Shown here one piece after another: positions 1 to 64,000 of a stretch of 64,000 bases of DNA. Made by a program: the position numbers and the translations under genes. This DNA comes from Eledone cirrhosa. Lineage: Eukaryota. Below the pieces are notes generated by a model. The model saw nothing but the letters and a program-made list of their open reading frames with translations, was not told the DNA's origin and did not search any database. The stretch spans positions 120,404,001 through 120,468,000 of the forward strand of contig OZ024742.1 in NCBI GenBank assembly GCA_964016885.1, in the 5' to 3' direction. Numbering within the stretch: position 1 is the first letter of the stretch; each line of letters starts with the position of its first letter.

Positions 1-235
1 CTTCAGGTTTTACATATGTAAAATGATACAAGTCCATAACTAACACTAATTGTTTAAAACTGAAGTAAACATTTGTCAGCCAAAATTAAAGAACAATATT
101 GTAATTCTCGTGTTGCAATGAAAATCCTTGGCTTTCCTATAAAACCACACATTCCGTCTATTAAACTATTACTTACAAATCTTACAGCTTTCAATAGCTC
201 ATCAATTCATTGAACTCAGGCAAATTATATTTACA

Positions 236-393
236 TAGGTGCAAGCATGGCTGTGTTTACTTCGCAATTGTGTTTACTTTCAGGATCAGTTCCACTGTCT
301 GGCACCTTAGGCAACTGTCTTCTACCACAGTCTTGGATTGACCAAGGCCTTGCGAGTGAAACTTGGTAAACAGAAATTGCAGTAGCCTTTGAT

Positions 394-429
<36 letters not shown>

Positions 430-1035
430 CAGTATTTTTAAGCGTTGGTCAATCAATGATAAACGTTGATTGCCAAATAAATTAACTATGGAGATATAAA
501 AGATACAGAAGCGAAAACCAACCAAACAGTGTGTTCTGTTATTATTTCTGGCAATATTATTACAACAATATGACCCTCTCCAAGTATAACAAAAATAGAG
601 AGAGAGAGAGAGGGGGGGTAGAGGGGGGAGAGGGGGGAGAGAGAGAGCACTGGAAGGTAATATTCGCAGTGGTAGAGCACTCAGTCCATGGGACGAGTTT
701 GGTAGATGTAACACAACAGTTAGTTCACCATACCGAGAACAATTGTTTCACCTTAGCTAGCTAAGGTGTTAATACTTATATATATATATATATTTCCGTG
801 TATGCAAATCAAGGTCCTCTGACTGATCTCTCACAAAGACACTGTCCGTCCTACCCATGCACCCATGTTAGGGTAGAAAATGGAAATTAAATGATAATGA
901 TATTTGTTCCTTTGTTTGTGTTTATGCCATGCAACAACAAAAAGGTATTGATAAAATAAATACTGAGTGACAAAATCCCTCCAAGGCGGCACCACAGCAT
1001 GGCTGCAGTTTAATGACTGAAACAAGTAAAAGAAT
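236..1035 (+). mobile_element. tRNA-derived (CORE-type) SINE interrupted by (TA)n and the 424-778 insert
   Basis: Head GCAAGCATGGCTGTG...GGATCAGTTCCACTGTCTGGCACCTTAGGCAACTGTCTT and tail CAGCATGGCTGCAGTTTAATGACTGAAACAAGTAAAAG; same family recurs near 9085-9400(-), 20510-20680, 26105-26370, 28525-28680, 31620-31765(-), 35005-35300, 38370-38520(-). Boundaries approximate. Confidence 0.7.
424..778 (-). mobile_element. (TA)n-flanked insert, probable 5'-truncated Penelope-like pLTR carrying the 3' half of a hammerhead
   Basis: (TA)n on both sides; minus strand reads perfect 20-bp palindrome 749-768 overlapping GAAAC-AATT-GTT; no CUGANGA box. Confidence 0.4.
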
Positions 1036-1306
1036 AGCAATAACAATATCAATCGACTACAGCAATATCACAGATGGCGTTAGTTGTATCAGATATAAGA
1101 TGTCACTTAATACAGAATAGCTGTTCTTTTATTGCCCCCAAAACCTTACAAACAATTACGTGTATTTGAAACCAATCATGTCGACTTTTCCAAATGGTTG
1201 TGGTTTGAGGTTAGCATCATAATTTAGAGAGAAAAAAAATGAATAATGAAACAAAAATGAAAAAAAAAGGTCTAAAGAATGAATTAAAATGAAATTAATA
1301 ACTTAC

Positions 1307-1336
1307 CTGGAAGCAAATTTCATTAACCAATAAAAT
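1307..1336 (-). other. candidate 30-nt micro-exon
   Basis: Minus strand tttaatcttttcag|ATTTTATTGGTTAATGAAATTTGCTTCCAG|gtaagt; frame 0 ILLVNEICFQ. Splice signals only. Confidence 0.3.
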
Positions 1337-2470
1337 CTGAAAAGATTAAAATATACATATATATATTTTTATATAAAATATAATACAACATACATATATA
1401 TATATATATACATATACATATACAAGTGGAAGCTTAGTAAAATCGAAGCTTTGGCTGTGGGCAAGCAAAGTATGATACATTGATACATATCATCATAAAC
1501 CTATTACATCTGCTTTTCATGTTGGCATGAGTTGGATGGGTTGTCACTGTGCAAGAGGAGATAGGTCAAGGTGGGGAAAACTGTGTTTCATTTGGGGTTT
1601 GATTTCTACAGCTGGATGCCTTTCTTAATGCCAACTATTTTACAGAGTGTACTGGATGTATTTTGTTGTGGCACAATCAGAACCACTTTGAAGAGTGTAT
1701 CGGTTGCACACCAACATTCTATGGCTTTTGTACCAGAATTTTTATTTTAAAACATGACCGATAAATTTATACTTTGTAAGTCACATGTTAAGAAAGCCAT
1801 AGAATTATGAAACACATGTACATAATATATTTGCACGCACACACACACACACACACACACATTCACATAGGTAGGTAGATAGATAGATAGATAGATACTA
1901 CATAGGCACACATACGTGTTGGTTGCATCAAATTACAATCCATTAATTTCTTGCTTTGAGGAAGTAGTTTACATCATACAGATAAGATAGTCAGCCATTA
2001 CACCCAGCCCTTCCATCGTAATTTCATTATCAGATAAACAATTAACTGCCTGTTATCGACATTTTAAAACTATTAGTGATTTTTTTTTTTCTTTTTCTTA
2101 ACAAATTCCTCTATCAATATGAATTACAGTTGAATTTGATTCTTCTTGGGGGCTCTTAGCTTACAAAGGATTAATTACATTAAAAGGATCCTGCTAAATT
2201 ACAGAAGTAATGGATTTTCAAAAACTATACATGCTTCACAAGAGAAAATTCAGAAGATATGTAGGTTGCTAATTATAAACAGATTACTTAAGTGATAGCG
2301 AAATCATATAAATACTCTGACCACTGTGTCTAACCCTTAGATCTTAGAAGAACCAATCTTACACAGATGGTTATAACTAGAAAGATAACTCAGCCGTTTC
2401 AGTCTTTCTTTGGTTATTATCATTGTATTCATTGTCCAGCCAGAACACTACAAAAATGGTAAAAATTATA

Positions 2471-2520
<50 letters not shown>

Positions 2521-2523
<3 letters not shown>

Positions 2524-2598
2524 CAAGATGTATGGTAGGTCGTACGTGAATCGCGATGATCACGCCTGACCTACCAAATATGCGACGGTAGCTAGTTA
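2521..2598 (-). mobile_element. solo 78-bp 3' tail of the 6585-7493 element, inserted in (TA)n
   Basis: Reverse complement of 7416-7493 with 1 mismatch; same terminal base abuts (TA)n in both copies. Confidence 0.85.
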
Positions 2599-2602
2599 TA
2601 TG

Positions 2603-2634
<32 letters not shown>

Positions 2635-2773
2635 TACATGTAAAAGGTAAACAGAAATAACAACACAATCGGTACAGTATATGGAAGGAATATATTAGGT
2701 TAACGCTTGAAATAGCAGGAAGAATGTCAGACACTAGTCTAACATAGATTGAGGGGGTGGGCGGGGTGGAATT

Positions 2774-2818
<45 letters not shown>

Positions 2819-2824
<6 letters not shown>

Positions 2825-3480
2825 TTCAGAAATTTAGAAATGTTAACACACTTATAGAATTTACAAAACTAATAAATATAAATAACCAGCAATTTTTAAA
2901 AAAACCTAAAATCTTGATTCCTCACCCTAAAATAGCATAAATTAAATATTTTCAAACTTAACCGTTTAACTTTCGGAAAAAATTTCCTTCTGCATATATT
3001 ATCTTTCCCTCTCTATAAATCCTATTCCAGTGGCTCTCATTGACTGTTATAATTCATGAGATGTTTTCCTAGATAAACATAATTTGTAGTATCATACATT
3101 TTAAAATCTCTATAACTGTTACATTAAGCAACGTTTTTCTTACTCACACATTCTCTATTGAATTTATTACGTTTTTGCATTTTCTCATTATTAGGGTATA
3201 AATGTTAAATTTTCTCTTAGGTTAATCACTACCTTGATTAAATCTTAACCATTTAACATCTCAGGGTATGTCATGTATCATTATATTTTGTCTGATGAGG
3301 ACGTACTGTTGTACATCCGAAATATGTATAAGAAAATGTAATTGATCAAAAGAACATCTATTTTATTAATATTTGTATTTTAATATTAATAACTCTGGAA
3401 AATTATTTACTGTAGAGTGCTTCCGATCTACTGTAAAACTCATTCTTTGATATACTCATTGAATCTTGTTTAACTCTTTA
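2819..3480 (+). mobile_element. (TA)n-flanked Penelope-like/retrozyme-like insert
   Basis: Bounded by (TA)n on both sides, contains the hammerhead at 3281-3341, no ORF. Confidence 0.6.
3281..3341 (+). ncRNA. minimal type I hammerhead ribozyme
   Basis: Stem I TTATATTTTGT/AGAAAATGTAA (1 mismatch), CTGATGA 3292-3298, stem II GGACGTAC-tgtt-GTACATCC, GAAA 3319-3322, quasi-palindromic stem III ATATGTAT, cleavage triplet ATA. Confidence 0.7.
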
Positions 3481-3519
<39 letters not shown>

Positions 3520-3549
3520 GAGCGTTTGGAGTGCTAAGTTCAGAAAGAC

Positions 3550-4809
3550 TTTGTTGACCTAGAGAAGGCCTTTGATAGGGTACCCCGATCTGTCATCTGG
3601 TGGTCCCTAACAAAACTAGGTGTTGAGGAATGGCTTGTGAGGACAGTGCAAACTTTGTACAGAGGTACTGTCAGTAAAGTCAGGGTAGGAATGGAGTTTA
3701 GTGAGGAATTCCAGATACAAGTAGGAGTACATCAAGGTTCGGTCTTCAGCCCGCTCTTATTCATTATAGTCCTCCAAGCCATAACAGAGGAGTTTAAGAC
3801 TGGCTGTCCATGGGAACTTCTCTATGCTGACGATCTGGTTCTTATAGCAGAATCAGTAGAGGAGCTAAAGAATAAATTCTGACTATGGAAACAGCAGTTG
3901 GAAGCAAGAGGACTGAGAGTGAACCTAACTAAGACAAAAGTGTTGATGAGTAGAAAAGAGAACAAAACTCTGATTCCGTCAGGGAAATGGCCATGTTCGA
4001 TATGCAGAAAAGGAACTGGCATAAATTCTATAAAATGCACACAATGCAGATCCTGGGTATACAAGAGATGTAGTGGGATAGCAGGCAAACTAACAGGTAG
4101 GGAGAAATATGTATGCAGTAGACGTACAGGGAAATTAGACAGTAGAAGTCGCATTGATAGACACATTTTTCAAATGCAGGCGGGTGCTATAGAAGTGGTG
4201 GATAGGCTTCCGGTACCTAGCAGATCAGATTAGCATGGGAGAGGGGTGTTCCGAGGCCATAGTATCTAGAATAAGGACGGGTTGGAAGAAGTTTAGGGAG
4301 CTGCTTCCTCTGCTGACGAAGAAGGGTTAGGGTTAGGTTATAACGTACGAAAGGCCGGTTATATGATGCCTGTGTGAGGAGAGCGATGTTGCATGGTAGT
4401 GAGACATGGGCAGCAACTGCAGAGAAATGAGACAAGCATGCTCCGTTGGATGTGCAGTGTCAATGTGTGTAAACGACCCAGCATGAATGTGTTGAGAGAG
4501 AAACTGTGTCTGAGAGGGATAGAATGTAGTGTACGGGAGAGGAGACTGAGGTGGTATGGACATGTGATGCGCATGGAGGATGACCGATGGGTAAAGAAGT
4601 GCCAGGAAATGCCAGTTGAAGGAAGACGTGGTAGAGGTAGACCACAAAAAACATGGGCGGAGGTGGTGAGAACAGACCTCAGATCGCTGAAGCTCACGGT
4701 GGAGATGACAAAGGATCATGACAACTGGAGAGATGCTGTGCTGAATAAGACCCATCCCACCCTTGAAAGCAGGGAAGAGCGAACGTAAAATGATGATGAT
4801 GATGATGAT
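3550..4809 (+). mobile_element. 5'-truncated RTE-clade LINE, decayed
   Basis: FVDLEKAFDRVP, GVHQGSVFSPLLF, LLYADDLVL, RRLRWYGHVMRM, GRGRPQKTW; stops and frameshifts; (ATG)n tail. Confidence 0.92.
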
Positions 4810-5178
4810 ATACATATATATATATATATATACATACATATATATACACATACATATATATATACATACATACATATATATATACATACATACATATATA
4901 TATACATACATACATATATACATACATACATACATATATATATACATACATATATATATACATACATACATATATATATACATACATATATATATACATA
5001 CATACATATATACATACATATATACATACATATATATATACATACATATATATATACATACATATATATATACATACATATATATATACATACATATATA
5101 TATACATACATATATATATACATACATACATATATATATGCATACATATATACATACATACATATATATATACATATA
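4810..5178. repeat. compound (TA)/(TACA) microsatellite
   Basis: Directly visible; source of the YIYMYV-type spurious ORFs. Confidence 0.95.
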
Positions 5179-5199
5179 CCTAAATACATAGTAAAACCT

Positions 5200-5589
5200 A
5201 CTACAGTCAGTAGGCATCTCTAACAAAATACACCCCCGTCCCACCACCCCCACCCCATCCACACCGCCCCCTTCTATGTAAAGTTATGTTGGTGCCACAC
5301 CATCCAGGCCGAAACAAATGAGATCGTGTAGGTGTCACGACAAAAAAACACACAGTCCACGCTGTAATGTGGCCGTGTAGGCAATGTGGCCGTGTAGGCA
5401 ACACGGTAAAAACCTCCCAGACCCACACTCTAAATGTGGTTGGTGTTAGGAAGGGCATCCAACTGTAGAAAACCTGCCAGACAGTCCTATGCGAGCAAGA
5501 CAATCACTCTTGCCTCAAGTGGGAAAACCCCCGTCCAAACCCATGCAAGCGTGGAACACGGACGTTAAACGTTGATGATGATGATATAT

Positions 5590-5633
<44 letters not shown>

Positions 5634-5790
5634 TCATTTTCATCATTTTATGTCCGCTTTTCCCTGCTTCCAAGGGTGGGACGGGAACTGATTCTGGCTT
5701 GATGCCCTTCCTAACACCAACCTCATTTACAGTGAGTGCAGGGTGCTTTCTTGCCGTGGCAGCTCCACGACCACTTTGCAGTGGAATGAT
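5200..5790. mobile_element. two RTE 3'-UTR/tail fragments in opposite orientation
   Basis: GGTTGGTGTTAGGAAGGGCATCC and GGACGTTAAACG(ATG)n on + (about 5200-5585); reverse copy about 5630-5790 matches the 3' UTR of the 52480-53682 element. Confidence 0.7.
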
Positions 5791-5817
5791 AAACGTTTGA
5801 TAAACGTCCCGTCATCC

Positions 5818-6548
5818 CTAGCCCATAAATATAATACATGTATACATCAATTAATCTCTAATTTATTGTCTTTTCTTTTATTGGACCCTCTACACGTATT
5901 TATCTACATCTCAAATCTAGTTTCTCATGTTAGCACCAACGAATCTTTATAAGAACACTTACTCAAAAATTACTAATATCTACTTGCACTCTCTCACTCA
6001 TTTATTTCTTTATATTTTCCATTTCCTCATTTTCTTATTATTTTTTAATGTACCCTATCTTATATTTTACTTTTTACTTTTTACATCTGTAACCTCTCTA
6101 TCTACCATACGTTTTATTATTGATGTTATTGTTTTAATTATATGCTATTTTATTATTGAGGTTACTGTTTTGGTTTTATGCTGTTTGTCTATAAGTCTTG
6201 CCTCGAGTGAATTATTTTCATATCTACATACTCTGATGTGTTGACCAGTGGTAAACAATGTATTGGAGATCAATTGATGCAACCTCAAGTGATTAGCGAA
6301 CTCTAGACACACCTGATCAACGAAACAATTGTCAGTACTTTAAATAAAGCCCTTATTGTACAGCCAACCATGTTACTTTTCTTTCTTTAACTATTATTAC
6401 TCCAAGTATAACCTGCATAGAAATACCGCGAATTCGCTGCATAACTATGGAAGCATCTTGTAGAGTCAAACAAAGCCGTACGTTAAAACTATCCACGACG
6501 GGGACTCACAACCTCTAACTGGATTACCTATAATGATTACTTGTTATC

Positions 6549-6550
<2 letters not shown>
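5818..6550 (+). mobile_element. Penelope-like pLTR-type insert ending at (AT)n
   Basis: Pyrimidine-rich leader, hammerhead 6229-6337, AATAAA 6343-6348, 3' end abuts (AT)n at 6551. 5' boundary uncertain. Confidence 0.55.
6229..6337 (+). ncRNA. type I hammerhead-like ribozyme with long stem II insert
   Basis: Stem I TACT/AGTA, core CTGATGT (A9 to U), stem II GTTGA-c-CAG...CTG-a-TCAAC enclosing 64 nt, GAAAC-AATT-GTC with palindromic ACAATTGT. Confidence 0.6.
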
Positions 6551-6591
<41 letters not shown>

Positions 6592-6632
6592 TGAAAAAGA
6601 ACAAAGGAACTATTATGACATTATAAGTTTAT

Positions 6633-6679
6633 TGCCGACAGCCGTTTCGTCCGACCATATGGTGGGACTTTTCAAGGCA
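6633..6679 (-). ncRNA. hammerhead ribozyme, U3-A8 variant (mirror copy)
   Basis: Exact reverse complement of 7291-7337. Confidence 0.75.
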
Positions 6680-7290
6680 TATAACAGGTGATTGTAAGTT
6701 CATTATTTACATCAACGTTTCACTCAAGATTAGCAGTTTGAAATTGTGGTATACATCAACAGCTCCGCTTGTATATTTGGGGTCTATATTCTAAGGGGGC
6801 TCTTTTATATTAGTTGTAGGAGTTGTAAAAGGGATGGGTTATAGGGAGTTAGGAGAATTTGAAAAGGGCCAAAGAGTTAGGGATTGAAGGTTAAAAATTA
6901 GAGAATTTATAAGTTACGCATTAAAAGTAAAAGACTTGGGATCTCGTAGAAGCACCTTAAAAAATCCCTCAATAAGTGCATAAGCTTTATGCACTTATTG
7001 AGGGATTTTTTAAGGTGCTTCTACGAGATCCCAAGTCTTTTACTTTTAATGCGTAACTTATAAATTCTCTAATTTTTAACCTTCAATCCCTAACTCTTTG
7101 GCCCTTTTCAAATTCTCCTAACTCCCTATAACCCATCCCTTTTACAACTCCTACAACTAATATAAAAGAGCCCCCTTAGAATATAGACCCCAAATATACA
7201 AGCGGAGCTGTTGATGTATACCACAATTTCAAACTGCTAATCTTGAGTGAAACGTTGATGTAAATAATGAACTTACAATCACCTGTTATA

Positions 7291-7337
7291 TGCCTTGAAA
7301 AGTCCCACCATATGGTCGGACGAAACGGCTGTCGGCA
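7291..7337 (+). ncRNA. minimal type I hammerhead ribozyme, U3-A8 variant
   Basis: TGCC-TTGAAAA-GTCC.ACC(atat)GGT.GGAC-GAAAC-ggct-GTC-GGCA; GUC cleavage after 7333; AATAAA immediately follows. Confidence 0.75.
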
Positions 7338-8582
7338 ATAAACTTGTTATAATGTCATAATAGTTCCTTTGTTCTTTTTCATTAATATTTCTGCTCTGCT
7401 TATACGCATAGAGCTTAACTAGCTACCGTCGCATATTTGGTAGGTCAGGCGTGATCATCGCGATTCATGTACGACCTACCATACATCTTGCTTATATATA
7501 TATATATATGCCATCTTTGGATTTTAGTCTTCACATTTATTATTACTATATTTATATAAGACACACAAATAGAGACTAAGAAATATTTAACCTAATATTA
7601 ACTTTTAACATTCTGAAACCACATTAACAAGGCATTCCTGAACAGTTCAAAACAGCACTTTGACTGTATCACATAAAAAATGTTTAATCTTTACTTTAAA
7701 AGTGCTAGTGTTCACAATGATCTATCCACTTTTATAAATACTGCAAACATTTGAATTAACAAACCTGTTTTTAGACATTTTCAGCTAAATCATTGCAGGA
7801 TGTTAAGAGGTAACCATATAATTAACAAATATTTAAAAAAATGTTCCTCTACAAATGTGGTCAAAATTTCGCACTACTGTCTATTATATTCACCAATATC
7901 TAAATTTGTGTTGCTTTATAACTGTGTGTAAATGCATTTATATTGCATTTCATTTTACATCTAACTTATATTTCTTTTTTTTTGGGGGGGGGGGGGGGGG
8001 GGTTACTTAAAAGACTAAGGATAAAATTAGACTTCTGAGTTTTGGTAGTTTCTCAAATACCACCTTAGCAACTCAAGCAATCATTCAAATAAAAGAGTAA
8101 ATAAAAATGGACAAAACAGTGGCACCTAAGTTGTTGGTGTATGGATGACAAGGTTATCGAACACTATGAGAAGAATACTAAAGTAGAAAGAAGGACAGCT
8201 AAGTGAAGATTAAAATAACACAAAAATAGAAAGTGTAACTGTGAATTCACCAAGAAATACTTCAAAGCCCAAGAAAATTGTATATATGCAGGAGCAGGAT
8301 GGTTATTTTGAGGGTAAAAAGACAAATAACAGTTTAGAAAGGCTAGTGGTTCAGATATCATCCCTGATACTCAATAGTTCAAACCACCAAATTGTAAATA
8401 AGTACTGTTACTTTAAGTAGTGTTTTGTCAGATTACAGCACTGAGCCCAACTCATCATATACTGAAGACATATACAAGTTATTTCTGCATAGAAAAACAA
8501 CAAATCACTGAGGTTAATTAGATACAATCTACAAGTAAAATAGCCTTTTTATACTTATTTCTATTGAGGCCTAATACATTAA

Positions 8583-8789
8583 CCCTTTAGCATTTAAACC
8601 AGCCATATTCGGGCAGAATTCTCTCACCTCTTTCTGTTCAAACTGGCCATAACTGGCTGCTCATACTGACATGAAGGTACTGTTCTCAAAATAAATAATT
8701 TAAAATCTTGTTGATTCAATATTATGTGAGATAAAGCCTTTACCATGAAAATACAATAGTTATTATAGAGTAATGTAAATGCTAAAGGG
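8583..8789. mobile_element. piggyBac-type MITE, family 1
   Basis: TTAA|CCCTTTAGCATTTA...TAAATGCTAAAGGG|TTAA; further copies at about 12393-12610, 18814-19034, 21206-21413, about 39448-39630 and about 63400-63761. Confidence 0.85.
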
Positions 8790-11394
8790 TTAAATCTCTC
8801 TCACACACAAACAAACAAACAAACAAACAAAAAAGACATTTCCATTTTTACAACCTGTCAAGATAAAACTAAAAACCTTTATTTTTACACCAATTATTAT
8901 TGGAAAAGTGAATAAAAACTTGATGCATTTTCTATGGATAAAATTTATTTTGATATTCAAATGATTCCAGTTTTTCAACTAGGTCGCCTCTGATAGACAT
9001 TCAACTCATTTCAGTTAACGCTACTCATCTAAACTTTGTAGTTTGCATTTTCCACTTTCCAGTTTGAAATTTCTTTTATTCTTTTACTGGTTTCAGTCAT
9101 TAGACTAAGCCATGCTGGAACAACACTTTCAAGAGTTTTCTTGATCATATTAACCCCAGTATTTATTTCAGTCCATTACTTTATTTATCAAATCACTGAG
9201 CTATGCTTTTTCATATAGTTTTACATCAGATATAACAGGCTTCTGCACAATTTCTGTCTACTAAATTCCACTCACAAGATTTTGGTCAACTTGAGGTTAC
9301 AGTATATGATAGGTGACAATATGCTGCACAGTGGTATTGGAACTAAGACCACATAGTTGCAAGCCAACTTCTTAACCACACAGCAATGCCTATATCTATG
9401 CCAGTATTTTTGTTTCTTATTATCCCCAGACTCATATGACTGAAAAATTTTCTGAAAATTAGGAAGAACAAAACTTAGTATAATCCTTCATTTTAAATAT
9501 GAACTATAACCATGTGATTAACAATTTTTAGAGTTCATAAAATATAATAGCTTCTATCTAGAACTGTAGCTATTTTAACTCTAGAACAATATAAATATAA
9601 TATAAATGAGATGAGATGATAGAAATAAAATCAACCAATTTTCGACAGCTAATGTGATAATTTCAATGTTATGTTATTATAGGCAAACACAGAACAGCTT
9701 TTTAGGTTTTATAGTAAAATTAACTGTCAAGAGAATAGCTTATAATATATATTTGTTTTGAAATAAAAAAAAAAATTTTAAAAATCCAAATAAAGAAAAT
9801 CTAATAAACAGCAAGATGAAGATGTATAATAGAACAATAATATCACCAACCTTGGAAGATTAAACAGTATGTAGAATAACAGGGTAGATCTTGAAATTTA
9901 GACAATTACATAAGTTTTCTGCCTGCAAAGACCTTCCAGTATAAAACTCACTTTTATAAGGTTGAACTAACTTTATAAATGAATACAAACTTTTGCTGTT
10001 GTTGGGGGAAAGCGGGGTGGGGTGCTAAAGAAAAATGGTGGCAGAATTTAAGCACATATTCTATCAAAGAGTTCAACACCCATGTCACTCATCCACTCTA
10101 ATATAATTTCAATCCCTGCTCATGACCAACCTATAACCAGTCTGGGAGGCTTGCATAAGCCATGTAAGCCATCCCTTGTATACATCTAAATTTAAATGAA
10201 AAATAATTTAAAAAATTAAAATAACACCTACTCGACACATATCACAGGTGTGTTATTAATAAACTTCTGCATTTTTTTTTTATTAACATAGCATATAGCC
10301 ATTTAAAGGTTTTGAGGTGTATGGTCATCAACAGCCAGCTTCATAAAGTGCCCTTGCCTACTAAAATAACAATGAGAAGATATAAACGCAGAAGAAGCTT
10401 AGCAAAAGGCACTATCCAATTATACAGAACAGCTGCTGCCTACAGCCGGGAGCCACATTACTGTGCTATCTTTTCACAACTAAGTGGACTATTTAAATGT
10501 TCCTTGACTATGGACATTAAAAAACTGTAGACCTTTTAGCCAGTAGGATGGCCACAGTATTGACTCAGCCAGTTACAGATGTTTATTTTATGATCAGGTT
10601 TACTTGATCATAAAATAAACATTCAGCACCACCTGTTTCACTCTGATCAGTGGGTCTTAAATGCATCAAGCTTTTAACAATCTCACAAAATATTCCCGGT
10701 GCATCACAGACATGTTGATTTTGAAAGATAACCTCTTAATAACTCAGTAGTCTATAGATATCTGGACAAGGAGTAGATAAGAGTGTCAGCTTTGGGGAAA
10801 AGAAATTCAAAATTATAATTTTAACATTTTAAACTTAACTGCACAGACAGCTAAGACTACTTTCTTGATAAACATTAAACATAAAATTGAAAAATGTATA
10901 AATTATATATCATTCAAAATAAATCAATGATATATATACACACAAATATTCAACTTTGTTTCTGTTTGTGATCATATTAAATTACCAATAACAGTAGTTT
11001 CTGCTAAGTTTTCCAATTAAACTCGTGGGAAAATTATAGTACTAAACATTTTCATACATACACCAGTATTTACTATGTTCTGAAAACAAAAATAATAACA
11101 GGAATTTTATTTTCACAAATGGGATTACTAAAAGAATAGGTTTAGCATTCTCAATATATCTTATTTCCTAACTTTACATTACACTGCTTTTGTTTTTGTT
11201 TTCTTTCTTTTTCTTCTTTTTTCCTTGTTCTTCGAAACATTTTGTATATAAAATTCTAAAATCTACTAATAATCATTATTGTTCAGCATCAAAAAAATAG
11301 AAATTAATTGTAGTTGAAAAATTCCATTATTGTTTCTATGTATATATTTATATATAAAATGGAATTTCTCAACTACAATTTATATGTATGTGTG

Positions 11395-11457
<63 letters not shown>

Positions 11458-11499
11458 AATAATGGAATTTCTCAACAATAACTTATGTGTGTATGTGTA

Positions 11500-11530
<31 letters not shown>

Positions 11531-12897
11531 GAGGTGACGATCAATGTTATAGTTGAAAAGTATGTGCTCTATTAACTTAATTACTACAGTGACTGACAAA
11601 CTGTGCTTCAGTTTTGACATCAGTGTAAATCAAATTAAATTGAAACCAATACAATCTCTAAAGAGATTTAAAAGATAAAGTAATTTGTATAAAATTCAAT
11701 AAAAGAGCCTGGGCAAAGCCCCCCCCCCCCTTCCCTCCCCTCAAAATAGATTTGACTTAATTGGAAGACATGTTTACAAATAAGAGCAGCAGCAGCATTT
11801 TAAGGTCACTTTTCCTTGCAAAAACAACAAAGGTTAGCTTTTTATAGAGTCCTTTTGAAGCATTGTTTTATATAGAGATACCTTTTCTGATGCCAACCCA
11901 TTTAGACATTTCTAATGACACACAGGGATATTTACAGACAATAATACAGACACAGGTATATCTATAAACAACAATACAGAAAAATAAGAGAGAAATTTTT
12001 AGTTACAACAATTTTTTTTTTTTTTTTTAATAAAATAAGACAAATTTATATTCTCCCAGAAATGTTTATACACCTGTGTTTTAAATTATAAAAAAGGGGG
12101 CAATTTTAACAAAGTACAAACAGTTCATATCCTTTGCCTTCTATCCCAAAAGTTATTGTGTTATTTACTATATATATGTAGATTTATTCTATACATTATA
12201 CTATTAAGAAAAATCAGATGACCAAGTCAATAATAGGCCATCAGATAACAAGTTGAGAGTGGTACCGAGTTGACAAGTGGTACCGAGTTGACAAGTGACT
12301 TGTTGACTTGCAGCACCAAGTTAAATTTATCCTGCAGGAAAGGTTGCCTAAAACAGTCCAAAAGCCTATCCAGAAAAAGTTTCCTCTCTCATTCCTCTAT
12401 AGCATTTACTATATATATTTACTATCAGATTTTTGCAGTAAAGGCTTTATCTCATAATTATCTTACGTAATATTGAATCTATAAGATCTTGATATTATTT
12501 ATTTTGAGAACAATACCTTAACATTAGTATAAGTGGACAGTTATGGCTGGTTTGGACAGAAAGAGGTGAGAGAATTCTGGCTGGATATGGCCAGTTTAAA
12601 TGCTCAAGGGTTAATGCTATGACAAACACTTTATTGATCCTTATAATTCAGAAAAGTTGAAGCATACTAAATTGAATAGAATAGAAAATAGAATGGTAAA
12701 TAATTAAAAACTTCCATTAGATTTCTAACTAGAATGACTTTTAGAAAATGTAGTACATTTCAAAATATAGTCACTGAACATTACTTCAAGGTCAAATGAC
12801 AAAAGACACAAGCTAATGATGAAACTTATGTTGCCAAGGGAGGTAATAGCTCTCTGAAATTTTTCCACTTGTTCATACTGACTACTATACTTTAAGA

Positions 12898-13159
12898 CAG
12901 GCATTGGCAACCTTTTTCGAGAAGCGGGCCGCATGAGATGTGGCTCATCATCAGGCAGGCTGCAAGCGCTAATTTACATTCGTGCCTACATTAAAAAAAG
13001 GGGTGGTAACTCAGGTTGTTTTGACTTGTTTCTTCAGAATTCGTACACGTTTTCCTTGATTGTAAAAATGATAGAAAAATAAATTACGACTGAAAAGTTT
13101 TCACTTAGGTGACTTAGCCATTCAGAAAGCTTCGCTGGGCCCCAGGTTGCCCATGACTG
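12898..13159. mobile_element. hAT (Charlie/Buster-like) MITE
   Basis: TIRs CAGGCATTGGCAACCT / CAGTCATGGGCAACCT (14/16); 8-bp TSD CTTTAAGA/CTTTAGGA with central TA. Confidence 0.75.
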
Positions 13160-13276
13160 CTTTAGGAGAGCCCACTTTCATTGCTAATTAGGTCCCCTAG
13201 CTAATAAAAACTATTAGCTACTTCTAGAGAGCTTTCAGTGCATTTGAACTATTTATTTCGTAGGTGCTTTTACTAA

Positions 13277-13992
13277 CAACTACTTGTGTATCTGCCGCAT
13301 ACAAAGTCTTCCTCTTTTTTTTTTTTCTTGACATACTGTCAGTAATCCAGCTCCACCTTTCAGTGTCAACTACTTGTGTATCTGCTACATACAAAGTCTT
13401 CCTTCTTTGACAGACTGTCAGTAATCCAGCTCCACCTTTCAGTGTCAACTACTTGTGTATCTGCTACATACAAAGTCTTCCTTCTTTGACAGACTGTCAG
13501 TAAGCCAGCTCCACCTTTCAGTGTCAACTACTTGTGTATCTGCTACATACAAAGTCTTCCTTCTTTGACAGACTGTCAGTAATCCAGCTCCACCTTTCAG
13601 TGTCAACTACTTGTGTATCTGCTACATACAAAGTCTTCCTTCTTTGACAGACTGTCAGTAAGCCAGCTCCACCTTTCAGTGTCAACTATTTGTGTATCTG
13701 CTACATACAAAGTCTTCCTTCTTTGACAGACTGTCAGTAAGCCAGCTCCACCTTTCAGTGTCAACTACTTGTGTATCTGCTACATACAAAGTCTTCCTTC
13801 TTTGACAGACTGTCAGTAATCCAGCTCCACCTTTCAGTGTCAACTACTTGTGTATCTGCTACATACAAAATCTTCCTTCTTTGACAGTCTGTCAGTAATC
13901 CAGCTCCACCTTTCAGTGTCAACTACTTGTGTATCTGCTACATACAAAGTCTTCCTTCTTTGACAGACTGTCTGTAATTCAGCTCCACCTTT
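13277..13992 (-). repeat. 79-bp minisatellite, about 9 copies, derived from an RTE LINE segment
   Basis: Unit starts 13371, 13450 ... 13924; minus strand of the last unit reads IHKRWS*ITDSLSKKEDFVCSRY, like RTE WVYKRCSGIAGKLTGREKYVCSR. Confidence 0.9.
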
Positions 13993-15585
13993 TGTGAATC
14001 TGTTATTTACATTGACTGTGTATGGTCACATCCAAAATATCAGTAAAATCTTTTCTTTCCTGTTAACTAAAACTTTTTTAATTCAATAAATAGAGTAGCA
14101 ATAACTACAAGTTGTAATTTTATATTCGAATAAGAAAGAGAGAAAGGAGGTAAAGTAATAAAGAATATAGTAGGGGCAGACTGAAGTTATTTACAAGATT
14201 CTAGCATCAATAATAAAAGGGGAAAAAAAAAAAAAAAATCAATGAAAAATGTTGATATCATCTTAAAGTTGCTGTTAGGCAGAAGCTAGGTATAGTATAT
14301 ATTTAAATAGATTGTTCTTCATAATAGCTAAAAAAGAGAGAAATGAGGGTGACAGGCAGAGAACATGTGGCTTGTCTTCAGAGAATACACATAGATAGAT
14401 GGCAATTTGATTGTGAGTGCAAGCTAGAAGAGGGTAGCATTGATCAGTGTAAAAAAATCAAATAAGTTTCCAGCAGAAAATAGAATATAGAATAACATTT
14501 GAGTGCATACAGCAGATTGTTATTAATAATAAGTATATACATTCATTCTATCCTACCAGATATGTAACTAACCCTTTTTTTGCTGGAGGATATGATTGAG
14601 TTTTACATTTTACAGCTTTACATTATAGAGCTTATGTCAGCAACATTAAAAAACTTATTACCATTCTTGTACAAAATTTATGATTATGTCAATGTTTGAA
14701 ATATATACATATATAAACTCCATCATTTTTTTTATGCACTTTTCCATGCTTGTGTGAGTTTATACTTAAATAATTTTTATAGTATGTATATATATCCTGT
14801 TAGACTTAGATAATAAAATTATTTTTTTTAAATTAATGCATATGTAAAAATTTTCAAATTGTATCTTCCTAATTTAGTAAAAAATATTTCATAGCCATCT
14901 TTAAGATAAATATTTTTGTAGTATAAAATATATATTTTTATAATGAGTTTTGAAAAGATATTAATTCTTAGCAAGTTAGATAACTCCTTTGTTTAGTATG
15001 ATAATGTAAAGCCCAGGCTAGTACGGTTAGTCTTTGTCAGTACAGTAATGGAATATCCCAAAAGTTTTGCAGAAAAGTTAATGAAACAACAAACAAGAGT
15101 ACAAAGCATATAAATACACCACGATGATGATAATGATGATGTGAAGACGAAACAGTATCATCATCATAGGAAACATAGGACAATTTAATGTTTCAGACAA
15201 TGGTCCTTCATCAGGAAGAGAAAAGGGGGGAAAAATAGTAAGAGAAGTGGGGAATACAAATCAGTCATAAGAAAATCAAAAGTGGGCCAAAAGATGTTTT
15301 GCATCTAAAAAGGTGAGAGGGAAAGAAGATAGGCAAGAAGTGTAGAAAAGTGAGAAAGTGTGAGAGAGAAGATTATGTGTGTATGAGAGCATGTTGTTTT
15401 TAGAGTGTATAGATGTGTGTGTGTGATCTGGGGATTCAACTATGTGTATATATACATGTACTCTATTCCTCTGAACAACACACAGGGGAGTATGTGTGAG
15501 CATGTTGCATGAATGTGTGTACTCTGGAAAGTAAAGTTAGGCTAGTGTGTATGACCATGTTCTGTAAGTGTGCTATACTCATCTA

Positions 15586-16417
15586 CAGGGCCAGATTTAG
15601 ACCTGGGGGCCCCAGAGTACTTCATGTTTGCTCCCCACCCCTTCATACACAAAAAACTATAATATACAGCAAACCCACAATTGCACATATCAAAGTTGGT
15701 TAGTGCAAGTAATTTGAATTGAAAAGTTATCATCATCATCATCATCATTATATATACAGGTGGATTGGCAGTATCGATAGAGGGTCAGACTCCATGCTTT
15801 GACGCATAGAGTTACGGCCCTTGCCATTCTGAGTTCAAATCCCGCCGGGGTTAACTTTGCCTTTCATCCTTACGGGGTCGATAAAATAAAGTACCAGTAA
15901 TGCACTGGGTAATTGCTGGCCTTGTGCCAAAAGTAGAAACAATTATATATACAGGTATTAAATTTAAAAAATCTAACCATCTTCATTTTATGTCCACTTT
16001 CCACAATGGCATGTGTTGGACAGGTTGTCGCAGTTTGAGACCAGACATATCGGAGCAACCTCATCTTGCTCATACATTACATATTTGGCATGGTTTCTAT
16101 GGCTGGATGTCCTTCCTAACATTAGAGTGTTTACAGGGTGCGTTGTTTTTGTGATACCAGCACAACCACTTTACACAGTGACATCAAAGACTTTTTATTA
16201 GAATATTGTTCTGATAACAACCTGATGTAAACTTGAGAAAATTTGATGAATTTTGCCACAGTAAGGACATCAAATACTTTTTGTTAAAAATGTTGTTCTC
16301 GTTATCAAAGCGGTTAAAACTAAAAAGCCTAGCAAAGGCCACAAATGAATTGCTATGGCCATCGCTGGTGGGGCCTGTGGAAATTGCCCCCCTTTGCCCC
16401 TATTAAATCTGACCCTG
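15586..16417. mobile_element. old hAT-like non-autonomous element with nested SINE and RTE tail
   Basis: TIRs CAGGGCCAGATTTA / CAGGGTCAGATTTA; degenerate 8-bp TSD (5/8). Confidence 0.5.
15760..15945 (+). mobile_element. tRNA-derived SINE with GCCTTTCATCCTTACGGGGTCGATAAA central domain (MetaSINE-like)
   Basis: B-box GAGTTCAAATCCC; closely similar copies at about 19090-19275(+), 43380-43562(-), 63527-63692(-); older copy 48680-48810(-). Superfamily name from recall, unverified. Confidence 0.75.
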
Positions 16418-18813
16418 CACATATCCTGCTCTTTCATACTTCTTTACTTCTCTGCACTTTCCATTTATCTCCTTTCAATCTCAGTCTTTTGGCTACAAAA
16501 TACTATTCAACACATTTCCACCTTTTTTCAAACACTATACTATTTTTACTTTGGCTACTTTGCACTTAATCTTCTTTTCACCCCCTCCCATGCCCCTTTA
16601 TGTTCCTGATAAAGGACTGTAGTCTGAAATAATGAACTTTCTTCTGTTTCTTTCTTACAGTGCAATGATATACTTTGTACTATTGTTCATTATCCCCCCA
16701 CACCCACCACCACCACCCAGATATTTTGGATGCTCCTTCATGTAAATTACAATATAGGGCTATTATAAAATGTTTAATGTTAGGCCACTCCAAATCATGC
16801 AGACAGACCTAACATTCAAAGATATTGTAACCATGATCACTGCATCATTTGTCTTTTTCAAGTCTTACATGTCCCTTCGTTTTTAAGGCAATATTTATGA
16901 TATTTGTGGAGAAATTTAATGTAATTTCTAGCAGGTTGAGTGACTGCACAGAAGTTTCACTGATCAGCTTATTATGGAGGGCATAAAATGGATGGTGGAG
17001 TGGAAGAAAATGTAGAATGCTGGAATTAATGTCTGGCAATATTTTAATTCATTTTCCTATGTTCACATTTTAAATCCCATCAATGTCTACTTCTATCATC
17101 CCTCTGGTATCAATACAACATCTACCTTACAAATTTGTGGCTTTATGCTGAAGTCAGAAATCATTATGAGAGGCATAACTATATCTTCTATTCAGCAATA
17201 TAGTGGAATCCTTATTACTTTATATAAGAAATAATTGACATTGTTGCTATCATCATCACAATGTTAGATTTGTCACAGCTCTGACTTTACAATATCTCAT
17301 ACTTTCATTTCATTGTCCATTTTGCCTTTCATATTTCAATCCAATGAAATCCATGTTTCAAATCTGATTTCCTTTTGGAATCACTTTACATTTAATGTCA
17401 ATAGGTTTTAGATGGACAATAGATATTAACAGCTGTTCATTTTCCTTTAGTTATAAATCTGAAATTCCATATCTATGTAAGAAATCCTTATTATATAATA
17501 ACAACTATTCAAATCTTTCTTTAGACAATTAGATTATAGTTCCTTGCTCTTGCTTAAAATATTTGAATGCGTGAGCTTTCTAGTTTTCTCTTTGACCAGA
17601 TAAACATAAAACTGTAAGTACAAAATTGACTGTTAAAACAAAGTACCATTCTATACCTAGTATTTCACACTGGTGTGGTTGTTGTGGCTTGCATTTGTTT
17701 TCCTTTATTTTGGGTGACATTTTGTGGGGAAATGTGGATATTTTGACAAACAATTAAAAATAGATGCTCTTTTCGGATGATAGACTTTCAGCAATAAAGT
17801 AATTGTGGTATCAACCAGGAATACATAAATATACAAAGTTATATACTGAGAACAACAAATTGACTGTAGTAGTAAGATTGGAACACACAGCATTCTCATT
17901 AGTAGTTCACCTTAACCTTACAGTTGTTGTTCCTTACAATGGCTATGAAATAAAAGTAATTTTTATCATCTTTCATATCTAGTAGTTGCTAGTAAATCAT
18001 CAAAATGTTCAATGTTTTCAAAACTTTTTATTGCCCTGTACAGCAAATAATGATCCATGATATATAAATAAAAGTAAAAACTATCAAAATGAAATTAACT
18101 TCATTCTAAAACTTTACTCTAAAAAGAGCAAAGTAGCTTCACAAAAGACTCAAAACAATATATTCCCAGGGAAATATCTTCAATATATTCAAAATATATC
18201 GAAGACAATATATCCTCTGGGAAATATTTTAAAACCATATAAAATACTATGATCTGTAACATTTATTAAAATGTAAAAACTTGAATTCAAAACTAAAAAC
18301 AAATTATGTTTCACAGTAGGTTATTGTAACTTTACTGTTCTAAGTTCAAATCACACTGAAAATGACTCTCCTCCTGTTTCCTCTTGGTTAATAACCTAAG
18401 AACCAGAATGATACTGAGATTGATTCAATTGTTGACACTCCTTTCTTAAAAGAAACTGTTCTACATATGTTAGCAGAAGAAAGTAATCATAAGAGAAGTT
18501 GATGAAGGGGGGCATTATTATAATGTTGTTTTGTGATGTTTCTTCCAATCCAGTCATTTAATCAATGTCTCTTATAACGCCAATTTAAATTATCCACCAA
18601 TTACTTGGCTATCATCATCATTTAACTTCTATTTTTTCCGTGGGTTATCATATCTGACATTTTATAATTTTTTAGGGAATGGAATTTCAAAGATGACATA
18701 CTTTATTTTCATGTGGAATTCCAGGAAACAAAACTATTTACCTAGATCTCAGAGAAATCACACTGAAACAATGTTTGTTTATGATAATCTTAACAGTTAC
18801 TAATTTACTTTAA

Positions 18814-19034
18814 CCCTTTAGCATTTACATTACTCTATATTTACTATTATAGTTTCACAGTAAAGGCTTTACCTCACATAATTATCTCACATAGTATCAA
18901 ATCTATGAGATTTTGATATTAATTATTTCAAGAACAATACCTTAACATCAGCATGAGCAACCAGTTACAGCTGGTTTGAACAGAAAAAGGAGAGAGAATT
19001 CTGGCCAGATCCGGCTGGTTTAAATGGCAAAGCG
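18814..19034. mobile_element. piggyBac-type MITE, family 1
   Basis: TTAA flanks, CCCTTTAGCATTTA terminus, inverted relative to the 8583 copy. Confidence 0.8.
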
Positions 19035-21205
19035 TTAATATATTTATTTCTTAAAGATGAGCATATAAACACGTTGGGGTGTCATTCTGGTAATTGGCAG
19101 TATCAGTAGAGGGTTGGACGCCATGCTTTCCAGCATAGTTACATCCCTTTACGGTCTGAGTTCAAATCCCGTTGAGGTTAACTTTGCCTTTCATCCTTAC
19201 GGGGTCAATAAAATAAAGTACCAGTAATACACTGGGATAATTTCTGGCCTTGTGCCAAAAGTAGAAACAATTATTGTGCTAAAAGTAGAAACAATGTTTG
19301 CATGAGTTGGACGGGTCTTCTTTAACACAACTTCTTCTCAATAGATGTATTCCTTCATCATGTCTTCTGTAAGGTCCAATGTTTTTGAGATCAACTCTCA
19401 CCACTTCTGCTCAGATCTTTCTCTTCTACAGCTACTTATTGCTTCACATCATAAATTTTGTCCGATATATACTTCTTTTTTAAATGAACCTAATGTATGA
19501 ATGAGGTAGGTATTAACCAACAGCTTTAGTTACATTAATTCTACAAATCCTATGGATTAGTAAGCTAAAAAGAAAACAAAAAAATGAAGGTGATATTATT
19601 GTACCAGCACTGTAAAAAAAATTACTATTTTTGTACTAAAGCAGTACAACAGCAAGGTTAGTACTCAATGCCTAACAGCATTTTTATTTAAAAGACCTGC
19701 CCCATTTTGGTTCAATTCAATTGACTTATACCTCCCCGACATATGTTTGGCCTTCTACTTATAATGTAATAAATCGGTATTACTGTACTAAAAGCAGTTG
19801 AATGAAATCGTAATGAATTAAAAATGAAATCAATGCCATGAATGAAATAAAATCTAAACTATAACACAAACATCCTTTCATTCAAAATAAAATCTCAAGT
19901 TAAAATGAAACTGGTAAGACCAATGATCAACATTTTAACATTTCTATTCATCTTATAAACAATGAGTAGTCTCAACATTAGTTAAATAGGCTAAGTGTCA
20001 TTGCATACACATCCCATACAGTTGTCAAAGACATGACAACTTCTTTAGATATATGTACGCAGTAAACTCTATAAAGTAGTTAGTGGTAGAAGGGCATCCA
20101 GCTGCAGAAAACCTGCCAAACAGAGATCGGGGAAACCCTTCATCTCTGTTAAAGATGTGACAACCTCCCTAGAGCTGGTGTCATGAGAAAAGCATGCAAT
20201 AGAACATGGGATCATATGGGAGCAAGATGCAGGCTCCCGACACATTGAACCCTTGCGAGCAAAGAAAACGAATGTTGAATGTTAATGATACACAAAATAC
20301 ACACACACACATATATATGATAATGGCTACAGCTCGATTTCGAGTAATGCCATCGCTTGATATTTAAGCATGAGCACCACAGATGCGGTGGCTTTTTAGT
20401 CCTGCTAGGGACTTGCCTGTGGCCAGCAATACTATGCATCGCAAAAAATATCACATATCAAGCGATGCACACATGTATAAATACATATGCACACATACAT
20501 ATACGTATGTGTGCAGGCATGACTTGTAGGCGTACGTTTTGAAGTCTGCTTTCAAAGCACGTGTTTTCAGGTTCAGTCCCATTGCATGGCACCATAGGTA
20601 TCTTCTGCTATAACTTCAGGCCAACCAATAAGCAAGTAAATCTGATAAGCAGAAATTCTCTGGAAGCCTGTCATTTATGTGTGCATGCACACACATGTAT
20701 ATGGCATCCAAAATACTGTTAAATCAATGAATCTTTATCATACAGAAACGTAAGGGTTAGCAGCAGGAAGGCCATCCAGCTATAGAGATTTGCCATGGAT
20801 AAAATGGAAGCAGAAAATGATACACACATATATATATACATATATAAATACACATTTAAACATTCATACAAAACATATATACACTCACATAGATATTTCA
20901 GTAAGTGTATCTATAGGCAACACACATGAATATATATAAGAAATATAAACATTCTACATAGACACACCTGTCAGTTATCATTAATTTACTTAACACGAAA
21001 TACAAGAAGAAAAAGAAATTATGTTTGGAAGTGAGGTGTTACTTTAAAAATTAGTCTGGTAACAGAGATAACTGTACTGTGTTAATAAAGCTTGCCTCTT
21101 CACTGACAGTTGACTAACATTATGGGGAAGGCAATGTAATATAACAAATACACTCAATTTCAGAGGACCAAATACACTCAATCTCAAAGGTGGACCAACC
21201 CTTAA

Positions 21206-21413
21206 CCTTTTAGCATTTAAACCAGCCATATCTGGCTAGAATTCTCTCACCTCTTTCAGTTCAAATCGGCTGTAACCGGCCACTCATAGTGATGTTAAGG
21301 TATGGTTCTCAAAATAAATAATATTAAAATCTCGTAGATTCGATATTATGTGAGATAATTATGTGACCATGAAAATATAACAGTAAATATAGAGTAATGT
21401 AAATGCTAAAAGG
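21206..21413. mobile_element. piggyBac-type MITE, family 1
   Basis: TTAA|CCTTTTAGCATTTA...TAAATGCTAAAAGG|TTAA. Confidence 0.85.
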
Positions 21414-21501
21414 TTAAACTATGAGTAAGTAAACACAGATCTCACATACATAATAAGTTATACATAAAAAATTATACAGTTATACATAAAAAATAAACAG
21501 T

Positions 21502-21887
21502 TATCTTGGGTCTCAAATAATAGGGGGGCTGGAATAAGCAGGGAAAGGTTAGAAAATCAGTAATTTTTCCAGATTGTCTCCACTGATGTTTTTAAAAACC
21601 AGAATTAGCCATTTAGTTTACATATTGAGACCCCCAACCCATCCTATTTATTTTATAACAAATGGGATTTCTAGTAATGTACAATTTTTGTCATGTATAA
21701 TTTTTTTTTAATGTACAAAGAAAATTAATTGTCACTGGAATGTTACCACTTAAAATAAAATTTCGCCAGAGATAGATTAGCAAAATTTAATAAGCAGAGA
21801 AGTGGGGGTTGGAATAAGACCAGGAGGTTTGGGGAAAATCTGAAAAATTAATGGGGGGGGGGGGCATTATTCTAGACCGAAGAGTGT
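21502..21887. mobile_element. degenerate MITE of uncertain superfamily
   Basis: Imperfect TIRs TCTTGGGTCTCAAATAAT / TCTTCGGTCTAGAATAAT; internal GGGGGxTGGAATAAG repeated. Confidence 0.4.
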
Positions 21888-21918
21888 ATTTGTGTATGTG
21901 TGTATATATATATATATA

Positions 21919-21961
<43 letters not shown>

Positions 21962-21966
<5 letters not shown>

Positions 21967-23216
21967 CAATGAGTATAGCAAGGAATTTAGCGTACAGGTT
22001 GGTGTCCACCAGGGCTCTGTTCTTAGCCCTCTCCTGTTCATCATAGTCCTGCAGGCAATAATGGAGGAGCTTAAGACCGGATGCCCATGGGAACTCCTGT
22101 ATGCTGATGACCTCGCACTTATAGCTGAATCTATGGTAGAACTAGAGGAGAAATTCCAAACTTGGAAGCAGGGACTAGAAAGAAAGGGTCTCAAAGTCAA
22201 CATGACAAAGACTAAGGTCCTTGTAAGTAGACGAGAAAACAGAACCCAGATCCCCTCAGGGAAATGGCCTTGCTCAGTATGTAGGAAAGGTGTAGGTAGG
22301 AACTCCATTCTCTGCCCCAAATGCAAACAATGGGTACACAAGAGAGGTAGCGGGATCTCAGGAAGCTTAATTAAGAATGTAGGCTTCACATGCAGCAGCT
22401 GTGCTGGGACAGCAAACAGCAAACAGCCACAGGAAACAAGTACCACCAATCTCTGGGAGGGCTCTGTAGAAACAGTAGACAGCTTCTGCTACGTAGGTGA
22501 CTGAATTAGCAGCAGAGGTGGGTGTTCAGAAAGTACAATAACTAGGGTAAGAACGGGATGGAAGAAGTTCAGGGAACTACTGCCACTGCTAGCTGCAAAA
22601 GGCTTCTCCCTCAAAATGAAAGGCAGACTCTATGATGCGTGTATCCGAACAGCAATGTTACATGGTAGTGAGACCTGGGCGCTGAAGGTGGAAGACTTAC
22701 GTAGCTTAGAAAGAAACGAAGCCTGTATGCTCCGATGGATATGTAATAGTAATATATGCGAACGACAAAGCATAAATGAATTGAGAGAGAGACTGAGCTT
22801 AAGAGGAATCAAATGCTGTGTGCAGGAGAGGCGGTTGCGTTGGTATGGACATGTGATGCGTATGAAGGATGACAGCTGCATAAAAAGGTGCAGAGCACTA
22901 GAAGTCAATGGAAACTGCGGAGTGGGGAGACCCAAGATGACCTGGGATGAGGTGATAAAACCGACCTTACCCAATTACACCTCTCAAAGGCGATGACACA
23001 CGACCGTGACCTCTGGCGTCACGCAGTAATACAGAGTACCCGACCTCCCACGGGAGTACCCGAGAGTACCCGACCTACAACAAGACAACCCATCTAACCC
23101 ATGGTAACATGGAAGAACGGACGTAAAACGGTGGTGGTGGTGGTGGTGGTGGTGGTGGTGGTGGTGGTGGTGGTGGTGGTGGTGGTGGTGGTGGTGATGA
23201 TGATGATGATGATGAT
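21962..23216 (+). mobile_element. 5'-truncated RTE-clade LINE with (GTG)n(ATG)n tail
   Basis: GVHQGSVLSPLLF, LLYADDLAL, Cys-rich finger, LLHGSETW-like and RRLRWYGHVMRM motifs; premature stop 22502-22504; 3' UTR internally deleted. Confidence 0.93.
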
Positions 23217-23558
23217 TATATATATATATATATATATATATATTCCTGTCCATTTCTTAACATTACATCCATAGGTTTTTTTAAGACAGCTTTTAACTCT
23301 TTGTCTATTCATTACTAATCCTTCAATAATTTACCACAATAGCTATTTGCCTATCCCTTTCAGACACTGACCCCAGATCTCACTTCGCTACTCTGTGGAC
23401 CATTAAATAACTGCTAGTTCCAGGCTCAGTCTGGATCTAGCTGTTGAAATGGGAAGAGCTCAGCCCTTGGGGTCCCAACTCTTTATTATATATATATACA
23501 CACACACACACAGGTTTTATATATATATATATATATATATATACATACACACACATAG

Positions 23559-23594
<36 letters not shown>

Positions 23595-24129
23595 CACACA
23601 CATAGGTTTTATGATAAGAGTTTTATGATAAAAGCACTTTAATAGAAAACCTACACTATATCACAAATACAAACTGGAGGAATTCAGATCATCAACAATA
23701 AACTGGTTTTTCTTTATGAACAGTTGACAAATAATTATAAACCATGATGAACACACAGAAGATGGGAGAATCCTCCTAAAATGAAACTAACTATCTTAAA
23801 ATAGAGATGATCAGTAGAAAATTAGAGCAGAGATATATTTAAATAGATACATTCTTTGGCTTGGTGCTAAACCCCTTCTGGAACAACACAACAGAGAATA
23901 GCTGGCAAATTTTACTTTACTACAGCTATATACATTATGCTATCTAGTACATTTAGTTTTTGTTTCTGTTTTTAGTTCAAATTGCAGACATTTTATTTTG
24001 CCTTCCATCCATTAATGGCTGATGGCAGTTACATGCTTGGAAGTCATACCAATCGAATATACCTTTTATCTAAACATTGTACCTCAGCAAGAATTTTTTT
24101 TCTTCCATCTTTCAACAGATATGGTTGTA

Positions 24130-24420
24130 GCAGAAATAAACTAAACTCTTCATTGATATTCTACTAATTAACTCCACACGTCTCAGAAAGAATAGCAAGA
24201 CAGATTTTGTGGATAAAACTAATCGACAGAAGACCCAGAGGTCGACCCCCAAGCAAGATGGTTTTATAACATCCATGAACTCAGCTGGTCCTGCTTGGGT
24301 ATCCAGCTGGATCAACTGGAGACAGTTCCTTCTGACAACACCTGCTGAAAGGCATGCTTGACGACTCTCCTCCCACGACCCTCCCAGAAATAAGTGGGCG
24401 AAGAAGAAGTCACTATATGA
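24130..24420 (+). mobile_element. old RTE-like LINE 3' remnant
   Basis: Degenerate match to RTE C-terminal region (AGACCCAGAGGTCGACCC, RPRGRP) followed by a 3' tail-like stretch. Confidence 0.4.
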
Positions 24421-26416
24421 GAACACACCGAAGAAATCCATTATCTTCTTGAGTACAATGGCTTTTAATTACATGGCTTCTCTATACTAGTCTACTATCT
24501 ACAATATTAACTCAATTTGTGTGAAAGGAATGTCTATTAAACATTAATTTTCTGTGCTTATATAGATTATTGAATCTTTAGGGATTTCCTCCACTTAGCT
24601 CTTTCGTCATTACAGTTTTCATAGTATTTCACTGACCTATTTTCTTGTGCTTTATTACATAGATAACACTTGCAATAAATATTGCAATGTCTTTGGATGG
24701 GTGTGCTAAAAACGTTTCCCTATCATTTTTTTTCTCCACTTGCTGCAGTTTTTAAGGGGAAGGAACATATCAGTATAATGGTACTGAACAATGTTAGCTA
24801 TGAATGTAAATTAAAACTGCTCTAACCAAGAATCACAAGTTAGAGACTCGCCTAGCAAGGAACTTACTCTCTATTCTATGGTAATTGCCTCTTCCAGGCT
24901 AGAGCTAAATGATATTCTCATTTAGATGTCTAAGAATTAAAACGCCCACTCTCATGGTAATGCCTAAAAACATAAATAAATTCTTGCTACAGCTAGCAAT
25001 TTCTATTTTTGTTACAAAGAATGTGTGTAGAAAAAAAACATTCACCTAGTTACAGATTTCAACACATTACTACAGTTTCTTGGCCAGTTCCCTAATTTTT
25101 TTTAGCTTGCAATAAGCATATCAAACTTTCCTACGGTAAAGCTACCTTCATAGTAACAGCTTCAGCACTCTAATGGGAAATACAATTCAATGACTTATAA
25201 CTACTAAACTGAATGGAATTAATATTCTAAAGTACATGGTACTTACATCTTATAAGTTCTGAAGTAAGAGTAGCTTTGAAAGGAATATGATAAATTCTTC
25301 TATTCATGCCAGTTTCATTCAAAAAGTTATTACTTGAGATTTCACTGAGTATAAAAATGTTTCAGTGAAGAAATTTTGTAAATATTGAAGCTGTTCTAAA
25401 GAATAGCATCAAAGGTTTAAGTAAAAGTTGAAAAGTAATATCATAACAAAGGTTATCAGAGTGGATCGGTTAACCATGCTTTTTATTTTATGACAACACA
25501 CACTTTAACAAATGGTAGAGAATAGGTCAAATTAAATCTAAATAAGAAATTTTGATAAATCAAATCTCTAAAGGGGAAAATAAAAGGGCAATTTTAACAA
25601 AACATTGCTGACAAGAAAAAATGAAACATTAGAATTTAAAAAAAGGATAGATAAAAAAAGAAATACAACAGACTTATGAGTGTTATAAAATTACATAGTA
25701 AAGGATAGCTACCTTTAAAATTCATAATGGTGTAAATTGCTTAGATTCTTACAATCAATTCAGAGCACATGTTTTTATTCTATTTTAATATTGCGGAACC
25801 TAAAATCTATTAGCATATTCAATACTATACTCTAATGGTATGTGCAAAGAACAAATAACTCAACTAAACTGCAATACATACTAATCTAAACTACTACTAC
25901 TACTACTACCATTACTAGTAGTAGTAGTATTAGCACCAGTAGTAGTAATAGTAGTTTCTATCACTGTAGAAACTGGCTTTCTAATTGAAAGCCAGAAAAC
26001 CTATTTTTGTATTAGATATTTATGTTTAACTCATTACAACTGAGGTAAGTTTAGATAAAAGTCTACACACGCCCCTGCCCCCTCCCCTCCCCCCACACAC
26101 ACGAGTTCACTTCACAACTAACTGGTTCTGGGTTCAGTCCTATTGTGTTGGAACTTGGTTAAGTGTCTTCTACTATAAGCTCAAATTAACCAATACCTTG
26201 TGAGTGGAATTTGGTAGACAAAAGTTGAAGAAGCCGCGTGTATGTGCATGTGTCAGGTAACTTAGTAGTTCAGCAAAGAAGTACCAGACATGAAGAACTA
26301 AGTATTAAACCAAAGCAGTGCCCCAGCATGGCTGCAGTCTACTAACCGAAACAAGTAAAATAACAAAAGAAAGATGTGTATTATGTAAATTTTCAGCTAA
26401 AAAGTTCTAAGTTCAT

Positions 26417-28524
26417 ATTCCCATTGTTACTGTTGTGTTGTGTCCTCAGCTGGGTACTGGGGATGTTGTGGACACAGCACTGCCATTCCCATTGTTACTG
26501 TTGTGTTGTGTCCTCAGTTGGGCACTGGGGATGTTGTGGACACAGCACTGCCATTCCCATTGTTACTGTTGTGTTGTGTCCTCAGCTGGGTACTGGGGAT
26601 GTTGTGGACACAGCACTGCCATTCCCATTGTTACTGTTGTGTTGTGTCCTCAGCTGGGTACTGGAGATGTTATGGACACAGCACTGCCATTCCCATTGTT
26701 ACTGTTGTGTTGTGTCTTCAGCTTGGCACTGGAGATGTTATGGACACAGCACTGCCATTCCCATTGTTACTGTTGTGTTGTGTCCTCAGCTGGGCACTGG
26801 AGATGTTATGGACACAGCACTGCCATTCCCATTGTTACTGTTGTGTTGTGTCTTCAGCTTGGTACTGGAGATGTTATGGACACAGCACTGCCATTCCCAT
26901 TGTTACTGTTGTGTTGTGTCCTCAGCTGGGTACTGGGGATGTTGTGGACACAGCACTGCCATTCCCATTGTTACTGTTGTGTTGTGTCCTCAGTTGGGCA
27001 CTGGGGATGTTGTGGACACAGCACTGCCATTCCCATTGTTACTGTTGTGTTGTGTCCTCAGCTGGGCACTGGAGATGTTATGGACACAGCACTGCCATTC
27101 CCATTGTTACTGTTGTGTTGTGTCTTCAGCTTGGTACTGGAGATGTTATGGACACAGCACTGCCATTCCCATTGTTACTGTTGTGTTGTGTCCTCAGCTG
27201 GGTACTGGAGATGTTATGGACACAGCACTGCCATTCCCATTGTTACTGTTGTGTTGTGTCTTCAGCTTGGTACTGGAGATGTTATGGACACAGCACTGCC
27301 ATTCCCATTGTTACTGTTGTGTTGTGTCCTCAGCTGGGTACTGGAGATGTTATGGACACAGCACTGCCATTCCCATTGTTACTGTTGTGTTGTGTCCTCA
27401 GCTGGGTACTGGAGATGTTATGGACACAGCACTGCCATTCCCATTGTTACTGTTGTGTTGTGTCTTCAGCTTGGTACTGGAGATGTTATGGACACAGCAC
27501 TGCCATTCCCATTGTTACTGTTGTGTTGTGTCTTCAGCTTGGTACTGGGGATGTTGTGGACACAGCACTGCCATTCCCATTGTTACTGTTGTGTTGTGTC
27601 CTCAGCTGGGTACTGGAGATGTTATGGACACAGCACTGCCATTCCCATTGTTACTGTTGTGTTGTGTCCTCAGCTGGGTACTGGAGATGTTATGGACACA
27701 GCACTGCCATTCCCATTGTTACTGTTGTGTTGTGTCCTCAGCTGGGTACTGGAGATGTTATGGACACAGCACTGCCATTCCCATTGTTACTGTTGTGTTG
27801 TGTCCTCAGCTGGGCACTGGAGATGTTATGGACACAGCACTGCCATTCCCATTATTACTGTTGTGTTGTGTCTTCAGCTTGGTACTGGAGATGTTATGGA
27901 CACAGCACTGCCATTCCCATTGTTACTGTTGTGTTGTGTCTTCAGCTGGGCACTGGAGATGTTATGGACACAGCACTGCCATTCCCATTGTTACTGTTGT
28001 GTTGTGTCTTCAGCTGGGCACTGGAGATGTTATGGACACAGCACTGCCATTCCCATTGTTACTGTTGTGTTGTGTCTTCAGCTGGGCACTGGAGATGTTA
28101 TGGACACAGCACTGCCATTCCCATTGTTACTGTTGTGTTGTGTCTTCAGCTTGGTACTGGAGATGTTATGGACACAGCACTGCCATTCCCATTGTTACTG
28201 TTGTGTTGTGTCTTCAGCTTGGTACTGGAGATGTTATGGACACAGCACTGCCATTCCCATTGTTACTGTTGTGTTGTGTCTTCAGCTTGGTACTGGAGAT
28301 GTTATGGACACAGCACTGCCATTCCCATTGTTACTGTTGTGTTGTGTCTTCAGCTTGGTACTGGAGATGTTATGGACACAGCACTGCCATTCCCATTGTT
28401 ACTGTTGTGTTGTGTCTTCAGCTTGGTACTGGAGATGTTATGGACACAGCACTGCCATTCCCATTGTTACTGTTGTGTTGTGTCTTCAGCTTGGTACTGG
28501 AGATGTTATGGTCACAGCACTGCC
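26417..28524. repeat. 68-bp tandem satellite, 31 copies
   Basis: Unit ATTCCCATTGTTACTGTTGTGTTGTGTCYTCAGCTKGGYACTGGRGATGTTRTGGACACAGCACTGCC; 2108 bp = 31 x 68; no spacers. Confidence 0.97.
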
Positions 28525-31500
28525 AAACAGTTAAGAAGTTCACTCCACAATCATAAGGTGCTGAGTCCAATCCTACTATGTGGCATCTTGGGCAAGTATG
28601 ATTTGCTGTAACCTCGAGTAGACTTATTTGTTGAGAGTGAAATTGGGTGGGAAAGAAACTGATTGGAAGCCAGTCATGTGGACAATACCTGGCATTCAAA
28701 GGATCAGACTTGTCACTGTATCATGCTGAATATCCCCAGAAATTACATTGAGAGCACACAGATCTGTGGAATACTCAGCCACTTTAACATTAATTTCATG
28801 AGCAAGCTGTTCCATTGACCAAACAACTGGAGCACCCATCTTGGTAACGAATAGCGGTCCGTTCCTCTGGAGATGTCTGCTGTCCCTCCACCACCACTTA
28901 TATAGCAACAGAACAAGAAGAGAGAGAGAGAGGTTAAACAACAATAGAATATGATGGGAATGGGAACTGTGAAGCAGTTTGGTAGATAATAGCAGATGAG
29001 ACTACTCTCTTTTGTATGAAGTAAATTTAAGAATTTAACATCTTGTTGTTTTTAAAGTTGTGTTGTGTGGTTCAGGCACATATATTTCTATATTACTATA
29101 CAGGATGAAAAGGCTATTAGGTAAGAAATTTACTGACACTAAATTCTGTTAGTGGAGAAATGGGAGGGAAGATGAAAAAATGGTGTGTTTTAATATTTAA
29201 TACTGAGTATATTCATTTCTTTAAACACCTTTGATACCAACACACTCATAACAGCCTGTTTTATTTTATCGAATGAAATTATCCATTTTTAAAGGTTCAG
29301 ATTCAAGTTAACACCTTCCAATATAATTTTGATATAAGAACCTTTTGTTAAGTTCCCTTGAAATTCTTTGTTAATTAATTGATATTGTGTATTGTATTTT
29401 TTTTGTTTTGTTTTTTTTAGAATAGGTACACCATATTCTTGAATGCCATAAAAGGGTTGGCATTAGGGAGGGTATCTGGCTATAAAACACTGTCTCAAAC
29501 CACCTTATCCATACCAGCATAGAAGAGTGGGCATAAAAAAATGATGAAGACAGTGTACTTCGTTTGGAATATCATCATCATCATGGTTATGAAAAGGCTA
29601 AGAACCATAAATACACCAATTTACAGGTGTGTAAATGATTCTCTCTAAAGAATATGATGTATGAAGACTTGCTTGTAAGAGATTCAGAGTTCAGTTTCAA
29701 AACAGAGCAGGTGGCATGGAGAATAAATAGTTAACAGTGAATATCGTGGTATAGAATGAAGAATTAACAACGAATATGGTGCTATGAAGACAGGTTGGAA
29801 AACAGCAGCAAATCAGGAATGTGCAATCTACTATATTGTTGAAGATGTTTCCATTTTTCTTTAACATATTGTATTGGAGAGCTTAATTAATATTAAGAAA
29901 TAGATTTAGCACACTATATGATTGATAAACCAACCAACAGTAATAAGAGGAAATGAGAAAAGAATATATATACATTTAATTGTACCATATACAGCATTAA
30001 TGTCCATTAGCAAAACAAAACATTTTATTTAATCTCACAGACAATAGATTTTACAGAGTGAATGAATGATAGCACGTGTAGTATGAAGACTGATATGTTA
30101 ATTAAATGGCAGTAAGAGTAACAATTAAAAACCAGAAGTGCTGACGTTATTTGCTAAGAGATATTACTGTCAACAGCAACAATTATGGCAGTGATGGTGG
30201 ATGTTGCAGTGATGGTGGTGGTGATGATATAGTGGGAGTTATGAAAAACTAGCAATGTAATATTCTGAGATAGTTGGATATCAGTGGAACTTAACAGTTA
30301 AAGAATTAAGCAGAAAAAGACATTAAGAGATGTTTACAATCAAATTATCCCTGTCTACTATCTGAAAGGCTGGCAATTGATTTTCTGTCACTAACACTGT
30401 GATTGTGTTTTGTCCCTGACAAAGACACTGAAGTCTCAATAGCCTAATGCAACTATCTGTAAATAGATACCATGAGAAATATTGTTCAGTGTGTTAGCAG
30501 TGAGGCACTGCTTAATTTATATAGTGTTTCATTAGTTTAAAATGCTCAGCTTAAATCATCCTATGAGCAAGAAGAATTAAATAGAAAATCACTCAACAGA
30601 ATCCATTTGAAGATGGCGTCTTCACTGGTTCCCTAACAATATTATTTCATTTTCTGTTTCTTTAACTGGAACTCTTGAAATCAACAGTTACATACTACAC
30701 AGAGTTACAAAACAGAGGTCTGTACTACATACTGTCACAAGATACAGGCATGTATCACAAGACTGTACCACCTTCAGTAAGTAATGTAGTCAATCTTCAA
30801 AGTTGCATGCTCCAACATGCCTTCAAGCACTGGATGAGCCAAGAGTACCTCTCAGTGGATGCTTAACCCACTTGAAATAAACATATCTCTCTCAATTCAC
30901 AAAATGCATTGGATAATGTAGATGTATATTGACTAGGCCTGGGGAAAACACAGGATAGTCACAACTATAATGACTTTGATCATAATTCTTCTAAGTCAGG
31001 TATCATCTGGGACTTAAGAACAAGCACTGGATTCCTCTAATCAGAGCAGGAATTCAATCCATCTGAAAAGGCTCAACAAAATAACTCAAAAGTGCTTAAA
31101 ATGCAAACAAATTAAGACCCTAAAAATGGAATGCAGACACTCAAGGAGAGAGGAAGTTCAAGAGATGGAAAAGACCTTTGCTACAGGAAACAGCCAGACA
31201 CTATTTTGATATAACATCTAAATCCCTATGAGTTAGTAAGGTAATAAACAAAACAAGGTAGGTGTCTTATCTATTTTCTACTGTCTTATCACAGCAGGCT
31301 TATAATGGTGTTAAAGCATGCATGCTAACAGGTACACACACATACATGTACATACATACATACAATGGCTGACTAAACACACGTGATTTCCTCCTGTAAA
31401 AAAATGTTTCTGTTTCTTCCTCTCTTACTCTCATCAATTTTTCTATTTCATCTATCTTTCATTCTGTCTTCTGATGAACAACTCATATCCCAAAAATTAT

Positions 31501-33720
31501 GACACTTTTTCCACTAAAGCAAGCATTAAAGTAATATATATCATCATTGTGCTATATCATTCTCCTGTATTTTTCCTAGTTGAATTTTCACTCACACACA
31601 CACACACACAGTGAGCGCCCTACAATTTCCATCTACCTACTTCACTCACAAGACATTAATCAGTCAAGGGCTGCAGTGGAAGACCATTACCCAAGTTGCC
31701 ACACTGTGCAATTGAAACCAAAACTATATGGTTCTAAAACCAGCTTCTTAACCAGACAGCCATGTTAGTAGCTACTATAATAAGAATAAATTTGAGATTG
31801 TCAGTGTTTTATACAACAGATTGAAAAGACATGTCAATTCAAATAACATCTCATCATTTGCTTTTAATATATCATAGTTTTCTATGCTGCAGACAATCAA
31901 TGTTATTTGTATATTATAAATTTCGTGCTTGTGTCAATTACAAGTCGACCATTTGATGCTAGATGCTTCAATGTAACATATGTCTGTTGAAATCTAGACA
32001 GGAATTTCTGCTATGCTGGAACAGATAAAAATCAAATCACAAGTGCCTGACTTGTATAATTCTAATTAAATTGTTTTCCTTGCTACTGCGAACTCTAAAG
32101 CATGAGTCATTGAAAATTATGAACAATGAATGTTATAATAAATGCTAATGTTATGGATCTAGTTACTTGAACAGAATATTTGACTGAAAAGCCTATATTT
32201 TGAAAAGTTTCCTTTTCGATGAATAATTCTGTTGCCAAAATATCATGACTTGAATATTTATTTTGACAACACTATTGTTTCTTTCAGGTTCTTAATGTTC
32301 TAGTAGTGTATATTTATCACTTGCAGAAATATCAGGTTGTAAGTGTTTATTAAGCACCAAGAAACATTAGAGAGAAGGGCCTCAGTTTCATGGTGCTGAA
32401 TGATCATCACCATCATTTTTACACTGACTTTTCTAGTCAGAACTTTTTGAGGCAATGCTTTACAATCAGTCTACCTATTCTAAACCAGATAGACACACAA
32501 ATATAAAATAAAACTTCCCCTAATAGGATACTAATCTACCATGTGTAACATTACAACAACTAACAGCTAGGTAAGATGAGGAAATACAGAAAGTTTTGTC
32601 CCTCCAAAATAACAAAATGCCTACAGCAGATTAAAAGTTAAAATCCATGAGCTGGTTATCCTCTCAATCATTTTGCATTCACATTTAAGCAGTTAATGAA
32701 AGGACAATGAAATGATGTACTTACATTAGATAAAGAGAACAAGAGTAAGATATAGACAGTTCTGATAAGAAGAATGAGTTTATATCCTTATATTTCTAAT
32801 GGAAAGACACAGCCTATGATTTTCAAATAATTTAGAAAATAATAATAATAATAAAAATTTGAAGGGATATAATATAACTAATTTTCTCATAATTAAGCTG
32901 GTATTTGGGGCATAACTTGACAAAAGTTCACACATAAAATGATGATGGAAGGCTTTTAGATAAATACAAATACTTTAAAACAAACAGCTTTGTATCATAG
33001 AAACAAGATTGGCTTCAGGCAGGTTGGTATCAAAGGATTTAATGGCAAGGAGAAAATCTAAGTTATATGTAACACTGACTACAAATATTATTGAAATGAG
33101 GAATAACAAGAAAATTAATTAACATTTTTATTTTTTCAATGAATTTTAGATTCTTAACATTTTTATATGCATACTTTCAATGAATATATAACTCAATTTT
33201 ATATATGTTCATATATAAAATTATTTCATAAGGTGTTGGCTGTCACTCAACATTGACTATGATTCTTCACCAAGTGGCTGCCTCTGTAAGATTTCTTTTA
33301 AACTGTTCAGACTGTTACATGACAAAATCCTTATGCAATGGCATACTTCCTGTCGTGATTATAAATCCTTTCTGATATAACCCTATTATCCACATATGGT
33401 AGAGTGAAGATAAATTATCTTCAACTGAATTTGGTCTCAGTAATGTAAACTGACAAACCACTTGTTGGATCAGGTTATGCTAGCAAGCCATTTTACTATT
33501 ACAAGTTAATCAGTTAGAATAGTTCAGAGCTTTTCTAAGGAGTCGGGTGTGGGACTAATTAAGGGATAGTAATACCAAATTTCAGCAGAGAGAGATATAT
33601 AAATCCACCACCAATATGCTCCAATTCAAAGAAACAACTGTCAAACCAAGTTGAAATAGAAAAAACCCACCTCATACAAGCATGAAAACAAAACAATTAT
33701 ATAAAAACATTTCTGTTTAA

Positions 33721-33935
33721 CCATTTTATAACTATGTTTCTAATGAAATAAACTATTCAAATTAATTTATGACGTATTTTGAGAGATGTACTAAAATTAT
33801 TAATTATTTCATTACTAAATAATAATTTGACATAATTCTTATATAAAATTATGTTGGAGGACTATAATTTAAATATTTTAAAATGAGTGGCTTTGTTTCA
33901 TAGAACCAGAGTTGACCTAGTTGGTATCAAAAGAG
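33721..33935. mobile_element. TTAA-flanked MITE, family 2 (older, piggyBac-like)
   Basis: TTAA|CCATTTT...GGTATCAAAAGAG|TTAA; related copies near 29221, 32800-33042, 41400-41633, 47826-48063, 52221-52470, 59007-59243, 60668-60871. Confidence 0.65.
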
Positions 33936-35814
33936 TTAAATTGCAAATTTTTTTATGACATTCAAATATTCCTATTCAGCTAATTATGAAACATATATTC
34001 AATGTTTATTTTGATAATATGAAAATAAAACTAAAATAAATATTTACTGCTAGTCTTGAATTTCAAACAGAAATAATATCTACAATAATTATCAAAAGAA
34101 CATATCAAACTAAAGAATTTACCTACAAATTCAAACCAAACAATTTTACCAATCAACATTTTGGATAATGGAACAACACTGAATGGAAAATGCACAGTAT
34201 GACCCAAAGAAAAAAGGGCAGGATAATTTTAAAAGGCATCAAAATCTATCAATACTATATTTTTTTATTTTTATTTAATAACACAGACTGATTTTCTACA
34301 CAGAATGTTTGAAAATTTATTTATGAAACTAAGCATAAACAATATAAAAATTTCTTTATTTGATTAAAAATTGAATACAATTATTTTAATTTTATTTTAA
34401 AATAGTGACATTGAACTCTACTTATAGAAACACTTTATATTTTATTATTAGTTTGATATAAATGAAAACTTTAATAGAATTTATAATGCTTTTGATTCTT
34501 GTCAGTTTTAATCAATATAAAATCTATGCAATTATTCAAAAAGGGAAAATTATTAAGTTGGTTTCATACCTTAGTGCAATGTCATTGCATTGGTAGTACT
34601 ATATACAAATATATACTATTACTTCAGCATTAATCCATTGTAATTATTTGGAATAATATTTGTAGTTAATAAAACAAATTCTGAGAAAAATTAATTTAGA
34701 TTAGTTTAAATTAATCTTTTCCTGTAAGCACTTACAAAGCCACTTAATAGTAAATTTTGCAACATCGACTAATTCACTATCTACCTTCAAAAACCTTCAA
34801 ATAAAACAGCTAACCTATTTTTCTCCCCAGCTATTATTACTAAACCAACTTCTTGACCACTGAAAATCATGAATAATAACATGGGTAGCCTATGTGAAAC
34901 CAGGCTATATACTAATTTTTTTTTTTTATATATTTCCTTTATAAGTGTGTTCAAAGCATCTTTCAGAGATTCATATGAAATTATAAACAAACATTTAGAT
35001 GCATGCATGGTTGCATGATTACAGAGTTTACTTTGCAAACATGTGGTTTCAGATTCAGTCCCACTGCATGGCACATTGGGCAAGTGTCTTCAACTATAAC
35101 CTCAGGCAAACTAATGCCTTGTGAACAGAAACTGTGTAGAAGTCTGTGATGCATTTATGCTTGTTGTTTATGTCATAATTTAGCAGTTAAACAAAAAGAG
35201 ATTGATAAAATACTTTTTTTTTTCAAGTATTGGGGCTAATATGATCATCTAAATCCTTTAAGATATGGCCACAGTCTAATGACGAATCAGTAAAAGGATT
35301 TTTTTTAAATAAAAAAAACAAGCGTGTGTGCACACACGCATGCATAGTCTAGTGCAAAGGTTCTCAACGGGGGGACATATGCACCCCCAGGGGGCGTTTC
35401 GGAAATCCAGGGGGGCGTTTGGGAGCAAGGGGGCGTTTGGAGCTTTGGAGTGCACTGGAAGGCTCTTTACTTTGGTAAGTTTTATAAGCCATATTTGTAT
35501 GTCTTTGAGACAGCCAGTGTGAATGCATTTGAATGAGCATGCAGACAGCATAACTATGGTCTGACCGCAGCTGTGAGCAGGTGTGCAGGCGTGTTTAGAC
35601 ATTAACCGGTAATTGAGATCCTAACAATGGAAAAACCGACAGTCAACTGGGTCAAGGACACTTCAATCGCAGCCAGTTAGAATATTGTCTTTCCTTCACC
35701 GATAACAATGTATTTCATGTCTGAAATCATTGACTCAACCGTAACGAGTTAACACTATGTAGATCTATTTTATTTCCTATTGTATAAATAATATTACAAA
35801 TAAAAAAAAATAAA

Positions 35815-36223
35815 ACAACACAGAAGCGGGTAGCACACACATCTAGGACCACATACAACACATAATTAGATAATACACACATCTAGGACCACATACAACA
35901 CATAAGCAGGTAATACATACATCTAGGACTACATGCAACACATAAGGAGGTAGCACACACATCTAAGACCACATACAACACACAGGCAAGTAATACATAC
36001 ATTTAGGACCACATACAACACATAAGCAGGTAATACAAACATCTAGGACCACATACAACACATAATCAGGTAATACAAACATCTAGGACCACATACAACA
36101 CATAATCAGGTAATACATACATCTAGGACCACATGCAATACATAAGCAGGTAATACATACATCTAAGACTACCTACAACACACAGGCAGGTAATACATAC
36201 ATCTAGGACCAAATACAACACAC
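35815..36223. repeat. 40-bp minisatellite, about 10 copies, inside the hAT element
   Basis: ATCTAGGACC-type unit at 35841, 35881 ... 36201. Confidence 0.92.
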
Positions 36224-36224
36224 A

Positions 36225-37286
36225 TTGTATCATGTGCTACGGACGACGCTAGAGCAATGGTCGGCCAACATAAGGGTTTCGTCACTCTTCTGAAGAGAGA
36301 AAATCTATCTGTATTTGTTATTCATTGTGTCATTCATCGACAACACTTGGCTGTGAAGAAACTCAGCAAGCCGCTGAGCAAGTCCTTGCAGGTGGCCCTT
36401 GATGTCATCAATTTTATCAAACGGCATTCCCTCAATGAGCGAATTTTCCAGCAACTGTGCCAAGATAATGACGAAGAATTTGTCAAGTTGCTCCTTCATA
36501 ATGAAGTAAAGTGGCTTTCAAAGGGCAACTGCCTTACTTCTTTGAACTGTTTGACTCTATCATTGAGTTTCTGCGAGGACGCAACACAGAACTGTACAAG
36601 AAAACCCTCGATGTGAGGCAAAACTGCACCTACCTCACTGACATTGTCAACAAATGCAATAGCGTCATTTTGGCTTTGCAGAGGAAGAAGATCACCTTGC
36701 TTAAAGCAAGGAATGCTGTGAAAACATTCCTGGCCAAATTGAATATCATCGAAAGGAATCTTTGTTGACGGGAATTCTATAATTTTCCTAATGTCGCCAA
36801 TGTTCAAAACATTGTAAGCGATTACCAACTCCAAATTTATACCGCTCACCTCCGTGCGCTACAAGACAACATGAGAGAACGGTTTGTCGACCTTTTGCCG
36901 ATGGAGATCCCAATGTGGGTAGCAGATCCCTTCACAGCTAACGTCGATGATTTGGACGTTATATTTCAGGAAGAATTCATTGAACTTCAAGCAGATGACA
37001 TGATCAAAATTAGATTTCCCAAAATAGGTGAACCCCTTTTTTGGATGCAAGAGGAAATTCAGCATCGATTTCCACACCTACATGCAGAGGCTAAAAGATT
37101 TGCTCTGCCTTTTCCAAGCTCATACTTAGTCAAGAGGAGGTTTGGTGGTGTTTCTAGACTGCACAGTAAGGCTCGCAACTGCTACAATGTAATTACATGT
37201 GGAGATCTCCGGTTACATCTTACGAAAAATCCAGCCTGACGTCAAAGAGTTAGCTAGACTCCATAAAGTTCAAGGGTCCCATTGAA
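36225..37286 (+). pseudogene. hAT transposase C-terminal half (ZBED5/SCAND3/Buster-like), frameshifted
   Basis: CATDDARAMVG, IHCVIHRQHL, LLLHNEVKWLSKG, LPFPSSYLV motifs across ORFs 36257, 36511 and 36871. Confidence 0.9.
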
Positions 37287-39954
37287 ATGAGGTCAAAGTT
37301 AAAGTAAGTTGATTTATCCGAAAACTTAGATATGCTATTGTTACAAAGCAAACTAACAATTTTTTATATTTGTAGTTGCAGTCTGACTGGACTGGAAACC
37401 ATCTACTACAATTCACTTACTCATTTGTTGTATATATTTTACCATTTACTAATAAATATACCCTCCCGCGTGGTCATGAAAACCCTCTGCTGTGGTCTCT
37501 AAGCTCACAAAGCAGAGGGGACATCAAGTTAGATATCAACATTTATTCTGTCTGTTTCATTAAAGGAAAAATTGGAAAGCTTTGAAATGATATAATTGCC
37601 ACTTTCTTCCAGATAAGAGCACTCTTTGGATAGACAGAGTTGTTCTCGTATAAATGTTCAAAATACTTGGTATCGCCTGGTGGGAATATAACAAATTCAA
37701 CTGGTCCTTATTCATAAAAAAGAACATTTATGTTCCTTTTTTTGAAATTTATATATTTCCTTTCAAGGAATGTATTTATACTCTCAGCTGCCTGCAATGG
37801 TATCTTTGGAATATTGTTAATCAATTTTTTAGTAATCTACAGATATCAAAATCAGTAGTATATTGAAAAATGGAAAAATAGGGTAGGGGGGCGTTTCGTG
37901 ATTTCGAGGGACAAAAGGGGGTGTTTGGCCTAAATGGGTTGAGAACCTGTGGTCTAGTGGATGTGGTGTCAAACTCCTGATCATAAAGTTATGGGTTTGA
38001 TTCTCAGACCAGAAGGTGTATTGTATTTTTGAATACAACAATTTATTTTACATTGCTCCAGTCTACTTGACTGAAAAGATGAGTGCTAGCTTCAATCAAA
38101 GGCTGACCCTGTGAAACCAGGCTTTAACTATTCTATATTTTTTTAAGTAAAAGTTGTAAAGATGATCTGTAAATAAGATTAAATATACAGGCTAGAGTGA
38201 TCCATTATAAAGTATTAGAGTTAGGGGTTACTCAGTCAGTTTTGATACTGAGCATTCAGCGGTTTGATCAACTGAATGTCCTACTTGTTAAATGTGTAGT
38301 TGATCAAGTATTCCCAGAGACACAATATGTGATAAGGCTGGGCATTTGAATTAAAAGTACAATCCATTCAACAAGCTTCCATACATTTTCCCTCTGTTCA
38401 AGTTAACCTACAAGCCTTGGGGCTATGGTCAAAACACTCAACGAAGATGCTACACAGCGGGATTGCACCCGGGACCTCATAATTACAAAGCAAATTTCCT
38501 AACCACTCAATCATACTTGCATCCTTAATGGAGCAAATAAGAAGCAATTGTTAAAAGTCTGATCAAATAGATAATTGATCCAGATATAATGATTAAGTGG
38601 ATATTCAGTTTTCTCATATTGGACACTTTTACTTAGCCTGGGGTTACAGGGTGAAATTGGCCTTCCTCCCAAGATCCCAACTTAACCCAGGATTCTGGGA
38701 TAGAATTGGCCTTCTTCCCAGAGTCCAAAAAAGTAATAAATTGGGTCAATATTTTTAAATGCATCTTAGAATTTCCTGTCATTTGAAAATCTGTCAATTC
38801 TTGTGTCATAAAATTTTGTTTCAATACAACACACTTTAAACAATTTTCAGTTTTATCACAAGTTCTGTGTGTATGAGTGTATGTCTTTGCATGTATATAA
38901 TTATGTATGCATATGTGGGAGTGCGTGTGTGTCTGTATAGGTATTTATGACTATACATAAGTCTGTATTATGCATGTATGTATGTAATTATCAGTGTGTG
39001 TGGACGTGTGTTCCCTCTGTCATTATATTAAACTTAATTTTTTTTTTTCTTTCTTTCTGTTGCCCTAGTAAAGCTCCAGGGAAAGAAATACAGAGCAGCC
39101 ATGTTGTGAAATACACATTGGTAATTATTATATGGTGGATTAGAGAGGCAGTGTAAGAAAATATTAAAGTTGCATGAAGCAAGGGACATGACCCACAAAC
39201 TGTGATGTTGCTGATAAGACAGCTAATGAAAACTATCGAGACAGAGTGAAGACAATATCAGGACAAATACATTCAATTTTAAAAAATAACAAAAGTAAAC
39301 AAGCTCAAAACTAACAAATACAAATGTCTACTGATAAGTTATATTATAAAGTTTTTTTTTTTGGGGGGGGGGGGGGGGGGTCTTAACATTTTAAAATATC
39401 CCAGGATTTTCTGGGACAAGAAACAATTCAAAGGGAATCTAAATTTAACCCTTTAGCATTTAAACCGGCCATATCTGGCCAGAATTCTTTCACCTCTTTC
39501 TGTTCAAACTGGTCATAATTGGCTGCTCAAAATAAATATCAAAATCTTCTAGATTTGATATTATGATATAATTATGTGAGATAAAGCCTCTTCTCTGAAA
39601 ATACAATAATAAATATAAAGAAATGTGAATGTGGAAGGGATAGAACAACAAATTAGGATCTTTGGAGAGAAACTCCAGTGGATTTACTAGCATTTGAAAG
39701 GAGATAGTAATGAAGCTAACAGCATAATCAAGGTCCAATATGAAGGACTGACAGTAGCAAAAATAAATGTAAAGCAATAGCACTTATGCTGTAGTTTAAA
39801 GAGGTACATTATCAACAATATGTTAACAAATGATTAATATGAAGTTCAATTGTGATATCAAGTGTTGGAAAGCAGAAGATAAACTACATCACTGTTTTTG
39901 ACAGTCATCATATCAACTCTGTGATTATGAAATAAATCTTATTACAGCTAGCAT

Positions 39955-40062
39955 TACTGCTTCTGCTACTTCTCAAGTTACCACTACTGTTTCTGCTACT
40001 ACTCAAGTTACCATTACTGTTTCTGCTACTACTCAAGTTACCACTACTGTTTCTGCTACAAC
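39955..40062. repeat. 30-bp tandem repeat, about 3 copies
   Basis: CTACTGTTTCTGCTACTACTCAAGTTACCA repeated. Confidence 0.8.
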
Positions 40063-41696
40063 TGAAGCTAATGTGCAAACCTCTACATGATCATTTAACC
40101 TGATATAGATAGCAGTCGAATCTCCCTAGTACCATAGTCAACAGTCTTAAAAAGGATAATGTATCTAGGATTACATTATCTAATATGTTTGAAATATAGA
40201 AAGGGCAATCACAGCTACTATGCTTTTGATCATAGATCTGCTTGTTCAAAGGTAGCCTGGGGCTAAACAACATCTACTACAGCTGTTTCTGTATTAAAGA
40301 AATACTTTCACAACAACGGCAATAATTATTTAAACACACTGCCTACAGGATTAAACAAACATAAAGAAGACAGTTTGAAATAATGTCCTTCATACACCTT
40401 CCCAACTTAATACTCACCCATCTCTTCATTACTCACCCATTTCTTCATTATCTAACTCCTCACTCACTTCTCCCATCCTACTCCACCTTATGCATCCAAC
40501 AACAACAGCCGCTATCATAGAAAAACATCCTTTCCCCACCCCTCATCCAACTTTTTGCCCAGCCAAACACATACCAACATGAAAGGCCGAACATGCCCCC
40601 TTTGTATCACAACAAAATGCCTGGTCAAAACAAGAACTAGACGTGGTCACCTGTTGGGTCAAGTCTCCGAGTGTGACAGTCAATCTGGCACAGGTGAGTA
40701 CAGGGTAATTAGATGTGCTTTCCTCCCCCACTACACTCTTTATATACCTTTCCTGACCAATCCATGCATGCATGGAAAGCAGGACACATTCCACACCTGC
40801 TCTCTTACAGTGCTAGTGCCATAAAAATTACCCAGTCTACTCTGTATGATGGTCTTACAACAAAGCACTAAATCCACCCTGTAAGGTGATTGTGTTGGTA
40901 TCATAACAAAAAAGCACATGGTCAACCTTATTAGGTGGTTGTCCTGTGCCATGACATGAAGTCCTCCCTAAAAAGTGGTAGTGGTGCCATGAGAAACTGT
41001 AATGTGATTGGCATTAGGAAGGGCATCCAACTATAGAAAACTAAGCCCAAAACAGATCTGTATGAGCAAGATGTGGTCACCTGACCTGGCTAGCCCCAAA
41101 ACATGACATCTATTTTATTACTCTTGCTATCTCTCCCTTCTCATTCTCACCATCTCCTCATTCTCACTTGCTGTCTCTCCTTCCATCTTCTCCTCTATAA
41201 ATCCCTATACAAAGTTCACTTATTCGATCTGAGAGGCCAGAAGTAAATAAAAATTCAAGAAACTCATTGAAACTTAACATAATGGAAACTATGTGAGTAA
41301 TATAGTTGTGAAACTATACTCTAAACAACACTTAAGATATTTTAAACATCAAAATAAATATTGTAGATATATTTTATACTCATGAGAATTTCAAAATCAT
41401 CTAAATAATGCTGCCTTGGTTTATAAATGGGGTTTGGATTTTTGCCCATTTCTCAGACTTATATTCAAGTATACACAGTAACTATTTTCACATTATTAAG
41501 CTAGTGTTTGGAACATAACAATGATTCTTACATATGATAAAAGATTTTTAGATAGATATAAACACTTTAAGACAAGCAATTTGTATTGGAGAACCAATGG
41601 CAGTTTCAGGTAGTTTGGTATGAAAAGAGTTAAGTTTCTGTGTGAGAAGAGCTTTTAGTTTAGTCTTTCATTAGTTATACATTAAGATGAAGTTAC

Positions 41697-41771
41697 CTGT
41701 TGAAGTAATTTAAAATATTGCCTGTTTTTTAACACCAAAACAGTATATCCTGAAGATAATGTATAAAGCAT
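41697..41771 (-). other. candidate 75-nt exon
   Basis: Minus strand ttttctttttctctcaatattgtcag|ATG...CAG|gtaact; only frame 0 is open (MLYTLSSGYTVLVLKNRQYFKLLQQ). Confidence 0.3.
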
Positions 41772-42942
41772 CTGACAATATTGAGAGAAAAAGAAAAGGA
41801 GTGCGAGCTTTCTTTTGCCTTGAATGTAAAACTAAAATTATTTACAGAGAAAAAAAAACAGAATTAAGGAAACTGAAATAAACAAAAAAATGTTTAATAA
41901 AATAAAACAAATGGTTTTTAATTTTTTTTTTTTTTTTTTCTGTCTTGATTTCATGTGTTGTTTGATTTTTGACTTAAAAAGACATTCAAATTAGCCTAAA
42001 ATTGTGTGAAGAAAAAAATGATGAACTATAAGAATCCATAGAAAAAAACTTTCATATAATCACTTAGTAATGATAGATATACAGCAATTAAACACTATCA
42101 CTAATGTTGTTAAGCATTCAAATAAAGAGATACATAACAGACAAGGAAATTACTGAAAGGTAGATTGTAGTTCATTATAAATTTCCTACTTTGTTTTAAA
42201 GGAGAGAGTAATTGTTTTCTTCCCATTCAATGATATTAGATAGTTTTGTTTTTTTTCCTAATCATGCAAATGATTGAACCTGTTGAGAGGACAATATATT
42301 TGGTTACATACTTCACACGCCTGAGTTCAATTATCACTGAAAATCACTTTACCTTTCATCGCAACAGATGTGATAAAATAAATACAATCAGTTTACCCAA
42401 CGATTTTTCAGACAAAAATGACCTTATGTCTCAGTAAAAAGTAATCGGTTAATTCAAAGGAGATAGACAGGAAATATGTACCCTTATAAAACCCTTCCAG
42501 ATACTGGAGCCATATCTAAAGTAGTTGGGTGTTGTTAGTTTGAATTGTAAGCTAGAAATTGTTAGCAAACATAAATGTAACGTTTAAACTAAAAGCTGTA
42601 ATAATTCATGATTAAAATATTGCTACATTTATCTGGACTGGGTCATCATCATCATCAACGTTTTACGTCTATTTTTCTACACTCAAAATCTTATTTCTAA
42701 TTACAATTCTGTTAACTAATATCCCACCATCCTACATGCTTCTGTAAATGGGAAACATAAATTTGCTTACCTTGCCAGTCCTATCATAAATTTGCTTACC
42801 TTGCCAGTCCTATCATAAATGTTGCTCTTATCTAATGGCATAATCCATGAACTCTACCTTGACAGACTCAAATCAAAAATTCACAGGTCTCCAAAGAGCT
42901 TATCCTGTTACATCCACACGCTATGGTAACCAGCCAAGAAAG

Positions 42943-43295
42943 GGGCCTTCTGCTAGTCTCCTTCCATTCATGTCATGCCACTGCTCTTCAGACATCTGGC
43001 GAGACCTTTTCCTAGTCTCCTTCCACTCACATGACATCACTGCTCCCTATACTTCCAATAAGACCCTCTGCTAGTCTCCTTCCACTCATGTGATGTCACT
43101 GCTCTTCAGACTTCAGGCAAGACCCTCTACTAATCCCCTTCCACTGACATCACATCGGTGCTCTTCATACTTCAGATGAGGCCCTTTGCTAGTCCCCTTC
43201 CACTGATGCAATGTCAAGCTCCCCTTACTTCAAGTGGGACCCTCACCCAATCCCCTTCCACTCAAGTGGCATCACTGCTCCATATACTTCTGACA
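42943..43295. repeat. old, diverged 59-bp minisatellite, 6 copies
   Basis: CTAGTCTCCTTCCACT-like anchor at 42953, 43012, 43071, 43130, 43189, 43248. Confidence 0.8.
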
Positions 43296-44429
43296 CACTA
43301 TTTATAACCCCACAGCTTCCATGTATTCATATAGTAAGAAGTTACCTAAAATTGAACAGAAATTGAATTGATCAATACATAATTGTTTCTACGTTAGGCA
43401 CAAGGCCAGCAATTACCCAGTGCATTACTGGTACTTTATTTTATCGACCCCGTAAGGATGAAAGGCAAAGTCAACCTCGGCGGAATTTGAACTCAGATCG
43501 TAAAGGGACGTAACTATGCTGGAAAGCATGGCGTCCGACCCTCTACCGATACTGCCAATCCACCAATAAATTAGCTTTGGTAGTCCAGAAAATATTTGTG
43601 ATAACACTATGTTTGCCTTACTGTCACACTAAAGAAATGATAAGCAGAATCAAACATCCACCAGCTGACAGAGGGTCAGTTTCTCTAGGTAATTATATTA
43701 TCATTGTAATTGTGACTAACTCACCATCTTCATCAGCTAATATCTATTAATTGTATTCATTAATTGTTATCTTTATTAATTATTTGCTGTTTCTTCAAGT
43801 TACTTTTTTTCTTTTTTGTTTCTTCTTCTAACTTTCAAGCAATTCACTTTCGCTGTAGTTGTGTACAATGACGATAAAAATTAAGTGAAATTGAATACAT
43901 ACATCCGATTGTTTTCATATCAATGAAAATTGAAATAGAATCAATGCCAAGACAAAAAACATGAACATGTTTCTGACAAGATGTCTGCAACATTGGCAAA
44001 ACATCTGTTGATGTGATTGCACTTACTAAGATAAATTCAAATAAAATCCATTGAAATGTAGATGTTTACAAAAATAAAAATAAAAACTGAGTAAAAACAA
44101 ATAGTTCTTTATGAAAAGAAAGAAACCCTTATTGTTTAATCATTTTCATCTATCCTTTCAGATTTATTTTTCAAACTGTTTTCATCATGATATAGGTTAC
44201 TAGCACGTCTTCCTATTACAAAAAGAAAGTTTGTATTCTGATAAAAATTACTTGCTATCAATTAATCTCATCCTACATAGCCATAACAGCTGTTAGATAT
44301 GTCAAATTCTGATAACAAATACAATTACTGATTGAAAAGTCAACATTTTCCTTGCCACGAATTCATCTTTATAAGATTTCATCTTTATAATCATCATAAT
44401 CACTACAACCAACTCTACCCACAATAACT

Positions 44430-46897
44430 GGCAATGGAAAAACTACAACAACTCTGGGAAACTAAGCCAGAACAACCTGCCATCCTCTACACACCATCAT
44501 AAACTGCAAGAAGGGTACAAATTGTTGTCCTTAAATGCTCGCAGTTTATGCAACAAGATACATCTGTTTAACTCCTATGTCAGAAGCATCGACCCCGACT
44601 TCATCAGTCACGGAAACATGAGCACATTCCTTACTATGTGATGGCGTTTTCAGCATTACTGGGTACAACCTGTTCCCCAAGGACCGCATTAATCACCGTG
44701 GTGGTGGTATGATGGTCTACGTTCGTTCAAATTTTTCGGTAATTCATTGCGTTGATTTAAACGAATCACAAGAAGTTTTTTTCTGTGACATACGTATGAC
44801 CATGTCAACACTTCTGCTTGGTGTTGTTTATCGCCGCCCCCCCCCCCCAAACTACCATCAGGACACACAGCTTTGCGGTATCCTCAAAGCTGCTGCCAGG
44901 AAAACAGCCACTTATGTGTTTATTGCAGATGACTTCAATCATCCTGAGATCAATTGGGAAACCTTTCGTTGGCCACAAAGTGCAAACGATTTCCTTGAGC
45001 TAGTGCTGGACTCAAACTGGTCACACATAGTCACCTCTCCAACAAGTGACAACACTTTGGACCTGCTCTTCACCACTACTCCTGAAGTGGTTATCAGTTG
45101 TACTACTGAGGAACCTCTAGGCGACTCTGATCATACTATGATCATTGCCAATCTGGCTCTTGCGGGCAGCAACAAAAACCAGAGCCATCTCCAATCTGCT
45201 TGCTTTGATTGGAAGAAAGCAGATTGGAACTTGTACTGCACTGAGCTACAGCGCTCAAACTGGCATGAGTTCTATAACTCTGGAGATGTGAACACTATAC
45301 TCCAGAGCATCCTGGACTTAATATGGATAGCGTGTGCGGCATCAGTGCCACGTAAGCAGAAAAAAAATACCCCAAAAGTGCAATTTGGGAAACTTCAGTG
45401 GTCCGACTTGCCAGGAAAGAACGTCGGAATGCTGAACGGGAATATAAACTGCAATAATCAGATGCCAACAGAAAAAAGCAGAATATATCTTCCAACCATC
45501 TCAAGCAAGTGACAAAAAAGGCATTGCTTGAATTTGAACAGTGCATAGCAACCAATCCTGACCGTAAGGTATTCTGGAAATAGGTACATTCAAAGCAGAG
45601 ACCTCACTCTCCAGTTGGTCCTCTTCGCAATCCCCACACAAGCCAGATCACTGACGATCCCAAAGAATGCGCAGAACTCATTGCTGAGTGCTATGCAAGC
45701 ATTTTTACTGTTGAAAACCAGAATGTACCATCTCCACCTTCTCTAACATCAAATTCCATAACAACTATGGAATTTACACCTGCAATGCTGCAACGTCACC
45801 TTAAGAATAAGCGCAACTATGCCTCCCCTGGTCTTGATGGTGTTACATACCTGCTTCTCAAACGTGCCGAGTACTTCCTTTTGCACCAGCTTTCTTGCTT
45901 CTTTCAATACTGTCTCAACAATGGTGTTACTCCGGAGCAGTGGAAAACTGCCAGTGTCATTCCCCTGTTCAAAAAGGGCGACTGCACGTCACCTGTCAAC
46001 TATCGTCCAGTCAGTCTTACTAGCTGTATTGCCAAACTGATGGAATCCTGTGTCAGAGAAACACTTTGGAACTTCTGGAGCCTCATCTGGCCCTCGCAAT
46101 TTGGATTTATCCCTAACTCCAGCTGCTATGATCAGCTTATCGAGTTCCTTGAAGACATTACCCGGATCACTGACAGCGGCTCATGGGTGGATGTTGTTTA
46201 CCTTGACTTCGCTAAGGCTTTTAATCCTGTGCCACACAAAAGACTTATGGCGAAACTCTCTGCAATGGGTATAAAGGATGATCTTTTTAACTGGTTGAAA
46301 TCCTTCATTCTCAGCCGAAAAGAGGTAGTCACGGTTATAGGACAGCATTCTTCACCATATGAGATGTTATCTGGTGTACCACAGGGATCTGTTCTTGGTC
46401 CCCTTTTGTTTGTTGCATACATTAATGACATAGATGCCAACTTAAAGAATGCCACAGTACTGAAATATGCAGATGACATCAAGCTGTACCTTGAAATCAA
46501 AATGACAGATCCTGAAATCTATAACTCTTTCCTACAATCAGACCTGGACACAATGCAGCAATGGATCACAGACTGGCAACTGAAGCTGGCTGTGGACAAG
46601 TGTACCACCATGCATTTTGGGAGGAAAAATCCAGCGTCCACATACTCCCTCCACAACACTGATATCAAGAAGTCCTCTTGTGAACGTGACTTGGGCATTA
46701 CTGTCAGCATCGATTTGCGTTGGACAAAGCACATCTCTAAAATTGTCAAGAAGGCCGAGAGTGTCTTGGCATCACTCAGCAAGACCTTTGTTAGCCGCTC
46801 TCCAGCCATCTATTTAAAGCTGTATACAGCTATGGTACGACCACACTTGGAATTTGCATCATCAGTCTGGAACCCCTATCTTGCTCAGAACATTGAG
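44430..46897 (+). mobile_element. CR1-clade LINE ORF2 (APE endonuclease plus RT), decayed
   Basis: LNARSLCNK, DFNHPEINW, LGDSDH, NYRPVSLTS, YLDFAKAF, GVPQGSVLGPLLF, YADDIKL, VRPHLEFASSVWNP; several stops and frameshifts. 5' boundary approximate. Confidence 0.93.
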
Positions 46898-49800
46898 TAC
46901 CAGGCTAATATCTCGCATTATGTGGCTGTCTCTTAATATTCTAAGTTGATGTGGCTGCTCAAGTTGACCATATTTGTCAACATTGTAGTTATTAGGTTAA
47001 TAAAATAATTGTATGTCAGTTCAAATACTCCAGTCCTCTCTACATGGTCATGAACTGCTAGAAATAGTAACCAAATCTTCTTCAAACCACATCCTCCATC
47101 TCTAAAAATGAACAACATGGTGGATAATGTTAACTTAGAGAGAGACGTTATATATGAAACATTTTGATCATACATCTGCTCAATCAGAACAGCATCAAAG
47201 ATCTATAGGCTTGTGATACCTGACAGAAACTTGTTTTGTTCCTTTTATGGTCTAAACTCCAACCTTATCAGGGCTGACTTCTCTATTCATTCTTACATTG
47301 ATAAAATAAATATCAGTATTGTTGGCAGTTAAATTGAATCAGTTACTAGAGTGCTAGATTTATGGTATCTAGATCGATATTGTTTAGAGTTCTATTCCAA
47401 CCAGAAAATCAAATAAGTGTTATTTGTGCATTTAACTAGTGATTATACACCCTCCCCATAAAACATTGGTAATGTACTTGCTGAAAACTTTGATATGCTG
47501 ACACAGTTTTTCAACAAACTCAGTTTCTGATCTAATTTTCATTTTCAGTAACTACATCACTTGCATTTCTGATCACACCAGGTAAGGCATAAATCTTATG
47601 TTCCTATTTTAAATTCCCTGCAAAGTTCCTAGTATTGACGAACCAAATTTGAACCAATGTTGGTTATCGTTTCACTTCTGTTGCTAATACACACACAAGT
47701 AGCATGAACATCCAACCCTTATATATTTAAGGGCTTGCTAATAATTAATAAATCATTTCTATTGTTCTTGTAATGGTTTATTTCAGCTTTAAGATTAATC
47801 TGCTGAATAAATTCTCTCATTACTAAACACCCTTTCACGATCATATTTCTAATGAAATATACTATTTCAATTAATTAATGAAGAATTTTGAGGAAGTTAC
47901 TAAATTTATTAATTATTCCATTACTAAGACAGTAACTTAATGTAAGGTTCTTATATAAAATTATGGTGGAAGATATTAATTTAAATTGGAAACCTTTAAA
48001 ATGGGTGGTTTTATATCATAGAACCAGACCCGGTTTTGGCCAGGTTGGTAACTAAAGAGTTAAAAACCAGTTAACTCAGCTCACATTTTTTTAATTCAGT
48101 TCTTGGAATTTACCTGGCACTACTACTAAAAGAAGTTAACTGTCAAATTTATGATTCAAAGAACATACCTAAAACATTAAAAAAAACCTGGATAAATCTC
48201 AGTCAACTTCTCATTCCCTTCATAAATATTTAAATGATATAAATAGAATGGGTCACACATCTGCACAGTGCCAGTCTGTTTCAACGGTTGAAGAATAAGA
48301 GAGTCAGTCTACTAGTATATCAATAAAAAATATATGTTAATCTTTCAGGAAGATAGAAAAATATTTTAATCTAGCAGGCTGAACAAAAATGAAATACACA
48401 CACTTTATCAATTTATGGAGGTTACTGTTACAAATGGGTATCTTGGTTTCTATTCACTCGACTACAGATATTTTGATTTTTGATCATTTCTTAGACTCGT
48501 GGTATGGTGTGGTATGGTCCCGTAACTCCTGATAGATGGGTATTTTAAGCCTGGTGGAGCCCATCCCTCTCCAGGTCTGAGTACAGCAGATTTATTCCAG
48601 AGAAAGATAGAACCTAAGAGAGAGGAAATGAGAAAGAGATATAGAGGAAGAATCAACCTCAGTACTACACTGATATTTTTTTTAACGACCTCGAAAGGAT
48701 GAAAGGCAAAGTTGACCTCAGCAGGATTTGAACTCAGAGGACAGAGAGCCAGAACAAATACAATAAAGCATTCTATCCGGCTTTCTAATGACTCTGCCAA
48801 TTCACCGCCTATCTTAGACTCATACATCATCTTTTAATTCTAATGAAGAGACAACATTACCATTTTCCCAGACAGTATAGTTCATTTGGTTTTGAGATTG
48901 TGTTAGGATAATCTGAAATTCAGGCAGTTGATGTTCAGATAACTGAGATTTGATTCTATATATTACTGAAGTTGTTTAAACAATTGAATCAACTCAGCTT
49001 CATTTTTTATGGTAATATTTGTAATTAACTGGGGGAGGGGGAAAATCAATCCAGGTAAATGATTTTTTTTTTTTTTTTTTTTACCTCAGAACAGTGATGT
49101 ACTAAACTAAATATTGTAAGCAACTAATCAGAATCTCTTCTTTCTATACATACAATAATGCCTTCCATGAATTCTATAACAAGAACTAGGTCTATTTTTG
49201 AATCCAACCATATAGGTTTCACTATTTCATAGGAAAAGTAGACATAAAACAAGGAAAAACAATGAATATAATATATAAAACTTACTGCAATATGAATGTC
49301 TGCAAAACTAAATAATTGATATTGTATATAAGAAACATAATGACAGGTTGCTATAATGAACACTTTAAAAATCTTCATTTATACAATAAAACTAAAGCTA
49401 TTTCCTTTATGAATAACCCTGTAGGTATGTTGTTGCTGAGTTGCTTCAAATACTTTTTTTTTCTATACATCTAATGCTTAGTACTATCGTACAACTCTAC
49501 AACAAAAAAGCTCTGGTATCAGAAAATTGTGTAACATGAAATGAAGGGAATTAAAATAGGTTCTCTTTCTCAATATTACTTACAGACAATAACCCATCTG
49601 AATAGCTTGTGGTAATAGAAACAAGTTTTATGAATCTCAAAAAATAACCCATTTCAATAGCTTGTGGTAATAGAAACCAGTTTAATGAATCTCAAAAAAC
49701 GATATGGTAAGATGTGAAAACAAGTGAAAAGAAATAAAGTGTTGTCTGCAAAGGAGAGAGAGTGAAAAGCATAACAATTTAGTTTCAGAGTGGGTAGTAG

Positions 49801-49949
49801 TATTGATGTAGATACTATGTGAAAACCTAGAATAGTTGTATGAATGTAAGAACATAGGGAATGGGAGGTGAGGGGTAACCTGGGCGAATAAAAAAATAAG
49901 TCATACTATGGAGGGCGTAAACCAGAATGGAATGAACTCAAGGGAAACT

Positions 49950-50250
49950 TAGGAGAAATTATTTCAGGGTGACCTAACAATAAAAAATATCTCTCCCAAG
50001 AACTGACGAGCTTTTAAAGACTTAGCTCTAATTTCAGAACATTATGCAGCTGAGAAATACAGTTTATCCTACATGTCTGATCTAGCTAGATGTGTATCTC
50101 TTCCATCCATAAAATTTGATTTGAGAGGATGCAGTTCTGGGGAAGAGGTCATGGCAAAGTGAGTAGGGGCCTGGAAGTTGAAACAAAGTAAGGTTAGGAA
50201 AGAGGACATGGATCTAAATCTGCTAACTTGTCTGTATGATATGGTACCTA
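49950..50250 (-). mobile_element. possible old CR1/Jockey-type LINE 3' remnant
   Basis: Minus strand FPRTAS and SFKSS-like fragments only. Confidence 0.3.
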
Positions 50251-50899
50251 CCCCCACCTACATCTAGACAAATTGAAAAGTACAAAATTAATTGTACTGT
50301 CACAATGAAACACTTGCTGAGGAAAAAGCCCACATGCATTGTTATATAATGAAACATATATCGATATAACATTTAGTGTAAAAAAACTTCTCTATTTCTT
50401 GTTCATACAGTAACTGTTTTTTGTGATAGGAAGGGCATCCAGCTAGATTATTTAAAAAAACAACAACATTGTAGTACAGAAAAAATAAAATCACTTCCAA
50501 CTAGCTGTTATAAAGAATAGAGTGAAGTATGATAATTGATGAACTGTCAAATAATTTCATTAACCTTCAGTGTAGTTAAATAGCTTCTGAGTAATTAGTA
50601 GTGATGAAGTTAGAATTACAGATAGAGTTAGGAAAGCATAAAAGATGTTAGGAAACATTATGTGGTGTGAAGAAAATGGCAAAGGATGCATTAGCCAGAC
50701 GAAAACTAGCAGAAAAGCTGTAATTGGGTAAATTAAATTCATTCAAAGTTAATGAATGAAATCAACCATCAGAATGCATCAAAAACTTATTATATATACT
50801 TAGCATCAATGAGTAATAAGAAAAATAAATTAGAAAAAAAGGAAATAAAAGTGATTACTGGTGAGAAATTATGAATGGGGTTGAAGAAAGTTCTCAAAC

Positions 50900-51373
50900 A
50901 TGAAGCAAAGGAAGTTTTCTGTATTGTGAATAGCATGAAGCTGTAGGCACTTTCCATCTCACTACCATTAATATAAAGAGGAAAGTATGCATAATATAGT
51001 CCATAGACATCTCTTTGGACTTCCTTATGTTGAGTATCAGCTTGTTCTCAGCATTCCACTTCATTAGTCTCTGCACCACCTATGTAATCACCTACAAACT
51101 TGATGGTGGTGGAACTATGGACAGAGGTATAGACTACACCTATGTAATCACCTACAAACTTGATGGTGGTGGAACTATGGACAGAGGTATAGACTACACC
51201 TATGTAATCACCTGCTAACTTGATGGTGGTGGAACTATGGACAGAGGTATAGACTACACCTATGTAATCACCTACAAACTTGATGGTGGAACTATGGACA
51301 GAGGTATAGACTACACCTATGTAATCACCTACAAACTTGATGGTGGAACTATGGACAGAGGTATAGATTACTA
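50900..51373 (-). mobile_element. Rex1/Babar-like LINE RT fragment with tandemly amplified catalytic-motif region
   Basis: SVHSSTTIKFVGD (cf. IKFADD) followed by VQRLMKWNAENKLILNIRKSKEMSMDY (cf. WCxxNxLxLNxxKTKEMxxDF). Confidence 0.6.
51077..51373. repeat. 60/57-bp minisatellite, 5 copies
   Basis: CACCTATGTAATCACC unit at 51077, 51137, 51197, 51257, 51314. Confidence 0.92.
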
Positions 51374-52479
51374 AAACAAGCAGGCATGTGATATGCCTGT
51401 GTTCTAGTTAGGGGTTGAAAAATACAGTCTAAGATGCTGAAAACACAGAAATTTGTTTACAATATAACATCTTGCTCAGCTAATCAGATTGTGTTAAGAC
51501 ACCACTGGTGATGGTTGTAACACAAATGAAAATTAAAATAAATTAAATGTAGTCAACAGTAAAAATTAAATAAAGTTATGAAGAAGGTAACAATGGGACA
51601 TTAACAATGTTAGAGCTAGATCAAATTAGATAGGATAAAATGCAGCTTGTGTTTATATATTGGTTTCTAACCACATGCTATATTTCACCATTATCTAGAA
51701 CACAGATCAACAACATCATTTCGTAATAGCCTTACTTTTGATGTTTTTTAATTTTGCCTACAGCTTATCTGTATATCCTACCTTACACAAAAATTTGAAA
51801 TTGACCAAACCCCACAGTGAACAAGTTCAATAGCTCACCCATTGCTGACCTCTGATCTACAGAAAGTGTTTTGAAAGCTTTAATGTTAAGTTAGATTTCA
51901 GCTATGACCATCTCATCTGTTTTCCTGCAGACAATCTATGTAAGACTAAATTTATCTATTTTTTAGGGTGTGATTTAAGGGAAATTAGGCTACTATATCT
52001 AGCAGTTTCAGCAACTATGTAGTAGCTCTCTAGCTTGCTCACATGTAAAAACACAATATGTCCTTCTATGTATTATGTTTGTTATTCTTTCTGTCTAGTT
52101 TTCTTTATTGCAAGTGAGAGAGTGTTTGCATCTTTAACAATTTTCTTTCCAAGTTATTCTACCAAACTAAATTAGATTTATAAGTAAAAGTTATGAAGTT
52201 TTTGAACATTCAGGGCACTTTTAACTCTTTTGATATTAAACTATATGAAACTGCTCCTACTGCTATGATACAAAACTGTTTATTTTAAAGAACTTATGTC
52301 TATCTAAAAACTTATCATAATTTTATGTAAGATACTTTGTTAAGTTATGCTCCAAACACTAACTTAACGAGAAAGTTATATTACTAAATCCCTCCAAATT
52401 CTAGATTATTTTCAAAATGATTTGAAAATCATAGACAGTTTATTTTATTAGAAATATAGTATTTTAATATAGAGCAGAT

Positions 52480-53682
52480 GTCATCATCACCATTTTACGT
52501 CCGTTCTTCCATGCTAGCATGGGTTAGACGGGTTGTCCTGTTGTGGGCAGTGTCTGGTCGGCTGACCATGCCTTGCTCATACAAGAACTGATTTTGGCTT
52601 GATTTCTACAGCTGGATGCCCTTCCTAACACCAACCTCATTTACAGTGAGTGCTGGGTGCTTTTCTCCGTGGCGCCTACACGTCCACTCTACAGTGTGGG
52701 CTGGGTGCTTTTTTGCCGTGGCACCTCCACGACCACTTTGCAGTGGGAGGGTGTGGGCATATTGTCTATATGCTTCAGCTTGTAGCCATGGGAGGTCAGG
52801 TACTCTGTATTACTGCGTGACGCCAGAGGTCACGGTCGTGTGTCATCGCCTTTGAGAGGTGTAATTGGGTAAGGTCGGTTTTATCACCTCATCCCAGGTC
52901 TTCTTGGGTCTCGCCTATCCGCGGTTTCCATTGACTTCAAGTGCTCTGAACCTTTTTATGCAGCTGTCATCCTTCATATGCATCACATGTCCATACCAAC
53001 GCAACCGCTTCTCCTGCACACAGTATTTGATTCCTCTTATGCTCAGTCTCTCTCTCAATTCATTTATGCTTTGCCGTTCGCGTATAGTACTATTACACAT
53101 CCATCAGAGCATGCAGGCTTCGTTTCTTTCTAATCTACGTAAGTCTTCCACCTTCAGCGCCCAGGTCTCACTACCATGTAACATTACTGTCCGTATACAC
53201 GCATCATACAGTCTGCCTTTCATTCTGAGGGAGAAGCCTTTTGCAGCTAACAGTGGTAGTAGTTCCCTGAACTTCTTCCATCCCGTTCTTACCCTAGTTA
53301 TTGTACTTTCTGAACACCCACCTCCGCTGCTAATTCGGTCACCTAGGTAGCAGAAGCTGTCTACTGTTTCTACAGGGCCCTCCCAGAGATTGGTGGTACT
53401 TGTTTCCTGTGGCTGTTTGCTGCTTGCTGTCCCAGCACAGCTGCTACATGTGAAGCCTACATTCTTAATTAAGCTTCCTGAGATCCTACTACATCTCTTG
53501 TGTACCCATTGTTTGCATTTGGGGCAGAGAATGGAGTTCCTACCTACACCTTTCCCACATACTTAGCAAGGCCATTTCCCTGAGGGGATCTGGGTTCTGT
53601 TTTCTAGTCTACTTACAAGGACCTTAGTCTTTGTCAGGTTGACTTTGAGACCCTTTCTTTCTAGTCCCTGCTTCCAAGTTTG
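52480..53682 (-). mobile_element. 5'-truncated RTE-clade LINE with full 3' UTR, same subfamily as 21962-23216
   Basis: Near-identical reverse complement of 22156-23050; (ATG)n tail. Confidence 0.93.
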
Positions 53683-56639
53683 TACCATACAAACACACAC
53701 ACATTACATTGCTTGATTTAGGTAAACACAACAATGTCAAGAACCATTTTATTTGAACTTTGTTGTTTTGTTTCCTTTTTTAAGCCATAAAATATGTAAG
53801 ACAATGACAATGTCTGTTCTGTTTTAACATGAAATCAGAATCTATTCACAGATGGTCTATAGTAATTCTGAACTAATGATGGTAGCCGAAGGGGGTAGCG
53901 AAATATTTCTTACTGAGTTAACCAAAATACACTACAGTTGCAGTAGTAAAGAGGTGTATGGAGAACAACAACATCATCATCATCAAAGAAATCAGAAGCT
54001 AAAGAGAATTATATCGTAAATATAAAATCATAGAAAGTTATGTTAAAAGTTATGATACTTATTTTTGACAGAAAACAAATACAAAAGAGTGATAAAGCTT
54101 TATATTTCTCCGAATCAGATGTTAATGAAGCAATTATTGTATAGTGAAGTCCAATTGTACATGGACTTCACTATGTATGTGTATATGTAAGCATATGTAC
54201 AACTACATAATATATTACTTTACAAATAGAATGCTTCATTTAAACAATATGAACTAGGCAGGAATTAAAAAATATTTAACACATTGTTCTTTAATTAATG
54301 GTCTTTAATTAAGTTCTATACAGAAATTAATTATTGATCAATATTAAGGGCTTTTTCTTTTTAAATATCTTTTGCTACAAATTTGGAAACATCGTTAGAT
54401 GCGTACTTTACAAAAGGGATCTAACAGTAACTGGACAACTTGGTACAGTGTATTCTAATACAAGTAAAAATTAAAAGTTGATACTCAACAGATCAAATAA
54501 ATTATTCAGATTTCCTTTTGAGAAAAAAAAATATTCAACACTCCAGAGATGAATAAAATAAACAAACAAATCTTAAGTTTTAGACTTAAATCAGAAAGTA
54601 CTCAGATAAATTAAACACAGCTGAACATTCTTATTGAACAGAATTAATTATCAATGAAGATCAATACTATTAGTGATATTAATCAAGTCTAGATGAAACC
54701 TAACTTAACTGCACTCGCTTTTATTCTCTTGAACAAACAATATGTCATCACCTTTGCTTGTCACACTTTAAAAAACGTGAAATCTTATTAATTCTTCTTA
54801 TCTTCCTCACTTCCATTTTTGTGGCCCTTAAGGGACCCAGCATCACTACACTACTATACTTAGCCAACCTACAATTTAGAAAAAAGAAATGTTGATTTGA
54901 CAGTCACAACTGAAAGGTTCAATGGAAATGAGAGTGGCAATGGTAAAGATAACAAACCGGTTCAATTAATGACCCAATACTAAATAAGACTCCTAACTTG
55001 CCATACATGCATAACATCATACTTACCTTTCTTCTCCCCATTTACCAAATAGTAGAGAGGGCTCTTTAGTTAGAACAATAGCAGACAACCTCTCTAGTGT
55101 CAGTGCCATGAAAATGTACCCAATAAACCCTGTAATATGGTTGGCAACAGGAAGGGCACTCTGCTGTAGAAATCATGCCAAAAAGGGTCAAGAGGACCCT
55201 TCAGTTGTGTCAACAGTACAACAACTTCTCTAGTGTTGGTGATCTATATGATAAACATTTCCAGTAAATGCTGTAAAGTGGTTGATAATAGGAACGGCAT
55301 CCAGCCATAGAAAGCTTGTCAAAAAACAGGTCGGGAGGACCTCTCGTGCTGATGTCACAATAAAATGTACACAATTGAGTGAGAGGCTGTATGTAAGTGA
55401 GATGCATATATTGAGCTAAACATTGTGCTTCTCCAATCAAAAGTTCATAAACATTTATTTTTTTTTAATATCCACACATCCTCTTTCACACAAAAATTAT
55501 CAACCAATAATATTGATTATTCACATAATTGAAACAAGTAACAGATTTCTAATAAAATATTTCATGAAAATTCCCTCGTTTTGTTTTTGCTTTTTTTTTG
55601 TTTTTTTTTACAAGAATATATACATACGGTAAATTGTCTAAATTATAATTAAAGTGACTTGACTTTATCAGTTTACACACTAACTACCAATTACATGGCT
55701 TTCAAGTATTAGGTATTAATTGATGAATAATGAGATTGATTATAGATGAATGATTATGTTTCTAGACAGCTATATTCAAAATAGTTCAATAAAGCAGAAA
55801 AAGAACAGCTAATTTTTAAGGAGAGGGAAATTCCAAATAACATAAAAATCAAGTTCAATTTGGAAATTTCTATTGTACATTCATCTGTCAATTTCTTAAC
55901 ATTTGTCTCTAACATTCTACGCACACAACAATATTGAATATGTGTAAATAAAGATACAAAGTAATCACAAGAGATAAATAAATAAATGTTCAACAATTTT
56001 CTCCTTTTTAAATGTTTTTTTTTTTTTAGATATTATTTGTGCAAAACAGTAGATGTTCATATTCTTTTATTGTTTTCAGTCCCGCCTCCAACTTAGTCAC
56101 TTAAGCTACAAACCCTGGTACTGTGGCACGCAATACAGAGGACAGGAAGACAAGCAAATACAGGGGCTTGTCTGGTAGGTTTTTGTCGTCACACTAACAT
56201 GACCATTTTACAGTGTGAACTGCACCCGTTTGTTGTGTCACCAAAATGACCAATTTACAGTGTGGATTGCGTGCTTTTGTTGTGCCGCCAACATGCTCAC
56301 TTTACAGGTTGGGCTGGGTGATTATTGTCATACCATATTAGTGTAGGGGTGTATGTAGGGTGGGGTGGAGGTTAGAGGTCTAAGGTAGGGTACTTTGCTG
56401 GTGAGGGCTGAAGTGATGAAGATATGGAAGAGTATGGAATTTCCATATTTGTATATATGGGTTGGCCAAAAGTGGTGCATTAGATGTGGAAAGTGGGGTG
56501 GTGGTGTATGTAGGGTGGGGGATTGGAGAAGTAAGGGTGGGTTAGGGTACTTAACTGGTGAGGGGTAGAGTGATTAAAATATGGAGAGAATATGGAAGGG
56601 GGAGAGAGTTACTGCATATTAGAGACAGCTAGATGTTGC

Positions 56640-57025
56640 TTTACCCCATGTACATGGGAAAGCAGGTCTTCTGCAGTACTGCATAATGCCAGAGATCACA
56701 ATCCAGTGTTTATCACCTGTGAGAGGAGCTATTGTGTGAGGGTCAGTTTTTATCACCTCATCTCAAGCTTTCTAGGTCTTCCACTTCCATAGCTTCTATC
56801 AACTTTGAGCGCCCTGCACTTTTTTATACAGTTGTCATCCTTCATGATCATCACATGACCATACCACCACAATCTCCTCTCCTGCACACTGCATCTGATC
56901 CCTCTTATTTTCAGTTTCTCTCTCAGTTCATTTATGCTTTGCCGTTCTTGGATATTACTTTTACACATCCATCGGAACATGCACGCTTCAATTCTTTCCA
57001 ATCTGTGTAGGTCCTCTGTACACAT
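56640..57025 (-). mobile_element. RTE LINE 3' fragment
   Basis: ERRLWWYGHVMIMKDDNCIKKC, GRPRK. Confidence 0.85.
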
Positions 57026-57029
57026 AGCG

Positions 57030-57086
<57 letters not shown>

Positions 57087-57372
57087 CTAGGGCGGGTAAA
57101 ATTCCCGAGATCCATGGACAAGTTCTCTCCAGCGGTCTCTGTCCCTCATTATCACTGCCATGTCCTGCGTCTCCAACAGACCAGTGTCTCTCCTTAGGGC
57201 ATCAACATACGTTAACCTTGGTCTTCCTCTTCCAGTGTGTCCATGTAGGGGCTCCCACAGGAGCACTGAGTGCAATGTCAACTCTGGATGTCGGTAAGCA
57301 TGTCCAGCTAACCTCAGTCTCCTCTGTGTCACTTTTGAGCTGACTTTTGGGAGGCTCCCATACAGCTCTGAG
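57087..57372 (-). mobile_element. 3' fragment of a second RTE-like LINE family, between (TA)n tracts
   Basis: LYGSLPKVSSKVTQRRLRLAGHAYRH...LLWEP...GRGRPRLTYVD. Confidence 0.8.
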
Positions 57373-57388
57373 TTTATATATATATATA

Positions 57389-57899
57389 CTTGGTGAGGCA
57401 ATAAAGTCTTTAGAATAGTATTCTGTCTGCCATATATAGCAGTAAATGTAGTTAATATTAATTGGAATTTGAACTTTGTTGTACATGTGTGATATTCTGT
57501 ATGAATGCTGTATTTGGTGGCAGGCCGATGCATAATTATTTTGCTGTCATTCTTGTGATTTTATAATACGCACATCAAACTGTTCAATCCACAAAAGATT
57601 TTTTCCAGAGGAGAAGAGTAGCAATGATCAAACAATCACCCTATAGTCCCAAATTAAATTTGTGCCATCGTGGAGTGTTCAAGTTATTAAAGCAACATCT
57701 TTGAAATTTTGTTTTTGCTTCATTAGAAGAGGCTGTAGATGAATCGTTGCCGAACGAGTTAAATGCTTTGCATAAGCACTGTAAAGATGTTATTGCATTC
57801 AATGGGGATTATGTTTTGCAGAATAAATAAATTTTAGTTTCAATATGTTGTGCATTTTCATTTAAAGGGTTATTCTAAGGACTTTATTGCCACGACAAG
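57389..57899 (+). mobile_element. internally deleted mariner (Tc1/mariner) element
   Basis: About 29-bp TIRs CTTGGTGAGGCAATAAAGTCTTTAGAATA / CTTGTCGTGGCAATAAAGTCCTTAGAATA; 57633-57830 reads QSPYSPKLNLC...HCKDVIAFNGDY (YSPDL-like and GDY motifs). Confidence 0.85.
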
Positions 57900-58104
57900 A
57901 GAGAGAGCGAGAGAGAGTGAGTGAGTGTGTGAGAGAGTGTGTGTGTCTGAGTGAGCGTGCGCGCGTATATATATATATGTAGGAGGTGAGTTTTATTGTA
58001 GTACAATAAAGCAATGCAGATATCGGATAAGAAGCACTCTACAGTTTGTGGGACTGGAGTATGCATAATATAAGATCAAAAGATGGTTAAAGGAGTTCAA
58101 TATA

Positions 58105-58171
58105 TTTTATTATGCGCATTTCAAAAACAAACATCATCAAACAATAATATTTGTGTTTTCATCAGATAAAA
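58105..58171 (-). ncRNA. hammerhead ribozyme (mirror copy)
   Basis: Reverse complement of 58284-58350. Confidence 0.8.
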
Positions 58172-58283
58172 CAGGAGAACATGATATGAAGGCTAAAAAA
58201 ACACTTGTTGATAGTGCAGTTATGTTGATTTAAAACTGCACTATCAACAAGTGTTTTTTTAGCCTTCATATCATGTTCTCCTG

Positions 58284-58350
58284 TTTTATCTGATGAAAAC
58301 ACAAATATTATTGTTTGATGATGTTTGTTTTTGAAATGCGCATAATAAAA
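58284..58350 (+). ncRNA. minimal type I hammerhead ribozyme
   Basis: TTTTAT-CTGATGA-stem II (15 pairs, 3 G.U, GTTT loop)-GAAA-TGCGCA-TA-ATAAAA; palindromic stem III ATGCGCAT; AATAAA overlaps the 3' strand of stem I. Confidence 0.8.
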
Positions 58351-61300
58351 TATATTGAACTCCTTTAACCATCTTTTGATCTTATATTATATATATATAT
58401 ATATATATATAATTATCCCAATGATATCAACATTCCAATAATGACCCTATTACTTAGATGACGATTATTATGAGAATAGACCCTCTCAAGTTGACAATGG
58501 TCAATATAATGATCTGCTTGTAATATCACTATTGCTATTGGAAACATTTCATGCAAAAGCCATCCATTGTTCTTTGTTTCTATCAATTGCTAATTTTTTT
58601 GTGTGACAAAATTTCGTAGTGATAATGTGAACCTGTCAATTTCTATTTAATTCAGTTTCACAATAATGTCATTTTTTACACTAAGTTTTTTTTTTCCCCT
58701 CCCCATATCTCAACCCTCTGAAAATGTAGTCATCAGCAGACAAGTGGAATATTTTTTAACTAGTTATTTATGCACATAATGCAAATATGGCCATACATAT
58801 TTCCTGATGTCCAAATAATATTCTGTGTAAAATTCATATTAGTGGGAGTTGGCATTCCAATAGCATACTCCCCAGTTACTGGTAATGATCTCATTCATAT
58901 AGATACAATGACAGTTTTGAAAGCTTATGAATATGGTGGTATATGTTTTATTAATCTTAGTGGCTTGAAAGGCTATGCTGAACCAATACGCTGATAAACT
59001 ATTTAACATTTTTTATACTAACCTGCCCAAAACAACCTCTGCTTCTATGAAATAAAACAAGCCATTCTAAAGGGTTTCTATTCAAATTTAAATCTAACAT
59101 AATTTGACATGAGAAACCTTTGTTAAATTATATTCTAAGTACCAATTTTATAATGAAATAATTATTTTAGTAAATCCTTCCAAATTTTTCGTTAATTAAT
59201 TCAAATAGAAACAGTATTTCCTTATAAATATAGTAATGAAAGGTTAAGAAAAGTTGATTATGTCATCTTTAAAATCTTGAGTCAAAATTTCCAACAGATT
59301 ACCCTAACTAGTAACTTTGCAAGACAATTTTGAGAAAATGTCAGCATCTCCTGATGCAGTTGTCACTGAACATTGTAATAACAGTTGAATATTTCAATAC
59401 ATATGATTATTTGAACTGTGCACAAAACTGAGAGAGGGGGGGGGTCAACTGCTTACAGGTAAGCTGATTGAACTTAACAGCTCAGAGTTTAAAACAAATT
59501 GCTAGTCATTTTTGCATAGTCTATCATCAGATGGAATATGTGATCTGTCAAACATATGTGATTCTATTTTGCTATTTCAATATTGGTGGGTTTTAAGACA
59601 TCTAGATTTCAGTTATTTGTTGGGAATGATGTGACTTCATTATAATTATGTCTTACTCTCTTACATCCATTTTGAAAAGTTAGCATGAGAAATTACTCTA
59701 TTTTTAAAAACGTGGACACCAACTACTCTCAGCAACTTAGTTCACCTAACTGTGAATTAGTACCACATTGTGTTAATCCTGCTGTTTAAAAAGTATGGTT
59801 TGAACCATAATAGAAGCACTGATAAATTGTTTTTTGCAGCTATATACATCTTCTATAGCTAACCATTTCAATTGTGAATTTGCAGTGGAAACATCATGAC
59901 CAAAATGACTGAAGTAAGCTTGATTACAAACTTTTCCTAGAAGCACTTACTACATAGCAGTTATAGTAACAGTGGTGGTCAATAGTCCAGTGTCTTAATT
60001 CCCAACCAATGCTTTATTTACACAAACCAAACTTAGAGACTCACTATCAGCCATTGTTAACGATGAAGTAACAAACATTCTGAAATTCATTTAAAGTACA
60101 ACTAACATCAAAATGGAAATATGTTAGCAAGTAATAGACAAATAAAACTAGTTTTCTCTTGTGTTGGTCATGTGATATATGATCTACTACTTCGATTCGG
60201 TCATCTCTTCATAGTGAATCTATTTTCTCCTCTCATGCTTTCTCTGTAGATAGCAGTATCTCTCCCCTTAAAAGCATATGATTTCTGTTTCTCATACACT
60301 CGTTCTGTTTTAATTCCTGAACAAAGCAACAGATATGATATTTTTTATGGTCCTAATCCACAAGCAATTTCAAGACTCCACACAAAACAGTATTCTCAAT
60401 CAGGGTTTCTGTTGTCATGTATACATGTGCACAAGTATGTATAGGTATCCATACTATTGTAATCAAAGGAACAGTTTTACATTCGATATATATTTATGAT
60501 TTCATCTTGTTCTTAATGAAGAAAGGAGAGTTACTGTTTGAGTTTAAGACAATAAGCACTTATTTTAGTAGTTTTCCTGCATGCCATTTATGTTCAAGAA
60601 AGTATACAGGTACATACAGTTTATCATTTCAAACAAGAATGTCTATATTCACAACATTACTCTACATTAACCTTTTCATTACACTGTTTCTAATTAAAAA
60701 CACTGCCAATGACGCTCACGTCATTTTGAAAATAAACAAGAATTTTCTCATTATTTATCTGATGCTTGGAATATAACTTCTTAAAGGTTCTTAAATATGA
60801 TTGTGGTTAAAATAAACAACTTTGTATCATGAAACCAGGGATGTTTTAAGCAGTTTGCTATCAAAAGAGCTGATTCAGAATTATGAACCAGAGAGAGAGA
60901 GAGAGAGATCTATATATTACTAATACAGTATACATGTTTAATTCAGTACTTGACATTTTTCTTTGCATCTTTCTTCTAAAGCCTGTATTTCTAAAAATAT
61001 ATTGTTTTATCTCAGCACTACACAGAATGTATTTAACTGTCTTTCTATCAAATATTTCTTAGCTACCTTAAAGATATTGTACTTTGCTTGCCTGCTTCTC
61101 TTTCTATTATTTGCCTTCTAACCAATATAATCAAACACTAACTTTAACTCAATCCCATATAAATGGAAGGCTTCCATGTAATTCTAATCTACTCCATAGA
61201 AAATGTTAAAAGACTAAAAACAATCACATGATAATGATATATGTACTAAAGCAGAAGGTCAATGTACTATTAAAATCTACATTCTAGTTCACAATCAAAA

Positions 61301-64000
61301 CAACATATCTCTAAAGAGAAACATTTGGGAAGATAATCCATAATTAAAACTTCTACAGATATATATACATATTTATGATTTTGGGAAGTAACATATGTAT
61401 AGAAGAAAGAATCTCTATAGTAATTATTGCACTGGAATTCTTTGACTGTCTGCCACAAAAACACTATGATCACACAAACAAATTTCATTAAAAATTCCTG
61501 GAATGCAAATCATCATCATCATCATCATTTAACGTCTATTTTTCCATTGCATGAACTGTGCAGGCTGTCATACCATAAGACAAGTCAGGTAGTGACAACG
61601 TCTTGCTCGTAGATTTTTGGACAAGGTACCTTTTATTGTAGCACAAAAATAATCAACAGAGTGGACTCAGTGTTTTTTCATAGTGTCAAATATTTTAAAA
61701 TGCATTTTCTGCCAACAGTTTTTATTCCATATGCATGTGTGCATGCACATGTGTGAGCACATTGAAATATGACCATCTCTTATTATAGATACAGAATATC
61801 TGATGTTACATTATCCATCCTGTTCTTCCTTTTTTTTTTTTTAATAATGGTAGAGAACAGTTTTTGGGTTTTTTTTTTTAGTTGCTTGCGTGGTTGTGGG
61901 TTTTTTTTTTGGGGGGGGGGGTTATTTTGCAGTTGTTTGGGCTAACCCACAGAGGATTTTTCATTAGTACATATTTAGTGCTTGGCAAGGATATTTTATT
62001 CTACTTTTACATTATATTTAGAGTTATTTTCAGTTCAACTTCAAGAAATCAGAAACAGCAACAAGTAACAAAAAATATGGAACTGAACATCAGAAATTTT
62101 TATAAATTGCTTCCCTTGACACCGCATTATGTATTAAGGGGAGGTCACTGTATTGGCAACATAATGAGCCTATATCGTCCAAAAGGTTAAGTTGTCTTAC
62201 AAATCCCATCTTAATGAAATGATTAACAAATTTAGTAAATCCCTCCAAATTCTTCATTAATTAACTGAAATAGAATGTAATTCACTTGGAATGTGATGGC
62301 TTCATGTTTCAAATCTTGAGAGGGTTGACATTTTATTTTTTGTTTGTTTCGTTTTATATCAACAAAAGGAGGGATTGATAAAATAAATACCAGTAAGATA
62401 TTGAGATCAGTTACATATCAAACACACTTGGCTGAAATCGTTCATGATTATCACTTTTTTGGAAAATATCTTCATATTCTAGCAGAAATAAATTCTGTAT
62501 TTACCCTACAAGCTCCCGATTGCAGTTTGAAACATGAGAAAGTTGACAGAAGTATATTGAATAATAACAATAATATATTGAAGGAGGGGGGTGGAATATT
62601 TAGAATAGTCACTAAGCTTTTCCAAAATACACAACTAAATATATGATTTTACAGAACCATACAATCATAGCTAGAACAGCAAACAGAATATGGAAAAAGA
62701 ATTGAAAATTATATAGAGAATATATATCCAGGAATGCATTAGACATGTAACACACCATTAATTTATAATTGTAAATGTATAGCAATATGAAATTATTACA
62801 ATTTTCTATAATTATAGAAATAACTCATTATACAGTACTTAAAAGTATATTTTTCACGTGGCCTGAGGCAACCAATTAAAATGTAGTGTTAATATGATTA
62901 CATCCAATTAAAACATATTCATGTTGTCTCAACTACTTCACACATACAGCTAGTGTGGCCCTATGGCCAAAAGTAATCAATTAACATAGTGCTAATGAAT
63001 GAGACATAAAATGTGTGCGAAAATAATTAGTTTTTTGTTGTTGTTTTAATGTCTGAATCATACTTTTAAAATGTTCAAGGACCACAACATTTTAACACTT
63101 TGATTTTCTGTTTGAATCTAAAAACAATACAGCATTTTTCAATATGGCTAAGATTTATGGATGCTGAACTATTGTCTCAAGTACTGACAGTTTCTATCTT
63201 AATGTCAGCACCTGATCTGTTATTGACAAAGACATTTAGCACTCCTTAATGATACAGCAACATGTATACACCTAATATGTATACCAGCATCTAAAACTAT
63301 CTGAAACTGGCCTTGGTTCTACAATACCAAACTGTTTATTCTAATGAGTTTATAATGTGTTCATAATTTGATGTAAGAACTTTTAAGTTATGATGTTATG
63401 AAAACCAGCTTATCTGCCCAGAATTCTCTCACTTCTTTCTGTCCAAACCAGCCGTAACTGGCTGCTTATACTTATGTTAAGGTATTGTCCTCAAAATAAA
63501 TAATATCAAAATCTCATAGATTTTTTACACAAGGCCAGCAATTATCCCAGTGTATTACTAGTACTTTATTTTATCGACCCTGTAAGGATGAAAGGCAAAG
63601 TTAACCTCGGCGGGATTTGAACTCAGACCATAAAGCGCCGTAACTCTTTGCTGCAAAGCATGGCGTCCGACTCTCTGCCGATACTGCCAATCTATAATTA
63701 TAATAAAGTGTTTACTGTGAAAATACAAGAGTAAATATAGAGTAAAGAAAATGCTAAAGGGTTAATGAAAACAAATAGTTATATTACTAAACTCCAATTT
63801 TTTTATTATTTTCAAAATTATTTTTAAAATCATAGGCAGTGTCTTTCATTTGAAATATAGAAACAAACGGGTTAAAAAAAAAACATTGATATAATATTAA
63901 ATGCTGCCTTTCTTGCAAGGCACCTGGCATTTTTCCATATGTTCCTTATGATTAACATGAATAAATGAATGAATGGAAATACCTATAAAGTGATAAATTA

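What the first reader, a model, noticed from the sequence alone, without database searches (positions are those of the whole stretch)
57980..58390. Independent second fold-back hammerhead element: same architecture, different sequence
Seen: (TA)n-tail-arm-12 nt-arm-(TA)n with a canonical CUGAUGA/GAAA hammerhead and palindromic stem III; the short arm again ends at an AT microhomology (TATTAT). I see no sequence similarity to the 6585 element outside the ribozyme core. Stem II has 3 G.U pairs that work on only one strand, consistent with RNA-level structure. Inference: two unrelated families giving the same product argues for a shared integration mechanism rather than an accident or artefact.
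Basis: partly seen in the sequence, partly recalled or inferred. Interest (0 to 1): 0.75.

Follow-up and report, generated by a model that had tools for sequence, protein, structure and literature searches.

The report
Twin-copied Penelope retrotransposon front-end stub
The mirror-image sequence with a hammerhead motif on each strand is real and is a young stub of a Hydra-type Penelope-like jumping gene, a known kind of insertion; across its family many arms stop at one base and often carry an extra G there, which likely records a capped sense RNA copied twice, once from each cut end of the target DNA.

Summary
Confirmed: two 157-bp arms at 100% identity, a one-sided 86-nt tail, (TA)n on both sides, and a type I hammerhead motif per strand. 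The 12-nt 'spacer' is native element sequence. Both arms match, base for base, the pseudo-LTR of a 3,896-bp tandem element encoding RT plus C-terminal GIY-YIG with Hydra-clade motifs (1,643 exact hits to one 32-mer). The 6585 element is a second Hydra-type family (43% protein identity), so the families are relatives. Head-to-head copies, tail, hammerhead and (TA)n targeting are published. Added here: 47 of 47 pairs have one tailed and one tail-less arm (13 of 14 in a second set). 42 of 97 arms stop at one base (+1). There the preceding non-C base is G in 418 of 742, versus 1 of 16 at a control site. This fits a capped sense RNA copied from both nicked strands, against the published antisense self-priming proposal. 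No RNA data; snap-back is not excluded for long copies; the 6585 family showed no such hotspot. The scan's notes report the same reading at other loci of this genome.

The parts
57899..57978 (.). Compound microsatellite (GA/GT/GC) ending in the (TA)n target run 57966-57978
57979..58064 (-). Tail, element positions +172 to +257; in tandem copies it runs on into the 5' UTR of the next unit; its far end is one inferred reverse-transcription start
58065..58221 (-). Left arm, pLTR +15 to +171, 100% identical to the intact tandem copy L113
58103..58173 (-). Type I hammerhead motif of the left arm (CTGATGA 58165-58159)
58221..58233 (+). Head-to-head junction: 1-nt T overlap at 58221, then native +3 to +14 (the '12-nt spacer'); the family's +1 hotspot would fall at 58220
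58234..58390 (+). Right arm, pLTR +15 to +171, tail-less; ends at TATTAT, the second inferred reverse-transcription start
58282..58352 (+). Type I hammerhead motif: stem I, CTGATGA 58290-58296, stem II 58297-58332, GAAA 58333-58336, palindromic TGCGCA, predicted cut after 58344
58391..58411 (.). (TA)n target run, right side

Best explanation
The feature is two head-to-head copies of the front end (pseudo-LTR) of a Hydra-type Penelope-like retrotransposon set in a TA repeat, likely made when both cut strands of the target each primed a copy of the element's likely capped sense RNA and the two copies were joined near the RNA's start. SHOWN: parent unit of 3,896 bp with an RT + GIY-YIG ORF; two fixed 3' ends (+171 and about +257), one on each arm; (TA)n flanks; a 5' hotspot at +1 with an excess of G in front of it, on both arm types. 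INFERRED: (1) Pol II starts at +1, 124 nt before the hammerhead cut site; (2) the endonuclease nicks both strands of (TA)n; (3) one 3' end primes at +171 and the other at the tail end, as shown in vitro for an anole Poseidon element; (4) both polymerases read through the uncut hammerhead, the tail-primed one displacing or stalling behind the other; (5) the cDNA 3' ends are joined by short overlaps (the self-complementary ATAT at +1 to +4, or here 1 nt after loss of a few bases). Each pLTR carries both start sites, so starts in the 5' pLTR would give stubs like this one and starts in the 3' pLTR the long truncated palindromes. The window copy itself (arms from +2/+3 and +15) has no G; the cap inference rests on the family.
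For: Parent: L113-L116 tandems, unit 3,896 bp in L113, 821-aa stop-to-stop ORF; window arms identical to L113 over 169 and 244 nt. One tailed plus one tail-less arm: 45 of 45 script-paired insertions plus L016/17 and L036 read by hand; 13 of 14 in the ORF-picked set. 3' ends of 30 arms picked by their 5' end only: 21 at +168 to +176, 9 at +250 to +258, none elsewhere. Hotspot: 42 of 97 arms. Genome-wide base before +1: native context 1,070, palindromic AAC 336, G 418, T 243, A 81; control at +18 (native base also C): 16 non-C hits, 1 G (Fisher p 4.5e-5); 0 G in 8 substituted copies that keep native upstream DNA, so no G-variant subfamily. G on 21 tail-less and 9 tailed arms of 30, and on both arms of one insertion in L149/L150 and L152/L153. 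Tail-less arm longer by over 5 nt in 16 of 45 pairs; in L041, L047, L049 the arms do not overlap; in L027 and L046 the tailed arm stops at +164, at the other start site. Literature: both strands cut and extended, two RT starts bounding the tail, uncut RNA as template, predicted dimer (PMC11167929); extra G from the cap at full-length L1 junctions (PMC11702581); promoter inside the pLTR (PMC2377424).
Against: No RNA evidence for +1, a cap or hammerhead cleavage. 16 of 30 inspected G junctions could be templated by a 6-mer elsewhere in the pLTR; 14 of 30 could not. In the unbiased sample the G excess is 12 of 19 versus 7 of 29 (p 0.015) and falls to p 0.051 without three ambiguous cases (counted by eye; test). 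The 336 perfect CATATG-centred arms fit a hairpin equally well. In the 8 pairs with both arms cut upstream of +1 the tailed arm is longer (5) or equal within 5 nt (3), and sister arms share private variants, as snap-back predicts. L119 has two tail-less arms around a perfect GGAATTCC centre. The 6585 family shows no sharp 5' hotspot in the 30 pattern loci and 8 longer stretches examined. In PMC11167929 initiation needed no homology to the cut DNA; here both ends show 2-3 nt of AT match. No read or contig bridging this copy's own junctions was listed.
Confidence: 0.7

Rival explanations
1. Same element, but one cDNA primed at the tail end snaps back on its own 3' end and is copied to +171; later centre deletions create the asymmetries.
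For: Perfect CATATG centres (336 arms); near co-terminal arms in long palindromes with the tailed arm equal or longer in 8 of 8; sister arms 0-0.25% apart in 7 long palindromes versus a median 1.8% between copies, with shared private variants in 4 of these 7; perfect centre in L119.
Against: Tail-less arm longer in 16 of 45 pairs and also in the window copy; three pairs without overlap; G before +1 on tail-less arms and on both arms of one insertion; tail-less arms for which no partner was found in the fetched stretch (L008, L015, L030, L038, L039, L044, L048).
Confidence: 0.17
2. Self-priming on an antisense template, as proposed for Adineta Penelope elements (PMC3846280, Discussion).
For: A palindrome (CATATG) sits at the commonest junction, as that model expects.
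Against: The extra base is a G in front of the sense strand, where a sense cap would put it; the hammerhead stem folds on the sense strand only; most junctions are not perfect palindromes (17 of 45 carry inserted bases, 4 are blunt).
Confidence: 0.05
3. The +1 hotspot is a polymerase stop or recombination site (solo pLTR formation), and the G is ordinary terminal addition or local templating, not a cap.
For: 16 of 30 G junctions have a possible local template; no RNA data; hotspot not seen in the 6585 family.
Against: G is 1 of 16 at the matched control and 7 of 29 at other truncation points; 14 of 30 have no local template; +1 is an A after pyrimidines in an initiator-like context (motif recalled, no call).
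Confidence: 0.07
4. Long-read or amplification fold-back artefact.
For: Arms are 100% identical; no listed record bridges this copy's junctions.
Against: Fixed family-wide ends, one-sided tail, unique TA-flanked sites; raw Illumina reads of other individuals show TA after +171 and after the tail end, and an inverted +1 end joined to the tail.
Confidence: 0.01

Closest known systems
Hydra clade of C-terminal EN+ Penelope-like elements (Craig et al. 2021, PMC8557442; passages, sections 11 and 15, supplement parts 1, 2 and 7 read), e.g. Hydra-1_Obim, Penelope-13_HM
   Same: Single RT + C-terminal GIY-YIG ORF; DKT; CxCX5C linker; CxxC and CxH around the E and N; type I hammerhead in sense; (TA)n target; inverted 5'-truncated copy; one-sided tail. 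Hydra-1_Obim N-terminal 400 residues match P0002 motif by motif by eye.
   Different: [quoted passage not shown]
Poseidon from Anolis carolinensis, PAc (Frangieh et al. 2024, PMC11167929; parts 1-2 of 4 read)
   Same: Two RT start sites bounding the tail; AT-rich target cut and extended on both strands; hammerhead not needed for insertion.
   Different: Other clade; in PAc the tail lies inside the ORF and starts show no homology to the cut DNA; the part read does not describe one-start-per-arm pairing, head-to-head joining or a cap mark.
Adineta vaga Penelope elements (Arkhipova et al. 2013, PMC3846280; passages and Discussion read)
   Same: Direct pLTR with adjacent inverted pLTR, palindromes at the head-to-head junction, tail on one inverted pLTR, Inr-like site in the pLTR.
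   Different: They propose self-priming on an antisense template and leave the question open; the junction G here favours a sense template.
L1 twin priming and cap-derived extra G (PMC11702581, passages read)
   Same: Second primer from the other target strand; G at full-length 5' junctions; microhomology at the inversion joint.
   Different: L1 arms cover adjacent, mostly non-overlapping RNA segments and the internal site varies; here both start sites are fixed and the arms usually overlap fully.
Metazoan non-LTR retrozymes (bioRxiv 10.64898/2026.07.22.740005, part 1 of 5 read)
   Same: Type I hammerhead, pLTR-related.
   Different: This stub is identical to the pLTR of an ORF-bearing element and is not a tandem array of a non-coding monomer.

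Membership tests
EN+ Penelope-like element | Single ORF with PLE-type RT and GIY-YIG endonuclease linked to the repeat | tested here: met
   821-aa ORF in L113 with RT motifs (FIQFDI..YSSI, ITMGASD, YRDDG, FLDV) and IYECKI..YFGST. Pfam gave 0 families for the 696-aa P0001, so the domain calls rest on motifs and on comparison with published Hydra proteins.
EN+ Penelope-like element | Tandem or partial-tandem organisation forming pLTRs | tested here: met
   Head-to-tail tandems in L113-L116
EN+ Penelope-like element | Adjacent inverted 5'-truncated copy and one-sided tail | tested here: met
   47 of 47 and 13 of 14 pairs
EN+ Penelope-like element | Hammerhead motif in the pLTR, sense strand, palindromic helix III | tested here: met
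   description in PMC4209133
Hydra clade | DKT in place of DKG | tested here: met
   VHSDKTNN
Hydra clade | CxCX5C linker; CxxC and CxH flanking E and N; no CCHH | tested here: met
   CNCRIKNKC; CNLCLNEK..IINRRS..CLH; no cysteine pair of the CCHH type seen inside the GIY-YIG core by eye
Hydra clade | N-terminal RWK motif | tested here: inconclusive
   RRLRWT; homologues read RWK, RWR, RWM or RWF at this column
Hydra clade | (TA)n insertion preference | tested here: met
   TA follows the 3' end in all arms printed
Hydra clade | Phylogenetic placement with published Hydra proteins | not tested
   Published sequences were compared by eye only; no tree built
Hammerhead ribozyme | Self-cleavage at the predicted site | not testable with these tools
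   Monomer MFE does not form helix III; no RNA run
Hammerhead ribozyme | Covariation in stem II | tested here: inconclusive
   18 variants: 8 substitutions keep pairing, 7 break it; the 6 recurrent ones all keep it, but all are one-sided transitions and 18 of 30 possible transitions would keep pairing anyway
Non-LTR retrozyme | Tandem array of a short non-coding hammerhead monomer | tested here: not met
   Repeat unit is 3,896 bp and coding

The most novel reading that the evidence does not exclude
The genome holds about a thousand fossil 5' ends of one Penelope-like transcript: junction G's mark a capped sense RNA starting at +1, and each insertion is made by two polymerases primed from opposite target strands at two fixed sites of the same RNA. 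This would fix the template strand, map the promoter without RNA data and give one rule for pLTRs, tails and head-to-head palindromes of this class.
Probability: 0.6. Interest if true: 0.62.

Novelty: new member of a known kind. Interest (0 to 1): 0.42.

Why it matters
As an object it is an ordinary product of a known retrotransposon class. Its family bears on a question that the field names as open: how Penelope-like elements build inverted and tandem ends, and whether they copy a sense or an antisense RNA (PMC3846280 Discussion; PMC8557442 section 15). A young family with intact ORFs, two fixed start sites and a countable 5' mark gives sharp predictions for CAGE and for the existing in vitro assay.

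Tried and rejected
Rfam gathering scan: 0 hits. DNA search of G000 with the arm returned no candidate, even the window itself, because common words are skipped; patterns were used instead. Pfam: 0 families for P0001. Homologue search: 25 hits, one with an automatic, uninformative name. Sequencing runs: no RNA holder listed; this says nothing on expression. Locus-level read support: right flank covered at depth 8-11, no listed record bridging the junctions. AATAAA near the tail end as a poly(A) signal: dropped, since the tail runs on into the next unit and no copy printed ends in poly(A). Starts at the hammerhead cut (+126): none among the partner arms of 45 pairs; the 32-mer used to pick loci spans the cut, so primary arms cannot show it. 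Replication of the hotspot in the 6585 family: a pattern at the apparent site gave 2 hits and the apparent starts at -139/-140 were internal deletion variants or one repeated locus. MITE or DNA-transposon reading: rejected, arms are truncated pieces of an RT element. Literature searches for a cap or untemplated G or twin priming in Penelope elements found no such report in the held library; subscription papers (e.g. [quoted passage not shown]

Full report
1. Observation. Arms 58065-58221 and 58234-58390 are exact reverse complements over 157 bp. An 86-nt tail (57979-58064) extends the left arm only, and (TA)n lies on both sides. A scan of both strands of the window for type I hammerheads returned two hits, one per arm. 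Stem II folds on the sense strand with three G.U pairs (z -3.11) and not on the other strand (z -0.01); the monomer does not form helix III, whose palindromic sequence would pair in a dimer as described for Penelope-like element (PLE) hammerheads (PMC4209133 passages). Rfam found nothing.

2. What it is. An internal 32-mer has 808+835 exact hits in G000, 0 for the control, mostly as minus/plus pairs. Loci were fetched around the first 100 listed hits (two listed pairs were not fetched). Longer copies run into an ORF, and a pattern from its 5' part (85+72 hits) led to head-to-tail tandems with a 3,896-bp unit and an 821-residue stop-to-stop frame. The protein has RT motifs, a C-terminal GIY-YIG, DKT, CxCX5C, CxxC and CxH, which PMC8557442 section 11 lists as Hydra-clade marks; RWK reads RWT. 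It matches the printed N-terminal part of Hydra-1_Obim motif by motif by eye. Both window arms are identical to the tandem copy L113, so the insertion is young. The 12-nt spacer is native sequence, and the tail is the stretch that continues into the next unit.

3. The other element. The 6585 element shows no DNA similarity but its family carries an ORF directly behind the tail that is 43% identical to P0002 and has the same cysteine motifs. The two families are relatives. Head-to-head truncated copies, a one-sided tail, hammerheads and (TA)n targeting are all in PMC8557442 and PMC3846280.

4. Family rules. Numbering from +1, the A in TTTTC|ATATG. All 45 script-paired insertions and two read by hand have one arm ending near +171 and one near +257; in the ORF-picked set 13 of 14 do, L119 being the exception. 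Eleven loci showed no partner arm in the fetched stretch. Thirty arms picked by their 5' end all finish at one of the two sites. Of 97 arms in 58 loci, 42 start at +1, 28 reach further upstream and 27 start at +2 to +98. Genome-wide, the base before +1 is native in 1,070, palindromic in 336, G in 418, T in 243 and A in 81 (other C contexts not counted). At +18, where the native preceding base is also C, only 16 hits have another base, one of them G (p 4.5e-5). None of 8 substituted copies with native upstream DNA has G. G occurs on both arm types and twice on both arms of one insertion. Of 30 G junctions, 16 could have a local 6-mer template and 14 could not.

5. Mechanism. PMC11167929 shows for another PLE that both target strands are cut and extended, that two RT starts bound the tail and that uncut RNA is the template. 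An extra G at full-length L1 junctions is attributed to the cap (PMC11702581), and Drosophila Penelope has its promoter in the pLTR (PMC2377424). Together with section 4 this gives the best reading: a capped sense RNA from +1 is copied from both nicked strands, one primer at +171 and one at the tail end, and the cDNA ends are joined head to head. The tail-less arm is longer in 16 of 45 pairs, three pairs do not overlap, and two tailed arms stop at +164, at the other start site, as in L1 twin priming. In the window copy the arms begin at +2/+3 and +15 with a 1-nt overlap. Steps of transcription, capping, nicking and joining are inferred; none was observed.

6. Against. There are no RNA data. 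In the unbiased sample the G excess is modest (12 of 19 versus 7 of 29, p 0.015; p 0.051 without ambiguous cases). Perfect CATATG centres fit a hairpin. In 8 long palindromes the tailed arm is equal or longer and sister arms are nearly identical, sharing private variants in 4 of the 7 compared; this fits one RNA read twice, snap-back or gene conversion alike. The 6585 family shows no hotspot. Stem II variation is one-sided and transition-only.

7. Artefact test. Raw Illumina reads from two other individuals show TA after +171 (148 and 94 reads) and after the tail end, a loose end at +1 (54 reads, one run) and an inverted +1 end joined to the tail (97 reads, one run); RAD reads may come from few loci. 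Short-read contigs show many joints to +1/+2. This copy's own junctions were not bridged by any listed record.

8. Novelty. New family of a known clade, known architecture. The junction statistics address the sense-versus-antisense question left open in PMC3846280; searches found no report of a cap mark or twin priming for PLEs in the held library. Earlier notes of this scan give the same reading for other loci of this genome; one search came after my counts, and those notes are not independent support. Verdict: real, explained, moderate interest.

Noticed in passing
window 6586-7493: Second Hydra-type PLE palindrome (331 exact hits to a 37-mer, mostly unpaired in the list) with a roughly 105-nt one-sided tail; its hammerhead-like core reads TTGAAAA...GAAA instead of CTGATGA, possibly a U3-A8 variant (variant recalled, no call).
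   Followed up: partly
L121, L122, L124, L125: Four of 20 ORF-bearing loci have a long arm whose 5' end falls at about +246 to +264 of the upstream pLTR, the tail start site, as if copying stalls where another polymerase sits.
   Followed up: no
L119:545-9558: 9-kb palindrome of more than one full unit per arm, both arms tail-less, perfect GGAATTCC centre.
   Followed up: partly
L064, L067, L037, L046, L159 junctions: Junction inserts made of short copies of the +1 to +15 region on either strand, suggesting repeated slip-and-extend cycles at the joint.
   Followed up: no
L036:7805-8705 and L069:1978-2206: Further small inverted structures right beside family insertions in the same TA tracts.
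   Followed up: no
window 4751-5685, 11303-11486, 42321-43496: Other inverted-repeat pairs, the first two around TA-rich tracts.
   Followed up: no
window 13328-13992 and 26417-28525: Young minisatellites: 79 bp x 8.4 and 68 bp x 31, 97% matches.
   Followed up: no
window 21818-22996, 44622-46936, 52865-53562, 57087-57560: Fragments that read like LINE endonuclease and RT frames (recognised by eye).
   Followed up: no
P0002 residues about 600-680: Asparagine-rich stretch between RT thumb and linker, absent from most homologues; N-rich inserts are described for Adineta Penelope ORFs (PMC3846280).
   Followed up: no
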